Part shown: positions 1 to 64,000 of the stretch, one piece after another
Layout: the number at the start of each line of letters is the position of its first letter
Numbering within the stretch: the first letter of the stretch is position 1
NCBI GenBank assembly: GCA_038222225.1
Contig: JBBRHV010000004.1
Coordinates: 6,778 to 70,777 of the forward strand
Length of the DNA: 64,000 bases
Direction of reading: 5' to 3'
From: Candidatus Omnitrophota bacterium
Lineage (GTDB): Bacteria; Omnitrophota; Gorgyraeia; Zapsychrales; JANLHA01
Program-made: the position numbers and the translations under genes
Notes under the pieces: generated by a model
Databases searched by the model: none
The model's input: only the letters and a program-made list of their open reading frames with translations
What the model was told of the DNA's origin: nothing

Positions 1-1149
1 CAGCCCATAACGCAAAGGATCCAGATCCGTAATTCCCAAAAGATACGAAACAATGCTTCCGGCCGCCGATCCCCGGCCCGGCCCAACCGGAATATTGCGG
101 CTTTTGGCATAATGAACAAAATCCCAAACGATCAGAAAATAAGCCACAAAACCCATTTGTTTAATGGTCTGAAATTCATGTTCTAAACGGCTCATGACCG
201 CAAGCGGAACAGAAGTGCCATAACGAACCGGCAGCCCCTCCAGGCAAAGTTCCCATAAATGCTGCTCTTGAGTTTTTCCCGGCGGAGGATCAAAACGGGG
301 TAAATGATAGGTGTCAAAATCAAATTTTAAATTGCACTGATCGGCGATTTCAAGCGTGTTGGATAAGGCTTCCGGAACCCAGGAAAAAAGCTGCTGCATT
401 TCCTCGGGTGATTTGAAATAAAATTGATCCGTTGCCATGCGCATACGCTTTTCATCGCTCAAGAACGCTTGGGTCTGAATACACAAAAGCGCATCATGCG
501 CCCGCGACTGGGACTGACCGACATAATGCACATCATTGGTGGCTACCACAGGAATATTCAACTCTTTAGAAATACGGATCAGTCCTTCATTGACAAGCTT
601 TTGCTGAGGGATCCCATGGTCCATGAGCTCAAGATAAAAACTTCCTTTGTCGAAAATATGAAAAAGGTCATCGGCTTCCTGTACCGCCTGTTCATAATTG
701 CCCAAACCCAACTGATAAGCGACCTCTCCTTTTAAACAGGCCGATGTGGCAATGAGACCTTTGGCGTGACTGGCAAGCAGTTCTTTGTCAATACGGGGCT
801 TATAATAGAATCCTTCGAGATATCCGGCAGAGGAAAGCTGAACCAGATTTTTGTAGCCTTCATGATCCTTGCACAACAGGACCAAATGCCCGTTGCCTCC
901 GGGCTTTCCGCTCTTTTCCAAACGGCTGGTCTTGGCAACATACGTTTCAATGCCGATGATCGGTTTAATGCCGGATTTTGAGACGGTCTGATAGAATTCG
1001 ACAGCTCCGAAAATATTACCATGATCGGTCATGGCAAACGCCGGCATATTCATCTCAACGGCCTTTTGCGCTAAATCTTTAATGCGGCAGGCGCCGTCAA
1101 GAAGACTGTATTCCGTATGAACATGAAGGTGTACAAAAGGATTTTTCAT
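1..1149 (-). CDS. dnaE: DNA polymerase III alpha subunit, N-terminal PHP domain (5' part of gene; continues past window edge)
   Basis: Absent from ORF track (no in-window stop). Minus-strand translation from ATG at 1149 gives [54 protein letters not shown]..., the PHP-domain signature of DnaE, open to position 1. The three short track ORFs at 424-1022 lie inside it in other frames. Confidence 0.8.
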
Positions 1150-1241
1150 AATGAAGGGCAAAACGTAATGGATGAAGCGTGAACTTGAAAAGCATTTTCC
1201 GTCTCTTCACTGTTCACGCTTCACTGCTCACTGAACTCTAT

Positions 1242-2999
1242 TTATTCCCACTCAATCGTCGATGGCGGCTTGGAACTGACATCATAAACAACCCGATTAA
1301 CGCCGTTGACCTCATTGATAATACGGTTAGCCATTTTGCCGAGCAACGGATAAGGAAGTTCAACCCAATCCGCGGTCATCCCGTCCTGACTTGTCACGCA
1401 ACGAATCGCAATCACATTTTCATAGGTGCGCTGATCCCCCATCACTCCCACCGTTTTGATCGGCAACAGGACCGCAAAGGATTGCCAGATCTGATCATAT
1501 AAACCGGCTTTTTTGATTTCCTCCAGCACCCGTTCATCCGCCTGCCTTAAAATTTCCAGTCTTTCTTCCGTCACATCCCCTAAAACCCGCACCGCCAATC
1601 CCGGTCCCGGGAACGGCTGACGCTGCAGAATAGCATCCGGAAGCCCCAGATATTTACCGATTTTACGCACCTCATCTTTAAACAATTCGCGCAAAGGCTC
1701 GATCAATTCAAGTTTCATGTTCTTCGGCAATCCTCCGACATTGTGATGGCTTTTAATTGTCGCCGAAGGCCCCCCGAACGGAGAAATCGACTCAATGACA
1801 TCCGGATATAATGTACCCTGCGCTAGAAAATCAACATTCTTCATTTTCAGGGCAGCTTCCTGAAAGACCTTAATAAACTCATCACCGATGATCTTTCGCT
1901 TCTCCTCCGGGTCAACAACATTGACCAACCGCTTTAAAAAACGTTTGCTGGCATCGACCACCGTCAAATTCATTTTTAAAGCGCCCTTAAAGGTCTTTTC
2001 CACATTGACCGCTTCATTATTGCGCAGCAACCCGTTATCCACAAAAATACAATACAATTTGCGTCCCACGGCTTTCTGAATCAAGGCAGCCGCCACAGCA
2101 GAATCGACCCCGCCGCTCAGCCCCAAAACAACTTTTTTATTTCCAACCTGTTCTTTGATCTGCTTGATCGAAACATTAACGAATCGATCCATGGTCCAAC
2201 GGGGAAAACAATTGCAGACCTGAAAAACAAAATTATTCAGAACATCCGCACCGTGCTGAGTATGAACGACCTCCGGATGAAACTGTACGCCAAAAATTCT
2301 TTTGCGGGGATGGCCGATCGCAGCGACCGGAGCGTTCAGCGTATGCGCCAACACATTATAACCCTTCGGAAGCTGTGTGGTCATATCCGAATGGCTCATC
2401 CAGCAGGTGAGGTTGGCCGGCAAATTCAAGAACATGTCCCGGTTACGATCAACAAACAACTCCGAACGCCCGAATTCCCGTTCTTTGCTCTTCTGTACTT
2501 TTCCGCCGAACATATGCACAATGGCCTGCATCCCGTAACAAATCCCCAGAACCGGAAGATTCATTTCAAAAATTTCTTCCTTCGGTAACGGCGCCCCTTC
2601 ATCATAAACACTCAATGGGCCCCCGGAAAGGATCAAGCCTTTTGGATTTTCTTTACGGATCTCTTCAGCCGAAATATTGAACGGAACGATCTTGCAAAAC
2701 ACCTTGCTCTCCCGAATACGCCGGGCGATCAACTGAGTGTACTGTGAACCGAAATCCAAAATGAGAATGACATCTTTATAGCGCTGCTTAGAAACACGGA
2801 TCGATAATTTTGAACGCCCTCCGGGGATCTTCAGCGTTTTGGCTTCACCTTTTCTAAATTTTCTTTTCTTCAAGGTCGGGATTCTCTGAAAGGTCTTCTT
2901 AACCGTTATTTTTTCAACTGTTTTCCCAGCCGCGAATTTTTTTTCTTTTTTTTCCGCGACTTTTTTCACGGTGTTCTTAAGTTTTGGCATGATCATCAC
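1242..2999 (-). CDS. guaA: GMP synthase (glutamine-hydrolysing) with a ~75-aa lysine-rich N-terminal extension
   Basis: GATase class I + ATP-pyrophosphatase + GMP-synthase C motifs ([41 protein letters not shown]-terminal [16 protein letters not shown]). Start ambiguous: GTG at 2999, ATG at 2996 or 2990. Confidence 0.9.
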
Positions 3000-3043
3000 C
3001 CATCTCTTTTTTTAATTGCCTTAATTTCAATCTACCACAACGC

Positions 3044-4204
3044 CTATTTTCCCATCCCAACACGCTGCCCAACCTGAAATGATTTTCCTTCCGTTTGAAT
3101 AGAAGGTGCAATAATAATCTCCACGTCATGCATCTCTTTGATCGTTTGAGCTCCCAGGGCCCCCATCGACGCCTTTAAAGCACCTACTAAATTTTGCGAC
3201 CCGTCATCGACTGTGGCCGGCCCTACTAAAATCTGTTCCAGTGTCCCTGTTGTTCCAACCCAAATCCGTGTACCCCGCGGCAAATGCGAATGCGGCATAG
3301 CCATACCCCAATGATAACCGCGGCCCGGAGCTTCTTCAGCTCTGGCAAAAGCAGAACCGACCATACAGGCATCGGCTCCGGCTGCGAAAGCCTTGCAGAT
3401 TTCTCCGCCGATCCTCATGCCACCGTCTGTAATGATCGAAACATATTTTCCAGTCTTCTTATAAAAATGATCACGTGCAGCAGCAGCATCCACCGTGGAG
3501 GTGATCTGCGGCACTCCAATCCCCAAAACTCCGCGCGTCGTACAAGCCGCTCCCGGCCCGACCCCGATCAAGACCGAACTGGCACCCAGCTCCATAAGTT
3601 CCATGGTCATTTTATAGGTAACCACGTTCCCGATCGCCACCGGAATCTTGAGCGAACGGCACAGCTCTCCATAATCACAAACCTTATATTCGGTTGAAAT
3701 ATGTTTTGCCGATGAGACCTGCGACTGAACAACCAAACAGGCCGCCCCCGCCTCTTGAGCCAAAGCTCCATAACGTTCTGCATTCTGAGGAACACACCCG
3801 ACAACAGCCGGCACGCCGGATTGCTTTATTTGATTGACCCGCTTCGATACAAGCGTTTCTTTGACAGGCAACTGATATAATTTTTGAAGCAATTCCGTTG
3901 CTTTTTCAGGGGACGAGTCAGCAATTTCACTGAGAACCTCGCTGGGATCATCATAGCGGGTCTGTACCCCATCCAAATTAAGAACGGCGATTCCTCCCAA
4001 TTTTCCCATAGCAATGGCGAAATTTACATCCACAACTCCATCCATGGAAGCAGCCACAATCGGAACATTCAGTTTCATTCCTGCAAATTCCCAAGATATA
4101 TTGATCTCGTTGGGATTTACAGTCTGCATGCCTGGAACAAGCGCCACTTCATCAAATCCGTAGCAGCGGCGTGCACGGCGGTCCATTCCGATCCATTCTG
4201 CCAT
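3044..4204 (-). CDS. IMP dehydrogenase / GMP reductase family protein lacking the CBS pair (GuaB3-like)
   Basis: Catalytic loop GVGPGAACTTRGVLGIGVPQITS. ATG at 4204 (MAEWIG) preceded by AGGAGG at 4213-4218, so I used it instead of the track start at 4255. About 387 aa, with no CBS insertion. Confidence 0.75.
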   Translation of the reverse strand: MAEWIGMDRRARRCYGFDEVALVPGMQTVNPNEINISWEFAGMKLNVPIVAASMDGVVDVNFAIAMGKLGGIAVLNLDGVQTRYDDPSEVLSEIADSSPEKATELLQKLYQLPVKETLVSKRVNQIKQSGVPAVVGCVPQNAERYGALAQEAGAACLVVQSQVSSAKHISTEYKVCDYGELCRSLKIPVAIGNVVTYKMTMELMELGASSVLIGVGPGAACTTRGVLGIGVPQITSTVDAAAARDHFYKKTGKYVSIITDGGMRIGGEICKAFAAGADACMVGSAFARAEEAPGRGYHWGMAMPHSHLPRGTRIWVGTTGTLEQILVGPATVDDGSQNLVGALKASMGALGAQTIKEMHDVEIIIAPSIQTEGKSFQVGQRVGMGK

Positions 4205-4421
4205 GTATGCTGTCCTCCTGTTATAAACCCGTGAAAAATAATAAGATTTATTCAAAAAATGATTGTTTTAGACTAAATTTTGAATTTTTCATGGAAATAT
4301 GCGTATTATATTAAAGACTTAATATATATAATTTAGGGGAAAATGTCAAATAAAATAAAAATCCCCAGAAAATCTATTATTCCCGGAGATTCTAATTTTG
4401 CTGATAAGAACTACCGAACTT

Positions 4422-5291
4422 TTATGTAGCTAAACTTATATCCTGCCGAAGCTTTCGTTTCAGATAATCCTCAAGATGTGTTTTACCTCGTTTGTTTGTT
4501 AAAAGATCATGGGTCGATGTGTACACGATTAATTCCCCCATCCCGTAATATTGCGCCGAAAATGGCTTAAGAACAGCGAGCGCCAAGCGGCAGGCCCACA
4601 TCGGAAATCCTGAAATCTGAACCGGTTTATTGTGAACCTTTAAACAAATCTGGCTGATCTCATTCCAGCTCAAATCCTGGGGACCACCAACATCAACATA
4701 CACATTGGACAATTTGAGACTATCTTCTGCCATGATTTCAGCCAAATCCTCTTCGCAGATCGGTGTGAAACGCGCCTTTCCATCACCAAACACCCACATC
4801 CTTCCTTTGGCTGCCATGGCGCCATAATTGGCAAGATCGCTAAAAAATCCGCCGGCCCGGAAGATGACCCATTCCAGTCCACTTTTGACGAGCTCCTGTT
4901 CAAATGAATATTTCGCTTCATAAAGCGGCACTGTTTTATATCCCTGATCCGTTCCGGCCGGAGAAATAAAAACAAATTTCTTAACACCGCTCTTCTTGGC
5001 TTCATTCAATAAATTGATATTCCCCTGATAATCCACTCCCATATGCGTGAGCTTACCCTTCATCCGGGTAATGCCAATAACCGAAACCACCACATCCACA
5101 CCATCACAGCTGCCGGCCAAACTTTCAGGCTTTGAGACATCAGCCGAGAGAGCCGCCGAAAGCTGATCCCGAATCGCGTCCATTTCCTCTTTCCGGAAAG
5201 AAATGCCGCTAACATTAGCCCCTCGCTTTTTAAAAGACGACACTAATAAACGTCCCAAATTCCCACCGGCACCGGCGATCAACACATTCAT
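4422..5291 (-). CDS. NAD(P)-binding Rossmann-fold oxidoreductase (NmrA/SDR-like)
   Basis: N-terminal MNVLIAGAGGNLG dinucleotide-binding motif. ATG at 5291 with AAGGAG 7 nt upstream; the track's upstream extension is the SD region itself. Confidence 0.6.
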   Translation of the reverse strand: MNVLIAGAGGNLGRLLVSSFKKRGANVSGISFRKEEMDAIRDQLSAALSADVSKPESLAGSCDGVDVVVSVIGITRMKGKLTHMGVDYQGNINLLNEAKKSGVKKFVFISPAGTDQGYKTVPLYEAKYSFEQELVKSGLEWVIFRAGGFFSDLANYGAMAAKGRMWVFGDGKARFTPICEEDLAEIMAEDSLKLSNVYVDVGGPQDLSWNEISQICLKVHNKPVQISGFPMWACRLALAVLKPFSAQYYGMGELIVYTSTHDLLTNKRGKTHLEDYLKRKLRQDISLAT

Positions 5292-5352
5292 TTTCAATCT
5301 CCTTTTTTCCACCTATGATGGTCATCCAACCCGCCGACCTTCAAGGCACGGC

Positions 5353-5976
5353 CTATTTGTCATACTCAATGACCCACTCAGTCGATGGCAAATTGACCTG
5401 AACTGTTTGGTGATCTTCTGATAGTGTCCCCCGCTCTTCGGCGACTTTGCCCAAACATGTAATACGGTACGCTTTAGCTTCATCAAGGCCGGTGTTTTTA
5501 AAAAAATCCTTGGTGTAAAGAAACATCGAAAGGATCCCCTCCAACTCGTCTCCATTCATCACCGGATACCGCAAGGAAATCAGCCGCGGCTGAATCAAAC
5601 TCCCGTGTGCCGGCTCACTGAGTTGCGGGCCGGGAGACTCTTTCATTTTTTCGATAAAGACGGTAAGCTCTTTGACTTTCTTCAAGTCATACCCACGAGC
5701 TATAGAATGAGATGGACGGTAGGTCTGACGAATCACCCAATTGAAATCCAGAAAACTCCCATCATAAAATCCCGGGATCTCTTGCGCCACAGGCCGCATC
5801 AGCTCCCGATACGTCTTAACATTCGGATGCTGATCTGCTACAATTTTCATTTTCGCGAACATTTCGGAAAAATACTGCTGCGTCTTTTCTCCCACCTCGT
5901 CGGCAGCAGAAACCGGAAGCGCCCCAAATACAACAAGAGACACGGCCAAACAAATCCCAATAATAATTCTTCTCAT
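5353..5976 (-). CDS. secreted hypothetical protein (signal peptide)
   Basis: MRRIIIGICLAVSLVVFGALPVSAADE signal peptide; AAGGAGG before the ATG at 5976. I do not recognise a family. Confidence 0.4.
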   Translation of the reverse strand: MRRIIIGICLAVSLVVFGALPVSAADEVGEKTQQYFSEMFAKMKIVADQHPNVKTYRELMRPVAQEIPGFYDGSFLDFNWVIRQTYRPSHSIARGYDLKKVKELTVFIEKMKESPGPQLSEPAHGSLIQPRLISLRYPVMNGDELEGILSMFLYTKDFFKNTGLDEAKAYRITCLGKVAEERGTLSEDHQTVQVNLPSTEWVIEYDK

Positions 5977-5994
5977 CTATTCCTCCTTGAACAT

Positions 5995-6663
5995 TTATTT
6001 CACAAGTTCATACACCCCGACATACCCCAAATGATGGGCGGTCTTCTCCCATCTCGAAAAAGGCGACTCTGCAATCGCTTGTTGAAGGCGCCCTTCAATA
6101 TTTTCTCGAATTTCATTCTGCTGAAACAGCCAATATCCGGACCATGCGCAGAAGGCTCCAAAGATATTAGTCGGTTGATCAACATCCACAATTACAAACT
6201 TTCCTTCAGGCTTAAGTGTGCGATAGACTTCAGCCAGCGTCTTGGTCTTTAATTCATAATCAATGTGGTGAAAAAAGAAGGTGGAAAGAACTGCGTCAAA
6301 CGAATTATCGGAATAGGGCAAGGCTTCGGCCGCTGCATGGTCAAACTGAATATTGGAAAGCCCACGGGCCTTTTGACGGGCAACATCCAGCATTTTTGAA
6401 GCGGCATCCAGCCCGTTCACAAAACTATTGGGATCATTGGAAAGTCGACGGGCAATGCGAATAGAAAGAGTCCCGGTTCCGCACCCCACATCCAGAACAT
6501 GCGCAGAAACCGGTAAGGCCATTTGGTCAATAATGCGGTTTGAAATACGGTCTTCCAGTCCAAAGGTCATCAGCGGAGCTAGAAAATCATAGACAGCAGC
6601 CGCGTGATCAAGGGTGCGTCCACGGGTTATGCTTCCTTCTGAAGAATGAACGGAATGAGCCAT
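5995..6663 (-). CDS. class I SAM-dependent methyltransferase (UbiE/COQ5-like)
   Basis: VLDVGCGTG motif I; acidic motif II FDAVLSTFFFHH; ATG at 6663. Confidence 0.7.
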   Translation of the reverse strand: MAHSVHSSEGSITRGRTLDHAAAVYDFLAPLMTFGLEDRISNRIIDQMALPVSAHVLDVGCGTGTLSIRIARRLSNDPNSFVNGLDAASKMLDVARQKARGLSNIQFDHAAAEALPYSDNSFDAVLSTFFFHHIDYELKTKTLAEVYRTLKPEGKFVIVDVDQPTNIFGAFCAWSGYWLFQQNEIRENIEGRLQQAIAESPFSRWEKTAHHLGYVGVYELVK

Positions 6664-7691
6664 TTATGAGGATCTCCCAATCCCAAAACAAAAAACATGG
6701 ATTCTGCGATATCTTCTCGCTCTTTTTCTGAAAGCGCCATTCCGCACTCCGCAAGCTGAGCTAATCCCCTCATCAGGAACACCTTTCCCAACCGGGCAGC
6801 CGGAACACAGAACTGGTCAAAAATTTCAAGGCACTCCTTAAATGAGTCAGGTTCGCCGGTTAAACCTTTCAAACGACTAGTATCGCTTTTCCGGCCTTGA
6901 TAGACCATTTGCGAAAGCACATAATTCTGCCGGCCTTCTTTAAGGTCAACGGACATGTCCCGGATATCATCCAAGACCTGACATCCTAGGCCAAAATTCA
7001 TCAAAGCAGCTTCCATCTTCTTGATCAGTGGCCAATCCAATCCTTCTTCAATACAATTAGGGCCCAAAAACGGTAGATTAAATAAAATGCCGGTCTTAAG
7101 AACATGCACCTTTTGAAGGATATCCTCCGGCGAATAACGTTTCTCGATTCCGCCTTCTTCCGAAGACTCTTCAGCCGCGCTCGGCAAAAGGACCTGCAGC
7201 GACTGACGGGACAGGATATCAACCTTCTCAAAAGACAACGTCTTTGAACGGATCGCCTCATCCAAAATCGCCTGCAGCACCCGATCCGCGGCCATAATCG
7301 CGATCACCTGTTTCATGATATGCCCCCGGCCCGTCATGCAGATCGGCAGGGTCAGTTTATCCTCATTGTCCAGAAGATTATCCGCACTGGTAACCCAGAT
7401 CCTGAACAGGTAGTTCAGCTTTCCGTAAAGGATCCTTTTCTCACGCGATAAGCCCAAAACAGAATACACGGATTGGAACAGGACAGAAAACAAATGACGC
7501 CGGACTGATTTGAATTCTTCGGGGAATTCGCCGATGGTCACCGAGAACTCCTGAGGGGTCTCTTCCGGAGAAATCGTAATTTCTCTGGCTTTATCCGTTA
7601 CAAATTCAAAGCACTTCCGACACTCCGCAAAGGCCTGACGAAATATAATCGGTCGCAACCAAACATCTTCGATATGTTTTTTAAAATCCAT
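6627..7691 (-). CDS. isoprenoid synthase-fold protein, squalene/phytoene-synthase-like (tentative)
   Basis: Two Asp-rich segments, SADNLLDNED and QVLDDIRDMSVDLKEGRQNY. The second resembles the DxxxD...GRxY segment of head-to-head trans-isoprenyl diphosphate synthases. Overlaps the downstream methyltransferase by 37 nt. Confidence 0.4.
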   Translation of the reverse strand: MDFKKHIEDVWLRPIIFRQAFAECRKCFEFVTDKAREITISPEETPQEFSVTIGEFPEEFKSVRRHLFSVLFQSVYSVLGLSREKRILYGKLNYLFRIWVTSADNLLDNEDKLTLPICMTGRGHIMKQVIAIMAADRVLQAILDEAIRSKTLSFEKVDILSRQSLQVLLPSAAEESSEEGGIEKRYSPEDILQKVHVLKTGILFNLPFLGPNCIEEGLDWPLIKKMEAALMNFGLGCQVLDDIRDMSVDLKEGRQNYVLSQMVYQGRKSDTSRLKGLTGEPDSFKECLEIFDQFCVPAARLGKVFLMRGLAQLAECGMALSEKEREDIAESMFFVLGLGDPHKWLIPFILQKEA

Positions 7692-7750
7692 CAGTATTCT
7701 TTTGTTTCCAAATAAATAATTGTTTATTATATCATATTAAAAATTTAGTG

Positions 7751-7788
7751 GAAAAAAGGCGGCAGAACATTTGCTCTGCCGCCTTTTT
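7751..7788 (-). terminator. rho-independent terminator after groEL (bidirectional in form)
   Basis: GGCGGCAGA(7758-7766)-loop-TCTGCCGCC(7775-7783), with an A6 run on the upstream side and a T5 run on the downstream side. On the minus strand the hairpin is followed by a U-run. Confidence 0.65.
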
Positions 7789-7813
7789 GATAAAACCCAA
7801 ACTCTTTCCAAAA

Positions 7814-9472
<1,659 letters not shown>

Positions 9473-9500
9473 TCATGTTCACATAAATGTTCGCTTCTTC

Positions 9501-9797
9501 TTACTTGCTCTGAACAACTGCCAAAACATCATCTTCCTTCATAATGAGGACATCTTCACCTTCTTTGGTGGTAATCTCTGTCCCGCTGTACTTCCCGTAC
9601 AACACATGATCGCCAGCCTTCAATGTTAATGGCTGAATTGTTCCGTTTTCTAAACGACGACCATCCCCAACTGCAAGGACTTTACCTTCTTGCGGCTTTT
9701 CTTTGACCGTATCCGGCAGAACGATTCCGCCTTTGGTAATCTCTTCGGCATCCAACGGCTTTACGATGACTCGGTCTGCTAATGGTTTAATGTTCAC
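9501..9797 (-). CDS. groES: co-chaperonin GroES (10 kDa)
   Basis: GTG at 9797 ([14 protein letters not shown]...) preceded by AGGAGGT. The track's ATG extension MFKLGGTS would cover the SD region, so I discarded it. Confidence 0.93.
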
Positions 9798-9850
9798 GCT
9801 CGTACCTCCTAGTTTAAACAATGTTTAACACGTACATCAAGCTCTTATTG

Positions 9851-9877
9851 TTAGCACTTGCCCTCTAAGAGTGCTAA
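9851..9877 (-). promoter_or_regulatory. CIRCE operator (HrcA binding site) of the groES-groEL operon
   Basis: TTAGCACTT-N9-GAGTGCTAA, a near-perfect match to the CIRCE consensus TTAGCACTC-N9-GAGTGCTAA. Confidence 0.85.
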
Positions 9878-9904
9878 TTTTACAATTTTTCTCGCGTTTG
9901 TCAA
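9877..9904 (-). promoter_or_regulatory. sigma-70-type promoter of groESL
   Basis: Minus-strand TTGACA (9899-9904), 16-nt spacer, TAAAAT (9877-9882), directly abutting the CIRCE element. Confidence 0.5.
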
Positions 9905-9940
9905 GAGGAAAAATTTTCTGAAATGTGTCTGCTAAAAATC

Positions 9941-10693
9941 TTAGCTGGCCGAATAGGAGAGCGAAATCCCTTTAAACACCAAATCTTTATCGATAATGCA
10001 CGTATACTTCGGAATATACTGTTTCATCAAATCCGCATATCCTCCGGTCACAACAACAACGGGAGTTGTGTGAATTTGTTTTGAAAGCAAGTCCACAATA
10101 CCTTTGATCATCTCCCCATACCCATAAAAAATTCCGCTCAGAATACTCTCTTCCGTGCTTTTACCAATGATCCTTTTCGGTTTAGCGACCTTGACTTTAG
10201 GAAGAAGCGCTGTCTGACGGAATAACGTTTCAACGGAAAGACGGATCCCGGGAGCAATGATCCCGCCCAAATATTCTCCCTTAACGGAGACAACATCAAA
10301 TGTGATCGCTGTCCCTAAATCCACCACCACGGCGGGAACCCCGTACAATGTCCGCGCAGCATAGGCGCACACCAATCGATCCTGACCGACCTGAGCGGGA
10401 TCATCATATTTATTTGGCATCGGAACACAGACATCCCGCCCGATCACCTTCAGAGGAAAATGAAGAGACCGTCCGGCCTGTTTGACAACGCTGAGCGCAT
10501 GAGGAACCACGCTGCAAATGATGCCTTCATCGACGGAATATTTCATTACCGCTTTCTTTATGACCTGCTTTATTTTTTTACAGAGAACCTCATCCCCTTT
10601 TCTGTTCTCCAGGACATCCAGAACTTCGATGACCGAACCATCAATAACCGCACAGCGGATGGTGGTGTTTCCAATATCAATGGCCAGTTGCAT
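9941..10693 (-). CDS. coaX: type III pantothenate kinase
   Basis: [16 protein letters not shown]..., ASKHA-fold motifs DLGTAITFD and VVVTGGYA. Confidence 0.85.
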
Positions 10694-12668
10694 CCAAAAC
10701 CCCCTTCAATTCTTTGATACGATCCCGCAAGACCGCCGCCTTTTCAAAGTCCAGATTGCGTGCGGCTAGTTCCATTTCACGCTCGAGTGAAGCAATATGT
10801 TTCAAAAATTCATAACCCTCTTCATCCTGCCCAACCACATTCCGTAAAAATTTTTCCGTCGATTCTTCATCTTGAAATTCTTCAATGCCCTGATGAATGG
10901 CCTTTTCAATCGTGCGCGGAGTGATCCCGTGCTTTTTGTTGAACTCCAGCTGAATATGTCGCCGGCGTTCACACTCATACATCGCCTCCCGCATGGCCGG
11001 ACTCACAGAATCCGCATACATGATCACGACTCCGTTGACGTTACGGGCGGCCCGCCCTCCGACCTGGATCAATGATGTCTTTGATCTCAAAAACCCCTGC
11101 TTATCCGCATCAAAAATAGCGACCAAAGTGACTTCCGGAAGGTCCAACCCTTCACGCAGCAGATTCACCCCGACAAGGACATCAAACAGTTTTAAACGCA
11201 AACCCTGCAGGATCTTTGTGCGGTCAATGGTCTTAATATCTGAATGAAGATATTTGACCCGCAGTCCCTTATCCTCCAAAAATTGCGTCAGGTCTTCAGA
11301 CATGCGCTTTGTTAACGTCGTCACCAGCACCCGCTCATTACGCGCGGCACGCTCCCGGCACTCGTTGATCAGATCATCCACCTGCCCTTTGGTCGGCCGG
11401 ACTTCAATCGGCGGATCCACAATCCCCGTCGGACGAATGATCTGTTCTGAGATATGCTCACCACTCTTTCGCAATTCATACTCCCCGGGGGTCGCTGAAA
11501 CAAAAACACATTGTTTCATCATCTGCTCAAATTCAGGAAACCTCAACGGTCGGTTGTCCAAACAGGATGGCAAACGAAACCCATGTTCAACCAGCGTCTC
11601 TTTTCTCGAACGGTCCCCCTCATACATGCCCCGGATCTGCGGAACAGTGACGTGCGCCTCATCAATCAGCACCAAAAAATCCTGCGGAAAATAATCTAAC
11701 AAACAGAACGGCTTTGCTCCCGGAGGGCGGCCGGACAATGAACGGGAATAATTCTCGATCCCATGGCAGTAGCCCATTTCTTTGAGCATCTCGACATCAA
11801 AGCACGTGCGCGATTTCAGCCGCTGGGCCTCCAAAAGCTTTCCCTGCGCATTCAATTCTTTCAGGCGCACCTGCAGCTCAGCCTCGATCTCAACTAGGGC
11901 CTGCTCAATGCGCGGCTCCGTGGTTATAAAATGCTTGGCCGGATAGACGGCCGTCTTCTCAAAGGTGGCGATCACATCACCGGAAACCGGATCGATTTGA
12001 CTTAAGGCGTCAATTTCATCCCCAAAAAATTCAATACGCAACGCATCCCGACGATACGACGGAAACACCTCAACCACATCCCCGCGCACGCGGATCTTTC
12101 CGCGGGTGAACTCATAGTCATTGCGTTCATACTGGATGCTGATCAATGAACGGATCAGCTGATCCCGGTCCAAGGTTTGACCCCGTTGCATGATGACCAA
12201 ACATGATTCATAGTCTTCCGGCGAACCCAAATTATAAATACATGAAACGCTCGCCACGATCAAAACATCACGCCGGGACATCAACGAGGTGGTGGCGGCC
12301 AGCCGAAGGCGGTCCAGCCGGTCATTGATCGAAGCATCCTTTTCAATATACATATCGGCCTGAGGAATATAGGCCTCCGGCTGATAATAGTCATAATAGG
12401 AAACAAAATACTCGACGGCATTATGCGGAAAAAAATGTTTAAACTCTCCGTACAGCTGCGCTGCCAGCGTCTTATTGTGGGATATGATCAAGGTCGGGCG
12501 GTTCACGCGAGCGATCAAATTCGCCAGGGTAAACGTCTTTCCGCTTCCGGTCACGCCTAAAAGCGTTTGGGCAGAGACGCCGGACTGAATCCCTTCAGCC
12601 AATTCATCGATGGATCTGGACTGATCAATGACTGGCTGAAATGGGCTGATAAGCTCAAAACGATCCAT
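10677..12668 (-). CDS. uvrB: excinuclease ABC subunit B
   Basis: Walker [11 protein letters not shown]; C-terminal UvrB/UvrC interaction helix. First ATG at 12668 ([10 protein letters not shown]); the track starts at a TTG at 12674. Confidence 0.95.
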
Positions 12669-12716
12669 AAACAAAATCCCAACGTTTGCTTAATCCGTAA
12701 TCAAGCGTAAACCACT

Positions 12717-13163
12717 CTAAAAATGACGATCCACAAGCTCAAAAAATCTTTTCGCTAGATTTTCATTGCCATAGGTGGACGGCTTCCAAATCAGGAACGT
12801 ACTGGTGACCATGTAACGCATCTCAACTTCCGAAACTTCCCCATTCGAGCGAACATACACATTGATACGCGCATAACGCGTCCCAACAAAAAACGAGGTC
12901 TGACGGATCTTTGTGATCATCAAAAGTTCCTCCTTAACCCCCCGCTGAGACGAAATTTCATAGACCTCAGGCGAAGCCTCCTCTTCAATCTCCCATCCTA
13001 AATCTGAAAACGCGAGCCGGACGGCCTGAGACGTTCTCGCAAAATCCGCATAAAACTGCTTCGTGGAAGCCCTCTTATTCTGAAGATATCCGGGGACCTG
13101 AATGGTCGTGCACCCCGCAAAAAAGCCAACGAACATCAACAACAAAACAGTCCATCGTCGCAT
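12717..13163 (-). CDS. lipoprotein, hypothetical
   Basis: MRRWTVLLLMFVGFFAGC lipobox signal peptide; no family recognised. Confidence 0.5.
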   Translation of the reverse strand: MRRWTVLLLMFVGFFAGCTTIQVPGYLQNKRASTKQFYADFARTSQAVRLAFSDLGWEIEEEASPEVYEISSQRGVKEELLMITKIRQTSFFVGTRYARINVYVRSNGEVSEVEMRYMVTSTFLIWKPSTYGNENLAKRFFELVDRHF

Positions 13164-13167
13164 AGGT

Positions 13168-13830
13168 CTACTCCTTTTTTCCTAACAACATTTTTATGTC
13201 TGCCGGCAGTTCAGCCTCTATGGAAATCGTTTTTCCTGTCGCCGGGTTTGGCCATGCCATGCGTTGGCAATGCAGCGCCAAACGTTTAAATTTGATATCG
13301 AAATCTTTCCTGAACGCATAAATGCGCTCACCAAGGATCGGATACCCCATACCGGCAAAATGAATCCTGATCTGATGCGTCCTCCCGGTTTCCGGCACAA
13401 CCTCCAGCATCGTAAACCCCGAATAATATTTCAAGACACGATAATGCGTTACCGCCATCTTACCTAAACTTCTTGCGGCATATTGACGTTGATATGCGTC
13501 CTGAATCCGTGAACGGACCGTCCCCGCCCGTTGCTCCACCCGTCCTTTAACAACCGCAATGTAGGTCTTTGAAACTTTTCCCTCATGGAATAACGCCATC
13601 ATCTGTTTTTGATTCTGTTTTCCCCAGCCATAAATAATGACTCCGGACGTTTCTTTATCCAAACGGTGGCAGGGGTGTAGTCTGACAGAGCCGGAACACG
13701 CGTTCTGTTCGTTTACAATATCGGTAAATGTTTTCTGTGTTTGATGCGGAGCAGGCGTGACAATGGATCCGGAAGGCTTATCAAAAACCGCGCAATAATC
13801 ATCCTGATATAGAACCGTAATCTGTCGCAT
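13168..13830 (-). CDS. RluA-family 23S rRNA/tRNA pseudouridine synthase
   Basis: Catalytic motif HRLDKETSGVIIY; overall RluA/RluC/RluD-like. Confidence 0.85.
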   Translation of the reverse strand: MRQITVLYQDDYCAVFDKPSGSIVTPAPHQTQKTFTDIVNEQNACSGSVRLHPCHRLDKETSGVIIYGWGKQNQKQMMALFHEGKVSKTYIAVVKGRVEQRAGTVRSRIQDAYQRQYAARSLGKMAVTHYRVLKYYSGFTMLEVVPETGRTHQIRIHFAGMGYPILGERIYAFRKDFDIKFKRLALHCQRMAWPNPATGKTISIEAELPADIKMLLGKKE

Positions 13831-13868
13831 GGTAAATCCAACAGCTGATTGATAGGAGAACCAGACAC

Positions 13869-14039
13869 CTACTCCTCAGGAGACCCTTCTTCTTCATCCT
13901 GATAAATCTGCATCTCCAAAAGACTACTGATATGATTTAATTTTCGCAAAATAAGCAATGGAAAAAACACAACCAGCCATAACTGAATCGCAACGAACAA
14001 CATTTGCTGTGCCGGCGTCAATGCTAAAACATTTTCCAT
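13869..14039 (-). CDS. small membrane protein (hypothetical, may be spurious)
   Basis: MENVLALTPAQQMLFVAIQLWLVVFFPLLIL from the first ATG at 14039; one hydrophobic helix and an acidic tail. Only support is the open frame filling the gap. Confidence 0.25.
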   Translation of the reverse strand: MENVLALTPAQQMLFVAIQLWLVVFFPLLILRKLNHISSLLEMQIYQDEEEGSPEE

Positions 14040-14051
14040 ATAAAACCTCAA

Positions 14052-14441
14052 TTATTCTTTTTCTTTTTGATCCTTGGTCATCCCGAACTGAATAAAATCC
14101 GAGATGGCATTGGCATCTTTATCGCTGATATCATTAAAGAAAATAGCGACATAATAGCCCTTTTCGTTGTCGCTGGCTGGCTCAGTACGCACAACGACGC
14201 CATCACAGGCCACCTTCTTTGTTTGAAGCCGTTTTCCCTTACGAACCGATAAAAGCAATTGAACCTTGAGCTTTGTCATCGGTTCAATATACTCCTCAAC
14301 CCGACAAAAAGCCCCGGCACGGCTGACATTCTGAGTCTCTGTCACCGTGTCGAACTCTTCCCCGCAAATCTTCACCGGAATATTTTCGCTTAACCGTGGA
14401 AATTTACGTCGGTCTTCAGGATTCCCTTTGGATTGAATCAT
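14052..14441 (-). CDS. PilZ domain protein (c-di-GMP receptor)
   Basis: RRKFPRL (RxxxR) and NVSRAGAF (DxSxxG-like) PilZ motifs; first ATG at 14441. Confidence 0.75.
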   Translation of the reverse strand: MIQSKGNPEDRRKFPRLSENIPVKICGEEFDTVTETQNVSRAGAFCRVEEYIEPMTKLKVQLLLSVRKGKRLQTKKVACDGVVVRTEPASDNEKGYYVAIFFNDISDKDANAISDFIQFGMTKDQKEKE

Positions 14442-14490
14442 AACCACACCGCCTCGCTATAAGGTCGTCTGTTGATTGATCTTCAGATCG

Positions 14491-14658
14491 CTATGATGAC
14501 TGCCCTTCAGCAGCACTGGCTTTTAATTCAGCAACTTTCTTACGCCAACAATTTTGATTGCAATAATACCGACCGTTTCGATAAAACCGTTTAGCAGGGT
14601 TCACGCTTTTATTGCAAGACCCACATTTTTTCATTTCTTCACTCTGTTCAGCAGCCAT
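14491..14658 (-). CDS. small zinc-ribbon protein, TRASH/YHS-like
   Basis: CGSCNKSV...RFYRNGRYYCNQNCW: CxxC, an aromatic block, then CxxxC, typical of TRASH/YHS metal-binding domains. ATG at 14658 with AAGGAG upstream (14634 is an alternative start). Confidence 0.5.
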   Translation of the reverse strand: MAAEQSEEMKKCGSCNKSVNPAKRFYRNGRYYCNQNCWRKKVAELKASAAEGQSS

Positions 14659-14696
14659 ACCTCTTGAAACTCCTTTCAAATTTACTTCACCATCTA

Positions 14697-15029
14697 TTAT
14701 CCATGTTCATTCACAAACTCACGAATCTCAGCCCGGGAATAGAAATTTTGCTCTCCGTCATCAAACTCCAATCCAGCCTGATAACTGTCGCAATGAGGAA
14801 CCTTCTGAACCCAAGCGACTCTTCCGTTTATGGTCAAAATCCGATTGTCTTTACAGCGAAACGAAACAGCGACCTGACTATTCTTCGGTAAAAACTCTTC
14901 GGTCCGCAAACGAATTCCGCCAGCACTTAAATCAAACGCCACGCTTGCCCCCACCAACTCCCCTTTACAAGTGGAAAGCTGATAAGGCTCGCGGAATACA
15001 ACTCGTTTAAAGTGCCTTTGTTCCTCCAC
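14697..15029 (-). CDS. PilZ domain protein (c-di-GMP receptor)
   Basis: RHFKRV and DLSAGGIRL motifs; GTG start at 15029 preceded by GGAGAGG. Confidence 0.75.
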   Translation of the reverse strand: MEEQRHFKRVVFREPYQLSTCKGELVGASVAFDLSAGGIRLRTEEFLPKNSQVAVSFRCKDNRILTINGRVAWVQKVPHCDSYQAGLEFDDGEQNFYSRAEIREFVNEHG

Positions 15030-15167
15030 TTTTCCTCTCCAAAACTTATGTGGTGTGAATCATTAGGGTGAATTATAGCACATTCTCAAAGCTTCACAAT
15101 GTTTTTTTAGACAGAGGATTCGTCTTTTTTGCTTTATCCGAAAGCCACAAAATGTTATAATTCAACC

Positions 15168-15986
15168 ATGTATAATAATTTTTATGGCTTTAAAGAAAGC
15201 CCCTTCAATGTTACGTCCGACCCGGAATTTTTTTTTCCAAGCGCAAACCATGAAGAGGCGTTCTCTCATTTGATCTTTGGGATTAACCAACGCAAAGGGA
15301 TCCTGGCGATAACCGGAGAGATCGGAACAGGCAAAACCACCCTCTGCCGAACACTCTTGAACAGGCTGGATAATAACATTAAGTCCGCCCTGATCCTCAA
15401 CCCCTATTTTTCTGAAATACAGCTTCTTCAGTTGATCATCAAAGATCTGGGCATTGAAGGCCATTTCCGCAACAAACTCCAGCTTATTGAAGCATTAAAT
15501 CACTACCTGATCGAAGAGTCCTTGGAAGGCAATAATGTCGTGGTCATCATTGACGAAGCCCAAAATCTAAAAGTCCGGCAGCTGGAACAAATCCGTTTAT
15601 TGTCAAACCTGGAAACAGAAAAGACCAAACTTCTTCAGATTGTCCTGGTTGGCCAGCCGGAGCTGCTTGACAAACTCAAACTGGACTCCTTACGTCAGCT
15701 TAATCAGCGGATTTCCGTCCGTTACCACATCCTTCCGCTCAAAAAGGAAGAACTGGAAAAATATATCAATCACCGCCTCCATATTGCCAAAGAAAACCAC
15801 AACGGACATCCCAGTGTTGAATTTACAAATGACGCATTCGAGGCCATTTTTCATTTTTCACACGGCACACCGCGTTTAATCAACATTTTATGCGACCGGG
15901 CGCTTTTAAACGGATTCGTACGTGAAACCCGAATCATTGATCAACCGATGGTCTGCAAATGCGCGAAAGAGACCATCAGCACTTAA
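15168..15986 (+). CDS. ExeA/GspA-like AAA+ ATPase (secretion/pilus assembly associated)
   Basis: MYNNFYGFKESPF... ExeA N-terminus; Walker A GEIGTGKTT; Walker B VVIIDEAQ. ATG at 15168 lies 6 nt after a TATAAT (15156-15161), suggesting a leaderless transcript. Confidence 0.8.
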   Translation: MYNNFYGFKESPFNVTSDPEFFFPSANHEEAFSHLIFGINQRKGILAITGEIGTGKTTLCRTLLNRLDNNIKSALILNPYFSEIQLLQLIIKDLGIEGHFRNKLQLIEALNHYLIEESLEGNNVVVIIDEAQNLKVRQLEQIRLLSNLETEKTKLLQIVLVGQPELLDKLKLDSLRQLNQRISVRYHILPLKKEELEKYINHRLHIAKENHNGHPSVEFTNDAFEAIFHFSHGTPRLINILCDRALLNGFVRETRIIDQPMVCKCAKETIST

Positions 15987-16002
15987 ATTCAGGAGCTTAC
16001 GG

Positions 16003-16545
16003 ATGAGTACTATCCATGATGCATTAAAAAAAGTTCAGGATAAAAACCCTGAACTTCAACCCACAAAACCAAAACTTAACCCGGTGACCGGTCAGCCGAT
16101 ATCCCTGAATCCCTCAATACAACCACCCGGGACTCCGCGCGCCAAAGACCCAAAAGGCCCAAAGATGTTCCTGAAAATTTTAGGTCAAATTTCATTTCTT
16201 CTGATCTTAATTGCATCCTGCCTGATAGCGGCAAAACACTACGGTTTCTTAGACCGAATTCAACTGCCAGAATGGAAAATCTCCCTCCCGTCAATCAAAA
16301 GCAAACCAAACAATCCGTATACTATAAAAACCGTCAAAGATAAACAGCAGCCTCCGCCACAAAGCCTTTCTGACCTCCACATCAGCGGAATCATGTCTTT
16401 GAACGGAAAAACCATCGTTCTGATCAACGGCGCAATTTATGAAAAAGGGGGTAAAATCCTAAACGCGGAGATTCTTTCGATTTCGACAGATCAAATTACA
16501 GTGTCTGAAAATGGGATGAAACGGATTCTTCGCATAAAAAAATAA
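16003..16545 (+). CDS. GspB/ExeB-like membrane-anchored protein
   Basis: AGGAG 7 nt before the ATG at 16003. Pro/Lys-rich N-terminus, one TM helix, and a C-terminal SGIMSLNGKTIVLINGAIYEKGGKI...ITVSENG segment resembling the GspB/PilP type. The track start at 15922 overlaps exeA. Confidence 0.45.
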   Translation: MSTIHDALKKVQDKNPELQPTKPKLNPVTGQPISLNPSIQPPGTPRAKDPKGPKMFLKILGQISFLLILIASCLIAAKHYGFLDRIQLPEWKISLPSIKSKPNNPYTIKTVKDKQQPPPQSLSDLHISGIMSLNGKTIVLINGAIYEKGGKILNAEILSISTDQITVSENGMKRILRIKK

Positions 16546-16610
16546 AGGCTGCCAAAACTTCACGCAACGGCTGCATTTAAAAAAATTCCACCGAAGGCGG
16601 CCTTAAAAAA

Positions 16611-17717
16611 CTACTCCTTATCGCTGCCGGAATATTTTTCAATGGCAGACTGAATCATCTGCGGATCAATTCCCTCTTTTACCTTCACGCTGCCAAGACC
16701 TGTCATTAAAACAAACCGGTTTTTACCTGACTTAAACTTTTTATCATGACGCATACGATTTAAGATATCCGCTAATCTTGGCCCTTCAATCAGCTCAGGA
16801 AGCCCGATACGGGTCAAAACATGATTGAGACGCTCAGCATCTTCCTCATTGGCCAATTTCATCTGCAAAGAGATCTCTGCCGCGATCCTCATCCCTAGAG
16901 CAATCGCCTCTCCGTGATGATACTCTTGATAATCACAGGCTGCCTCGATAGCATGACCAATGGTATGCCCAAAATTCAGAATCGTTCTTATTCCTTTTTC
17001 TTCCCGCTCATCACGGCCGACAATATTGGCCTTAATACGGCTGCACTGATAAACCACCTCGGTCAAAACCTTGGCATTACACCCGAGGAGAGCGTCCACA
17101 TTGGCCTCAATAAAAACAAACACATTTTTATCGCAAATCACCCCATATTTCACGGCCTCCGCCAGGCCATTGCGGATCTGCCGTTTATCCAGCGTAAACA
17201 ATGTCGTAATATCGCTATAAACAACCCGCGGATGATAGAACGCTCCGACCAAATTTTTACCAAACGGCAGATCGATCGCCACCTTCCCTCCAATAGCAGA
17301 ATCAATTTGCGCTAAAAACGTTGTCGGAACTTGAACATAGGGAACCCCTCTACGGTAGGCGGCCGCCACATACCCGGCCAAATCTCCCACAACCCCGCCT
17401 CCAAAAGCAACAATAAACACATCTTCTCCGGCATGGCGATCGGCAATGCGCGCAATCAAATCAAAAGCAGCGACCGCGGATTTGCTTTGCTCCCCGCTGG
17501 GGACCTCCAAAAAATCAATCTGAAAACCGCTCTCTCGAAGACTTGTGGCAAGAAGCTTCCCGTGGTGCTGGCGGACAATCGGATTGGTCACAATGACCGC
17601 ATGCGTGCCGATCTTCATTTTCTGCAGCACTCCCCCAATATCTTTCAGGTGTCCACTGCCGATTTCAATAGGATAAAAAATCGATTCTTGCTTAACCTCA
17701 ACACGGACAGGAATCAT
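16611..17717 (-). CDS. aroB: 3-dehydroquinate synthase
   Basis: GGGVVGDLAGY and the metal-binding HGEA motif; first ATG at 17717. Confidence 0.9.
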   Translation of the reverse strand: MIPVRVEVKQESIFYPIEIGSGHLKDIGGVLQKMKIGTHAVIVTNPIVRQHHGKLLATSLRESGFQIDFLEVPSGEQSKSAVAAFDLIARIADRHAGEDVFIVAFGGGVVGDLAGYVAAAYRRGVPYVQVPTTFLAQIDSAIGGKVAIDLPFGKNLVGAFYHPRVVYSDITTLFTLDKRQIRNGLAEAVKYGVICDKNVFVFIEANVDALLGCNAKVLTEVVYQCSRIKANIVGRDEREEKGIRTILNFGHTIGHAIEAACDYQEYHHGEAIALGMRIAAEISLQMKLANEEDAERLNHVLTRIGLPELIEGPRLADILNRMRHDKKFKSGKNRFVLMTGLGSVKVKEGIDPQMIQSAIEKYSGSDKE

Positions 17718-17732
17718 GCCCAAAGCCTTTCG

Positions 17733-18338
17733 TTATAAAAGATTTATTCCCATCAGCCGAGCAATCCGTACGGCAATGGCAACAATGATTTCAAACAAAC
17801 CAAAATTCAAAAGAAGCAATACAATAATAATACCAAACCGCTCCCATTTTGCATACTGATAAGCAAAATGATTCGGAAGCATTCCCATTAAAATCTTCGA
17901 CCCATCTAACGGCGGAATAGGCAGCGTGTTGAACAACGCCAAAACCAGATTGATCCCAACCGCATAACAAAAAAACTCCTCGACACGGGCCGGAAAAACC
18001 GCAGTATGAACCAACCCGGCAGCCAATACCGCCAAAAGAAAATTTGTCCCGGGGCCGGCCGCTGTGACAAGAACCATATCCCGCTTAGGGCGCCGGAGGT
18101 TGTGAAAATTCACCGGCACGGGCTTCGCCCATCCAATTGGAAAAAGATTCAATAAACGAAGCGCAAACGGAACTAAAATCGTGCCGATCAAATCAATGTG
18201 TTTCAACGGATTCAACGTCAACCGGCCCGAGCGTTTCGCTGTTTCATCTCCCAGCCAAAAGGCAACTAACCCATGAGCCACCTCATGACACACAATCGCC
18301 ATGATGACAATTCCGAATAAAAGCGCATGATCCAGCAT
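17733..18338 (-). CDS. site-2 protease family (M50) zinc metalloprotease
   Basis: HEVAHG (HExxH) within a TM helix; multi-pass membrane protein; ATG at 18338. Confidence 0.75.
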   Translation of the reverse strand: MLDHALLFGIVIMAIVCHEVAHGLVAFWLGDETAKRSGRLTLNPLKHIDLIGTILVPFALRLLNLFPIGWAKPVPVNFHNLRRPKRDMVLVTAAGPGTNFLLAVLAAGLVHTAVFPARVEEFFCYAVGINLVLALFNTLPIPPLDGSKILMGMLPNHFAYQYAKWERFGIIIVLLLLNFGLFEIIVAIAVRIARLMGINLL

Positions 18339-18383
18339 AAACGTCCTCACCCTTAATAGAGAGCATCGAAAAATATATCTTAA

Positions 18384-19226
18384 TTATAATACGAGTTGAA
18401 CTTGTGTCACCAAAAGAATCGGCTGATCAGCCTGAACTTCTGACTGGGGAATGCCTTGAATCTGAACACGAAGATTTAAAAATCCATCCAAAACACTGCG
18501 GTATCCCTGAAGATAGAAAACCTGTCCTCCGTCGGCTTCCAGTCTATGCCGAACGGTTTCATTGAAGACCGGATCAAGCGCCTTGAGCGTTCCTTTAATA
18601 ACCAGAGCCTCCTGCTTTTTCTTTTCAAACTCCTGCAGCTTTTCCTGGCGCTCTTCAACAACCTCAACGTCTTGTTGCCGTTTCACTTCATAAATATTGC
18701 GGCTCGGCAACTCCACAACTTTTTCAGAAGGAACATTCAAGGAACGAAAATCCAACAGTTCCGCCTTGATCCATCCGGATACGCCGGACATCGGCTCAAT
18801 GCGATACCAGCCCTCGGACTCCCGTCCTAAAATCATAACCATTGCAGGGGAGGAAAGCTGACCTAAAACCGCCGAAGCTGTCTTGGGCTGTGCTCGAACA
18901 TTCACTTTTTTCCCCAAAACCTCACCCACACCATCTCTTAAATATTTTATGAAATCACTATGGACATAACATGACACCGTCTGCGGCAAACGAACTTCAT
19001 ACCAGCTGAAACTGCGGCCGATCACCACAAGTTCATCGCCCTGCTTGACCTGAGCAACAGATTCGAATCCCTTCGCTTGGCCGGCACGGATATTGGCAAG
19101 TTTAACATTGATCACACCAACAAACGGAAATGTTTCCTCGGTAGGAGACTGCGCACTCACACTTCCTGACATGGCTCCCCAAAAAAATACACTGACCATA
19201 CCAATAAGGACGTAGCACTTCATCAT
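18384..19226 (-). CDS. secreted protein with bacterial SH3 (SH3b) domains
   Basis: Signal peptide MMKCYVLIGMVSVFFWGAMSGSVSA, then two SH3_3-like repeats (ANIRAGQAKG...WYEV; VNVRAQPK...GWYRI). Confidence 0.6.
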   Translation of the reverse strand: MMKCYVLIGMVSVFFWGAMSGSVSAQSPTEETFPFVGVINVKLANIRAGQAKGFESVAQVKQGDELVVIGRSFSWYEVRLPQTVSCYVHSDFIKYLRDGVGEVLGKKVNVRAQPKTASAVLGQLSSPAMVMILGRESEGWYRIEPMSGVSGWIKAELLDFRSLNVPSEKVVELPSRNIYEVKRQQDVEVVEERQEKLQEFEKKKQEALVIKGTLKALDPVFNETVRHRLEADGGQVFYLQGYRSVLDGFLNLRVQIQGIPQSEVQADQPILLVTQVQLVL

Positions 19227-19241
19227 AATCGGAATACTGTT

Positions 19242-19502
19242 TTATTTTGCCGGTTTAGTTGCTTTAGCCGCTTTAGCATCCTTAGCAGGTGCCGGCGCAG
19301 CTGCAGCACCTTCCGCTTCTTCTTTTGCGGCTTTTCGTTTAGCTTTCACTCTCAGGATCTTAGTCTTTGGTAAAGACAGTACATCCTGATTTTCTTTCCA
19401 GGTTCCCTTTTTCATCAGATCTTTGATGCGCTCAATACGCGTCAAAACCGTTCTTTGTTGAGCACCCGCCGTATCAACTTTGAGTGATGGATGTAATGAC
19501 AT
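19242..19502 (-). CDS. small basic protein with a histone-H1-like Ala/Lys-rich tail
   Basis: ATG at 19502 with AAGGAG 7 nt upstream. C-terminus RVKAKRKAAKEEAEGAAAAPAPAKDAKAAKATKPAK. The track start at 19526 is a TTG covering the SD. Confidence 0.5.
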   Translation of the reverse strand: MSLHPSLKVDTAGAQQRTVLTRIERIKDLMKKGTWKENQDVLSLPKTKILRVKAKRKAAKEEAEGAAAAPAPAKDAKAAKATKPAK

Positions 19503-19504
19503 CT

Positions 19505-20137
19505 TTACAAACTCCTTATTAAACAATCCTTATAGATTTTTCTCATATCCTTAAACGTCCGCATGGCCTGAGAGCGCTCATTATATTTACCGACACAAAC
19601 AATATAATAGCTCCCCTTCTTGACCACAAATGCATCAAATCCCTTTTTTACAAGCGTTCCAGCCTCACGGTCTGCCCGTTCCTGCTGTTGAAATGATGCA
19701 ACTTGAATAGTATGTATTGTGTCTAAAGAAGGCGTTTTGTCAACACTTTTCTCCGCATCCGCCCCTTTTTCAGCATTTTTTAGAAAATCATCCTCAGCTG
19801 TCTTTGCTATCACCATCTTTGCGGCACCCACCGGATCAACGGCGGCCGCAGAAATCACCGGCTCCTCAACCTGCTGAACAACAGACGGTTGTGTGCTTTT
19901 TAAAGACACTTCCGGAACGGCAACACTGTCGGCTTGGGAAATCTGCAGGCGCTTGCCCTGTTCAACCCCAAAAGCAAACGCGATAATCAATGCCATCAGA
20001 AAAACAACACACACCACCACCATATTTTCTACGGTCAAAGCCCAGGCCTGAAAGGAAAACTGAGACTTTTCCTTGTGCGGCGATGCCCCGGGAGCCCCTG
20101 GAAAAAGCTCAAACTGTGACTGCCTTCGTAACATCAT
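19505..20137 (-). CDS. SPOR-domain membrane protein (septal peptidoglycan binding)
   Basis: One TM helix and a C-terminal SPOR signature IHTIQVASF...AFVVKKGSYYIVCVGKY; first ATG at 20137. Confidence 0.7.
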   Translation of the reverse strand: MMLRRQSQFELFPGAPGASPHKEKSQFSFQAWALTVENMVVVCVVFLMALIIAFAFGVEQGKRLQISQADSVAVPEVSLKSTQPSVVQQVEEPVISAAAVDPVGAAKMVIAKTAEDDFLKNAEKGADAEKSVDKTPSLDTIHTIQVASFQQQERADREAGTLVKKGFDAFVVKKGSYYIVCVGKYNERSQAMRTFKDMRKIYKDCLIRSL

Positions 20138-20138
20138 T

Positions 20139-21281
20139 TTAATCACCTTTACGCATTTGAAAAAGAAAATTCCGGAATCGACGATCCTTATAAAGGCCGC
20201 AAAAAGCCGCCACTATTTTAGGATCAAACTGTGTTCCGCTATTCTGTTTTAATTCCTCAACAGCTTCCTGAACGGTAAGCTTCTTCCGGTACGGCCGGCC
20301 CTGGATCATCGCTTCAAAAGCATCCACCACCGCCATAATGCGCGCCCCTAACGGAATCTGTTCCTTTTTCAAGCCCGACGGATATCCTGTTCCATCATAC
20401 TTCTCATGATGATATAAGATAATCGGCAAAACCGGTTTCAAAAACTGAACCGGCCGAATCAGGGCAGCACTGCGCGAAGGCATATCCCGGATCACCTTAA
20501 ATTCTTCCGGAGTCAATTGACTTTTCTTCGCTAAAACATCATAGGGAATATCCAAGGCGCCCGCACCCTGCAGAACACTGGCATAATATAAATTCTCAAT
20601 CCCTTTTTGACTCACATGCATCTGCTCTGCCAACGCGTTGGCGACGCTGAAATATACCGGCGCATGTTTGTACGCCAACGGACCCTGCTTCTGAAGAAGC
20701 GTGCCAATCAATTTAATGCTGCTCAAAATCGTTTGCTGCTGCTGTCCTGAAAGCTGTAAATACCGTAACGCGGTGACCGCCTGTTCACCGATCACCGCCA
20801 GCAGTTCCTGATCAAATTCGGTGAAGGCCGGAGACTTTGACGTGCGTTTGACAAAAATAGCACCAACGATGTCATCCGCCACCAACGGCAAACCCAGCAA
20901 TCTCGGTTCAAAAATCGAATACCCTTCGGTCGCGCGTAATTCTTTCTGTGAAATCTGCGCAAGCTCGATTTTCTTTTCCCAAAGAATGTTAATTTTATTA
21001 TTGAAGATGGCCACCATCACCACCTTCTTTTTCTCCGGGTCTAAAATAAAAACCCGCGCAGAATGGGCCTTAATAAATTGACACAAAAGCCTCGTTAACC
21101 GCAACGAAAGCTCTTTCACATTAAAGGTGGAATTCACAAGCCGATACACCATGTGAACGGCCGAAAGAACCTTATGATATTTTTGCGAGGTTGTCAGATT
21201 CATTATGAATATTTTAGGATGCTTTAACGAATGTGCAACCCTAAACTTTTGTATATGCATTAAAGAAACGCTTATGCTCAT
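20139..21281 (-). CDS. GAF-like sensor + HD-GYP c-di-GMP phosphodiesterase
   Basis: HHEKYDGTGYP (HD...GYP) motif. Start uncertain (ATG at 21281, 21260 or 21203), none with a good SD. Confidence 0.8.
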   Translation of the reverse strand: MSISVSLMHIQKFRVAHSLKHPKIFIMNLTTSQKYHKVLSAVHMVYRLVNSTFNVKELSLRLTRLLCQFIKAHSARVFILDPEKKKVVMVAIFNNKINILWEKKIELAQISQKELRATEGYSIFEPRLLGLPLVADDIVGAIFVKRTSKSPAFTEFDQELLAVIGEQAVTALRYLQLSGQQQQTILSSIKLIGTLLQKQGPLAYKHAPVYFSVANALAEQMHVSQKGIENLYYASVLQGAGALDIPYDVLAKKSQLTPEEFKVIRDMPSRSAALIRPVQFLKPVLPIILYHHEKYDGTGYPSGLKKEQIPLGARIMAVVDAFEAMIQGRPYRKKLTVQEAVEELKQNSGTQFDPKIVAAFCGLYKDRRFRNFLFQMRKGD

Positions 21282-22407
21282 CCAAGGCTGCCCGGTCGGT
21301 CATGCCGGCAATGTGATTGCAGATGATCTCGCACTTCTCAATCTCCGCACACTCCCGATTGCGCGGAAACACATCCGGAGGCAGCTGAAACGGCTCATGA
21401 ATATACACCTGAAATAAATCGTTTAAAACCCGTTTGGCCTTGGACGTCATCCTCAAGACACGGTAATGATGATACAGTTTTCGGTTCAACAGATCCTGAA
21501 GCTCATCGCGCAAGGCCCGCATGGCATGGCTAAACCCGATAATCTCACCCCTATGCTTTTTAACTTCCTCCACATTCTTAAAGTTTAATTCTTTAAGACG
21601 CGTATCGGTATGAGCGATCAGATCGCGAACCTGCATATCAATCAAAGCCTTGACAACTTGGTAACGCAGCATGTCCAGATCATTGACCCGGACCGTATCC
21701 CCCAAATGGTCAATAGCCATTTTCCACAATTCACTCGCCATCAAATCTTCCACGGAAATACAGCCGGATTTCAGGCCGTCATCGACATCATGATTGAGAT
21801 AGGCCAATGAATCCGCGCAATCCACCACCTGCGCCTCCAGCGTTGGACCCTCATCCCGGTATTTTTCTAAAAAGCCCGCCTCATCATAATCCGTTTGATG
21901 TTTTAAAATGCCGACCAAAACCTCATGCGTTAAATTCAAACCGTCAAAATCCGGATAACGCTTTTCAAATCGTGTGACGATCTCGAAACTTCTTAAATTG
22001 TGATTAAACCCCTGAGCGCCGCCATCTTTCATAATTCTGTCCAAGGCCTCTTCCCCGGCATGCCCGAACGGCGGATGCCCCAGGTCATGCGCAAGCGCGA
22101 TCGCCTCGACCAGATCCTCATTCAGCTGCAGGGTTCGTCCGACTGATCGGCCGATCTGCGCCACTTCAATCGTATGCGTCAAGCGGGTTCGATAATAATC
22201 TCCTTCAAAAATCACAAAAACCTGAGTTTTATATTCCAACCGACGAAACGCTGCCGAATGAACAATCCGGTCTCGGTCGCGCTGATAACAAGTGCGGAAA
22301 GGATGTGCCGGCTCATCATAATCACGCCCCAACGTCTGACTGCTGCACATGGCATACGGAGCTAAATTTTGTTCTTCCAGATGTTCAAAATCCTGCCTGC
22401 TGAGCAT
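21241..22407 (-). CDS. dgt: dGTP triphosphohydrolase-like HD phosphohydrolase
   Basis: HD-domain motifs RLTHTIEVAQIGR and HDLGHPPFGH. First ATG at 22407, directly abutting the HIT stop codon. Confidence 0.85.
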   Translation of the reverse strand: MLSRQDFEHLEEQNLAPYAMCSSQTLGRDYDEPAHPFRTCYQRDRDRIVHSAAFRRLEYKTQVFVIFEGDYYRTRLTHTIEVAQIGRSVGRTLQLNEDLVEAIALAHDLGHPPFGHAGEEALDRIMKDGGAQGFNHNLRSFEIVTRFEKRYPDFDGLNLTHEVLVGILKHQTDYDEAGFLEKYRDEGPTLEAQVVDCADSLAYLNHDVDDGLKSGCISVEDLMASELWKMAIDHLGDTVRVNDLDMLRYQVVKALIDMQVRDLIAHTDTRLKELNFKNVEEVKKHRGEIIGFSHAMRALRDELQDLLNRKLYHHYRVLRMTSKAKRVLNDLFQVYIHEPFQLPPDVFPRNRECAEIEKCEIICNHIAGMTDRAALDEHKRFFNAYTKV

Positions 22408-22408
22408 A

Positions 22409-22924
22409 TCACCCTTTCTTAGCTTTTTCACAGACCCTGTGCGCCGACGCCAACCTCTTATACAATTCTTTCAGAGATTGTGAAATGACTTTTGTCTGAC
22501 AGATCACCGGCATGAAATTGATATCGCCTGACCAACGCGGAACAATGTGCATATGAATATGACCGGGCACTCCGGCCCCAGCCGCCTTGCCGATATTCAT
22601 GCCAATATTAAACCCATCCGGCTTCAACTCGCGGACCAGCAGTCCTTTGACATATTCCATCAGATCAAAAAGCTCCAACCGCTCTTCCTGTTTCAATTGA
22701 GAAAGATCCCGGACATGACGATAAGGCACGATCAACGAATGCCCGTTATTGTACGGATAAATGTTTAAAACCGCATAACAATGCGTCCACCGCACAAAAA
22801 CCGCATTCTTTAAATCCGTGTTTTCCTGCGCGATGCGGCAAAACAGACATCCCTTTTTCTTCGTCTTTTGATCGCCGATTATTGTCAAATACTGACTTCT
22901 CCAGGGCGCCCACAATTTATCCAT
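22409..22924 (-). CDS. HIT (histidine triad) family nucleotide hydrolase/transferase
   Basis: HIHMHIVPR histidine triad. Confidence 0.8.
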   Translation of the reverse strand: MDKLWAPWRSQYLTIIGDQKTKKKGCLFCRIAQENTDLKNAVFVRWTHCYAVLNIYPYNNGHSLIVPYRHVRDLSQLKQEERLELFDLMEYVKGLLVRELKPDGFNIGMNIGKAAGAGVPGHIHMHIVPRWSGDINFMPVICQTKVISQSLKELYKRLASAHRVCEKAKKG

Positions 22925-23405
22925 GATTCTCCACCTTAATAATTCTAGCCTGAACGTCTTTCCCCAAAACTTCTAACATTCCATACGATCGATACGGGGC
23001 GAATATTTCATCGGTTGGGCTTCCAGGGTTGAAATACAAAACGGACCCAATCCGTTCATTGAACGGCTCATGCGTGTGTCCGAAAATAACGATATCGACC
23101 TTCTCATCGCGGAACTCCTCTTGCACAAATTTCACAACCTGGTCCTTAGGCCCCCGGCCATGCACAACACCGATCCGGCAGCCTCCACAGGTCAGGATAC
23201 AGCGATGGGGAAATTTTTTTCCGATTTTTTCATCATCCATGTTGCCGCAGACACCCTTCACCTCGGCGATCTCCAGCAATTGTCTCAAGCCCGATTCATC
23301 ACACATATCACCGGCCTGAATAATAAAAGCGACCTCCTTAAAATCCCTGACCAACTGTAACGGGAGTTTCTTGGAATGCGTATCCGCAACAACACCAATC
23401 TTCAT
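22917..23405 (-). CDS. YfcE/MJ0936-family metallophosphoesterase
   Basis: MKIGVVADTHS..., GDMCD, GNMD, GHTHEP calcineurin-like motifs. ATG at 23405 with AAGGA upstream. Confidence 0.8.
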   Translation of the reverse strand: MKIGVVADTHSKKLPLQLVRDFKEVAFIIQAGDMCDESGLRQLLEIAEVKGVCGNMDDEKIGKKFPHRCILTCGGCRIGVVHGRGPKDQVVKFVQEEFRDEKVDIVIFGHTHEPFNERIGSVLYFNPGSPTDEIFAPYRSYGMLEVLGKDVQARIIKVENHG

Positions 23406-23415
23406 GGTACCGTCC

Positions 23416-25044
23416 TTAAACAATATAGGATTGACCGTATAAATTTAAGAGTGTGTTCAATTCACTCTCATTCCAAATCCACATCCGCTCCTGAAGAGCC
23501 CGAACACGGACATTCTCATCTAAGTCTTCCAATGCAATCAGCACGCAGCGTTCCAGCTTTCGATTGCGCTTCTTTAAATGGGCTGCAATGTTCGCAATTT
23601 CCTGCTCCTGAACAGAGCGACGGGTCAAAAAAACGCACCAATTTCCGGATGATGTGTGCGCATCGATAAACGCAAACGAATCCGGAGAGCCGTCAAGCTT
23701 CTTCAGGGAAGACATCCTATCAAAAACAGGCAGCTTATACCTCCGGCCGTTCATCTGAACTGCCTCATCATCAAAACAATTGAACAGTTCAATAATGCGC
23801 GCCTGGACATCCTTTTTGTTCGCCACCTGGAAACTCTCAACGATCTGACCAAACTCCGTCTCAAACTCTTTCATTTGGCGCTCAAGGCTGCACTCGATCA
23901 TCTGTTGACGCTTATAAAAAACAAACTTCAGCCAGTACCGGAACAAGCGGTCATCAATATAAAAAAGCTTTCCATTTTTTACGACATACCCCACCTCGAT
24001 CAGACGGCTGATTCGCGGAGAAATCTGTGACAGCTTCATATTCATGAGGTGCGCAATATCTTTCGCTTTTTGTTTCCCGTTAGCCAAAACCAAAAGAATG
24101 CGGGCATTCATAACATTACCCTTCAGACACAGTGCGTCCATAAAAAGATCAAAATGCCGGCTGAGAACTCCCCAATGATTAAAGAGAACCCCCTTGATAG
24201 CCTCGGTCAAAACCGGCACGAACACTTCCGTTTGGCCATGCAGGCTGCAATATGTACGCAATTCATGACACACCAGCTTCAAATAAAGAGGCCTTCGCCC
24301 GGTAAAATCAATCAAGAAATCCCGCAAGGAATCACCGAGCTGAATGCCTTGAAGATGGGCCTTAATAAATTCCTGACAGGTGCGGATTGAGAATGGATCA
24401 ACGCGGCGAATTTCAAAATTTCCGAACAGCAAAGAAAGCTTTTCTGAAAGAATGATCTCGGCCACGCTCGGCAACGACGAGGATACAATGTATAAACACT
24501 GTTTTTGAGTCATGATTGTTTTCCCCAGATCCCGATACACATCTGGAATTCCCCAATCATCAAGCGCGTGAAACTCATCAAGCACCAGGACACAAAATAA
24601 ACCCGTTTCAGAAGAAAAGACTTGGGGCAAAGCAATCACGTCCCGATAGGCATCCGCTTGACGGCCATGCGACAAATGAGCTTGTATGCGCCGCACACTT
24701 TTCACCGTGTCAGGCGTCACATCCTGCGCGCTTTCGAGTAAGAGCTTGAGATCTTCATGAGGCGATTGACCGCGGGATTTTAAGAATTGATACAATAACG
24801 AGGACGCGACTTTTTCACAAAATTGCCCAATATCCAGATTTTCCAGATCAACAAAAACCGAAATAATGCTTCGCTGTTCCAAACTATCCAAAAATTTATG
24901 GAGAACGCTGGTTTTCCCGATATATCGTTCACCCAACAGCGCGATATTCTGACGATACCCATCCTTGAAATCCAAAACACGCTTTTTGAGAAGCCCTAAA
25001 ATATCTTCGCGCCCGTAAAATTTATCCAACCCGATCATGACCAT
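23416..25044 (-). CDS. orphan P-loop ATPase with an internal winged-helix and a C-terminal DUF234-like region (archaeal-ATPase family-like)
   Basis: Walker A LGERYIGKTS; Walker B VLVLDEFH; ArsR/MarR-like winged HTH (ARILLVLANGKQKAKDIAHLMNMKLSQISPRISRLIEVGYV). Confidence 0.6.
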   Translation of the reverse strand: MVMIGLDKFYGREDILGLLKKRVLDFKDGYRQNIALLGERYIGKTSVLHKFLDSLEQRSIISVFVDLENLDIGQFCEKVASSLLYQFLKSRGQSPHEDLKLLLESAQDVTPDTVKSVRRIQAHLSHGRQADAYRDVIALPQVFSSETGLFCVLVLDEFHALDDWGIPDVYRDLGKTIMTQKQCLYIVSSSLPSVAEIILSEKLSLLFGNFEIRRVDPFSIRTCQEFIKAHLQGIQLGDSLRDFLIDFTGRRPLYLKLVCHELRTYCSLHGQTEVFVPVLTEAIKGVLFNHWGVLSRHFDLFMDALCLKGNVMNARILLVLANGKQKAKDIAHLMNMKLSQISPRISRLIEVGYVVKNGKLFYIDDRLFRYWLKFVFYKRQQMIECSLERQMKEFETEFGQIVESFQVANKKDVQARIIELFNCFDDEAVQMNGRRYKLPVFDRMSSLKKLDGSPDSFAFIDAHTSSGNWCVFLTRRSVQEQEIANIAAHLKKRNRKLERCVLIALEDLDENVRVRALQERMWIWNESELNTLLNLYGQSYIV

Positions 25045-25055
25045 AAAATACGCCC

Positions 25056-25730
25056 CTACCGTTTCGGCAAATAAAACAATGGATTATCAGCAACCCCATC
25101 TTTGCGAACTTCAAAATACAAAAAAGAATTCCCGTCTGTCTCCGAAATCTCCGCCAGCTTATCACCCTTAGAAACATAATCATTCAAACGCGCTGTCAGA
25201 CGCGCCGTGCGGGCATAAACCGTCATAAATCCGTCCTGATGATCCACAATCACGACCTGACCATAACCCGTCAGATAATCCGCCAGCACGACCCGCCCTG
25301 CCCGCGAAGACCTCACCGGTGATTTTTCGGGAGCTCGAATCTTGATGCCCTTACTGAAATGCGGGGACGTCCCGCTAAAAAAACCGACCACGTCACCTTC
25401 AACCGGCCATGCAAATTTCAAACGGTCAGGATCTGCACTACGCACATCAAGATCCAAAGACCGTTCTGCCCGGGGAATAAAGATCTTCTGCCCAACCTTA
25501 ATATTCGCGACATCGGCAATCTGATTGGCCTTAATAATTTCCTCGAGTTCCACATGATAGACCTGCGCGATCTGCCAAAGCGTCTGTTCCCTTTCCACCG
25601 TATGATAAATGCCCTGCGGCCGATAACCATAATATTCACCGGGCTGATAAATCACCGGAGCACATCCGCCAACAACAGCACTCAGCAGAACCACGATTGA
25701 TAAAATATTTTTCAGAGAACGGCTCTCCAC
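25056..25730 (-). CDS. LysM + M23 family peptidase lipoprotein
   Basis: LysM (YHTVEREQTLWQIAQVY) and M23 (DHQDGFMTVY, NSFLYFEVR) regions. Start set to GTG at 25730, giving the lipoprotein signal ...ILSIVVLLSAVVGGC. The track ORF runs on across tRNA-Gly. Confidence 0.6.
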   Translation of the reverse strand: MESRSLKNILSIVVLLSAVVGGCAPVIYQPGEYYGYRPQGIYHTVEREQTLWQIAQVYHVELEEIIKANQIADVANIKVGQKIFIPRAERSLDLDVRSADPDRLKFAWPVEGDVVGFFSGTSPHFSKGIKIRAPEKSPVRSSRAGRVVLADYLTGYGQVVIVDHQDGFMTVYARTARLTARLNDYVSKGDKLAEISETDGNSFLYFEVRKDGVADNPLFYLPKR

Positions 25731-25736
25731 GAAAAA

Positions 25737-25810
25737 TGGAGCGAGGGACGGGAATCGAACCCGCGTAGCCAGCTTGGGAAGCTGGAATTCTACCCCTGAA
25801 TTACCCTCGC
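25737..25810 (-). tRNA. tRNA-Gly (anticodon CCC), CCA encoded
   Basis: Minus-strand GCGAGGGTAATTCAGGGGTAGAATTCCAGCTTCCCAAGCTGGCTACGCGGGTTCGATTCCCGTCCCTCGCTCCA. Cloverleaf with a 7-bp acceptor stem, anticodon loop TTCCCAA, and T-loop TTCGATT. Confidence 0.85.
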
Positions 25811-25843
25811 AAAAATTTTCTCTTCTATCACAAAAAGTCTTCA

Positions 25844-26506
25844 CTATGAGCACTCTTGATCGTTCGTCATGCGATTTGACAGCTTGCTTCGGAATGACCG
25901 AATAACGGATCCCGCATCATCACTCAAACAAACAGCCCTTGTCACAGCGACTCGATTGATGCCTAACGCCGTCACCTGGTCAATATTGTCCAACGTAATT
26001 CCCCCAATTGGAAAAACCGGAATGTGTGATTGAGCCCCTGCAGATTTAAGCACCTCTAACGGCATCGGACTACGTTGGGGTTTCGTCAACGTCTTAAAAA
26101 CAGAACCAAACCCGACATAATCCGCTCCGGCAGCTTCAGCCTGATAAAGATGTTCAATCGTCTGGCATGAAGTGCCAATGACCAACCCGGCTCCCGCGAT
26201 TCTGCGGGCCTCCGCAACAGGAAGATCGTCCTGGCCCAAGTGAACCCCATCACATCCAGCGGCCAAGGCAATATCCAATCGATCATTGACAATGAACAGC
26301 AGTTTTCCTCGCGTTAAATATAATGCATCGCGCACAAACGAGAAAATCTCTTTCGCCGATCCGTTCTTATCACGCAGTTGAACAATGTCTGCTCCGGCAT
26401 CCACACAAAATTTCAACACATCAAACAGCTTTCTATAATCCGCGATCGCGCGATCTAAAACAACATAGACCTTTGCACGGGACAACATATTCATAATATT
26501 ATTCAT
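25844..26506 (-). CDS. thiE: thiamine-phosphate synthase
   Basis: VYVVLD, LKFCVDAGADIVQLRDKN, GVHLGQDD, GADYVGFGSVF motifs. Start uncertain (ATG cluster at 26488-26506; the track starts at 26545). Confidence 0.8.
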   Translation of the reverse strand: MNNIMNMLSRAKVYVVLDRAIADYRKLFDVLKFCVDAGADIVQLRDKNGSAKEIFSFVRDALYLTRGKLLFIVNDRLDIALAAGCDGVHLGQDDLPVAEARRIAGAGLVIGTSCQTIEHLYQAEAAGADYVGFGSVFKTLTKPQRSPMPLEVLKSAGAQSHIPVFPIGGITLDNIDQVTALGINRVAVTRAVCLSDDAGSVIRSFRSKLSNRMTNDQECS

Positions 26507-26541
26507 AAGAATTACAAAATTATACCAGAAAAACCACGCTT

Positions 26542-27012
26542 TCAAAACGAAAACTTTTCCTGGACTTTGCGTTCAAAATCATAAATTTTATAGCGCGCGC
26601 TTTTCAAATCCTGCGCTTTTTTTCTGTTCACCAGCTTCATGAATTCTTCCAAAACCCGTATGGATTCCTTAACGCGCTGCATATTGGCAAAAAAAATATC
26701 CCGTACATCTTTGCGTCGAAACTCAGTTACTGAAGAGGATTTTCCAACATCACCAACACTATCACGGTTCTTAAGCAATGCCCCACGGCTCAAAGATTTC
26801 TGAATATCCGTTAAAGAATGCCTCACGCTTTTTAAAAACCGTGTCCAGCCCGCCTCATCGCACACAAACCGGGAAATGTCCTCGCAAACCCTCAAGCCTT
26901 CCTTGGCCCGATTGAAGTTGGCATCCAAGACACGAAAAATTTTCTGATCAATGGTTTTTGGCACTCTTCTGAATTTTACCGATAATGCGCGTCGTTGATA
27001 AATTCGGGACAT
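26542..27012 (-). CDS. conserved hypothetical protein translationally coupled to thiE
   Basis: Contains FRVLDANFNRAKEGLRVCEDISRF. Overlaps thiE by 4 nt and the upstream gene by about 65 nt. Function unknown to me. Confidence 0.4.
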   Translation of the reverse strand: MSRIYQRRALSVKFRRVPKTIDQKIFRVLDANFNRAKEGLRVCEDISRFVCDEAGWTRFLKSVRHSLTDIQKSLSRGALLKNRDSVGDVGKSSSVTEFRRKDVRDIFFANMQRVKESIRVLEEFMKLVNRKKAQDLKSARYKIYDFERKVQEKFSF

Positions 27013-27430
27013 ACTTGATCAGCTCAACCCGATCGACAAGGTCTGCCCCGGCCACTGTCTTTCCCTTCCAATCCGCACCTTTGATCAAAACATCCGGCCG
27101 GACCGCCCGAATCAGTTCATACGGAGTTTCTTCGTCAAAGATCGTTATAAAATCTACGCAGGCCAGCGCTGCCAAAACCCCGGCGCGGTCTAATTGAGAA
27201 TTCACCGGCCTCTGTGGCCCTTTAATCTTTCGCACGGAACAATCGCTATTTAAGCCAACGATCAAAACCCGATCGTTCTGCTTGGCCTGTTCCAAATAGC
27301 TCACATGACCATAATGCAGAATATCAAAACACCCGTTGGTAAACGCAATCACCCGCTGTTCTTTGCGTAAAACAGCCAGCTTTCGTTTCAACGTCGCAAG
27401 AGTGACGATCTTGTTCTTAGAATTTATCAT
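26948..27430 (-). CDS. D-glycero-beta-D-manno-heptose-1-phosphate adenylyltransferase (HldE domain II-like, stand-alone)
   Basis: Cytidylyltransferase motif FTNGCFDILHYGH; ATG at 27430 (MINSKNKIV). Confidence 0.8.
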   Translation of the reverse strand: MINSKNKIVTLATLKRKLAVLRKEQRVIAFTNGCFDILHYGHVSYLEQAKQNDRVLIVGLNSDCSVRKIKGPQRPVNSQLDRAGVLAALACVDFITIFDEETPYELIRAVRPDVLIKGADWKGKTVAGADLVDRVELIKYVPNLSTTRIIGKIQKSAKNH

Positions 27431-27434
27431 TGTT

Positions 27435-27998
27435 TTAAAATTGTTCTTCGACCAACTCACAGATCGCATGTGCAATCGTTATATGCGCCTCTTGAACTCG
27501 CGCCGTGACCTTGGAAGGTACGGCCAGACACAGTTCGACCACCTCCGCCAAACGTCCGCCTCCCTCTCCAGTCAGCGCGATCGTCCTCATGCCCTTTGCT
27601 TGAGCGGCTTGAACAGCCTGAATCACATTTTGAGAATGACCGCTGGTAGAAAGCCCTAAAAAAACATCACCCGGCGCTCCAATCGCCTCGACTTGACGGG
27701 AAAAAACACAATCAAACTGATAATCATTGGATAAACAGGTTAGGATTGAGGTGTCTGTCGTGAGCGCGATGGCAGCCAATGCCCTGCGCTCTTTCTGAAA
27801 ACGACCAACAAACTCTGCGGCAATGTGCTGGCTATCTGCAGCTGAACCTCCGTTGCCGCAAATGAGAAGTTTCTGCCCGTTCTTAAAACAATCCGAAATC
27901 ATTGCAATGGCAGTTTCAATATTCTCCATGTTCTGCGCAAACGCCGCTTCTGTGACCCGAATACTGTCCTGAACAATATCTTGAATGCGATCGTTCAT
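27435..27998 (-). CDS. gmhA: phosphoheptose isomerase (SIS domain)
   Basis: LLICGNGGSAADSQHIAAEF and LGLSTSGHSQNV SIS motifs. Confidence 0.85.
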   Translation of the reverse strand: MNDRIQDIVQDSIRVTEAAFAQNMENIETAIAMISDCFKNGQKLLICGNGGSAADSQHIAAEFVGRFQKERRALAAIALTTDTSILTCLSNDYQFDCVFSRQVEAIGAPGDVFLGLSTSGHSQNVIQAVQAAQAKGMRTIALTGEGGGRLAEVVELCLAVPSKVTARVQEAHITIAHAICELVEEQF

Positions 27999-28010
27999 AC
28001 CACTACCCCT

Positions 28011-29036
28011 TTAATGAGCAAAAAAGACCGACGCAACATTATAAAGATCCATATCGATGGTCTTGCGCTTCTTTATCGCTTTTTCAATATCCACAGAACC
28101 CAGCTTGCTGTGCTTCAAACTGACCATTTGCCCGAATTTCTGTTCTTTGGCAAGATCAACGGCCTTGACCCCAAACTGCGTCCCAATAATACGGTCATAG
28201 GCGGTCGGAACCCCTCCGCGTTGAATATGGCCCAAAACACTCACGCGTGTTTCATAACCGGTGTTTTTTTCGATTCTCTCAGCTACAAATTCTCCAATAC
28301 CTCCGAAACGGTAATGGCTTATTCTTTTAGCGATCTCTTCCGGAGAAAAACCTTTGATCCTCGCCCCTTCCGCCACCACGACAATGCTGAACGTTTTTCC
28401 GCGGCGATGACGGGCAGTTAAATCCAGACACACAGCATCAAGATCAGATTCTATTTCAGGAATCAAGATCACATCCGCTCCGCCGGCAATCCCTGACTCT
28501 AAAGCGATCCAGCCCGTATACCGTCCCATAACTTCAATAACAATAATCCGATGATGACTTTCAGCTGTCGTATGCAGCCGGTCAATACACTCCGTTGCAA
28601 TATTAACCGCCGTGTCAAACCCAAAGGCATACTCCGTTCCCGAAAGAGCGTTGTCAATGGATTTCGGAACACCGATCACTTTGATATGCCCCTTTTGATA
28701 TAAATCGAGCGCAATGGATAACGTCTGTTCTCCGCCGACAGCGATGAGGGCATCAATACCGCTGCGTTTATAATTTTCAGCAATAGCCGTAACATTGCTG
28801 GGATTCTCCAAAGGATTAATACGGCTTGTTCCCAAAATCGTACCGCCCTTATCCAAGATGCCGGATGTCATGCGCGGATCCAAGATCCTCATGTCATTCT
28901 CGATCAGCCCTTCCCATCCATTCTTTATCCCGGTCACGACATACCCCTCAAACATGCCCTTACGGACAACCGCACGAATCACCGAATTTAATCCCGGACA
29001 ATCCGCCCCGCCTGTAAGAATCCCAATTTTCTTCAT
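28011..29036 (-). CDS. pfkA: 6-phosphofructokinase
   Basis: MKKIGILTGGADCPGLN..., GGEQTL, MGRYTGW motifs. ATG at 29036 with AAGGTGG upstream. Confidence 0.85.
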   Translation of the reverse strand: MKKIGILTGGADCPGLNSVIRAVVRKGMFEGYVVTGIKNGWEGLIENDMRILDPRMTSGILDKGGTILGTSRINPLENPSNVTAIAENYKRSGIDALIAVGGEQTLSIALDLYQKGHIKVIGVPKSIDNALSGTEYAFGFDTAVNIATECIDRLHTTAESHHRIIVIEVMGRYTGWIALESGIAGGADVILIPEIESDLDAVCLDLTARHRRGKTFSIVVVAEGARIKGFSPEEIAKRISHYRFGGIGEFVAERIEKNTGYETRVSVLGHIQRGGVPTAYDRIIGTQFGVKAVDLAKEQKFGQMVSLKHSKLGSVDIEKAIKKRKTIDMDLYNVASVFFAH

Positions 29037-29124
29037 AGTCGCCACCTTAATAAGGGTTCAAACAATGTTTATGCCCTGTCTGACTATTCTCTATTCACGC
29101 CCCCAGCAAACTCATCGTTGCTTC

Positions 29125-29739
29125 TTACGCCCGATAACCTTCAAAAGGAACATTCGGTTTGGCCGCCTCACTGGAAACTTCAGCCACTTTCATTTTCTTG
29201 TCTTTACTGCGCGGCACGATCTTCACAACATCCACATCAACTTCAACACCCAATTCAGCTCCGATCATATTCTGAATTTTCGATTTGATAATGCTCTGCA
29301 GCCTGGAGGTCACTTCCGGAATATTAATATCCCCGTTCAAGGCGACCCGCGACTGAATATAAAGATCTCCGTTTTTCTTTGCCAAAACAGATGCCCGCAC
29401 TTCTTTAACTTCTTCCAACGAAGAAAGTTCCCGGCGCACAAGATCTTCCAAAGCCACCAACGAAACAAAAACCCGGCCTTCAGGATTATCAAAAGCAATG
29501 TTTTTTCCCTTTTGCTGATCCCCATAAATCACTTTAGCAAACGTATACGCTTTGAGGACCAAAATCAAAGCCACTAAACCCATGATCAAACGAACCTGAA
29601 GATTGTCGTTGATGCCCGCCAGGATCACAACCATTTCATCAAACGGCATCAGTTTCAGCGCAATCATAATCAAAAAACATGCCACCAGCATCGTCACCAC
29701 ACAATAAAACATCACGCCTAATCGGACCATCAGTTTCAT
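29125..29739 (-). CDS. amaP: alkaline shock response membrane anchor protein AmaP
   Basis: N-terminal TM helices plus a conserved AmaP region; directly upstream of and overlapping asp23. Confidence 0.65.
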   Translation of the reverse strand: MKLMVRLGVMFYCVVTMLVACFLIMIALKLMPFDEMVVILAGINDNLQVRLIMGLVALILVLKAYTFAKVIYGDQQKGKNIAFDNPEGRVFVSLVALEDLVRRELSSLEEVKEVRASVLAKKNGDLYIQSRVALNGDINIPEVTSRLQSIIKSKIQNMIGAELGVEVDVDVVKIVPRSKDKKMKVAEVSSEAAKPNVPFEGYRA

Positions 29740-30092
29740 TGATCCCCCCTCTCTATCCCATGGATATTGACATTGACATCTTTTAAATCGATATCAACTG
29801 TTTGTTCAATGGCCTCCCGAATAGCATCTTGAGCTTGAATGGCGACATCCGGAATGCGCAGACCATAATCAACACACACGCGCACATGAACCGAAACCTG
29901 GCCGGTCTTCTCGATATCAACATTGATCGCCGACTGTGCGTAGAGGCCGATAATCCTGAGCAACTGATCGGCCATATTTGGTTTAATAAGACGGATCCCC
30001 TTGACCCCCGCCACCGCATTGGCAACGATATCAGCGATCACCTTCTTGTGAATTTTTACAGATCCCAAATCAACATTTTTAATCTCACTCAT
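29736..30092 (-). CDS. Asp23/Gls24 family envelope stress protein
   Basis: VKIHKKVIADIVANAVAGVKGI... typical of the Asp23 family. Confidence 0.8.
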   Translation of the reverse strand: MSEIKNVDLGSVKIHKKVIADIVANAVAGVKGIRLIKPNMADQLLRIIGLYAQSAINVDIEKTGQVSVHVRVCVDYGLRIPDVAIQAQDAIREAIEQTVDIDLKDVNVNIHGIERGDQ

Positions 30093-30107
30093 TCTTACGC
30101 CTCCAGC

Positions 30108-31451
30108 TCATTTCTTCATGTATTTTTCCAGAAAATTTGTAGAAAATTCTCCCTTAATAAACATCGGATGATTTAAAACTTCTAAATGCAGACCGATCGT
30201 TGTCTTGATCGGAGCGACATAAAACTCATCTAATGCACGCCGCATAATACGAATCGCCTCTTTACGGTCCTTCCCGTAGGTAATTAATTTCGCGATCATC
30301 GAATCATAATGCGGGCTGATCGTATAACCCGGATAGATATGTGAATCGATGCGCACGCCACGGCCTCCCGGAAGATTCAGATCCTCGATCTTCCCGGGAC
30401 ACGGCATAAAATTATTAGCCGGATCTTCCGCGTTAATACGGCATTCAATGGCTGCTCCTTCAAAACGGATATCCTCTTGCTTGAAGGGCAGTTTTTCGCC
30501 CGCCGCAACCTTGATCTGTTCTTTGACCAGGTCGATCCCGGTGACCATTTCCGTCACCGGATGCTCAACCTGAATACGCGTATTCATCTCCATAAAATAG
30601 AACTCGCCGGTGGAGTCCAGCAAAAATTCGATGGTCCCAACCCCCTCATAATTCGCAGCTTTGGCAACTTTCACCGCTGCATCGCCCATTTTCTTGCGCA
30701 AAGACTTTGTCAATGCCGGTGAAGGCGACTCTTCGATCAGTTTTTGATGCCGACGCTGAATGCTGCAATCCCGTTCACCGAGATGAACGACATTTCCGTG
30801 GCTGTCTGCCAAGATCTGAAACTCAATATGGCGGGGCTCTGTCAAATATTTTTCGATATACACAGCGGAATTCCCAAAATTCGCCTCTGCCTCAGAACGG
30901 GCCATCGCAAAAGCACCCATCAGCGTCATGTCGTTATGACAGACCCGCATGCCCTTCCCGCCGCCGCCTGCCGCAGCCTTAATAATGATCGGGTATTTAA
31001 TGCTGTTGGCAATTTTCAGAGCTTCTTTTTCATCGACAACCACACCCTTACCTCCGGGAGTTAATGGAACGCCCACTTTACGCACGGTCTCCCGAGCCTG
31101 GATCTTGTCCCCCATCAGACGAATGGTTTCCGGTGATGGTCCGATAAAACGGATATGGCACGATTCACAGATTTCAGCAAAATGCGCATTTTCCGCCAGA
31201 AACCCATACCCCGGATGGATCGCTTCCACATCCATAATCTCAGCGGCTGAAATAATGGCCGGAATATTCAAATAGCTCAGAGAGCTTTTGGCAGGACCGA
31301 TGCACACCGCCTCATCGGCAAACCGGACATGTGAAGATTTGCTGTCAGCTTCCGAAAATACTGCCACCGTTTGAATCCCCATCTCACGGCAAGCCCGGAT
31401 AATTCTCAGGGCGATCTCGCCCCGATTCGCAATTAAAATTTTTGAAAACAT
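30108..31451 (-). CDS. accC: acetyl-CoA carboxylase biotin carboxylase subunit
   Basis: [26 protein letters not shown]...; ATP-grasp and biotin-carboxylase C domains. Confidence 0.95.
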
Positions 31452-31545
31452 ATATTAACCAATCTTAGAGTTCTATTCATGACGAGTCTTATTAGGCCTC
31501 CCACCTTTCAAGCGAAACCTAACCCTTACAAAATCCAGACTTCCG

Positions 31546-32007
31546 TTAAGCTGGTTCAATCAAAAAAAGCGGCTGGCCGAATTCAACCGGTTCAGCATTG
31601 TTGACTAGAATTTCCACAACTTTCCCGCGCACCTCCGCTTTGATCTCATTCATAAGTTTCATCGCTTCAATGATGCACACAACTTGCCCGATTTCAATGA
31701 CTTGACCGACATCCGCATATGCAGGAGATTCCGGCGACGGAGCCCGATAGAATGTTCCGACCATCGGAGATGTAATCTCAACGGTGTTCGTCGCTTTCGC
31801 GACAGGAGCCGCGGATTCCTCCGCTGCGGATGAAATGCCAGGCGCGGACGCTGAAACAAGAGGAGGCTGATGATAAACCGGAGCCATCTGAACATCGCTT
31901 CCAAATTTTTTCATCTTCAACCTGGAACCCTCCCGTTCGACTTCGACTTCTGAAAGCTCGTTTTCTTTCATCAACTTAAGAATTTCCTTAATTTCCTTCA
32001 AGTTCAT
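31546..32007 (-). CDS. accB: biotin carboxyl carrier protein
   Basis: Biotinyl-lysine motif CIIEAMKLMNEI in the C-terminal domain. Confidence 0.9.
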   Translation of the reverse strand: MNLKEIKEILKLMKENELSEVEVEREGSRLKMKKFGSDVQMAPVYHQPPLVSASAPGISSAAEESAAPVAKATNTVEITSPMVGTFYRAPSPESPAYADVGQVIEIGQVVCIIEAMKLMNEIKAEVRGKVVEILVNNAEPVEFGQPLFLIEPA

Positions 32008-32570
32008 TTCTGAATCCTTTCAACATATTGACCGTTTCGAGTATCAATGCGTATCCAATCTCCCTGGTTAATAAATAACGGGACCTGAACCATGGCGCCT
32101 GTTTCAATCTGCGCTGGTTTTGTTCCAGCGCGCGAAGAATCACCCTTAACGCCCGGTTCTGCGTAAGTGATTTCTGCTTCAATAAAGTTCGGCAAAACAA
32201 TTCTTAACGTCTTATTCTCATACACAAGCCCAATAATTTCAAGATTTTCCAACAGAAACTTCGCCGCATCCCCAACCATGTCCGCTGAAATCTCGCTTTG
32301 TTCATAGCTGCCTAAATTCATTAAATGAAATGAATCTCCAGAATGATACAAAAACTGCATTTTATGTTCTTCCAGCATAACATCATCAAGCTTATCTGCT
32401 GTTTTAAAAGTCCTCTCCAAAACCGCATCTGTTTTAATATTTTTGACCTTTACACGGGCAAACGCGCTTCCTTTGCCGGGCTTAACATGGGTATAGTCCA
32501 CCACCATATAAATTTCCCCGTCAATCTTTAATCCCTGCCCAGTTGTAAGTTGATTGATTGTGATTGTCAT
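32004..32570 (-). CDS. efp: elongation factor P
   Basis: 188 aa; KPGKGSAFARVKVKN loop with the conserved Lys. Confidence 0.93.
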   Translation of the reverse strand: MTITINQLTTGQGLKIDGEIYMVVDYTHVKPGKGSAFARVKVKNIKTDAVLERTFKTADKLDDVMLEEHKMQFLYHSGDSFHLMNLGSYEQSEISADMVGDAAKFLLENLEIIGLVYENKTLRIVLPNFIEAEITYAEPGVKGDSSRAGTKPAQIETGAMVQVPLFINQGDWIRIDTRNGQYVERIQK

Positions 32571-32594
32571 CGGATCCCTTCTAATACTATTTAC

Positions 32595-33674
32595 TTATTT
32601 CAATAAAAAAGGATGTGACGAAAGCAGTGACTGACTTAAAACCTCACATCCGTGATCTGTAACCAAAACCATATCTTCAATACGAATACCGAATTTGTTC
32701 TTCAAATAAACACCCGGCTCAACCGTCACAACCATTCCCGCCTGCAGACGCTCGGGACTTTTCACGGAAAGCCGTGGCGGCTCATGGATCTCAAGCCCCA
32801 CCCCATGGCCCAATGAATGCGTGAAATGTTTCTCTAACCCTTGTTTTTTCAAAGACTTTCGTGCTGCTTCATCCACCGCCGAAACCAATACGCCATCTTT
32901 AATGCCCTTCAAGGCTTCTTGCTGAGCCTCATAGACAGCCCGATAAACCCGTTCGACAGAAGGAGCTATTGTACCGAAAACAAAAATACGTGTCAAGTCA
33001 GACTTATATCCATTTATTTCCATGCCCATGTCAACGAGTAAAATATCCTTGGCAAGAATCCGGCGGTCCGTAATCTGCGCATGGGGAAAAGTCGAATTTG
33101 GTCCCGAAGCAATAATAGGATTAAAGGCAAACTCAATATTGTGTTTGCGGGAAAAATCCGAAAGCTTTGCAAGCACATCCCGCTCCCTCATTCCGGGATG
33201 AAGCACCCGCCTGAGATACTGATAGGCCTTTATATTCAAAGCCAGGGCGTGTTTGATTTCAGCTAATTCTCCAGGATCCTTAAGAATCCTCAATCTTTCC
33301 AGCACGCCGTTCATGGCAATCAAGCGCACGCCCTTAGGCATATAGGCTTTCAGCTCCTTCAAAGCGAAAACACTGAAATGCCTCTCATCAAAACCGATCC
33401 GCTTCAAAGACCGTCCCGCGATCCACTGGCACAACTCTTTACGTAACGGCTGCCGGCTCTCTTTTACCGTGATCCCTTTTAAATGTTTCCGGGCTTCCTG
33501 AGCATAACGGGAATCGGTAAAAAAATAAGCTCGCGCACAATCCACCAGAAGCCAGGATTCCTGGGCATGAAACCCGGTCAAATACCGGATATCCGCATCA
33601 TGCACGACTAAATAGGCATCAAGATTTCTTTTCGAAAAGCATCGACGGAATTTTTGAATACGCGTATAAGACAT
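32595..33674 (-). CDS. M24 family Xaa-Pro aminopeptidase
   Basis: HSLGHGVGLEIHEPP metal-binding motif; first ATG at 33674 (MSYTRIQKF). Confidence 0.85.
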   Translation of the reverse strand: MSYTRIQKFRRCFSKRNLDAYLVVHDADIRYLTGFHAQESWLLVDCARAYFFTDSRYAQEARKHLKGITVKESRQPLRKELCQWIAGRSLKRIGFDERHFSVFALKELKAYMPKGVRLIAMNGVLERLRILKDPGELAEIKHALALNIKAYQYLRRVLHPGMRERDVLAKLSDFSRKHNIEFAFNPIIASGPNSTFPHAQITDRRILAKDILLVDMGMEINGYKSDLTRIFVFGTIAPSVERVYRAVYEAQQEALKGIKDGVLVSAVDEAARKSLKKQGLEKHFTHSLGHGVGLEIHEPPRLSVKSPERLQAGMVVTVEPGVYLKNKFGIRIEDMVLVTDHGCEVLSQSLLSSHPFLLK

Positions 33675-33737
33675 GGAAAAAAACAGAAAAACCAACCCTC
33701 TCAAGATCAATGGATTGGCTTATGTTGACCTTATATT

Positions 33738-34175
33738 TTATGAAATTAATCCAATAATTGCCTCAAGTCCCAGAATATAACTATCAACCCCAAATCCGCT
33801 GATCTGTCCGTAGGCAACCGGAGCGATCAAAGACTTCTGACGGAATTCTTCGCGCGCATGAATATTCGATAAATGAACTTCCACTGTCGGCAATTCAACG
33901 GCAGCCACCGCATCGCGAATGGCCACGCTCGTGTGGGTGTAGGCCGCAGGATTGATCAAGATCGCAGCAAACCCTTGCTTTTTTGCCTGACCGATCTTAT
34001 CCACAATGTCCCCTTCATGGTTGGACTGTAAAATCTCCAATTCAATATCTGAATCTGACGCCAATTCTTTCAAACATTCATTAATGCCCTCAAGCGTCAT
34101 GTCGCCATAAATATTTTTTTCACGTTCTCCCAAAAGGTTTAAATTAGGACCGTGAATAACCAGAACTTTCGACAT
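33738..34175 (-). CDS. aroQ: type II 3-dehydroquinate dehydratase
   Basis: [19 protein letters not shown]...; ATG at 34175. Its start overlaps the ycaR stop. Confidence 0.9.
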
Positions 34176-34177
34176 AA

Positions 34178-34342
34178 TCAAATCTCCTTTGATCGCGTAG
34201 CTTCTTCAATAAGAAGAATCGGAATTCCGTCATCGATACGATAGTTTAACCCGCATCCTTCACACAGTAATGATTGGTCCTTTTGGGCCAAATCCCCATG
34301 ACAGCTCGGGCATGCCAGAATTTCTAAAAGCTTAGGATCCAT
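34178..34342 (-). CDS. ycaR: Trm112/YcaR (UPF0434) zinc-ribbon mini-protein, 54 aa
   Basis: Not in the ORF track (below the size cut-off). Minus-strand [54 protein letters not shown], matching the YcaR pattern CPxC...CxxC...YPI-DGIP. Confidence 0.75.
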
Positions 34343-34700
34343 GAATCACGCTCCCCTTATTTTGTGACTCATTCACGATCTCCACATATTTCAGTTGGAG
34401 CTCATAGACCGACGCGTTCAAAAGGTCTTCTTCGTCTTTCGCAAGATTGCCTTTGGTTTTTTCTTTCAGAATCGCCAGTGTATCTATGAGAAGACGCGCC
34501 TGGGGCAGATCAACCTCAACCTGATTGTCGTTCATCGGGTTGCCGATGATTCCCAGAAAAATCAACGCCTGCATGGAAAGGCTGGTAATGTAGGCCTTAA
34601 AATTAAATTCCGGCAAATCCGCCATGTGATGGTCATACACCTCTTTTTCTTGATTGGAATGTTCTTTCCAGGATTGATCAACCGACTTTTCCACTGACAT
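34332..34700 (-). CDS. DUF1844-family protein
   Basis: ADLPEFNFKAYITSLSMQALIFLGIIGNP...VDLPQARLLIDTLAILKEKTKGNL. ATG at 34700 with AAGGAG 5 nt upstream. Confidence 0.65.
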   Translation of the reverse strand: MSVEKSVDQSWKEHSNQEKEVYDHHMADLPEFNFKAYITSLSMQALIFLGIIGNPMNDNQVEVDLPQARLLIDTLAILKEKTKGNLAKDEEDLLNASVYELQLKYVEIVNESQNKGSVIHGS

Positions 34701-34896
34701 ATACACTCCTTCTATATATTTAATAAGATAAGGTAGAATAGCAAACTTAAAATGAGGTGTCAAATGGTGTCAGAAAAAACACATCACGAGAGGGTTTCTT
34801 TCATAAAACACGCTCCGCCAGGCCCTCCAAAAAAATAGGAAAACACTTTCATTCTCAAAAGAACTTTTCTATAATATCGTGGAATTCAAAAATACG

Positions 34897-35835
34897 ATGC
34901 TCCTACTTTACTCAACCTATAATTCATCGGATGATGATCCGGCAACCCTTGGGCTGTTCATGGTCATTGGCGGGGTTGTCGGGTTTTTCTTTGGCTTCAA
35001 CCGCCTCAAACGCAAACGCATGATCGAAAACATCCCTACGTCCACGGTCCGCGGTATGGCCATGGGAGAAGTAGAGCTCATCGGTCAAGCCGAACCTTAT
35101 CAACGCCCGCTTACGGGGCCATTCAGCAATTCTCCCTGTGTTTATTATAAATATCGAATCGAAGAATACCGCTCAAGCAAAAACAGTTCCCGCTGGGTCA
35201 CAATCTCCAAGGGTGACAGCGCGGCCTCTCCCTTCTATTTGAAGGATGAAACCGGCCGCGTCCTGGTCGCACCGGCCAAAGCGGAAATGCTCATTAATCA
35301 AAAGTTCCAGACTGAACACATGAGTTCACAGATCGAACATTTTTTAACCAGTTCCGACTGCAAGCCCCGAGGATTGTTCGGATTTGCACGGCGCCTGCGT
35401 TTTACCGAATGGCATATTCAACCCGATGAAACAACCTACGTGCTGGGGTTCGCCCAAAAGAATCAAAATTTCCTGCAAGAACAGCAGAACAAATTGCGCC
35501 AGCTCCTTGAAGAGGTGAAAAAAGATAAAGACCTCATGCTGCAGTTTGACCTGAACAAAGACGGCGAGATCAGCCAGGAAGAATGGGACCTGGCGGTCAC
35601 CGGGCTGGAGCACAAGCTCCTCGAAGACCTTGCCCAAAAGGCCTCAACGCATCAAGAGCAGACAGACATCGTCATCGCCTTCAACCCCAACAGCCGGATC
35701 TTTATGATTTCAGATAGAGGACAAAAAGAACTTCTAACCAAACTGAACTGGCAATGCGGATTGGGGATTTACGGAGGAGCGGCCGGCGTGATCATCGGAC
35801 TGCTCATTTTAGTGCTTCGCTTTAACCTCTTTTAA
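34897..35835 (+). CDS. GIDE-domain membrane protein with an EF-hand Ca-binding loop (LemA partner)
   Basis: N-terminal and C-terminal TM helices; GIDE-like core STVRGMAMGEVELIGQAEPYQRPLTGPFSNSPCVYYKY; canonical EF loop DLNKDGEISQEE. ATG at 34897 (the track starts at a GTG at 34879). Confidence 0.6.
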   Translation: MLLLYSTYNSSDDDPATLGLFMVIGGVVGFFFGFNRLKRKRMIENIPTSTVRGMAMGEVELIGQAEPYQRPLTGPFSNSPCVYYKYRIEEYRSSKNSSRWVTISKGDSAASPFYLKDETGRVLVAPAKAEMLINQKFQTEHMSSQIEHFLTSSDCKPRGLFGFARRLRFTEWHIQPDETTYVLGFAQKNQNFLQEQQNKLRQLLEEVKKDKDLMLQFDLNKDGEISQEEWDLAVTGLEHKLLEDLAQKASTHQEQTDIVIAFNPNSRIFMISDRGQKELLTKLNWQCGLGIYGGAAGVIIGLLILVLRFNLF

Positions 35836-35854
35836 AACACGAAAGGATACACCT

Positions 35855-36424
35855 ATGGGAATTATTGTTTTTGCTGTTTTTCTTCTCTTGATCCTTGGAA
35901 GCATCATGTATTTTGTGACGATCTACAACGGCCTGATCGTTCTCTCGCGCAACATCGACAAGTCTTGGGCCAACATCGACGTGCTCTTAAAACAGCGCCA
36001 TGATGAGATTCCTAAACTGATCAAGGTTTGCGAAGGATACATGAAATATGAACGCGAAACGCTCGAGAAGATCACGCTTGCCCGCACCGCCTGTATCAAT
36101 GCCTCATCAGTGGCTGATTCATCCAAGGCTGAAGGGGAACTGAGCGGCCTGCTCAAAAACCTTTTCGCTGTAGCGGAAAACTATCCAGACCTTAAGGCCA
36201 ACAGCAATTTTAATCAGCTGCAGCAGAGAGTCAGCTACCTGGAAAGCCAGATCGCCGACCGGCGGGAAATGTTCAACGAATCGGTGAACGCCTACAATAT
36301 CCGCATCGCGCAGATCCCGGATGTGATGGTGGCCAACATGCTGAATATGAAACCCAAAGAACTGTTCCAGATTTCGGCTGAAGACCGAAAAGATGTGGAT
36401 ATCAGCTTTAACTTTCCTTCATAA
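35855..36424 (+). CDS. lemA: LemA family protein
   Basis: N-terminal TM helix plus conserved LemA regions (NIDKSWANIDVLLKQRHDEIP, NFNQLQQRVSYLESQIADRREMFNESVNAYN). AAAGGA upstream. Confidence 0.85.
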   Translation: MGIIVFAVFLLLILGSIMYFVTIYNGLIVLSRNIDKSWANIDVLLKQRHDEIPKLIKVCEGYMKYERETLEKITLARTACINASSVADSSKAEGELSGLLKNLFAVAENYPDLKANSNFNQLQQRVSYLESQIADRREMFNESVNAYNIRIAQIPDVMVANMLNMKPKELFQISAEDRKDVDISFNFPS

Positions 36425-36438
36425 TCAGTAGAAAGACC

Positions 36439-36468
36439 AAGGGCGCAGTGAATATTCACTGCGCCCTT
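36439..36468. repeat. perfect 30-bp palindrome between convergent lemA and the DUF302 gene
   Basis: AAGGGCGCAGTGAAT|ATTCACTGCGCCCTT, 15-bp arms with no spacer and no flanking T/A runs. Confidence 0.7.
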
Positions 36469-36479
36469 CGCATACTATC

Positions 36480-36941
36480 CTAGGCCATGACCACACTCAA
36501 AATCGCGTCTTCTTCTTTTCCTACGTGCTGCCCCATCACCTTGGCGATCACGCCTCCAAACATTTTTCCCATCAAAGTCGTGTTCATCTTTGAAACGTAG
36601 ACCTGGCCGTCCCGCGCCTCCCAGACGGAAAACGCGCAGGGCATCAAACACGCAATAAAACGGTTGGATTGAACACTCAAGATCTCTGACGCATACAGCG
36701 CCTTGCATAAGGCCAGGTTGGCAATTCTGAAATCTGCCGCCACCCCTTTTTTCCTCAGATCCTCATGAATCATCCAGGTGCTTTTATGCGCCCACCCGTG
36801 ATTGACAATGGACTGCTCCAAACTCTTAATGGTCTCTTCAAAGCCAAACCGGCTGCGGCAAGTTCTAAACATCAATTTGGGCATTGAGAGCCACACAACA
36901 ACCCCCACCAACACAACCCCGATCAATAATGATCCGATCAT
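36480..36941 (-). CDS. membrane-anchored DUF302-like protein
   Basis: N-terminal TM helix MIGSLLIGVVLVGVVVWL; remainder compatible with the DUF302 fold. Family call is tentative. Confidence 0.45.
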   Translation of the reverse strand: MIGSLLIGVVLVGVVVWLSMPKLMFRTCRSRFGFEETIKSLEQSIVNHGWAHKSTWMIHEDLRKKGVAADFRIANLALCKALYASEILSVQSNRFIACLMPCAFSVWEARDGQVYVSKMNTTLMGKMFGGVIAKVMGQHVGKEEDAILSVVMA

Positions 36942-36985
36942 GATTTTTCCTTTCTAAGACAATTACCGACAATATGTTATTTTCC

Positions 36986-37180
36986 TTAATTGGGCCTAAA
37001 CCCCAGGAGCGGCATCTCCTGATACCAAACAATAAGACTGGCCACTGCCGCATACAGCGTAAATATAGCGGCGAGCAGAATAAGAAGCTTCGTCCATTTT
37101 GCGCGTTCTCTTCCTTCACATAACACCTGAATGGAGCGCATCGCGATGTAACATCCGATCGCAAAAAACGTATAATTCAT
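36986..37180 (-). CDS. small two-helix membrane protein (possibly DUF2892/YgaP-like)
   Basis: 64 aa with two hydrophobic helices; family call tentative. Confidence 0.3.
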   Translation of the reverse strand: MNYTFFAIGCYIAMRSIQVLCEGRERAKWTKLLILLAAIFTLYAAVASLIVWYQEMPLLGFRPN

Positions 37181-37256
37181 TTCCCCCTCCTGTTGTATCG
37201 TGTCAAATTAGGGCATTCAGAACATATACAAATTCGGCCAAATGAAATATGACCTC

Positions 37257-38555
37257 TTAAAAACTATATCGAAACCGCACATAGACGTTTTTATTTTGCT
37301 TCATCATCCCGAATTCCGTGATCTCATCCTCTCCCCACGGAATGTTGGCCCCCAAGGTCGCTTTCCATTGGTCGCTGATGTCATAACTCACGCTCGGACG
37401 CACATACCCGTCTTTATCAGAAGGGGAATAAAAATTAAACAGCGATGCCTGCACGGTTTGATTGCGGAACAGTTTTATGACCCGCTGGGTCAGGACATGC
37501 CGGTATTGATCAAACACATAATCCGCAGGAAGTAAATTGTTTCTATAAGCCCCGTAATCCAAGCGCTGTTCATACTGATATTGAACTCCCACTCGCAGGT
37601 CATTGCCGAGATCTTTCGAATATCCGGCTAAAGCCTTGAACATGGAATTCTCGATCAGGCGATTTCTTCCATCGGAATCTTCCCGGGAATCATAATACCC
37701 GACTTCAATATTTCCAATACCGCTTGCAAACGGCCCCCGAATACTTGATCCGTAAGCATCCAGCCGGCGGTAAAACAGCTGACGATTGGCTTCATTTTTA
37801 TAACTGTTGGGGTTCTTATCAAAACCCCGAAAATAATACAAGGCAACTTCATTGCTACCCAAGTTACGGTAATATCTCAATGCATACTCAAGATTAGAAA
37901 GCTGGTTCGACGGCTCCAGCAGATCCCTGTCTGAGTCCACCCCGGAGATTCCGCCTTGAAAACTATTAAAAAAAGACAGCCGGTCACCCTTAGCGGTGGT
38001 GTTAGGTTCAAAGGCCATCACGATCATGTCAAGGTTTCCGACGTCCTGAAACAACGACACCTTCACCGCATCCGAGGGTTTTTTCAAATACTCATCATCC
38101 CTTCCGACAAAGAACGACACATAATCTTTGGGAAACAAGTCATTCACAAAAAGATAATCCCCGGTTCCCCAGGTCAACACCTGCCGCCCGGCTTTGAGGT
38201 CAACCGAGTCAAAGGGCCGCAGAGAAACATTGAGCTCCCGTAATTCGAAAGCAGTTTTGCCGCCGAAATATCCATCCAGCAGAAAGTCGCCCTTAAAATT
38301 CAGCGACGTCCCTTTATCTACGAAATAGTTTTCCCCCTCAATGTAATAGGTGGTCTTCAGCTGCGCCCGGGTTTCCAGAAGATTGAACTCATCATGCTTG
38401 GTGTCATCAGCCGTCAATCTTTGTCCATAGGCACCTTCCCAGAACCCGTGGATCTGCGGCGCGGTCAGGGCATCTGCCTTAACCGGAAAGATGCCGAGCA
38501 CAAAACATGAAACCGTAAGAAATACTGCTCTACCCTTGCTCATGGGCGCGTCCAT
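37257..38555 (-). CDS. outer-membrane beta-barrel protein (DUF1302-like)
   Basis: Signal peptide; alternating beta-strand pattern; C-terminal ...YVRFRYSF with a terminal Phe. Confidence 0.55.
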   Translation of the reverse strand: MDAPMSKGRAVFLTVSCFVLGIFPVKADALTAPQIHGFWEGAYGQRLTADDTKHDEFNLLETRAQLKTTYYIEGENYFVDKGTSLNFKGDFLLDGYFGGKTAFELRELNVSLRPFDSVDLKAGRQVLTWGTGDYLFVNDLFPKDYVSFFVGRDDEYLKKPSDAVKVSLFQDVGNLDMIVMAFEPNTTAKGDRLSFFNSFQGGISGVDSDRDLLEPSNQLSNLEYALRYYRNLGSNEVALYYFRGFDKNPNSYKNEANRQLFYRRLDAYGSSIRGPFASGIGNIEVGYYDSREDSDGRNRLIENSMFKALAGYSKDLGNDLRVGVQYQYEQRLDYGAYRNNLLPADYVFDQYRHVLTQRVIKLFRNQTVQASLFNFYSPSDKDGYVRPSVSYDISDQWKATLGANIPWGEDEITEFGMMKQNKNVYVRFRYSF

Positions 38556-39337
38556 TTCGCCGGCGCTTGACGCAAATAGCGTTCCGCGAAAATATCCGTC
38601 TCCAAACCCACATCATACTGCACGTTCTCAAAAACCATCTCGGTGGTGCCGTTTCGCTGGACATCCTGAGCAACTGAGCGCACCACCGTGGGATTGCCCT
38701 GGACATCCTTCACCTCTTTGACCTCGATCTGACGAACGAGTTCATTCTTATCATTATAATATTCCGCCTTCATCGGCATAAAATTGACCTTGTCGATCCA
38801 GACAAAATAATAAGCAAATTCCACGCCCGCTGTTTCCTTAGGAGTGTTCTTGATCTTATAGGCTGTGTCGGTCGTTTCCACCAGTTCATGCGTATCTACC
38901 TCCAAACTTCGCCCCGAGACATCTTCATACACAAAATGCGACCCGACAAAACTCGACCGTTTATCCGTGGCCGCGATCCGGCGGACCAGATCTAAGGCCG
39001 GCAAATACAGCCAGCGGTCATCATCCTGCCCGAAATGTTTCCACACCATGAACACCATTTTCGAAACATCAGCCGGTTTAAAAAAATACACATAATATTT
39101 TTGTTCTCCTCCGTCCTCTTCATCATAGCGCAGGATCCGCAGCTGACGTTCACGCGTGCGGCCCTGGGAATCGGTAATCGTCATCTTGACATCCGCCACC
39201 CCGTCCTTTCCGGCATAATAAGCTACCAGATTGGCGCGCTTAACAATGTCCTCCACCGACATCTCTTGCGCAGACACCGCTTGGGCGCCTAAACTCAACA
39301 GCGTTGCCATAAAAACAATCGGAATCATCTTTTTCAT
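38540..39337 (-). CDS. LolA-like outer membrane lipoprotein-sorting protein
   Basis: Signal peptide MKKMIPIVFMATLLSLGAQAVSA. ATG at 39337 with GGAGG upstream. Placed between the RND gene and the OM barrel gene. Confidence 0.55.
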   Translation of the reverse strand: MKKMIPIVFMATLLSLGAQAVSAQEMSVEDIVKRANLVAYYAGKDGVADVKMTITDSQGRTRERQLRILRYDEEDGGEQKYYVYFFKPADVSKMVFMVWKHFGQDDDRWLYLPALDLVRRIAATDKRSSFVGSHFVYEDVSGRSLEVDTHELVETTDTAYKIKNTPKETAGVEFAYYFVWIDKVNFMPMKAEYYNDKNELVRQIEVKEVKDVQGNPTVVRSVAQDVQRNGTTEMVFENVQYDVGLETDIFAERYLRQAPAKWTRP

Positions 39338-41859
39338 TTCTCCCCCTCCTGGGTCAAACATATTTTACGCTTCGAACTGAAAAAACAAATGGCAGCTCCG
39401 GCCGCCACCACCGCGATGCTGATGAAGACCGTCAACGGCCAGGACAAAATCGAATAACCGAGCAGCACATAGACCACGGCCACCGCCACAAAGACCGAAA
39501 CCAGCACGCATTGCCCGCAATGACAGCTCATGCCCTTCTCATGATGCTCAAAAATCATGACCGGCTTAAATGAAATCAGGGCCGGTATAATGAACAAAGT
39601 CGCTACACTAGAGACAGCCATGATCGCGAACATAAAAAATCCAACTGTCTTATACGGAACCAGAGGCGCGGCCAACAACGGCAAAAATCCGATCGCTACG
39701 ACCAGCGCGTTTCGGACGATCGCTCTGCCCGGCCCTTTAAACATTTCATCAGCGGTTTTTTCCCAATCGTTGTTTGTATCATGGATCTCGATCGCCCGCT
39801 GAATAAAGTGGATCGCGAAATCGATCGACAATCCTAAAGTCAGAGCCGACAGCACCGCCACCGGCATATCATAATCTTTCCCAATCAACCCTAAAAGACC
39901 GTAAATAAAGAGAATCGTGACCGTGAGCGGGATCATGGAGATCAGCGCTTTCACCGGTGAACGGAACAAAACCAGCATCATAAACAGCACAATAACAAAA
40001 CTCCCCAAAAAATTTACCAGCATCCCTCCGACCATATTATTTTGCCAGACAACGTTGATATATGTCTTTCCCGCCCAGTTGTAGGTAAGGGCGAACGGCG
40101 GCGGGCTCTTCTCGATATACGCATTGGTAAACTGAACCACCTTGCTCATGTCTTTGTTGTCCCCGCTTCGAAGCTGCAGCCACAGGTTGAGCTTGGAATA
40201 ATCCGGCGTCACCAAATGCCAGAGGTCATCGGGTTTGTGAGAATTTTCAAACGAGATCAAGGTCTGGGCTATGGCCGGCTGTGAATCCGGAATGACCGAG
40301 TTTAATTTATCCCCACCGAGCAGCTCATAATAAATCTTTTTAACCATGTCAGCCAACGATAGGGATTTTCCTACCAATCCACTGTTCTGCAAAGCCTGCT
40401 GCAAGGTTTCGATATAGCGCAACATCTCCGGTTTGGTAAAAACCTCCTGCTCTTTGTCTTTGGACTCAAAAACCACATACGCTTGATAAGTTCCGGCAAA
40501 ATGTTTATTTAAGATGCGGTCAGCCACGCGGATCGGATGCTTGGCCGTAAACCAGCGCACCGGATTATCATTGACTTGAATACGGGTGACTCCATAGATC
40601 GAAACACCGATCAACAGAACTGTGACCATTAAAATGGCCTTGTAGTGCTTCACACCCATGGTCTTTGTAAATAACAGAAAACGGTCTAAAAGATGATGTT
40701 TCTCATTCTCCTGCGGAGCAACCCGACCGAAACTTTCTAGCGATTTCTCCTTGATCAACATCACATACGCCGGAACAAATACGATCGTGAGTACCCATGC
40801 GATCATGACCCCAATGGCCACATACACGCCAAACACCTGCACCGGCGGAATTGGCGAGAACGACAGAGAAAAAAACCCGACCGCTGAGGTGAGACTGGTA
40901 AAAAGCATCGGGCTGAACAGTTCATCCATCACAAAACGGATCGTCTTCTCCCGGTCTTTAAACTTCTGGTATTTATCGAAAAATTCACTTAAGATATGCA
41001 CCGAATCCAAAACCGAGATCGGCATCAGAAAGATCGGAATCATGGAACTCATGATATGAACCGGAAACCCGCATCCGATCATCAGCCCCATGGTCATCGC
41101 GACCGTCGCCAGGGCCACTAGCATCGGCGCCACGATTAGCAGGATCGATTTAAAAAATGACCACATCAACAGAAAAATAACCAACCCTGCCAACGGAGCT
41201 GAAATCGCCATTTGCTTGAACATCTCCGCGCCGAATTGATCCTCAGCCACCGGCAAACCCGTAATATAGTAGTTCTCTTCTCCTTTATACTGCACGGTCG
41301 TGGCGCGGATCTTTTGCGCCACTTCATAACTTAATGTCTTATCCTTGATCGGAATGTAGAGCGCCATCATCTTTCCGTCTTCGGAAACAATGGTTCCGGC
41401 AAACATTGGATGGCTCTCGGCCGCAGCGCGAATGGCAATCGCCTCTTGTTCAGTTTTAGGCGGCGCATCCATCAGCCATTTGAATTTCACCGCGCCGATA
41501 CCATCCTGCTCAATATTGTCTTTCGTTGAAGGGGCCATCAGTTCATAGGCGATCACCCCATCAAGATCTTTGATTTTGTTGGTCAGCTCATAGATCTTTG
41601 TTAATGTCGCGACATTGAACACCCCGTTAGGGTTTTGGTCATTAACGATCCCTAAGACCACAAAATCATAAAGGCTGAATTCTTTTTTCATCTGCTTGTC
41701 AAAGATGCGGACCGGTGCCTTGGCCGGAAGCATGTTCTCAGGATCTGTGTCGATCTTGATCTTGGTAAATTGCACAAGCGAAAGCGCCACCGCAATCGCA
41801 GTAATTGCCATCACCCATTTAGGTTTTCGAATGGCTGCTGAAATCAACTTTTGGATCAT
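39334..41859 (-). CDS. MMPL/RND-superfamily exporter (HpnN-like, two sterol-sensing-type TM bundles)
   Basis: 841 aa; two 6-TM bundles separated by periplasmic domains; extra C-terminal TM segment containing CHCGQC. Confidence 0.8.
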   Translation of the reverse strand: MIQKLISAAIRKPKWVMAITAIAVALSLVQFTKIKIDTDPENMLPAKAPVRIFDKQMKKEFSLYDFVVLGIVNDQNPNGVFNVATLTKIYELTNKIKDLDGVIAYELMAPSTKDNIEQDGIGAVKFKWLMDAPPKTEQEAIAIRAAAESHPMFAGTIVSEDGKMMALYIPIKDKTLSYEVAQKIRATTVQYKGEENYYITGLPVAEDQFGAEMFKQMAISAPLAGLVIFLLMWSFFKSILLIVAPMLVALATVAMTMGLMIGCGFPVHIMSSMIPIFLMPISVLDSVHILSEFFDKYQKFKDREKTIRFVMDELFSPMLFTSLTSAVGFFSLSFSPIPPVQVFGVYVAIGVMIAWVLTIVFVPAYVMLIKEKSLESFGRVAPQENEKHHLLDRFLLFTKTMGVKHYKAILMVTVLLIGVSIYGVTRIQVNDNPVRWFTAKHPIRVADRILNKHFAGTYQAYVVFESKDKEQEVFTKPEMLRYIETLQQALQNSGLVGKSLSLADMVKKIYYELLGGDKLNSVIPDSQPAIAQTLISFENSHKPDDLWHLVTPDYSKLNLWLQLRSGDNKDMSKVVQFTNAYIEKSPPPFALTYNWAGKTYINVVWQNNMVGGMLVNFLGSFVIVLFMMLVLFRSPVKALISMIPLTVTILFIYGLLGLIGKDYDMPVAVLSALTLGLSIDFAIHFIQRAIEIHDTNNDWEKTADEMFKGPGRAIVRNALVVAIGFLPLLAAPLVPYKTVGFFMFAIMAVSSVATLFIIPALISFKPVMIFEHHEKGMSCHCGQCVLVSVFVAVAVVYVLLGYSILSWPLTVFISIAVVAAGAAICFFSSKRKICLTQEGEK

Positions 41860-41919
41860 TTCCCTCTCCTTGCAGGCATATAAACTCCTGCGGTATAAAT
41901 CCTCCCCCTCCTGAAAAAA

Positions 41920-42183
41920 TTATTTCTTCAGGATCCGGATGATCTCCTTGATCTGCGGATCAACCACCCGGTAACACGATCTAACCCCATCCTTGCGTAC
42001 CTCTATAATACCCCTGGACTTTAAAATTGCCAGATGCTGCGAAACCGTGGACTGCGGCAACCCCAGGGCATTCATAATCTTGGTTACATTGCATTCTCCG
42101 GCACTGAGTCCCTCCACCATTTGAAGGCGGACCGGGTGGGCGATCGCTTTGAGTTTTTCACTGATGATATTGTAATCGGTCAT
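41920..42183 (-). CDS. ArsR/SmtB family transcriptional regulator
   Basis: HPVRLQMVEGLSAGECNVTKIMNALGLPQSTVSQHLAILKSRGII winged HTH; ATG at 42183. Confidence 0.8.
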   Translation of the reverse strand: MTDYNIISEKLKAIAHPVRLQMVEGLSAGECNVTKIMNALGLPQSTVSQHLAILKSRGIIEVRKDGVRSCYRVVDPQIKEIIRILKK

Positions 42184-42289
42184 TTCTTTTATCCTTTTAT
42201 CCAAATATTACGATATAACGATTAATTTGTCAAGAAAAAAGACACGCGCCTAAAACTAACCAACTTTTAATTATGGCGTGTGCCGGGCT

Positions 42290-42670
42290 TTATGACTTAA
42301 TTAATCGAACAACATACGGTCCCAATACCAATAATCCGATAAACACAGACCCAATGGCTGAGATCAACACCGCCGCCGCTGCCACATCCTTAGCCTGCTC
42401 AACCAGAGGATGAAACCCAGGAGAAGCCACGTCAGCCAGAAATTCAAAAGCCGTATTCAGAGCTTCGGCAGTCCAGACAGCCATAATCGCTAATATCAAC
42501 CAGCACCATTCGAAAGCTGTGATTTGAAAAAAGAACCCTGCCCCGATTACCATTGCAGTCACGCAGACATAAATCCAGGCATTGTGCTGGGTTTTCAGCA
42601 TGCTCCATAATCCGCGGAATGCAAATTTGAAGCTCCGGACTCGTTCTGAAAATTGGAATGGTTTTTTCAT
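42290..42670 (-). CDS. dgkA: diacylglycerol kinase
   Basis: 126 aa from ATG at 42670 (MKKPFQFSERVRSFKFAFRG...); three TM helices; DgkA family. Confidence 0.8.
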   Translation of the reverse strand: MKKPFQFSERVRSFKFAFRGLWSMLKTQHNAWIYVCVTAMVIGAGFFFQITAFEWCWLILAIMAVWTAEALNTAFEFLADVASPGFHPLVEQAKDVAAAAVLISAIGSVFIGLLVLGPYVVRLIKS

Positions 42671-42840
42671 AGTCGTGCTTAATGAATATCGCGCGTTAAA
42701 AAGTGACGCCACCTAACGTAAACGGCAATATTATACACCAATTCATTCAAATGTTGTTCTTTTTGATGTAGGAATGAAGACACATTTCGCCGACCATTCC
42801 GAATTCGTAGGTTATAACCTACCAAGTTGCCGCGATTTAT

Positions 42841-44337
42841 TTAGAGATAAAGGTCCCGCTCACCGGCTTCGATGCGGCGGTAGTAATTCATGAAGAGGTC
42901 AAAGGTTTGCGGATTGGTCTGGCGGATCTGAGCGATCTCGCGCTCAATGATCGGAATGCTAAGTTTGCGGGTTTCTTCCCCGGCAAAATCATCCACCCAT
43001 TCTTTAAAAGTGAGCACAGCGTTGAGCTTGCAGAACTTCCCTTCCTGACCATTACGCAGAAGTTCCATGATGCACTCCCCGGTCCGGCCGCAGCGGTACC
43101 CGGCCGTGCAAAAAGAAGTAATATAGCCCATACGGGCAAATTCAGCGATCACATCTTCCAAACTGCGGGTATCGCCTAGTAAAAACTGCTGAGTCTTCTC
43201 ATCTTGAAGGCTCGCCGTCTTTTGATATCCGCCGAGACCTATGTTAGAGGATGCGTCGGTTTGGGTGATCCCCATCTCGATCGCTTCCCTGCGCATCGCC
43301 GCGTTCTCGCGGGCGGTAATGATCATTCCGGCATGCGGGATCGCCAAACGCAAAACCAGGATCAATTTCTTAAAATCTTCATCCGAGACGCGGTGTTTGC
43401 TGAATTGATCCGCGTTCGTATTTAAAGCCGGCTCAAGCCTCGGAAACGAAACCGTATGCGGCCCGATCCCAAAACGACTCTCAAGTTCCAGCGAATGATA
43501 CACCAACCCCATGACATCAAACCGCCAATCCGCCAGCCCAAAGAGCGCGCCTATTCCCACATCATCAATGCCGGCCTCCAGTGCCCGATGCATGGCATAG
43601 AGCCGCCAACGGTAATGCCCTTTGATCGTATTCAATGGATGAACGTCGCGGTACGTCGGCAAGTGATAGGTTTCCTGAAACACCTGATACGTCCCGATCC
43701 CCGCGTCACGGATTTTCTTAAGATCAACGATGGAAAACGGTGGGGCATTGACATTCACCCGACGGATGTAGGACTCATGCCCGTTAACCTTCGGTTTGAC
43801 GTTATAGATCGTCTTAATGCTCGACACAATAAAATCCACATCATTACGCGGGTGCTCGCCATAGACAACGATCAGGCGCTTATGACCGATCTTGCCGGCT
43901 AAAGCCTCAACCTCTTTAACGATCTCCCAGGGAGCCAGCACTTTGCGTTCTGCGGTCTCGTTCTCGCTTTTAAACCCGCAGTAGCTGCAGTTGTTCACAC
44001 AGTAATTGCCTAAATACAACGGGGCAAAGGTGACGATGCGGTTGTCATAGACTTTGAGCTTAACTTTAAGCGCAGTCTGCTTCATTTCCTGCAGAAGCTG
44101 CGGGTCCTCGACATTGAGAAGGACCGCGGTCTCTGCCGGCGACAAATTCTGGATCGCCAGCGATTTCGCCAGAATGTCCCTTACCTGCTGCGGATCAGGA
44201 TCCTTGTGGCGCCCCAAAATCAGCGGAATCTCATCCTGCGGAATAAAATCCCTGCCGCCTACGAGATATTTGTCGATCTCATCCTGACAAATACGCTGCT
44301 CGAGCCACGTCGGTTGTTTTACTTCTGAAGTAAACAT
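42841..44337 (-). CDS. hydG: [FeFe]-hydrogenase H-cluster maturase, radical-SAM HydG (ThiH family with C-terminal extension)
   Basis: Radical-SAM CVNNCSYC, and a C-terminal Cys cluster FCTAGYRCGRTGEC...C that is absent from ThiH. Located in the hydrogenase operon. Confidence 0.8.
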   Translation of the reverse strand: MFTSEVKQPTWLEQRICQDEIDKYLVGGRDFIPQDEIPLILGRHKDPDPQQVRDILAKSLAIQNLSPAETAVLLNVEDPQLLQEMKQTALKVKLKVYDNRIVTFAPLYLGNYCVNNCSYCGFKSENETAERKVLAPWEIVKEVEALAGKIGHKRLIVVYGEHPRNDVDFIVSSIKTIYNVKPKVNGHESYIRRVNVNAPPFSIVDLKKIRDAGIGTYQVFQETYHLPTYRDVHPLNTIKGHYRWRLYAMHRALEAGIDDVGIGALFGLADWRFDVMGLVYHSLELESRFGIGPHTVSFPRLEPALNTNADQFSKHRVSDEDFKKLILVLRLAIPHAGMIITARENAAMRREAIEMGITQTDASSNIGLGGYQKTASLQDEKTQQFLLGDTRSLEDVIAEFARMGYITSFCTAGYRCGRTGECIMELLRNGQEGKFCKLNAVLTFKEWVDDFAGEETRKLSIPIIEREIAQIRQTNPQTFDLFMNYYRRIEAGERDLYL

Positions 44338-45590
44338 TCCACTCCTGTAGATGCGCTGGCCGTCTGATAAACTTTTAGCGCGTCGCTAAACGGCATCAAC
44401 ACCCGCTCCAGAACGCCCTGCGTATACGAAATACAAATTCCGTAATTAGTAATCCGGACCGAACTCTTGCGAGCCTCGGTAATGCGGCCCAGCATTTCTT
44501 TGCGGGTCAGCATACATCCCCCGCAATGAACAATCAATTGATACTGCGATAAATCTTTGGGGAAATCACGGCCGGTACAATATTCGATTCTCAAATCTTT
44601 TCCGGTGGAATTTTTCAGCCCGCGCGGAATTTTAACCCGGGCGATATCTTCGTCAATCGCATGATGCGTACAAGCTTCCGCGATCAGAACCCGGTCCCCG
44701 TCCTTCAAATCTTTGATCTTGGCAGCACCGCGAACCTGTTCCGTCAGGTCGCCTTTAAACCGAGACAACAGCGTCGAAAACGTGGTCACCTTAACATCTT
44801 GAGCGGTCTGACGGATCACCTCTCCCACCACCGGTGAATCGCAAATGACAAGATCCGGACTCTTCGACAAACGGGCCAGGGCTTGAACATACTCGGTCTC
44901 TTTAACGATCAAAGTCATCATGGAATGATCCAAGGCCTCACGGATCGCCTGAACCTGTAGCATTTTAATCCGGCCTTTGGGAGCTTCTAAATCGATCGGA
45001 GCCACCAAAAGCGCCAACCCTCCCTGAGGAATCAAATCTGCCATCAAATGAGGCGTGCGGTAATACTCATACGGAGACACTTTCAACATGCCGTGTTCCA
45101 ACCGAGTCACGCTGTCCTGACGGTTTGACCAGTCGGTGCTCGAACACAACAAAACATCATCGGCTTCCGCCTTCAGGCGGTTGATAAATCCTTCCGACGG
45201 TTTTTTCAGGTCAAGCTTATTGACCACAGCCACAACCGGAGTTTTAGTCTCCCGCGCTTGCGCGATGACATCTCTCTCATAATCCGTCCAGACATCGGCT
45301 TCCGTAACCAGCATGATCACATCCGAACGCGTCATCACGCGCCGCGTCCTTTCCCGTCGCATCTCGCCCAACGCGGTCTGGTCATCTAAACCCGCTGTAT
45401 CCAAAAACACAACCGGCCCCACCGAATGCAGCTCCATGGTCTTTTCAACCACGTCAGTCGTTGTCCCCGGGACATCCGATGTGATGGACACATCCTGCCC
45501 AGCGATCATATTCAGAAAACTGGACTTTCCCACATTAGTGCGACCGAATAGCCCGATCTGCAATCGTAACGCTTTTGGTGTTGTTAACAT
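44319..45590 (-). CDS. hydF: [FeFe]-hydrogenase maturation GTPase HydF
   Basis: G1 GRTNVGKSS, G3 DTAG, G4 NKLD; C-terminal Cys motifs (CTHH...HCGGC). Confidence 0.85.
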   Translation of the reverse strand: MLTTPKALRLQIGLFGRTNVGKSSFLNMIAGQDVSITSDVPGTTTDVVEKTMELHSVGPVVFLDTAGLDDQTALGEMRRERTRRVMTRSDVIMLVTEADVWTDYERDVIAQARETKTPVVAVVNKLDLKKPSEGFINRLKAEADDVLLCSSTDWSNRQDSVTRLEHGMLKVSPYEYYRTPHLMADLIPQGGLALLVAPIDLEAPKGRIKMLQVQAIREALDHSMMTLIVKETEYVQALARLSKSPDLVICDSPVVGEVIRQTAQDVKVTTFSTLLSRFKGDLTEQVRGAAKIKDLKDGDRVLIAEACTHHAIDEDIARVKIPRGLKNSTGKDLRIEYCTGRDFPKDLSQYQLIVHCGGCMLTRKEMLGRITEARKSSVRITNYGICISYTQGVLERVLMPFSDALKVYQTASASTGVECLLQK

Positions 45591-45608
45591 CTACGGTCTC
45601 CTCGACTC

Positions 45609-45998
45609 CTATGATTTTCGAATATAATTTTGAACTGTCTTTAAAAATAATTCCGGATTGATGGGCTTCTCCAAAAACGCTTTTGCCGGAACAAGGACTT
45701 CACCGGTCTGATAATCATAAGCAAATTCACCGACTTTTTTAATCCCCGAGACAATAATGACCGGAGTATGTCTGGTGGTTTCATTGGCATGAAGCGCCTT
45801 TGCGACATTAAACCCTTCCGAATCATCCGCCATCATGACATCCAGCGAAATCAGGTCCGGATTGATCTCTTTAGCCTTCTTCACGCCCTGCTGGCCGTTG
45901 TTGGCGGTCGCGACTGTATATCCGTTGGCCTCCAATAAGGCCTTAACGGCTTCAATAAAATCCTGGTCATCATCAATCATCAAAATTGTGTTTGCCAT
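45609..45998 (-). CDS. stand-alone response-regulator receiver (REC) protein
   Basis: MANTILMIDDDQDF..., phospho-acceptor Asp in LISLDVMM, T/S in VIIVSG, Lys in EKPI; no output domain. Confidence 0.85.
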   Translation of the reverse strand: MANTILMIDDDQDFIEAVKALLEANGYTVATANNGQQGVKKAKEINPDLISLDVMMADDSEGFNVAKALHANETTRHTPVIIVSGIKKVGEFAYDYQTGEVLVPAKAFLEKPINPELFLKTVQNYIRKS

Positions 45999-46012
45999 TC
46001 CTTCCCCCCTGT

Positions 46013-47758
46013 TTAACGTTTGTACTCCGGTCGTGGTTTGTACTTTGTATGCAGCAAATGATGCGCTTTTTCGCCTAGCGGAGCACCCAAAAACTCCTCA
46101 TAGAGTTTTTTTACAAACGGGTTTTCGTGACTGTAACGGACGGCACAAGATTCGTCATCATCATACAAACCCTGCGCGCGTGCCAAACGCACTTCATTGC
46201 TCACACCATACGGCTGCCCGCCGCCGCCAATGCATCCCCCCGGACAGGCCATGACTTCAATAAAATGATAGGGCAAAGGTTCATTGTTTTCCTTGGCCTG
46301 ACGAACTTTGCTAAGCACATATTCTACATTACTTAAACCGTGCGCAACAGCAATATTTACGGTTGAACCCTGAATGGTGACCGATGTTTCCTTCACTCCC
46401 TCCAGCCCCCTCACATCCATAAATTCAACGTCTTTCAGATTCTCTTTGGTAATAAAATTATAGGCCGTGCGCAACGCCGCTTCCATCACGCCGCCGGTCG
46501 CCCCGAAGATCGTCCCGGCGCCGGAATAATCACCCATAAGGTGATCCGAATCTTCATCAGGAAGATGTTCAAAATCGATTCCGGACTGTTTAATCATACG
46601 GATCAGTTCCCGGGTCGTTATAACGTAATCCGTATCCTGATAACCTGAGGAAAACATGTCCTGGCTGCGGTTGATCTCATACTTTTTTGCCGTACACGGC
46701 ATGATCGAAACCACCACCACCTTCGCCGGATCGATCTTATGAGTCTGAGGATAATACGTCTTAGCCAAAGCGCCCATGATCTCCTGCGGAGACTTCGCAG
46801 AAGAAAAATGCTCGATCATGTCGGTATGAAATTTCTCCATAAAATCCACCCAAGACGGGCAACAGGTTGTGATCAACGGCAACGGCCCCTTTTTATACAC
46901 AAACCGCTGAACAAATTCACTGGCCTCCTCCATGATCGTCACATCGGCGGAAAAATTGGTGTCAAAGACCGCTTTAAACCCGATCCGTCTTAACAGGGCA
47001 TACAGTTTGCGTGTCAGATTCGTTCCCGGCTTCATGCCGAACCCTTCTCCGACCGCTACGCGCACTGACGGCGCGATCTGCACAACACAATGCTTATCTG
47101 GATCCTGCAAAACGTCCCAGACGTTCTGCGTATCGTCCTGCTCAAAAATAGCCCCGGTCGGACAATGAGCAGCGCACTGCCCGCATCGCACACACGGAGA
47201 ATCACCAAGCTTAATATCACCGGCGGCCGAGATTCGAGTCTCCACGCCGCGCTCCAAAAATGAAAGAGCCCAGACATTCTGTGTTTCCTGACAAACCGTC
47301 ACACAACGGCCGCATTTGATGCACTTACTCGGCTCCAAAACAATCGTTCCCGTTGAACGATCGATAGGAAGATCCCTCACAACTTTTTTAAAACCTTCAT
47401 CCCGGATACCGAAATCAGAGACCATGCTCTGAAGTTCACAGTTATTGTTGCGGCCACACTTCAAACAATCATTAGGGTGATTGGACAGGATCAGCTCCAG
47501 GACCGTCCGCCGGGTCGCAACCAGTTCAGGGTCATGTGTGATAATGTCCATCCCCTCCCCAATCGGCGTGCAGCAGGAACGGATCATCTTACGCGTTCCC
47601 TTAACCTTGACGATGCAGACTCCGCAGGCGCCGCTCGCCACGACATCCGGGTGTTTACATAAAGTCGGAATATTAACCTGAACCTGCTTGGCCACATCCA
47701 GAATGGTCGCGCCTTCTTCAAACTCGACCGGGAGATCATTGATAATTGCTTTTCCCAT
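46013..47758 (-). CDS. hydA: [FeFe] hydrogenase catalytic subunit HydA (2Fe-2S and 4Fe-4S N-terminal domains plus H-cluster domain)
   Basis: H-cluster motifs TTCCPSW, MPCTAKKYE, EVMACPGGCIGGGGQP; N-terminal plant-type ferredoxin fold and multiple CxxCxxCxxxCP ferredoxin motifs. Confidence 0.95.
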   Translation of the reverse strand: MGKAIINDLPVEFEEGATILDVAKQVQVNIPTLCKHPDVVASGACGVCIVKVKGTRKMIRSCCTPIGEGMDIITHDPELVATRRTVLELILSNHPNDCLKCGRNNNCELQSMVSDFGIRDEGFKKVVRDLPIDRSTGTIVLEPSKCIKCGRCVTVCQETQNVWALSFLERGVETRISAAGDIKLGDSPCVRCGQCAAHCPTGAIFEQDDTQNVWDVLQDPDKHCVVQIAPSVRVAVGEGFGMKPGTNLTRKLYALLRRIGFKAVFDTNFSADVTIMEEASEFVQRFVYKKGPLPLITTCCPSWVDFMEKFHTDMIEHFSSAKSPQEIMGALAKTYYPQTHKIDPAKVVVVSIMPCTAKKYEINRSQDMFSSGYQDTDYVITTRELIRMIKQSGIDFEHLPDEDSDHLMGDYSGAGTIFGATGGVMEAALRTAYNFITKENLKDVEFMDVRGLEGVKETSVTIQGSTVNIAVAHGLSNVEYVLSKVRQAKENNEPLPYHFIEVMACPGGCIGGGGQPYGVSNEVRLARAQGLYDDDESCAVRYSHENPFVKKLYEEFLGAPLGEKAHHLLHTKYKPRPEYKR

Positions 47759-47780
47759 GAATAAAACTCCTCTTTAAACT

Positions 47781-49583
47781 CTATCGTTGTATGGCTCCAA
47801 ATTTACAGACTTCAAAACACTGTCCGCAACGGATGCACTTCTCGGCCACGATCCAATACCCCTGTTCGCGGTCTCCGGGAATCGCTCCCACCGGGCAATT
47901 GCGCTGACACAACGTGCAGCGACGGCATTTTTCCTGAATAATGCTATAGTTAAACAACTGGCTGCATTTTCCCGCTGGACAATGCTTGTCATGAATATGC
48001 GCGCGATATTCTTCATCAAAATACTGCAGCGTTGAAAGAACAGGATTCGAAGCCGTCTGTCCAAGCCCGCACAACGAAGCCTTCTGCATCGCAGAAGAAA
48101 TCCTCCGCATTTTTAGAACATCTTCCTCCTGTGCCTTGCCTTCAGAAATGTCCTTTAAAATACTCAGCAGCTGCTTTCCGCCGATCCGGCACGGGGCACA
48201 TTTTCCGCAAGATTCCTCAACGCAAAATCCCAAATAAAATTTTGCGATATCGATCATGCAGTCGTCTTCATCCATGACGATCATCCCGCCCGACCCCATG
48301 ATAGAACCCAGCTTCTGAAGATTTTCATAATCCACCGGCGTGTCAAAAAACTGTTCCGGAATCACTCCCCCTGAAGGCCCTCCGGTTTGAATGGCTTTGA
48401 TTTTTTTCCCGTTCTCTGTTCCACCGCCGATATCAAAAACAATTTCCCGGAGTGTGATCCCCATGGGAACTTCCACCAAACCAGTATTTTTCACCTTTCC
48501 GGTTAAAGCAAAAACTTTGGTTCCCCTGGAATCTTTTGTTCCGATCTTTGAAAACCAATCGCCGCCTCTTTGAATAATCACTGGAATATTGGCTAAAGTT
48601 TCCACATTATTAATGATTGTCGGTTTTCCCCACAGGCCCTTGACCGATGGATACGGCGGGCGCGGTACCGGGCAACCGCGTTTCCCTTCAATAGAGGCAA
48701 TCAACGCCGTCTCTTCACCGCAGACAAAAGCTCCTGCTCCCAACCGAATTTCCAAATCAAAAGAAAATTTTGTCCCTAAAATATTTTTCCCCAGGACCCC
48801 ATACTCATGGGCCTGATCAATCGCCCTCTGAACACGCTCAATGGCCAGCGGATATTCAGCTCGAATATAAAAAAACCCCTTCGTCGCGCCGACCGTAAAT
48901 CCGGCAATGATCATTCCTTCTAAAACCGAATGCGGATCTCCTTCCAAGACGCTGCGATCCATATACGCGCCCGGATCCCCCTCGTCACCATTGCAAATGA
49001 TATATTTCTGATCTGCCTGAACACCACGAGCAAAATTCCATTTCATCCAGGTCGGAAACCCCCCGCCTCCGCGTCCGCGTAATCCACTCAGCCGCAGCTC
49101 TTCGATCACTTTTTCCGGGACTCCCCTGGTTAATGTTTTTTTCAATCCCTGATAACCGTCATTCGCCAGATAATCCTCGATATTCTCCGGATCGATCACG
49201 CCGCAATTACGCAAAACAATACGGATTTGCTTCTCAGAGGTAACAATACGATACTTTGAAATTTCAACAGCTTTCGGATTCCCCCGAACAAGATGATGCT
49301 GAATAATATCAACGGCCGCCTGCGCATCAACGTTCCCATACACGCCTTCAGAAACGCCATGCCGCTCGATCTCAACCAAAGGCTCCGCGTAACACATTCC
49401 AAGACAACCGCAGCGCATCAATTCCGCATCGATACCGTTGGCCTCAAGCTCAGAATAAATTTTCTTAAAAACATCCTTCGCCCCCGCGGCAATCCCGCAG
49501 GAACTCATACCGACCCGAATAATGGGGCGATCACTTTTCTTTCTCTTAAAACCATCCAATTGACCCATGGTCAACTTCGCCAT
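47781..49583 (-). CDS. hydB: NuoF-like NAD(P)H-binding flavoprotein subunit HydB
   Basis: 51-kDa-subunit motifs (GRGGGGFPT, ESCGKCAPCR); N-terminal thioredoxin-like 2Fe-2S domain and two C-terminal 4Fe-4S ferredoxin motifs. Confidence 0.95.
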   Translation of the reverse strand: MAKLTMGQLDGFKRKKSDRPIIRVGMSSCGIAAGAKDVFKKIYSELEANGIDAELMRCGCLGMCYAEPLVEIERHGVSEGVYGNVDAQAAVDIIQHHLVRGNPKAVEISKYRIVTSEKQIRIVLRNCGVIDPENIEDYLANDGYQGLKKTLTRGVPEKVIEELRLSGLRGRGGGGFPTWMKWNFARGVQADQKYIICNGDEGDPGAYMDRSVLEGDPHSVLEGMIIAGFTVGATKGFFYIRAEYPLAIERVQRAIDQAHEYGVLGKNILGTKFSFDLEIRLGAGAFVCGEETALIASIEGKRGCPVPRPPYPSVKGLWGKPTIINNVETLANIPVIIQRGGDWFSKIGTKDSRGTKVFALTGKVKNTGLVEVPMGITLREIVFDIGGGTENGKKIKAIQTGGPSGGVIPEQFFDTPVDYENLQKLGSIMGSGGMIVMDEDDCMIDIAKFYLGFCVEESCGKCAPCRIGGKQLLSILKDISEGKAQEEDVLKMRRISSAMQKASLCGLGQTASNPVLSTLQYFDEEYRAHIHDKHCPAGKCSQLFNYSIIQEKCRRCTLCQRNCPVGAIPGDREQGYWIVAEKCIRCGQCFEVCKFGAIQR

Positions 49584-49597
49584 CGACTCCCCCTTTA

Positions 49598-50473
49598 TTA
49601 AACCGCTGCAATTTTTTCTTTAGAATATTCAGATAAAATATTAATGATATTTTCTTTTTTAACTTTCCCGTAAATTTTTTCATCAATCATGATCACCGGT
49701 GCTAGACCGCAGCACCCCAGACAACGCACAACCTGAATATGAAATTCTCCATCGGAGGTTGTCTGCCCCTCTTCAATATTCAATAAAACCTTCAGTTCCG
49801 CCAAAATCCCCGGCGTCCCCTTCAAATAACAGGCCGTTCCCAAGCACACGGAAATCAGATGCTTTCCGGGCGGATCAAGTTTGAAATAATTATAAAATGT
49901 GATCACCTCATAAATACGGGCTAACGGAATCCCCAACAAACGCCGAAGCTCAAAAGAAACTTCACGGGGGACATAACCATAATGATTCTGGATTTCGTGA
50001 AGAATCATAATCAAATTGCCGTCTTTGCCGCTCCATTTCTCAACCAACGCATCAATTTCACCGACAAAACTACGATGCTCCGTCCCCGTCTTCTTCATAA
50101 AAATCTTAACTGTGCTTAATAAACGCTCGGGCTGAATCGGCTTCTCAATAACCATTTTGACCGGAAGTTCTTTCTCGTCGGGCTGGATGTCAAACGAAAA
50201 ACCCATTTCCCTTTTTGCACCAGTAATCAAGATCAACGGAATATTGCACGTCGCCGCATCCGCAGCCAACGCTTTGGCCATCTCCGCCCCTTCCGTCTTG
50301 TATGTCATCATCATATCCAGCAAGATCAAATCCGGCGACTGTTCCTTAGCCCGCTGAAAACCCTCCTGCCCATTGGAGGCGCGAATCACCTCATGTCCAT
50401 CGGACTCCAGAAGAAGCGCCGTCGCTTCCAAAAAATCCAGATCATCATCCACAATTAAAATCTTGTTCTGCAT
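49598..50473 (-). CDS. hydC: fusion of a REC receiver domain to the NuoE-like 2Fe-2S subunit HydC
   Basis: Residues 1-125: receiver (DDD, LILLDMMM, LILITG, EKPI), paralogous to the 45609-45998 product. Residues 140-291: NuoE/HydC fold with CLGTACYL...CLGCCGLAPV. Confidence 0.85.
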   Translation of the reverse strand: MQNKILIVDDDLDFLEATALLLESDGHEVIRASNGQEGFQRAKEQSPDLILLDMMMTYKTEGAEMAKALAADAATCNIPLILITGAKREMGFSFDIQPDEKELPVKMVIEKPIQPERLLSTVKIFMKKTGTEHRSFVGEIDALVEKWSGKDGNLIMILHEIQNHYGYVPREVSFELRRLLGIPLARIYEVITFYNYFKLDPPGKHLISVCLGTACYLKGTPGILAELKVLLNIEEGQTTSDGEFHIQVVRCLGCCGLAPVIMIDEKIYGKVKKENIINILSEYSKEKIAAV

Positions 50474-50487
50474 GTCCCCACCCTCTG

Positions 50488-52335
50488 TTAAATTGCCTTA
50501 GGTATCTGAAACTTAAACGAGTTCCCCTTTAAGGCAGGTTCCACCCAAATTTTTCCGCCATGACGCTCCACAATTTCCTTTGAAATAAACAACCCGATAC
50601 CGGTTCCCTTCACGCTCTCCTGACCGCGATAAAGGATCCGTGAAAATTTCTTGAACAGCTTATCCATATCCACACTGGCGATCGGTTCCCCGTCATTATA
50701 AACTTCCACTTCGAACATGTCCGCATGGTCTCTGGCCAGAATCCTGATCTTCCCGCCGATCAATCCATACTTTACCGCATTACTCAATAAATTATTTACA
50801 ACGATCTGCATCAATCCCGGATCAACAACCACATGAAGTTCAGCATCCACTTTATTTGAAATTGTCAGATTTTTTTCTTCCGCCTGCTGTTGAATGGATT
50901 CTATCGCGGGATCAAACAAATGCTCCTTCAACAAGATTTCCTGTTTATCAACTTTGAGCTCGTCCTTTTCAATCCGGCTCAAGCTCAAAAAATTCTTTAC
51001 AGTAACAGTCAAATAGTCCAGATTCCGGGCCATGGACTTCAGGACATTTTCCTGTTTCTCATTGATTTCACCCAAAATCCGCTTGCGCAACAGATAGGTA
51101 TTGAGAACAATCGACGACAAAATCCCTTTCAGCTCGTGAGACACAAAACCAATCAAATCCAGGTAGCGTTTGTTCATTACCGCCAAGCGCTTATGCGTTT
51201 CCTCCAGACTTTTTTCACGTTCCCCCAGCTTTTCCGACATATAATTGATCGAATCCCCCAACTCCTTCATTTCATAAACACTGGATCCCGTCGTGTCAAT
51301 CTTGCTATCCCATTTTCCATGAGCGATTTTGACCGTTGTGCGGACCATTTGAGTCAACGGACGGATCATCGAATTGGCCAAAAAATATGCAAAAATCACC
51401 GTTGGGATCGCACCCATGAGGATAATCATAAGGAGCCCCAAAAACAATCGATCTCCTATCCTCTGAAATGGCTTTTCTAAAATGCCCACATACAGACTTC
51501 CAATAATATCGCCTTGGATATTCCGGATCGGTTCATATGCCGTGATATACCAATCCGTAACCACAAAAGCCCGATCCAACCAGGTTCCTCCCTGCTCGAC
51601 AACTTTCTTATACACCTCTTCCGAAATCCGTGTTCCAATCGCCCGATTGCCGTTTTCATCCAGAACATTCGTCGCCACTCTCACGTCATCCTCAAAAATG
51701 GTCACCGTTCCATAAGGCTTCCCATCGTACATCTTCTGCTCAAAAACAACATTGACGATGTGATCAATAAAATCAAAATTATTATTAATAATCTGTCCTC
51801 CGTAAAGGACCTTTTCCACCCGCCCCTCAGAATTTAGAATAGGCCTGGCAAATTCCATGCTCAAGGCGTCCAAAACCTGGGTACGCTTTGCCAGCCCAGC
51901 TTTCGGAGTCGGACGGACGTCAATGACCATTCCCGGCTTGATCAGCTGAAGCTCCTCCTTCCCTATAATACGAGTAGCCACAACCGGCTCTCCAGTCTCA
52001 AAAGCCAGCTGAACAATATCACTGGCAACTGTTCTTTGATCAGCAACATTAACCACCCCAATATAATCCAGGCCCAACTCCTTTTGAACAGCTTTGAGAT
52101 TTCCATCCGGATCGACAATATTAAAAGCGATTCTCATTTGGTTCAACTTCTCATTATAAACGCTGCGGATCGTGTTTAAATTCTGCGTAACCGTCTGCTG
52201 AGCCTCTGCAAAAATGTACCGCTTAACCACAAAAAAACCATAACCGGACATAAATAGACCCCAAAACAGAACCATTGAAATGATTCCGATGAGGATTTTT
52301 GACCAAATTTTAGTTGGCTCAATTCGATTATTCAT
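50488..52335 (-). CDS. sensor histidine kinase with periplasmic double-Cache domain, HAMP, HisKA, HATPase
   Basis: Two TM helices bracketing a ~280-aa periplasmic domain; H-box SHELKGILSSIV; N, G1, G2 boxes (GTGIGLFISKEIVERHGGKIWVE). ATG at 52335 preferred over the track's GTG at 52395. Confidence 0.85.
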   Translation of the reverse strand: MNNRIEPTKIWSKILIGIISMVLFWGLFMSGYGFFVVKRYIFAEAQQTVTQNLNTIRSVYNEKLNQMRIAFNIVDPDGNLKAVQKELGLDYIGVVNVADQRTVASDIVQLAFETGEPVVATRIIGKEELQLIKPGMVIDVRPTPKAGLAKRTQVLDALSMEFARPILNSEGRVEKVLYGGQIINNNFDFIDHIVNVVFEQKMYDGKPYGTVTIFEDDVRVATNVLDENGNRAIGTRISEEVYKKVVEQGGTWLDRAFVVTDWYITAYEPIRNIQGDIIGSLYVGILEKPFQRIGDRLFLGLLMIILMGAIPTVIFAYFLANSMIRPLTQMVRTTVKIAHGKWDSKIDTTGSSVYEMKELGDSINYMSEKLGEREKSLEETHKRLAVMNKRYLDLIGFVSHELKGILSSIVLNTYLLRKRILGEINEKQENVLKSMARNLDYLTVTVKNFLSLSRIEKDELKVDKQEILLKEHLFDPAIESIQQQAEEKNLTISNKVDAELHVVVDPGLMQIVVNNLLSNAVKYGLIGGKIRILARDHADMFEVEVYNDGEPIASVDMDKLFKKFSRILYRGQESVKGTGIGLFISKEIVERHGGKIWVEPALKGNSFKFQIPKAI

Positions 52336-52565
52336 ATTTTTTTGATAAATTTTCACAAATTTACAATAGTTTTCATATATCGTGAAATATTTCACTTTTA
52401 AATAAATAAAAAAATAAAGAACCCTTGCTCTTTATGTCAACGCTTCCATCAATCGTACTATTCCGTTACGATTAAGTATATAATAAAAAAATTTAAATTC
52501 AACAAAAATTATTTTTCAAATAAGAACCTTTCCGCCATTCAATCCATTCTATCGCCATGCCCGCC

Positions 52566-54110
52566 CTATTTTTTTTTAATCAAATAAAACATCCCCTTCC
52601 CAGCGCTTGAACCTCCCCTCACATCCTCCAAAACATACCGGTTCTTCAAAGTACTGCAAAAATCGTTTCTGTTTTGAACGCACCAATAGTCATCCACTAA
52701 AACCAATGGCCGGTCTTTTAAAAAGGAATTATAGGCGTTGTCATCCATCATATGCCCGATAAAAGCACTGGATTTGTCCATCGTTGTAATAATCGATGAC
52801 GGGTTATAACTGATGAATACATAACGCTCGTCAAAATTCTCCCCCTCTAAAAACATCTCTTGCTGCTCATCAAAAATATGAGGTGACAGTCCGATGAAAA
52901 CATAAGGAAAGCTCCAGAAAAAACTTAGCGCTGCCGCAAAAGCCAAAACACTAAAGACCAGCCGCCTGCTCTTAAAACAAAAAACGCCCCGCTGATAAAT
53001 ACCATAAAATCCCATAGCCGACCAAATGACGACTGGAAAATAAAATTGAAGATTCATTCGTTGAAAATGTCCCGTCATCCCTCGATGCATGAAGGAATAA
53101 AAGCACAAAAAGGAAGCAAAAAATAAAAATAGACACCAGAACATCGGCTTATTTTTCTTTAATGTCTCGTGAGCGCCCACGGCTGCCATAAAAACCCACA
53201 CGATCGGAATCGCCTCGTTCTTGACCCAAAACCACAAATGACTCATAAAGACATGCGCAATAGACATCTGCCAACCCTGCATCCAAAGCGTCTCATATGC
53301 CTTGATTGACACAATATATAAAAAATACGGGAGCAGTAAAATCGCGTAATCTAACATTTTGAAATAATAGCGTCGATCAATTTTTGCGAAGAAAACCAGC
53401 CCTGCCGCAAACAGCAATAGAATCAAGCCGTTTTCAGGCCTTAGCAGGAGCGTGAACGCCGTTACGGCCATGAACTGAACAAAAGACCGGTCATCCTTCC
53501 GTTGGGAAAAAATCAAAAATGAAAGAACGTTTAATAAAATGAAAAGGGATGACGCCATTTCCAAGGAAGAATTTCCGGAAAATTTTAAATGCAGCGGAGT
53601 AAATGCCAACAAACCTGCAGAAAGCAAGGCAACGGATTCTCTCTGCGTTATCAAATAGGCGATTAAAAACAAAACAACCACAGAAAGCGCGCCCAGAAAA
53701 ACATTGAAATTATACGCCACCGATTCTGAGGATCCCGACACATTAAAAACCAATGAGAGCAAAAAATGATATCCCGGCGTCCACTGAGGCAAATTTGAAG
53801 ATAGGCACTGCCCATCCAAGTACAGATCGCACCGGGCAAATTGCCTACTTTCAGCCATGTTTTTTGCAATATTGATATGCTCATACTCGTCATAAAACAC
53901 ATAATGCCGGTGCGGCACAACACCCCATCGCACAAAAAGCGCGAGAGAGAACAGCAGCGCCAAAATGACCCAATATTTTTTGGTCACATGCTGAAAGAGC
54001 ATCGCAGAACTTTTAAAATTGCGGAATACACCGAACATCAGAAATATGAACAAAGCAGCGCAGAAATAATACGTCAGCTGAATCAAATTGATTATGTTGG
54101 GGATCGCCAT
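52566..54110 (-). CDS. GT-C glycosyltransferase, ArnT/PMT-like (GT83/GT39 family)
   Basis: About 12 TM helices; YDEYEHINIAKNM in the first periplasmic loop (DE-x-RYAE-like); periplasmic C-terminal domain. Confidence 0.55.
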   Translation of the reverse strand: MAIPNIINLIQLTYYFCAALFIFLMFGVFRNFKSSAMLFQHVTKKYWVILALLFSLALFVRWGVVPHRHYVFYDEYEHINIAKNMAESRQFARCDLYLDGQCLSSNLPQWTPGYHFLLSLVFNVSGSSESVAYNFNVFLGALSVVVLFLIAYLITQRESVALLSAGLLAFTPLHLKFSGNSSLEMASSLFILLNVLSFLIFSQRKDDRSFVQFMAVTAFTLLLRPENGLILLLFAAGLVFFAKIDRRYYFKMLDYAILLLPYFLYIVSIKAYETLWMQGWQMSIAHVFMSHLWFWVKNEAIPIVWVFMAAVGAHETLKKNKPMFWCLFLFFASFLCFYSFMHRGMTGHFQRMNLQFYFPVVIWSAMGFYGIYQRGVFCFKSRRLVFSVLAFAAALSFFWSFPYVFIGLSPHIFDEQQEMFLEGENFDERYVFISYNPSSIITTMDKSSAFIGHMMDDNAYNSFLKDRPLVLVDDYWCVQNRNDFCSTLKNRYVLEDVRGGSSAGKGMFYLIKKK

Positions 54111-54211
54111 GCTCTTGAAACCATGGAGCCTCTGGCCGAATGCCGCAATGGCCAGACTCCTTTTTTCCTGTTAGTCAACTCTATGAAAAAACAATGAACC
54201 TTTTCTTTCGT

Positions 54212-54928
54212 CTACTCCCCCACCTCAAAAGAGATCACAACATTAAATGTTAAATCCGGATATTTTAAATCTTTGGGGAATGGCGGAAACGGCACAGACT
54301 CTTTAATGCTTCTTAATCCAACGCTCTTCAAAAACGAATTTGCCCGGCTGCGCTCATGGATAATTTGAACATCTTTCAACTCACCATTTGACGAGAGCAC
54401 AAAGGTCAAATAAACCTCCCCCGCTTCAAATCGGGGGTTGTCGACATAATAATAAGCCCGCTTTCGAATCTTGTCACGCACCTGCTCATGATACGTTAAA
54501 TACCGAGGATTGGTGATTTTCTCCGATTGCAACAAAGGAACAGCGATCTGTCGTTTCGCGCTCGAGGCAAGCGGCTTGGATAATGTTTTCTCTTGATCGG
54601 GGAGCTTGATCGGAGCCTTATCCAATGGCTTAAAGGGAACGTCAATGTCCAGTATTGGCTTAATCAATGCCTTGGGTGGATCTATTTTCTTTTTATCCTC
54701 CATGGCCTGCATTCGATCCGCACGAAAAACCTCCTGCTTCCGGCCTTGTTCAATCGCCTGATAAACAACTTCAATATCTTTCGCGGCTGAAACACGCTTT
54801 TTATAATGAATATTTGTCAAAAACGCCACTAAGACCAGGACGACATGAAACACCAGCGAAGTGACCAGCGCCCAACGAAAAATTTTTCGTTCCAAAGATA
54901 ATAAATAGTCATAGACCATCTTATTCAC
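54212..54928 (-). CDS. TonB-family energy transducer-like protein
   Basis: N-terminal TM helix, Pro/Lys-rich spacer, and a C-terminal TonB_C-like segment YLTYHEQVRDKIRKRAYYY...GEVYLTFVLSSNGELKDVQII. Confidence 0.5.
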   Translation of the reverse strand: MNKMVYDYLLSLERKIFRWALVTSLVFHVVLVLVAFLTNIHYKKRVSAAKDIEVVYQAIEQGRKQEVFRADRMQAMEDKKKIDPPKALIKPILDIDVPFKPLDKAPIKLPDQEKTLSKPLASSAKRQIAVPLLQSEKITNPRYLTYHEQVRDKIRKRAYYYVDNPRFEAGEVYLTFVLSSNGELKDVQIIHERSRANSFLKSVGLRSIKESVPFPPFPKDLKYPDLTFNVVISFEVGE

Positions 54929-55590
54929 CGAAAGAGCTTATTGATAAAAAATGCGATGAACCGCAGTGTGTCAACGCATGGGTTGATATTGCTTTTTTCG
55001 CCGGAATAAATGGTTTGGATGGAAACCGTTTCGATCTTAAAGCCAGCTCTGGCCGCCTCAATCAACAGTTCACTCTCGATCTGAAAACCGGTTGAGCGTA
55101 AACGCACCCGCCTTAGAACATCAACACGGATCAAACGAAAACCGCACTGGGTATCAGGAATGCGTTGCCTGCAGACCCACGAAATCAAAGCAGACATCAA
55201 TCGATTTGTATATACGCGGATTTTCGGCATGTTTTTGCAAGAAGACATCCTGGATCCGTTAATAATTCCACACTGCGGATCCTCCTGAAATTTTTTGACG
55301 AAGATCAAAAGGTCATCCAACGCATGCTGTCCATCGCCATCCATCGTTATGACCGCCTCGCACTCTTTTGATACCGCATACTGAAACCCATCACGCAAAG
55401 AAGCCCCTTTCCCCTTTCGAACATCATGACGAATAATATGCGCCCCATTCCGTCGGGCGATGTCCCCAGATGAATCCTTTGACCCGTCATCAACAACAAT
55501 CACCTCGAAACCCATTCGGCAGGCCCCGCTCACAATCTCACCGATATGTTCCTCTTCGTTTAAAACGGGAATAACGATATATGTGTTCAT
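54925..55590 (-). CDS. GT2 polyprenyl-phosphate glycosyltransferase (ArnC/DPM1-like)
   Basis: IVIPVLNEEEHI, VVDDGSKD, DGDGQH motifs. Confidence 0.8.
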   Translation of the reverse strand: MNTYIVIPVLNEEEHIGEIVSGACRMGFEVIVVDDGSKDSSGDIARRNGAHIIRHDVRKGKGASLRDGFQYAVSKECEAVITMDGDGQHALDDLLIFVKKFQEDPQCGIINGSRMSSCKNMPKIRVYTNRLMSALISWVCRQRIPDTQCGFRLIRVDVLRRVRLRSTGFQIESELLIEAARAGFKIETVSIQTIYSGEKSNINPCVDTLRFIAFFINKLFR

Positions 55591-56483
55591 GTGTTTATGA
55601 TCCTTTCCGGGCCGCTCTCCTGTTCAAACCAAAACCGCCTAAACATCATCCACTGAGCCGGATCCTTCCGCACCTCCCGCTCAATCATCTGGACCTGCTG
55701 ATCCAACACCCGGTCAACAAAGTCCTGTTCCGACATTTGCGGAGAATGAGACGGAAGGTCCAGAACCGGTCCAAAGGAAAGATAAAATGTATGGTCCGGC
55801 TTACGTCTCAAAAATGCAGGCAGAATAACGGAACCCGTACGATAAGCAAACAGCGCCGCCCCTTTAGGAATCATCATCGTCTTGCCGAATACCGTCCGCG
55901 GCTCACCGGTCACACTGAAATCCCGGTCTGCTAAAATGGCAACAATCCGGTTGTCCTTTAAATCTTTTAACCCGCGCCGAATCGCTAAGTGCGCCGGAAC
56001 AACTTTAACACCGAACTTTTCTCTTTGAGCATTAAAAAGTTCATTCACCGGACGTTCTTTGTGGGGAAGCGCGATCGCTGTGAACGGATACCCCAAGCAA
56101 CTGAGCACCAGCCCTCCCAACTCCCAATTTCCAATATGCCCTGTCAAAAGAACAACACCCCTTCCCTGTTCTAATGCCTGCGTCAGAAGGTCAAAATTTT
56201 GAAGTTCAATTTTACGGGCGATGAACTGGTCGTCGAGATCCTTACCCATACGGAAAAACTCCACCAAATAATAGGAGAAATGACGGAATACTTCCCGAGC
56301 AAGACGGAGAGCTTCCTTGCGATCACCGAGGATCTGTTCTAGATTGTCTATAACGGCAGCACGATCACGGAGAGAACAACGGAACTGAATATACGATATA
56401 AGATCAGCAATCCCGTAACACCATCGAGGGGGAAACATGCTAACGAACGTCAGAGCGAATCGATAAAGGAAGTATTTAAACAT
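55587..56483 (-). CDS. lipid A biosynthesis (Kdo2-lipid IVA) late acyltransferase, LpxL/LpxM family
   Basis: LPLAT-family architecture with the HxxxxD-type region LTGHIGNWEL. Confidence 0.65.
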   Translation of the reverse strand: MFKYFLYRFALTFVSMFPPRWCYGIADLISYIQFRCSLRDRAAVIDNLEQILGDRKEALRLAREVFRHFSYYLVEFFRMGKDLDDQFIARKIELQNFDLLTQALEQGRGVVLLTGHIGNWELGGLVLSCLGYPFTAIALPHKERPVNELFNAQREKFGVKVVPAHLAIRRGLKDLKDNRIVAILADRDFSVTGEPRTVFGKTMMIPKGAALFAYRTGSVILPAFLRRKPDHTFYLSFGPVLDLPSHSPQMSEQDFVDRVLDQQVQMIEREVRKDPAQWMMFRRFWFEQESGPERIINT

Positions 56484-56515
56484 AACCTCAAAGACTGCTT
56501 TCTTTAAAATAGAGA

Positions 56516-57667
56516 TTATTCCTTATCGGCCCCTGCATCATTCAGGATCAAATTTGCAATATCTAAAGCCGAATGCGGATGCGCATTTTCAAAGGCCGCC
56601 TTACTCATTTCACTCAAGCGCTCGGGAGACCTTAACAGTAGCTCAATCTCTTCGCCGATATCTGAATTCTTGTCAATCCGTATGGCGATATTTTTCTTTA
56701 AAAGATAGTCTGTGTTCCGCATCTCCTGCCCAGGCAACGGGTTTACGATGACCATTGGAAGACCTTTGGCTAAAGACTCGCTAGTCGTCATCCCTCCCGG
56801 CTTTGTAACAATGAGCGTTGAGACCTCCATGAGCTCGTCAACATTATTCGCATATTCATAGAAGATAACCTTCTTATTATATTTGTTCTTCTTGTGCGCC
56901 TTATTATCCAGCCACTTGCACAGCTTCTTATTCACGCCGGTTAAAACAATCATCTGCATCGGCATTTCGATTTTCATCAGGGATTTGACAACGCTCTTAA
57001 TAGGACCCAGCCCTTGCCCTCCCCCCATAATCAAAATGGTCGGAATCGTTAAATCCAGGCCCAACTGTTCAGCAATCGGCTTCTTGTCCAGCTGAATAGA
57101 AAATTTTTCTTTAATGGGAATGCCGTAAATCTTGATGCTGTCGGCGGCCACCCCTTTGGCGATAAAACGTTCTTTCGCCTCGGCAGATGGAACAATATAA
57201 TAATCCATCCCTTCATTGATCCAATACGAGTGCGGCGCATAATCGGTCAAGACGCCCACCACTTTAAAATCCAGTCCCTTAGCCAGTTTGTAGGCAGCCA
57301 CCATCCCGCATGGAAAGGCCTGCGTACAGATAACCACATCCGGCTTGTGGCGGCTAAACAAACGGTCCAGCTTAGTATGGCTGGTTTTATGTAAAAATTT
57401 CTTTATCGAAGCGGATTTTTTAACGATCTTTGGATTGTCATACAAATAATCCCAGACCTTTGGCGTTGTCTTGATCACGCTCATATAAGCGCCATTAACA
57501 ACTCTTTCGAGACGAGGATATGTATAACCAAACCCATTAATCGTCGGTGTTTCAACATTCGGATCCAGCTGCTTTAACGCCTTCTGAATGGCCATCGTCG
57601 CCTGGCGATGCCCGGAGACTTTCGTGATATACATCAACAAAACCCGCTTACTTCGATGAACGCTCAT
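56516..57667 (-). CDS. GT28 family glycosyltransferase (MGDG synthase / UgtP-like diacylglycerol glycosyltransferase)
   Basis: N-terminal MGDG_synth-like region and a C-terminal GT-B half (GGGQGLG, TKPGGMTTSESL). Confidence 0.65.
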   Translation of the reverse strand: MSVHRSKRVLLMYITKVSGHRQATMAIQKALKQLDPNVETPTINGFGYTYPRLERVVNGAYMSVIKTTPKVWDYLYDNPKIVKKSASIKKFLHKTSHTKLDRLFSRHKPDVVICTQAFPCGMVAAYKLAKGLDFKVVGVLTDYAPHSYWINEGMDYYIVPSAEAKERFIAKGVAADSIKIYGIPIKEKFSIQLDKKPIAEQLGLDLTIPTILIMGGGQGLGPIKSVVKSLMKIEMPMQMIVLTGVNKKLCKWLDNKAHKKNKYNKKVIFYEYANNVDELMEVSTLIVTKPGGMTTSESLAKGLPMVIVNPLPGQEMRNTDYLLKKNIAIRIDKNSDIGEEIELLLRSPERLSEMSKAAFENAHPHSALDIANLILNDAGADKE

Positions 57668-57680
57668 TTTAATGCCTTTG

Positions 57681-57920
57681 TTATGGTTCGATCCGCGCCA
57701 GTACAGAGCCGATCTGCACCGTCACGCCCGGATCAACACAAATTTCTTTGATGATCCCCGCTGCCGGTGAAGGGATATTAAAGCTCGCCTTATCCGTCAC
57801 AACCTCAACAATATCATCATCCTGTTCAACCTTGTCACCAATGCTCATGTGCCAACAGGCAACCGTTGCCTCCCCGATCCCCTCTCCCAATTCAGGTAAA
57901 ATAATATCACTCACTAGCAC
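57681..57920 (-). CDS. stand-alone lipoyl-attachment domain protein
   Basis: 79 aa, ILPELGEGIGEATVACW...GDKVEQDDDIVEVVTDKASFNIPSPAAGIIKEI: an E2-type lipoyl domain with the TDKA lipoyl-lysine motif and no catalytic domain. Confidence 0.75.
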   Translation of the reverse strand: MLVSDIILPELGEGIGEATVACWHMSIGDKVEQDDDIVEVVTDKASFNIPSPAAGIIKEICVDPGVTVQIGSVLARIEP

Positions 57921-57925
57921 TCCTC

Positions 57926-58555
57926 TTAAATTCCGCAGCTTTGAAAATGATCTAAAAAAATATTCCCTAGTATTTCTTTTGACTGGGCCATATCAACCTC
58001 CCGGCCCAAGCACTGCTCAACGGACGTCACTCCTTCCTCCAACCCGCAAGGCCGGATCAAGGAAAACAGGCCCAAATCTGTTCTGACGTTCACTCCAATC
58101 CCGTGATAGGCCACCCATTTACGCACACCGACTCCAATTGCAATCAGTTTGCAATTTTTTACCCAAACACCGGTTTTACCTGAAACTCTTACAGCCACTA
58201 TATCAAATCTCTGCAGGAAATCAATCCCAACCTGCTCTAATTGGAACAAATATTTGTGCAAATCCTTGCCTCTTCGTCCCAAATCCAGGATCGGATAAGC
58301 CACCAACTGACCTGGCGCATGGAGGGTCACATCACCGCCGCGGTCCGTCTCCACAACTTCAATTCCCTTTTTCTCAAAATCGTCAACCGAAGCCAAAAGA
58401 TTTGCCCTGGACGCTGAACGTCCCAAGGTCAAAACAGGCGAGTGTTCACATAAGAAGATCCGTTCTTCCCCCCCCTGAAGCACTTCAAAAACAGCCTGCT
58501 TTTGTTTCTGGCAAGCATGGCCATACTGTATCAATCCAAGATCTTCAACATACAT
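57926..58555 (-). CDS. lipB: octanoyl-[ACP]:protein N-octanoyltransferase
   Basis: RGGDVTLHAPGQLVAYPILDL and catalytic Cys region CGLEEGVTS; first ATG at 58555 (MYVEDLGLIQY). Confidence 0.85.
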   Translation of the reverse strand: MYVEDLGLIQYGHACQKQKQAVFEVLQGGEERIFLCEHSPVLTLGRSASRANLLASVDDFEKKGIEVVETDRGGDVTLHAPGQLVAYPILDLGRRGKDLHKYLFQLEQVGIDFLQRFDIVAVRVSGKTGVWVKNCKLIAIGVGVRKWVAYHGIGVNVRTDLGLFSLIRPCGLEEGVTSVEQCLGREVDMAQSKEILGNIFLDHFQSCGI

Positions 58556-58634
58556 ATGCGCTATTCCCAAAAAATCCTCAGCATTGAATGCGATCAATCA
58601 ACTAATACGCGCTATCCAACACTGAGGAATGATA

Positions 58635-59717
58635 TTATGACAACCGTGCGATAATGGCTGCTGCCATCTCCTGCGTCCCTACAGCGGTTGGATCATTGCG
58701 ATCGGGTTTCAGATCATAGGTCACATCCTTGCCGTCCCTCAAGACTTCAGAAACGGCGTTCTCCAGACGGTCCGCGGCCTGCGTTTCCCCGAGGTGACGA
58801 AGCATTAACACCCCGGAAAGGATAGTTGCCGTCGGATTGACCTTGTTTTGACCGGCATACTTTGGTGCAGAACCGTGGACAGGCTCGAACAACGCAATAT
58901 CATCGCCGATATTCGCACCGGGGGCGATCCCCAGCCCTCCGACCATGCCTGCGCACAAATCGGAAACAATATCCCCGTAAAGATTCGTCAGCGCCAGCAC
59001 ATCGTAAAGCTGCGGATTCTGAACAAGCTGCATGCACATATTATCGACAATAACATCCTGGAACTCAATCTTGCCCTTATATTCTTCAGCGACTTCCTGA
59101 GCTGTCCGGAGAAACAGCCCGTCGGTAAACTTCATGATATTGGCCTTATGGACCGCGGTCACTTTACGACGGTTGTTCTTGACGGCATACTCAAAAGCGG
59201 CTTTAACGATCCGACGCGAGCAAAATGCTGAAATCGGCTTAATGGAGATGGCGGAATTCTCCCGGATTTTTTTGACCGAAAGCGCGTTGATCTCCTTGGC
59301 GATCTTTGCGCACGCTTCGGTGCCACGCTCGAATTCGATACCGGCGTAAAGATCCTCGGTATTCTCACGAAAAATAACGACATCCAATTTTTTGCTGACG
59401 GCCTTCGTTCCTTCATAATATTTTACCGGACGCACACAGGCATACAGATCCAACGCTTGACGCAACGCCACATTCACGGAACGAAAACCCTTGCCGATGG
59501 GTGTCGCAATAGGACCTTTGATCGCAATTTTATTTTTCCGAACGGATTCCAAAACATGATCCGGCAGCGGGGTATTGAATTCTTTGATCGCAGCTTCCCC
59601 AACAACATATTCATCCCAATCAATCTTAACACCGGTCGCATCAACACATTTCTTCATTGCCATGGCCACTTCCGGACCGATGCCGTCACCCGGCAAAAGG
59701 GTTACTCTATATGACAT
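58635..59717 (-). CDS. isocitrate/isopropylmalate dehydrogenase family protein (probably NAD-dependent isocitrate dehydrogenase)
   Basis: [33 protein letters not shown] motifs. Confidence 0.75.
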
Positions 59718-59734
59718 AAACAGCTCCTCTTATT

Positions 59735-60787
59735 TTATCGGAATAACCTTCGAAACTCCTCGACATTCTTGACATGCGGTATCGCGTCCTCATACTTCAC
59801 CGCACCACTTTGGCATAATTCCTGCAGACATTTATCCAGCGTATGCATCCCATACGCGCTTCCGGTCTGAATCGCTGTCGGAAGTTGTTCAACGGCCTGT
59901 TCCCTGATCAGATTACGAACACCCGAAGTCGCGATCATGATCTCCGTTGCCAGGATTCGCCCGTCTCCTTCAGCCCTCGGTAAAAGAACTTGCGACAAAA
60001 CACCCTGCAGCGCGGCTGCCAACTGCAAACGCACTTGACTTTGCTGATGCGCCGGAAACACATCAATAATACGCTCAACCGTTTGAGGGGCGTCTGGCGT
60101 GTGCAGGGTCGCTAGAACCAAATGCCCGGTTTCGGCCGCCGTCAATGCCGTTGAAATCGTTTCTAAATCCCGCATCTCTCCGACGACAATAATGTCCGGG
60201 TCCTGCCGCAAGCATCGCTTAAGGGCTTCGGAAAAAGAATGCGTATCGCTGTAAACTTCCCGCTGTTTAATGATCGATTTCTTATTGAAATGGACATACT
60301 CGATCGGATCCTCGATCATAATGATCAGCGCTTTCCGCTCTTCATTGATCAAATTAATCATCGAGGCCAATGTTGTGGTTTTCCCTGTGCCCGTAGGACC
60401 GGTCACAAGAACCAGTCCGTTCTTTTTTCTTGCTAAATCAGCGACGATCGGAGGCAGCCCCAGTTCTTCCATATTCGGAATAAACAAAGGGATCCGTCGG
60501 AAAGCAGCTTCCACCGAGCCTCTCTGAATATGAACATTGACGCGGTAACGGTCCATCCCCGATAATGCGAGCGAAAAATCAAGTTCACGGTCTTCTTCAA
60601 ATTTTTCCTTCTGCCGGTCGGTCAGAATTCCGTAAATGACTTTTTTAAGCTGATCTTTGGTCAAAACTTCTTTATCCGTAACCCTTAATTCTCCATCAAT
60701 GCGCAAGATCGGCGGACTATCAAATGTCAAATGCAAATCAGAAGCCTTATTTTCATTGGCCAGCATAAGCAATTCTCTCAAATCCAT
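59735..60787 (-). CDS. pilT: type IV pilus retraction ATPase PilT
   Basis: Walker A VTGPTGTGKTTT, Asp box, Walker B IIVVGEMRD, His box LVLATLHT. Confidence 0.9.
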   Translation of the reverse strand: MDLRELLMLANENKASDLHLTFDSPPILRIDGELRVTDKEVLTKDQLKKVIYGILTDRQKEKFEEDRELDFSLALSGMDRYRVNVHIQRGSVEAAFRRIPLFIPNMEELGLPPIVADLARKKNGLVLVTGPTGTGKTTTLASMINLINEERKALIIMIEDPIEYVHFNKKSIIKQREVYSDTHSFSEALKRCLRQDPDIIVVGEMRDLETISTALTAAETGHLVLATLHTPDAPQTVERIIDVFPAHQQSQVRLQLAAALQGVLSQVLLPRAEGDGRILATEIMIATSGVRNLIREQAVEQLPTAIQTGSAYGMHTLDKCLQELCQSGAVKYEDAIPHVKNVEEFRRLFR

Positions 60788-60881
60788 AGCACCACTCCTT
60801 CTCTAAGGTATGTGAAATATGCCCTCAGTGTAACACGGAAAAAGAATTTGGTCTAGTCTCGAAGCGCCCGAAAATACCAGG

Positions 60882-62045
60882 CTATTTGGAGTTGGAAATC
60901 CACTGCGCAATACGTCTGACACCTTCTTGAATACGCTCCGTTGATGTCGCAAAGCTCAATCTGGCGAACCCCGGAGCGCCGAACCCGTCACCGGGAATAA
61001 ACGCGACTTTAGCATCATCTAAGATTGCCTTCGCCACTTCCATGGAATCACCAAGCTTTGAAATATCACAGAAAAGGTAAAACGCCCCTTGCGGGTGGAT
61101 GTAGGACATCTCAGGTATGCCATCGATTAAGGACATCAAAAGATCCCGGCGACGTTTGAATTCATCGACCATCGCCTGAATCTCGGCCTCCGGCATCTTT
61201 AAAGCGGCTTCCGCCGCAGCCTGACTAATGGATGTAGGATTAGATGTGGAATGATCTTGAAACTTTTTCATGTGCTCCATGACCTCTTGCGGGCCGGCGG
61301 CATAACCGATACGCCAACCGGTCATCGAATAAGTTTTGGAAACACCATTGATCGTGATGGTCTTAGCATAGATCGCCGGACTTAATGCGGCGACTGAAGC
61401 ATACTCCGGGATGTCATAAATAAGCTTTTCATAAATCTCATCGCTGATGATCCAGATGTCCTGCTCGACACAGATCTCGGCAAGGGCACGAAGCTCTTCT
61501 TTTGAATAAACAACACCCGTTGGATTGGAAGGGGAATTTAAAATAAATATACGCGTCTTCTTGGTGATGGCCTTTCTAAGCATGCCCGGTGTCACCTTTA
61601 GACCCGTTTTTGAAGTTGTTTCAATAAACACGGGAGTCGCGCCGGCGAGCTTGACCATCTCCGGATAACTGACCCAATACGGGGCCGGAATGAGAACCTC
61701 GTCGCCGTCATCCGCCAAAACTTGAATCACCGAAAAAATAGAATGCTTTGCCCCGCAGGACACAACAATCTGAGACGGTGTATAATCTAATCCGTTATCC
61801 CGTTTGAATTTCTTAGCGATCTCTTGACGCAATGAAAGAGTTCCAACGCTTGGAGTATACTTTGTTAAACCATCGTGAATCGCTTGAATCGCCGCCTGTT
61901 TAATAACCGCCGGCGTATCAAAATCCGGCTCTCCCGCGCCGAAGTTAACAACATCATGCCCTTGAACACGAAGTTCCTTCGCACGCGCTGTGATAGCTAA
62001 CGTCGATGATGCCACAAGACCAGCAATTCGTCGATTTACCTTCAA
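60882..62045 (-). CDS. class I/II aminotransferase (aspartate aminotransferase-like)
   Basis: PLP-lysine region GVSKTYSMTGWRIGY; fold type I. Confidence 0.85.
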   Translation of the reverse strand: MKVNRRIAGLVASSTLAITARAKELRVQGHDVVNFGAGEPDFDTPAVIKQAAIQAIHDGLTKYTPSVGTLSLRQEIAKKFKRDNGLDYTPSQIVVSCGAKHSIFSVIQVLADDGDEVLIPAPYWVSYPEMVKLAGATPVFIETTSKTGLKVTPGMLRKAITKKTRIFILNSPSNPTGVVYSKEELRALAEICVEQDIWIISDEIYEKLIYDIPEYASVAALSPAIYAKTITINGVSKTYSMTGWRIGYAAGPQEVMEHMKKFQDHSTSNPTSISQAAAEAALKMPEAEIQAMVDEFKRRRDLLMSLIDGIPEMSYIHPQGAFYLFCDISKLGDSMEVAKAILDDAKVAFIPGDGFGAPGFARLSFATSTERIQEGVRRIAQWISNSK

Positions 62046-62071
62046 AGGTCCCCTCCAACAGATGGAAACTT

Positions 62072-62623
62072 TTATTGATCAGCTTTTTTCTTCCCGAAAA
62101 TACTCTTGATCCCCTTCTTAACAGGCTTCTTTTCCTTCTGCGGGGATTCTGCGGTCTTTGTCCCTGAATCAGCGACTTCCGAAACCTCTTCAGCTTTTGC
62201 AGCGTCGGCTTTTCTTGCTTTTTTCTGCGCCGCTTTTTTGGCTTTTGTCTCTTCCTGCAATGAATCGCGTTCGGTCAATTCCAAAAGCACCATCTTGGCA
62301 TTGTCGCCCCGACGTGTTGTGGCAAATTTTATAATCCGAGTATAGCCTCCGCTTCTGGATCCGAATCGTGGAGCGATTTTATCAAACAGATCGCTGACCA
62401 GCGCGTGATCGCACAAAATAGCAAATGCACGCCGTTTTTGCGCTAACGTCCCCTTCTTCCCCAATGTGATCAGCTGATCCACCATTTTGCGGGCCTCTTT
62501 GGCCTTGGCTTCGGTGGTCTTGATCCGTTTTTGAATCAGGGTTGCCTTGGCAATATCCCGAACAGTAGCTTTACGCAAGCTTGAATTCCGACTTAAACGA
62601 TTTCCTGCAATTCCATGTCTCAT
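62072..62623 (-). CDS. rplQ: 50S ribosomal protein L17 with ~60-aa Lys/Ala/Glu-rich C-terminal extension
   Basis: MRHGIAGNRLSRNSSLRKA... core of about 120 aa, followed by ...KAKKAAQKKARKADAAKAEE...KKPVKKGIKSIFGKKKADQ. Confidence 0.9.
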   Translation of the reverse strand: MRHGIAGNRLSRNSSLRKATVRDIAKATLIQKRIKTTEAKAKEARKMVDQLITLGKKGTLAQKRRAFAILCDHALVSDLFDKIAPRFGSRSGGYTRIIKFATTRRGDNAKMVLLELTERDSLQEETKAKKAAQKKARKADAAKAEEVSEVADSGTKTAESPQKEKKPVKKGIKSIFGKKKADQ

Positions 62624-62654
62624 GACGATAACCTTTAACTTAAGTGGATAATTT

Positions 62655-63644
62655 CTATTTCCGCTTTAATTTTTTCTGGTCAATTTTCATTCCCAGAGTT
62701 AAACCCATCACTTTCAAAAGATCGTTGATTTCGGTCAATGATTTCTTGCCGAAATTCCGGAAATTTAAAAGTTCGCTTTCTTGATATTTTACAAGTTCTG
62801 CGATGGTCTGAATATTGGCTTCTTTTAAACAATTCGCGCTTCTCACAGACAGCTCGAGCTCGGAAATCGGCAAACGCAGTTTTTCATACATCGTCTCTTC
62901 TTCTGCCGAGATCTCTTCCTCTTCCTCTTCTTCTTCAGGAAGCTGTCCATAAGAAACAAACACATCTAAATGTCGCTGCAAAATATTGGCTCCATAAAGC
63001 AATGCTTCTTTAGGCTCAATGGCTCCATTGGTCCAGATCTCTAAAACCAATCTGTCGTAATCTGTGCGCTGTCCGACACGGGTGTCTTCAACAAAAAAAT
63101 TGACTTTTACAATCGGCGTAAAAATCGAATCAATCGCGATTGTCCCGATTGGGGCCTCAGGCAGCTTATTCTGGTCCGCCGGCACATAACCGCGTCCACG
63201 GGACACTTCCATCTCAACATGAAACGAAACATCCTGAGTGAGCGTGGCGATGTGATGATCCGGGTTAATAATTTCAATTGTCTCATCACAAATAATGTCT
63301 TTCGCCTTCACTTCGCCCTTTGTGTCTGCCTTAATATAAACCGTCTTGGGAACTTTCGAATGTGAACGCAAGACCACACCTTTGATATTTAAAATGATAT
63401 CCGTAAGGGCTTCCAAAACTCCGGGCATGGTCGAAAACTCATGCTGAATACCGTCGATCTTAATTGATGTAACCGAAGCGCCCTCAATAGAGGATAACAG
63501 AATGCGCCTGACTGAATTACCGAGAGTTACACCATAGCCCCGTTCAAATGGTTCTGCGATAAATTTTCCGTAATAACTTGTATAACTTGACTCATCGCAA
63601 TCCAGCCTTTTGGGCATTTGGAAATCGCGCCATTTGACTCCCAT
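62655..63644 (-). CDS. rpoA: DNA-directed RNA polymerase subunit alpha
   Basis: N-terminal dimerisation domain, poly-Glu linker (EEEEEEEE), and C-terminal domain (LSVRSANCLKEANIQTIAEL). Confidence 0.95.
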   Translation of the reverse strand: MGVKWRDFQMPKRLDCDESSYTSYYGKFIAEPFERGYGVTLGNSVRRILLSSIEGASVTSIKIDGIQHEFSTMPGVLEALTDIILNIKGVVLRSHSKVPKTVYIKADTKGEVKAKDIICDETIEIINPDHHIATLTQDVSFHVEMEVSRGRGYVPADQNKLPEAPIGTIAIDSIFTPIVKVNFFVEDTRVGQRTDYDRLVLEIWTNGAIEPKEALLYGANILQRHLDVFVSYGQLPEEEEEEEEISAEEETMYEKLRLPISELELSVRSANCLKEANIQTIAELVKYQESELLNFRNFGKKSLTEINDLLKVMGLTLGMKIDQKKLKRK

Positions 63645-63679
63645 AAGTTCCTCCTAATTGAATTAGTGTAAAAATACTC

Positions 63680-64000
63680 TTATTTCGAATAAAGCTCTAT
63701 GATCAGCTGCTCATTAATCGGAAACGCAATATCTTCCCGCTCTGGAAAGCGCAACACTTTCCCTTTTAAATGCTGAGGGTCTACGCTGACCCATGCCGGA
63801 ACAGCCTCCCGACCCTGAAACTGCGTGTTCATTTCGATGTTTGTTTGGATATATTTCTTAATATTCTCTTTTGGCTTTACAGAAACCTCATCGCCGACTT
63901 TAACCAGAAAGGATGGAATATCCACCCGTTTATCGTTCACGCAGACCAGACCATGATTCACGATCTGACGGGCCTGAGGACGTGTTGTCGCAAATCCCAA
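63680..64000 (-). CDS. rpsD: 30S ribosomal protein S4, 3' portion (gene starts beyond window end)
   Basis: ...GFATTRPQARQIVNHGLVCVNDKRVDIPSFLVKVGDEV... S4 domain. Confidence 0.9.
   Translation of the reverse strand: MGFATTRPQARQIVNHGLVCVNDKRVDIPSFLVKVGDEVSVKPKENIKKYIQTNIEMNTQFQGREAVPAWVSVDPQHLKGKVLRFPEREDIAFPINEQLIIELYSK

Follow-up and report, generated by a model that had tools for sequence, protein, structure and literature searches.

A bifurcating-type [FeFe] hydrogenase operon of Omnitrophota carries a Cache sensor kinase and a receiver-HydC fusion

A cluster of seven genes in an Omnitrophota genome encodes a HydABC [FeFe] hydrogenase whose NuoE-like subunit, HydC, carries an N-terminal receiver (REC) domain; a membrane-bound histidine kinase and a second, free receiver are encoded alongside it. 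On balance, we lean towards reading this cluster as an electron-bifurcating hydrogenase with its own two-component system, one that has no transcription-factor outputs, so that Rex would govern transcription while the kinase would act on the enzyme after translation.

Bifurcating HydABC hydrogenases set hydrogen and redox balance in many anaerobes, and both their mechanism and their use in biohydrogen production are under study. Where the reviews and family surveys that we searched treat their regulation at all, they ascribe it to Rex or to sensory hydrogenases of the HydS type. A receiver in the NuoE-like subunit, with a kinase of its own, points to fast enzyme-level control by an external metabolite, and suggests that an outside chemical cue acts directly on the enzyme to switch hydrogen metabolism. 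We report as new the breadth of the REC-HydC fusion, its linkage to the kinase and to a second REC gene, a Rex-like box, a bimodular sensor of the formate type, and the occurrence of homologues of this sensor at hydrogenase clusters.

Results

Seven tightly packed genes encode a bifurcating-type hydrogenase and two maturases

The seven genes run along the minus strand from 52335 to 42841 (all features below are on this strand) in the order Cache/HAMP histidine kinase, REC-HydC, HydB, HydA, REC, HydF and HydG, and domain searches bore out both the order and the domains given in an earlier note on this DNA. From the kinase gene to hydF the intergenic gaps are 14, 14, 22, 14 and 18 nt, hydF and hydG overlap by 19 nt, and a purine-rich Shine-Dalgarno sequence precedes each of the seven starts. 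None of the junctions within the cluster holds a terminator-like hairpin; the first such hairpin with a T-run, a candidate by consensus match, follows hydG at 42707..42727 and is probably the end of the transcription unit. The packing is thus as operon-like as had been proposed, and its best explanation is that the seven genes are one transcription unit. The spacer behind the upstream glycosyltransferase gene is AT-rich, 170-230 nt long, and contains the best promoter candidate, a sigma-70-like element at 52411..52440 (TTGACA, an 18-nt spacer and TATTTT, with 10 of 12 consensus matches).

The three structural subunits have the NuoE-like, NuoF-like and H-cluster composition that the note had assigned to them. 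HydB (47781..49583) is the NuoF-like FMN/NADH subunit; a thioredoxin-like [2Fe-2S] domain lies at its N-terminus and a 2x[4Fe-4S] ferredoxin domain at its C-terminus. It matches A. woodii HydB (7Q4V) over its full length (E 6e-215) and holds the motifs DPGAYMDR, GAGAFVCGEE and GGPSG as well as two C-terminal CX2CX2CX3C motifs. HydA (46013..47758), the catalytic [FeFe] subunit, has an N-terminal 2Fe-2S and 4Fe-4S ferredoxin region, two CX2CX2CX3C motifs and intact H-cluster motifs L1, L2 and L3 (TTCCPSW, MPCTAKKYE and EVMACPGGCIGGGGQP). It matches Fe_hyd_lg_C (E 2.5e-92), the NCBIfam model FeFe_hydrog_A6 (794 bits against a cut-off of 765) and A. woodii HydA1 (E 1e-172). HydC matches the solved bifurcating chains with E 2.6e-42, and its NuoE half shares 47% identity with T. 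kivui HydC.

The same three subunits and cofactor-binding domains make up the known bifurcating HydABC enzymes (T. maritima 7P5H, A. woodii 7Q4V/8A5E and T. kivui 8A6T; HydDB group A3), of which those of A. woodii and T. kivui are the closest solved structures. HydB has the extra Fe-S domains of this type and all three elements of the residue signature that Losey et al. (2020, PMC7311640) described for bifurcating HydB: A/E..M in the NADH site, an F close to the FMN, and GGPSG. The assignment to the electron-bifurcating, A3-like type made in the note is therefore supported at the level of sequence.

Two of the three H-cluster maturases complete the cluster, again as claimed: HydF, the maturation GTPase or scaffold (44319..45590; TIGR03918, 498 bits against a cut-off of 326), and HydG, the radical-SAM maturase (42841..44337; TIGR03955, 443 bits against 312), which carries CX3CX2C. 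HydE is absent from the whole 64-kb stretch that was analysed, hereafter the window.

HydC is fused to a receiver that has a free paralogue

The REC-HydC gene (49598..50473) encodes a receiver at residues 5-122 (Response_reg, E 2.7e-15) followed by the NuoE-like [2Fe-2S] domain at residues 141-283 (2Fe-2S_thioredx, E 8.5e-46), whereas the HydC chains of solved bifurcating enzymes are 154-189 residues long and have no receiver; nor did any solved HydC or NuoE structure among our PDB matches. Among 83 fusions, conservation reaches at least 90% at each of the receiver residues D9, D11, D53, T84 and K111, and the [2Fe-2S] ligands C210, C215, C251 and C255 are invariant. The free receiver, REC2 (45609..45998; Response_reg, E 3.7e-18), is a stand-alone single domain that aligns with the fused one without gaps over 129 residues at 47% identity, making the two paralogues; it has D9, D11, D53, S84 and K111 at the phosphorylation positions. 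Both regions thus hold up as receivers under profile search, with their phospho-acceptor residues kept, and both share an unusual beta4-beta5 segment.

In the predicted model of REC-HydC (pLDDT 85), a single unbroken helix spans residues 115-146, such that alpha5 of the receiver runs straight into the first helix of HydC. No alpha4 helix is predicted in the receiver and segment 85-106 is of low confidence, and its output surface would therefore be atypical. Receivers joined to enzymes are familiar from the CheB methylesterase, the PleD diguanylate cyclase and the RpfG phosphodiesterase. Like these, REC-HydC has an N-terminal receiver on a catalytic or functional domain and no DNA-binding domain; unlike in these, the attached domain is the [2Fe-2S] electron-transfer subunit of a multisubunit redox enzyme, a combination for which we found no described example in the literature searched. 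Family surveys that we searched make no mention of a Cache kinase or of receivers in the operons of the solved bifurcating HydABC enzymes. The arrangement of REC-HydC with a Cache kinase is apparently undescribed, in agreement with the note, whose author knew of no description.

The position of the receiver on a rigid helix at the HydC periphery in the predicted model would also suit a localisation or assembly device, in which phospho-dependent binding to the kinase, or dimerisation of receivers, would recruit the enzyme to the membrane or build higher oligomers, with the free receiver as a competitor. The solved HydABC enzymes (7P5H, 8A6T and 7Q4V) are oligomers of protomers, and the beta4-beta5 segment common to the paralogous receivers fits such a role. 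Besides the kinase, however, no membrane-anchoring partner is evident, and sequence does not tell this device apart from an allosteric switch; it modifies the reading that we prefer without contradicting it, and we think it rather unlikely.

The same unbroken helix could carry changes either way, and a signal might run in reverse, the [2Fe-2S] cluster of HydC reporting redox or H2 state to the phosphorylation or dephosphorylation of its receiver and the free receiver relaying it to some other target. In NuoEF-type modules an off-pathway [2Fe-2S] cluster, here that of HydC, adjoins the flavin, and we identified no target for the free receiver. HydA, however, has a full set of catalytic motifs and lacks PAS and other sensory domains, and the bifurcating signature of HydB is complete, so HydABC looks like a working enzyme rather than a sensor. 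We know of no precedent for hydrogenase-to-receiver signalling and regard this direction of control as very improbable. Phosphorylation of a receiver that acts on the enzyme remains our preferred reading.

Kinase, receivers and hydrogenase are inherited together

More than 120 protein clusters, mostly of Omnitrophota and drawn from many samples, consist of REC-HydC fusions, and in each case the fusion is a single uninterrupted open reading frame. The order kinase, REC-HydC, HydB, HydA, REC persists in Omnitrophota and Aureabacteria, at 55-70% identity, and in these relatives it is the hydrogenase, not unrelated genes, that the kinase and REC genes accompany. A kinase gene is directly upstream at 13 of 18 fused loci but at only 1 of 52 unfused ones (p = 2e-9), and a second REC gene follows HydA at 8 of 15 fused loci and at 0 of 45 unfused ones, both being comparisons between loci that are not phylogenetically independent. 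Kinase, receivers and hydrogenase are co-inherited, and the kinase and receivers are therefore likely to be functionally linked to the hydrogenase.

The association of a receiver with HydC takes three independent layouts: the fusion itself, a REC gene immediately preceding hydC' (locus L006), and a REC gene immediately following hydC (two Planctomycetota-type loci). This breadth bears on whether the kinase and receivers could be part of some unrelated pathway and the reading frame of REC-HydC be an artefact of annotation or assembly. Metagenome assemblies can be chimeric, which is a general caution; nevertheless, more than 120 independent protein clusters, from many samples, have the uninterrupted fusion, and across phyla the gene order is kept at 55-90% identity. 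Incidental adjacency is effectively refuted by these two observations. The closest relative (L004, 87% identity) has neither the free REC gene nor hydF at the corresponding position, and this part of the cluster is therefore dispensable.

A bimodular sensor related to formate-binding Cache domains

The open reading frame of the kinase spans 50488-52395, and the likely true start, an ATG at 52335, gives a protein of 615 residues (50488..52335), in line with orthologues of 610 residues. A first transmembrane segment (residues ~10-36) is followed by a Cache-type periplasmic sensor of ~260 residues, a second transmembrane segment (~293-315), and the HAMP, HisKA and HATPase_c domains; the H, N and G2 boxes are all present (SHELKG, NNLLSNAVKY and GTGIGL).

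The sensor had been labelled dCache. By Pfam this does not hold, the matches being to sCache_3_3 (E 1.9e-33) and, in part, to Cache_3-Cache_2. An AlphaFold model of the sensor (pLDDT 93.6), the check that had been proposed for this domain, has two alpha/beta modules at residues 80-182 and 187-286, and 'double Cache' is therefore right at the level of the fold.

The only relatives of the sensor among PDB sequences are the formate-binding sCache domains 8PY0 and 8PY1 (E 6e-8), which together with the dCache protein PacF are formate-specific sensors (Monteagudo-Cascales et al. 2025, PMC11804620). The Arg that forms the salt bridge to formate (R142 in PacF, R118 in 8PY1, R111 in 8PY0) aligns with R219, invariant in 66 homologues, and the Tyr that forms a hydrogen bond to it (Y167/Y160) aligns with Y267, which is at least 90% conserved; the kinase also shares with these sensors its matches to the models sCache_3_3 and, partially, Cache_3-Cache_2. 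Given that the membrane-proximal module is a homologue of formate-binding sensors and has kept these key residues, our best guess, made from the alignment, is that the ligand is formate or a similarly small carboxylate.

The characterised sensors are chemoreceptors that bind formate in a single or membrane-distal module (PMC11804620); here, the sensor is part of a histidine kinase, and it is the second module, by topology the membrane-proximal one, that is homologous to them. The Phe on the pocket floor that excludes larger ligands (F182/F175) is not kept, the aligned residue being a Tyr, Y282, that is invariant in the family alignment. The pocket Thr (T105/T100) lies beside an alignment gap, and the conserved T210 and T212 are candidates of uncertain equivalence. 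For these reasons, the ligand may differ from formate.

On 7 of 9 sampled contigs, homologues of the sensor (33-52% identity) lie in [FeFe], [NiFe] or NuoEF clusters. Hydrogenase control is thus a likely physiological role for a large Cache sensor family that has no characterised kinase members.

A two-component system without a DNA-binding output

As in a canonical two-component system, the cluster provides a histidine kinase and receivers; the DNA-binding output of the canonical case is missing. Domain searches found no regulator with a helix-turn-helix or other DNA-binding domain within the cluster, nor in those of most relatives. Control by phosphorylation, beyond transcription alone, is therefore plausible, as had been suggested.

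The main effect of the kinase could nonetheless be on transcription, by way of an unlinked response regulator that binds DNA, such as one of the NtrC type, with the HydC receiver and the free receiver as mere sinks or modulators. Single-domain receivers serve as phosphate sinks in chemotaxis and phosphorelay systems, and the JGI annotation of many family members is 'NtrC family sensor kinase'. At one locus (L086) an OmpR-type regulator lies just beyond the cluster. In at least one distant relative (L088) the kinase gene, followed by a REC gene and a sigma-54 activator gene, is next to a NuoE-NuoF gene, and members of this kinase family can therefore act through transcription. A pure sink, however, needs no fusion to an enzyme, yet the fusion or adjacency of REC and hydC recurs in three layouts and the fusion is retained in more than 120 protein clusters; with the general lack of a DNA-binding regulator in the operon, here and in most relatives, this makes transcription as the main route an unlikely explanation.

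Under post-translational control, the reading that we favour, the bimodular Cache domain of the membrane kinase would detect a small extracytoplasmic molecule, and the kinase would then phosphorylate Asp53 of the HydC-fused receiver and Asp53 of its free paralogue, a transfer that we infer from operon adjacency and co-inheritance. Phosphorylation of the HydC receiver may alter the conformation of HydABC, its oligomeric state or the HydB-HydC interface, by which the activity of the enzyme would be switched or biased; the free receiver may be a second output or a phosphate sink. A single Asp of HydC may thus gate or bias bifurcation, and uncultured, often host-dependent Omnitrophota might in this way couple fermentation to what their neighbours excrete.

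Two-component control of hydrogenases by H2 is established for [NiFe] enzymes, in HoxBC-HoxJ-HoxA of Cupriavidus necator and HupUV-HupT-HupR of Rhodobacter, where a regulatory hydrogenase senses cytoplasmic H2 and the output is an NtrC-type transcription factor. The cluster described here likewise has a kinase and response regulator dedicated to a hydrogenase, but no DNA-binding domain, and its sensor faces the periplasm. In Firmicutes such as Ruminococcus albus, group C sensory [FeFe] hydrogenases (HydS/HfsB) together with Ser/Thr kinases or phosphatases adjoin the genes of bifurcating enzymes (Zheng et al. 2014, cited in PMC6288185). Those systems resemble the present one in having regulators beside a bifurcating operon and in the phosphorylation proposed as part of the control, the sensor there being a cytoplasmic PAS hydrogenase-like protein, the chemistry that of Ser/Thr, and the output thought to be transcriptional; in contrast, the present system has a periplasmic Cache sensor, His-Asp chemistry and a receiver that is part of the enzyme. 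No HydS-like gene was found in the window, and no PAS-hydrogenase or Ser/Thr kinase gene in or beside the operon.

A wider reading, which we advance tentatively and with less than even confidence, is that periplasmic formate-type Cache kinases form a multi-phylum family whose members are dedicated to hydrogenases that contain NuoEF. The target of these kinases in Omnitrophota and their allies would be the receiver built into HydC, and an electron-bifurcating enzyme would then, for the first time, be seen to be switched post-translationally by a two-component system; in genomes such as that of Ca. Gygaella, one and the same kinase would act as a toggle, sending electrons through either a bifurcating or a non-bifurcating NADH hydrogenase, both tagged with a receiver of their own.

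A Rex-like box lies at the candidate promoter

A transcriptional layer is probably present too, which the earlier note had not recorded, in the form of an inverted repeat resembling a Rex operator at 52381..52396 (cGTGAAatatTTCACt, a match to TGTGAAN4TTCACA). The box (GTGAAatatTTCAC) has a perfect core palindrome with 2 outer mismatches and lies just downstream of the promoter candidate, ~45 nt upstream of the start codon of the kinase; it is thus a TTGTGAAN4TTCACAA-like palindrome in a candidate promoter region, as expected of a Rex operator. Transcription would start in the AT-rich spacer, at ~52440, and Rex, which senses NADH/NAD+, would probably repress it through this palindrome. No rex gene is found inside the window. 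The closest relative has an element identical in kind and place; in many relatives rex adjoins the kinase gene, and in eight relatives boxes with at most one mismatch are found 30-150 bp ahead of a rex gene that itself lies upstream of the kinase gene.

A Cache kinase, two receivers and a hydrogenase lie in one close-packed operon

Profile searches assigned seven successive genes unambiguously, all on the minus strand, recovering the gene order, domains and close packing that an earlier note had read from this DNA. The operon runs from a Cache sensor kinase, HK (50488-52335; sCache_3_3, E 1.9e-33, HAMP, HisKA and HATPase_c), through REC-HydC (49598-50473; 291 aa), in which a receiver (Response_reg, residues 5-122) is fused to a NuoE-type subunit (2Fe-2S_thioredx, 141-283), the NuoF-like HydB (47781-49583) and HydA (46013-47758; NCBIfam FeFe_hydrog_A6, 794 bits against a cut-off of 765), to a receiver-only protein of 129 aa, REC2 (45609-45998), and the maturases HydF (44319-45590; TIGR03918) and HydG (42841-44337; TIGR03955), both over cut-off. 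Intergenic spacings are 14, 14, 22, 14 and 18 nt, with one 19-nt overlap; a purine-rich ribosome-binding site lies 5' of every start codon, and no terminator-like hairpin was found in the operon junctions, the first past the cluster being at 42727-42707. We took ATG 52335 as the kinase start because its 615-aa product fits the length of the 610-aa orthologues; GTG 52395, where the listed ORF begins, lies inside a Rex-like palindrome and was rejected. HydE was not found within the window, its sole match being a weak HydE-to-HydG cross-match.

Each of the three structural subunits has its nearest solved structures in electron-bifurcating HydABC complexes, those of A. woodii, T. kivui and T. maritima. 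HydA retains three intact H-cluster motifs, and HydB has an N-terminal thioredoxin-like domain and a C-terminal 2x[4Fe-4S] domain. Three residue signatures split bifurcating from NADH-only beta subunits (Losey et al. 2020, PMC7311640), and the signature residues of HydB are all present (DPGAYMDR, GAGAFVCGEE and GGPSG). Because these lines agree, assignment to the bifurcating-type group A3 hydrogenases, as the earlier note proposed, is supported to the extent that sequence allows. The NCBIfam name, 'NADH-dependent, group A6', would imply a non-bifurcating NADH-only enzyme, which the complete bifurcating signatures of HydB rule out for the window; the label does suit the second hydrogenase cluster of a related locus, L006.

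Both receivers retain the residues for phosphorylation

Scanning a single genome for each species gave about 20 loci with the full REC-HydC fusion, mostly in Omnitrophota and including one Planctomycetia-labelled bin and one short contig binned as Atribacterota. Besides an identical REC-HydC entry on an NCBI contig of 85 kb, both Pfam domains occur together in more than 120 further protein clusters at 90% identity, among which the named matches are all Candidatus Omnitrophota (including Ca. Gygaella) or Aureabacteria. Across 83 fusions, the acidic-pocket residues D9 and D11, the phospho-acceptor D53, T84 and K111 are at least 90% conserved, and all four [2Fe-2S] cysteines are invariant; this conservation rules out a degenerate pseudo-receiver and, with the profile matches, settles an early concern that the REC-like regions might lack receiver-fold conservation. 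REC2 is a close paralogue of the fused receiver (47% identity over 129 residues, gapless), the phosphorylation residues are complete in both, and on this basis both are predicted to be phosphorylation-competent.

An unusual beta4-beta5 segment is common to the two receivers, and in a model of REC-HydC (pLDDT 85) it forms a low-confidence loop, not helix alpha4. In the same model the receiver's last helix is continuous (residues 115-146) with the first helix of HydC, joining the receiver rigidly to that subunit. No receiver was found on any solved HydC or NuoE chain in the PDB, by sequence or by fold, and fold-search matches to REC-HydC were confined to its HydC half.

Kinase and receivers track the fused HydC across related loci

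We mapped the seven proteins onto 85 related loci. Among loci with enough flank, a Cache kinase lies directly upstream in 13 of 18 with a REC-fused HydC versus 1 of 52 with a plain HydC (Fisher p 2e-9), and a second receiver lies 3' of HydA in 8/15 versus 0/45 (Fisher p 2.5e-6), p-values that overstate the evidence because the loci are phylogenetically non-independent. HK-REC-HydC synteny is kept in relatives, and across the mapped loci the kinase and receiver genes were not found beside unrelated genes, as the linkage first proposed would predict. At the five fused loci without an adjoining kinase, a second hydrogenase cluster occupies the kinase position; at L052 the kinase stands at the head of an entire double hydrogenase cluster.

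The association of receiver and hydC takes three layouts: fused; with REC just before hydC', as in L006, where a separate REC gene is immediately 5' of hydC'; and with REC just after hydC. At two Planctomycetota-/Phycisphaerae-type loci (L084 and L086), Rex comes first, then Cache-HK, a small ORF (about 118 aa, without a Pfam match), HydB, HydA, HydG, plain HydC and a single-domain REC, hydC and REC being adjacent and unfused. Recurrence of this kind is typical of partners that interact functionally.

The closest relative, L004 (Omnitrophota RA.bin146), has a REC-HydC 87% identical to the window's and is syntenic with it from the upstream glycosyltransferase through the ORF 3' of hydG, except that free REC and hydF are absent between hydA and hydG; this pair has therefore been lost or moved in a lineage very close to the window's.

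In L006 (Ca. Gygaella obscura; 1147-8873), the same kinase stands between two hydrogenase operons. The upstream set comprises Rex, a free REC (123 aa), HydC' (158 aa), HydB' (407 aa) and HydA', HydB' being short and carrying the non-bifurcating signature EPGTFKDR and GGASG; the downstream set comprises REC-HydC, a long HydB and HydA. Similar layouts occur at L008, L010, L012 and L013. Since the kinase lies between both operons and each has its own receiver, one kinase may signal to two hydrogenases, one of them bifurcating and the other not.

The sensor resembles formate-binding Cache domains

An AlphaFold model of the sensor (pLDDT 93.6) has two alpha/beta modules behind a long stalk helix, a double-Cache architecture; the 'dCache' of the earlier note therefore holds for the fold, whereas the Pfam label is sCache_3_3 with a partial Cache_3-Cache_2 match. 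The only PDB sequence relatives of the periplasmic domain are 8PY1 (E 6e-8) and 8PY0, formate-bound sCache chemoreceptor domains that also rank first, of the true ligand-binding domains, in the fold search. Sensors of the Cache_3-Cache_2/sCache_3_3 type bind formate through a salt-bridging Arg, Thr and Tyr hydrogen-bond donors and a pocket-closing Phe (PMC11804620). With the offset between chain and native numbering set from residue identities, the formate Arg aligns with R219, which is invariant across 66 aligned family members, the Tyr with Y267 (at least 90% conserved) and the Phe position with an invariant Tyr, Y282; the Thr could correspond to either T210 or T212. The formate-homologous module is second in sequence and so membrane-proximal by topology, unlike the formate module of characterised formate sensors. 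Our best guess at the ligand, and only a guess, is formate or another very small carboxylate.

Seven of nine distant sensor homologues (33-52% identity) lie in [FeFe], [NiFe]/Hdr-like, NuoEF or HydEFG clusters; of the others, one (L092) accompanies Etf/Hdr-like genes and one (L085) ends at a contig edge. This clustering independently supports a signal concerned with hydrogen and redox metabolism, and, on this sample of nine, a kinase family placed beside unrelated genes was rejected. Two homologues of about 34% identity, in L087 (JGI 3300028897) and L089 (an Aminicenantes MAG), are within [NiFe] hydrogenase clusters with small and large subunits, FlpD/MvhD, HdrA- and HdrB/C-like genes, HycI and several single-domain receivers, so the links of the sensor family extend to both metal classes of hydrogenase.

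The kinase may control HydABC directly

In the bifurcating module, HydC lies next to the flavin. The simplest reading, which we hold with slightly more confidence than doubt, is that HydABC is under direct post-translational control of the kinase and answers an extracytoplasmic metabolite: the kinase would sense the metabolite and act on the enzyme through the receiver on HydC, with REC2 as either a further output or a sink for phosphate. That the kinase phosphorylates the receivers, what it senses and how the enzyme responds are all inferred. A main rival is that the receiver serves localisation or assembly; reverse signalling, from enzyme to receiver, is less likely.

Another main rival is transcriptional control through an unlinked regulator. 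No DNA-binding output domain was found in the operon or in most relatives; in favour of this rival, a sigma-54 activator adjoins the kinase in L088. There (8837-10242), a REC ORF comes next after the Cache kinase, then the activator as an ORF of its own, the two perhaps forming a split NtrC-type regulator, and then a gene in which NuoE and NuoF are fused; because of this adjacency some members of the kinase family probably do act on transcription.

Bifurcating HydABC, two-component systems, Rex and Cache sensors are each well known. The literature searched, mostly outside subscription journals, covered a multimeric [FeFe] hydrogenase review, HydABC/Bfu family surveys, and Omnitrophota and Hydrogenedentota genomics. 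We found in it no mention of a receiver fused to HydC, of a dedicated Cache kinase or two-component system for HydABC, or of a HydABC-linked system with an absent DNA-binding output, nor any description of the whole organisation, which the earlier note did not know to be described either. Drawn entirely from comparative genomics, the finding is of genuine interest to both hydrogenase and signalling researchers.

A Rex-like box and the operon surroundings

A rex gene lies directly 5' of the kinase in many relatives. Allowing at most one mismatch, TGTGAAN4TTCACA has ten matches across 323 kb of related loci, eight of them 30-150 bp upstream of the kinase-preceding rex gene. In the window, the Rex-like palindrome GTGAAatatTTCAC (52381-52396, minus strand) lies about 45 nt ahead of the kinase start and just 3' of the best predicted promoter-like hexamers (52440-52411, minus strand), and L004 has the same palindrome in the same place. 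Given this position, its retention in L004, and the rex genes and boxes at the kinase in relatives, the operon is probably Rex-controlled, with rex, which was not found within the 64-kb window, encoded elsewhere. The two-component system is a layer added to transcriptional control, not replacing it.

An AT-rich hairpin (AAAGAGC..GGTTCTTT; 52405-52433, minus strand), followed by a T-run, stands between the Rex-like box and the upstream gene, and L004 keeps it as a perfect 7-bp stem. The hairpin may terminate the upstream glycosyltransferase gene; alternatively, it may be a leader element that overlaps the promoter-like hexamers. An Rfam scan of the whole window gave a single match, a tRNA gene (25740-25810, minus strand).

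Directly upstream of the operon is an envelope/glycolipid block (52566-57667, minus strand) with a PMT_2-family glycosyltransferase, a family-2 glycosyltransferase, a lipid A acyltransferase, an MGDG-synthase-like glycosyltransferase and an ORF without a Pfam match (54212-54928). The block 3' of the operon (37257-42712, minus strand) encodes a diacylglycerol kinase, a small ArsR-family regulator, an MMPL/RND-type transporter, a LolA-like protein and a 432-aa ORF without a Pfam match. Throughout the window (1-64000), ORFs of at least 150 aa are nearly all on the minus strand, and GC skew is negative in all 2-kb bins (-0.09 to -0.30), a uniformity that points to a long co-oriented, probably leading-strand, stretch.

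Follow-up and report, generated by a model that had tools for sequence, protein, structure and literature searches.

The gene at 49598..50473 of the window, the 64,000-nt stretch of Candidatus Omnitrophota DNA analysed here, encodes one polypeptide in which a response-regulator receiver (REC) precedes the HydC subunit of a HydABC-type [FeFe] hydrogenase. We give a probability of roughly 60% that this hydrogenase is under direct control of the kinase encoded next to it, acting on Asp53 of the fusion protein (REC-HydC); the phosphotransfer and its catalytic effect are what we infer. The first-pass annotation had suggested a post-translational switch on the hydrogenase. Comparative genomics gives this idea good support, though not proof: a kinase is conserved beside the fusion, DNA-binding outputs are absent from the operon, REC and HydC occur in split and fused forms, and the phosphorylation site is lost where the kinase is missing. 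In REC-HydC a receiver module and a hydrogenase subunit, each known by itself, are joined in a new way, and this conserved architecture is apparently undescribed.

The fusion gene

An open reading frame at 49598-50473 had been reported in the first-pass annotation with its strand left unstated. Its coordinates were exact, and the strand is minus. On the plus strand the same interval translates into a sequence full of stops, and that reading was rejected. The gene and its parts are as follows.

49598..50473, minus strand: REC-HydC fusion gene, 291 codons, ATG start, no internal stop
50099..50473, minus strand: REC domain of the fusion, aa 1-125 (Pfam, CheY alignment, conservation, AlphaFold2)
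50054..50098, minus strand: variable linker, aa 126-140 (column entropy, AlphaFold2)
49598..50053, minus strand: HydC/NuoE-type thioredoxin-like [2Fe-2S] domain, aa 141-291 and stop codon (Pfam, PDB matches, Foldseek, cysteine invariance)

The sequence GAGGGTGGGG, which is strongly Shine-Dalgarno-like, is located 5-14 nt upstream of the start codon. Pfam annotated Response_reg (5-122) followed by 2Fe-2S_thioredx (141-283) in the 291-aa product, with no stop or frameshift between them. The motifs quoted earlier (IVDDDLDF, LILLDMMM, LILITG, EKPI, CLGTACYL and CLGCCGLAPV) are all present.

NCBI and Logan assemblies both contain a protein identical to REC-HydC. The hunt for homologous REC-NuoE fusions proposed in the first-pass annotation returned at least 120 clusters at 90% identity, a lower bound, from independent assemblies that were mostly of Omnitrophota. 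The 120 best homologue clusters (NCBI, JGI, ENA, Logan) showed 54-90% identity, and all of them carried both Pfam domains. The identical record and these two-domain clusters exclude a sequencing frameshift or misassembly, so the claim of an uninterrupted frame holds. Separate REC and HydC genes do exist in some relatives (L035), as an artefact of assembly or sequencing that joined a receiver gene to hydC would suppose. The probability of such an artefact is negligible, given the identical protein in independent sources, at least 120 homologue clusters with both domains in one frame, and an internal Met125 with no Shine-Dalgarno-like motif in front of it. An internal start at Met125 yielding free HydC was rejected because this motif is lacking. 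On the sequence record, the REC-HydC fusion is real and under selection, and is neither a frameshift nor a chimera. Members of the family carry no annotation beyond 'NAD(P)H-dependent oxidoreductase subunit E' and are easily overlooked.

Receiver and HydC domains

A profile search of the product, also proposed in the first-pass annotation, placed both halves well above the curated Pfam thresholds. The first ~125 residues are a receiver, as had been claimed: Response_reg matched with an E value of 2.7e-15 and 56.9 bits (cut-off 30.2) over profile positions 1-110 of 111. The active site comprises the acidic residues D9/D10/D11, the phospho-acceptor D53 (codon at 50315-50317), T84 and K111. In the alignment with E. 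coli CheY, D9/D10 correspond to D12/D13, D53 to D57, T84 to T87 and K111 to K109. The active-site residues are conserved in 92-100% of the 120 homologues. Three further residues, P47, D72 and P79, are invariant in this REC family and were not found in general receivers. The NCBIfam models showed a weak, sub-threshold likeness of REC-HydC to PleD, PhoB and DVU0259-type receivers. Membership of the DVU0259/DivK type was rejected, the two models scoring 55.6 and 72.8 against a cut-off of 160.

The remainder of the protein had been assigned to a NuoE/HydC [2Fe-2S] domain, and the assignment is sound. The 2Fe-2S_thioredx profile (PF01257) matched with an E value of 8.5e-46 and 155.8 bits (cut-off 24.8) over positions 2-144 of 145. 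The cluster ligands C210, C215, C251 and C255 (CX4C...CX3C) are invariant in the 120 homologues. Solved HydC aligned over its full length: residues 139-290 of REC-HydC matched residues 16-167 of the 170 residues of Thermoanaerobacter kivui HydC (8a6t_C) with an E value of 2.6e-42, and the chains 7q4v_C and 7p5h_C were also matched in sequence. The NCBIfam equivalog models gave 148.1 against 224 for HoxE, 135.5 against 141 for NuoE and 122 against 142.4 for nuoE_fam. Because these scores are below the cut-offs, the half is regarded as a HydC/BfuC-type homologue and not as NuoE or HoxE proper. REC-HydC is the sole NuoE-type gene of its operon.

Predicted structure

The AlphaFold2 model of REC-HydC, built on the 120-sequence alignment, had a mean pLDDT of 84 and a pTM of 0.60. 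Its receiver contains beta1-5 and alpha1, 2, 3 and 5, and alpha-4 is missing. Residues 85-106 (consensus ..KE..FPxELKP....LPVK) form an irregular, family-conserved segment in its place, with a pLDDT of 65-71. The full receiver signature of the first-pass annotation stands for the active-site set, whereas the modelled fold is atypical. A single unbroken helix (aa 115-146) runs from REC alpha-5 through the linker into the first HydC helix. The linker is the most variable part of the 120-sequence alignment, with a column entropy of 2.42 bits, against 1.45 for REC and 0.93 for HydC. The inter-domain geometry of the model is uncertain.

Foldseek matched the N-terminal half to response regulators and the C-terminal half to FdsG, HydC and NuoE chains, the latter with a probability of 1.00 and a target-normalised TM of ~0.55-0.60. 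The alignment of the HydC half with solved HydC showed 47% identity, and both share the helical-plus-thioredoxin fold. The search of the whole model against the PDB returned no chain spanning both halves. It gave single-domain matches only, with an rmsd of 9-10 A, and such matches carry no information on the position of the receiver within the complex. The high rmsd is probably due to a different packing of the helical and thioredoxin sub-domains in the isolated model.

The operon

REC-HydC is the second gene of a minus-strand operon with the order sCache/HAMP kinase, REC-HydC, HydB, HydA, REC2, HydF and HydG. The genes are separated by gaps of 14-22 nt, with one 19-nt overlap.

52396..52565, minus strand: gap upstream of the kinase, 170 nt (sigma-70-like consensus scan)
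50488..52395, minus strand: sensor histidine kinase (Pfam, hydropathy, His motif)
47781..49583, minus strand: HydB, NuoF-like flavoprotein (Pfam, NCBIfam, PDB matches)
46013..47758, minus strand: HydA, [FeFe]-hydrogenase catalytic subunit (NCBIfam, PDB matches)
45609..45998, minus strand: REC2, stand-alone receiver, 129 aa (Pfam, tblastn, NJ tree, alignment)
44319..45590, minus strand: HydF, [FeFe]-hydrogenase maturation GTPase (Pfam HydF_dimer, HydF_tetramer, MMR_HSR1)
42841..44337, minus strand: HydG-like radical SAM maturase (Pfam Radical_SAM and BATS)

The adjacent kinase mentioned in the first-pass annotation does exist, and its gene ends 14 nt before REC-HydC. Two transmembrane segments (aa 29-57 and 312-344) enclose an extracytoplasmic sCache_3_3 domain, which is followed by HAMP, HisKA and HATPase_c. 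The HisKA domain carries His420 in the motif HELK. The 170-nt gap upstream of the kinase is likely to hold the operon promoter, although the evidence is weak: TTGACA-18-TATTTT, a sigma-70-like sequence, lies at 52440-52411, and the counts of the consensus scan were modestly above those of shuffled sequences.

HydB consists of an N-terminal thioredoxin-like 2Fe-2S region, an FMN/NADH core and a C-terminal 2x[4Fe-4S] ferredoxin domain. Its full-length match to Acetobacterium woodii HydB (7q4v_B) had an E value of 6e-215, and there were further matches to other Bfu B subunits. HydA was annotated by NCBIfam as 'NADH-dependent [FeFe] hydrogenase, group A6' (FeFe_hydrog_A6), with 794 bits against a cut-off of 765. 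It matched 7q4v_A over its full length (E 1e-172) and also 8a6t_A of T. kivui. The 19-nt overlap is between the end of hydF and the hydG-like gene. The gene set is thus, by homology, that of a three-subunit HydABC/Bfu-type [FeFe] hydrogenase, with HydA, HydB and HydC present and the maturases downstream.

A second, stand-alone receiver in the operon, REC2, was absent from the first-pass annotation. It has equivalents of D53, S84 and K111, is ~46% identical to the fused REC and belongs to the same hydrogenase-associated REC family. REC2 occupies the same operon position in 11 related loci. The window contained no further NuoE-type gene, DNA-binding response regulator or nuoA-N operon, and also none of three features known from relatives, namely HydE, Rex and a second hydrogenase cluster. 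The genes flanking the operon have envelope, lipid and housekeeping functions.

Gene order in relatives

The scan of species-representative genomes gave 80 loci, onto which the window proteins were mapped. The named relatives are MAGs of Candidatus Omnitrophota and Auribacterota/Aureabacteria, and some are labelled Planctomycetia/Planctomycetales. The nearest genome match of the window is L001, an Omnitrophota MAG with 87% identity. The order kinase > REC-HydC > HydB > HydA was found in 24 loci (23 and the window) of Omnitrophota and Auribacterota, often with REC2, HydF and HydG downstream. The closest HydC orthologues that lack REC (63-72% identity) come from Fibrobacterota, Chitinispirillaceae, Elusimicrobia and TA06. 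They take the first position of hydC-hydB-hydA operons, and no kinase is present there; the kinase and the receiver were therefore gained or lost together.

The receiver is not fused to HydC in every relative. REC (127 aa) and HydC (173 aa) are separate genes with an ATGA overlap in L035, and L045, L047 and L048 have the order kinase > HydB > HydA > HydC > stand-alone REC. L006 and six other loci have a second cluster, REC > NuoE > short HydB > HydA, just upstream of the kinase, and reading of the ORFs placed a Rex-like gene in front of this cluster in L006. In the NJ tree the fused RECs formed one clade, sister to the stand-alone RECs of hydrogenase operons. This pattern of fused and split genes is classical (Rosetta-stone) evidence and argues for a physical partnership of receiver and HydC.

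The receiver might serve to localise the enzyme and not to control its catalysis: by docking on the membrane-bound kinase, it would bring the soluble hydrogenase to the membrane, for instance close to ion-pumping partners. The kinase is membrane-embedded according to its hydropathy, and receiver-DHp binding is a defined protein-protein interface. However, a 229-aa kinase with HisKA and HATPase only, and no membrane part, adjoins the same fusion in L018, L022 and L023, and kinase-receiver complexes are usually transient. We consider recruitment to the membrane very improbable.

The phospho-acceptor site and the kinase

The presence of the kinase was compared with the state of the receiver active site. 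D9, D53, T84 and K111 were kept in all 24 kinase-adjacent loci (24/24). The site was degenerate in 8/9 loci without an adjacent kinase, L016 being the exception with an intact site. The degenerate cases are L024 (VND, T84S), L025 (DNN, T84I) and six homologues with D53N, D53E or D53H, for which the absence of a kinase was read from the retrieved contigs. The association of adjacent kinase and intact site had a p value of 6.5e-7 by Fisher's exact test, uncorrected for shared ancestry; we estimate that the site degenerated in only ~4-6 independent losses. Since the site is kept with the kinase and decays without it, the comparison argues that phosphorylation of D53 by the adjacent kinase is under selection where the kinase is present.

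Among the 120 homologues, 10 (~8%) have N, H or E at position 53 and still keep the receiver domain. The domain outlasts the decay of its site, which argues that the receiver also has a role independent of phosphorylation. These homologues could point to a receiver that serves mainly structure or assembly, a pseudo-receiver for the docking of HydC or the oligomerisation of the complex, with phosphorylation irrelevant or secondary. The absence of alpha-4 from the model and the invariant P47, D72 and P79 would fit such a role, as would the Complex I receiver MSMEG_2064, for which a similar role has been suggested and in which Asp63 is occluded and no kinase is known (PMC10068793). The window protein, however, has all catalytic residues and a kinase gene 14 nt away, and the active site decays specifically where the kinase is absent, which implies selection for phosphorylation elsewhere. 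A mainly structural receiver is therefore an unlikely explanation, and control through Asp53 is preferred.

A second REC-NuoE family

In a search of 1.84 billion cluster representatives, the main REC-HydC family formed one 50% cluster. Further REC-NuoE fusions were found at 34-37% identity, and their receiver is canonical and scores high. This second family comprises ~30 clusters at 90% identity. In L092, REC-NuoE lies behind the same kinase architecture in a NuoF/HydA-like hydrogenase cluster. In L091 and L093 it belongs to clusters of NuoF and a molybdopterin oxidoreductase, which are formate-dehydrogenase-like (NAD-linked or bifurcating). L091 carries REC-NuoE beside a REC-GCV_H protein, and L093 carries a REC-NuoE-REC-NuoE tandem of 578 aa. 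The receiver of this family is ~65-70% identical to multi-REC proteins of Bacteroidota/Ignavibacteriota and much nearer to them than to the window receiver. The REC-NuoE combination therefore probably arose at least twice, independently, as judged by receiver similarity. One JGI product name reads 'NADH:ubiquinone oxidoreductase subunit E/CheY-like chemotaxis protein', so both domains have already been recognised by annotation pipelines.

An NtrC-type regulator and a REC-REC protein are encoded between the kinase and REC-NuoE in L092, and the kinase therefore also has a transcriptional branch in the second family at least. Sink receivers are a known two-component design, and the window operon has two receivers for one kinase. 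The receivers could be phosphate sinks or feedback inputs of a pathway with its real output elsewhere, either through REC2 and a different target or through a DNA-binding regulator encoded away from the operon. The hydrogenase would then do no more than modulate signalling, for instance as a reporter of its redox or assembly state. This arrangement would need neither a covalent fusion nor the strict adjacency to HydC that is seen across several gene arrangements, and no DNA-binding regulator was found in the window operon and 23 related loci. We rate it as improbable, and direct control of the hydrogenase remains our preferred reading.

A broader claim can be put forward tentatively, at somewhat less than even odds. 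The REC-HydC/BfuC fusions and their split versions may be a general, undescribed class of phospho-switches with at least two origins, in which membrane Cache kinases would have direct control over the electron flow or oligomeric state of flavin/Fe-S bifurcating enzymes of the Bfu type, [FeFe] hydrogenases and formate dehydrogenases alike. If true, two-component phosphorylation would for the first time be seen to act on the electron-transfer chain of a bifurcating enzyme.

Proposed mechanism

We propose that the 291-aa product serves as HydC in an [FeFe] hydrogenase of the HydABC type (Bfu family, NADH/ferredoxin-linked) and has gained a receiver at its N-terminus. The membrane kinase would sense an extracytoplasmic ligand through sCache and autophosphorylate on His420. 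The phosphoryl group would pass to Asp53 of REC-HydC, and probably also to REC2. Because the operon encodes no DNA-binding output, the output would be the enzyme itself. Phosphorylation may alter the beta4-beta5-alpha5 face of the receiver, which bears the family-specific segment instead of alpha-4. Since alpha-5 runs on as a single helix into the first HydC helix in the model, the change would be relayed through the alpha-5/linker helix to the [2Fe-2S] subunit next to the HydB flavin. In the solved HydABC structures the [2Fe-2S] cluster of HydC adjoins this flavin. Possible actions are a re-orientation of HydC on HydB or a receiver-mediated association of HydABC protomers. The effect would be to tune the activity or direction of the hydrogenase (H2 production or consumption) faster than transcription could.

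Comparison with known systems

REC-HydC shares the CX4C...CX3C ligands, the fold and the hydC-hydB-hydA gene order with solved HydC (T. kivui 8a6t, A. woodii 7q4v/8a5e, T. maritima 7p5h) and BfuC. The HydC, NuoE, HoxE and FdsG chains that were matched have 150-250 aa, and none of them matched in the receiver region.

Response regulators with enzymatic outputs are well known, such as the CheB methylesterase, PleD/WspR (GGDEF) and RpfG (HD-GYP), as is the adaptor RssB. Like these, REC-HydC has an N-terminal receiver, an alpha-5/linker, a non-DNA-binding effector and a post-translational output. Unlike them, its effector is an Fe-S electron-transfer subunit that works only inside a complex, and a normal alpha-4 is missing from the model.

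The closest precedent, by functional analogy only, is MSMEG_2064/Rv3143. This orphan single-domain response regulator was shown by cryo-EM to be a subunit of mycobacterial Complex I and was proposed to modulate the complex through protein-protein contact (PMC10068793; PMC9274095). It binds NuoB, NuoA, NuoC and NuoI at the junction of arm and membrane (PMC10068793). The authors termed this receiver subunit unique to mycobacteria (PMC10068793; PMC9274095). Like REC-HydC, MSMEG_2064/Rv3143 is a CheY-like receiver without an output domain in an oxidoreductase complex that contains NuoE/F/G. It is, however, a separate polypeptide that is not on NuoE and is encoded 5' of nuoA, whereas the receiver of REC-HydC is fused to a NuoE homologue of a soluble hydrogenase and has an adjoining kinase.

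Signal-transduction genes adjoin other bifurcating or uptake hydrogenases (PMC8542988; PMC9324843; PMC11406978). The known systems include the sensory hydrogenases HydS (groups C1-C3), kinase/phosphatase genes in hydrogenase clusters, and HoxJ/HoxA and HupT/HupR of [NiFe] hydrogenases. In HydS/group C, HoxJ/HoxA and HupT/HupR, the PAS/kinase domains are on a hydrogenase-like sensor or belong with DNA-binding regulators, and their action is thought to be transcriptional. In contrast, the receiver of REC-HydC is on a subunit of the catalytic complex, and sensing falls to an extracytoplasmic Cache domain instead of an H2 sensor. The MAG species of L006 and L015 are, we assume, covered by two papers on Ace Lake. 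Kinases are mentioned in these papers only beside group C hydrogenases (PMC8542988; PMC9324843).

Full-text literature searches returned no description of a REC-NuoE/HydC fusion and no report of phosphorylation control of HydABC. To our knowledge, no such control of HydABC has been reported.

Significance

The known or proposed controls of bifurcating hydrogenases are transcriptional (Rex, HydS-type sensors). How, and how fast, anaerobes switch these enzymes between making and consuming H2 is poorly understood. A receiver carried on HydC, together with its own sensor kinase, would offer a concrete and testable route from an external signal to a central redox-balancing enzyme. The system is compact (a kinase, two receivers and three enzyme subunits) and suited to reconstitution and cryo-EM. 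The two-component field would gain a further class of output, with an iron-sulfur subunit of a multi-protein oxidoreductase as its effector. The receiver of mycobacterial Complex I would also cease to be a single structural curiosity and become one instance of a theme that recurs among NuoE/NuoF-based enzymes.

Gene content of the window

The window 1-64000 showed a very strong strand bias throughout, with nearly all ORFs of at least 150 aa on the minus strand. These ORFs included housekeeping genes for GMP synthase, IMPDH, GroEL, UvrB, 3-dehydroquinate synthase, biotin carboxylase, phosphofructokinase and RpoA. For three sizeable window ORFs, no Pfam family scored above the thresholds applied.

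6627-7691, minus strand: ORF without Pfam match, 354 aa
37257-38555, minus strand: ORF without Pfam match, 432 aa
54212-54928, minus strand: ORF without Pfam match, 238 aa

The hyd operon and its downstream flank contained the following features.

47781-49583, minus strand: HydB, one protein of 600 aa
45609-45998, minus strand: REC2, a second, unfused receiver of 129 aa, between hydA and hydF
42841-45590, minus strand: hydF and a hydG-like gene, overlapping by 19 nt
41920-42204, minus strand: small ArsR-family HTH regulator (94 aa), downstream of the operon, past a diacylglycerol kinase gene

HydB is split in most relatives (L003-L005, L007, L009, L012, L014, L015 and others) into an N-terminal, HydD-like 2Fe-2S protein of 100-139 aa, mostly about 116 aa, and a HydB of about 580 aa, whereas it is a single protein in the window. 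Trimeric and tetrameric layouts therefore alternate inside one family. The maturation gene hydE was not found across the whole 64-kb window, unlike in the related locus L006, where it immediately follows hydG.

Receivers and kinases

REC2 shares about 46% identity with the receiver fused to HydC, and its Asp/Ser/Lys site is intact. A stand-alone receiver occupies the equivalent position in 11 related loci. One kinase thus probably serves two receivers.

The kinase adjoining the REC-HydC fusion is only about 229 aa (HisKA and HATPase) in three relatives (L018, 7287-7979; L022, 7290-7979; L023, 469-1158). There it amounts to a soluble kinase core, with neither a transmembrane nor a Cache part. 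Locus L081, which carries the fusion variant P0112 (D53N, at the phospho-acceptor Asp), encodes a hybrid kinase, dCache_1-PAS-HisKA-HATPase-REC (3348-6167), three genes upstream of that fusion, an architecture unlike that of the sCache kinase in the window.

In two loci of the second REC-NuoE family, the fusion lies within formate-dehydrogenase-like clusters of NuoF and molybdopterin oxidoreductase. L093 encodes a tandem REC-NuoE-REC-NuoE protein of 578 aa (6001-7737), and L091 a REC-GCV_H protein adjoining a REC-NuoE (6201-7927), with additional DRTGG, HATPase_c and PHP genes.

A second hydrogenase cluster in relatives

Seven Omnitrophota relatives (L006, L008, L010, L013, L018, L022, L026) carry a divergent second cluster immediately upstream of the kinase, and the sequence of an eighth locus, L011, begins within it (HydB2, HydA2). 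The gene order is REC (~123 aa), separate NuoE (~158 aa), short HydB (~400 aa, lacking the Fe-S domains at both termini) and long HydA (~640-650 aa). In L006 (1147-6119), a Rex-like gene precedes the cluster and a small ORF of 112 aa follows it. The window lacks this REC, NuoE, short HydB and HydA cluster. The second cluster may represent a non-bifurcating hydrogenase, likewise with a receiver partner.
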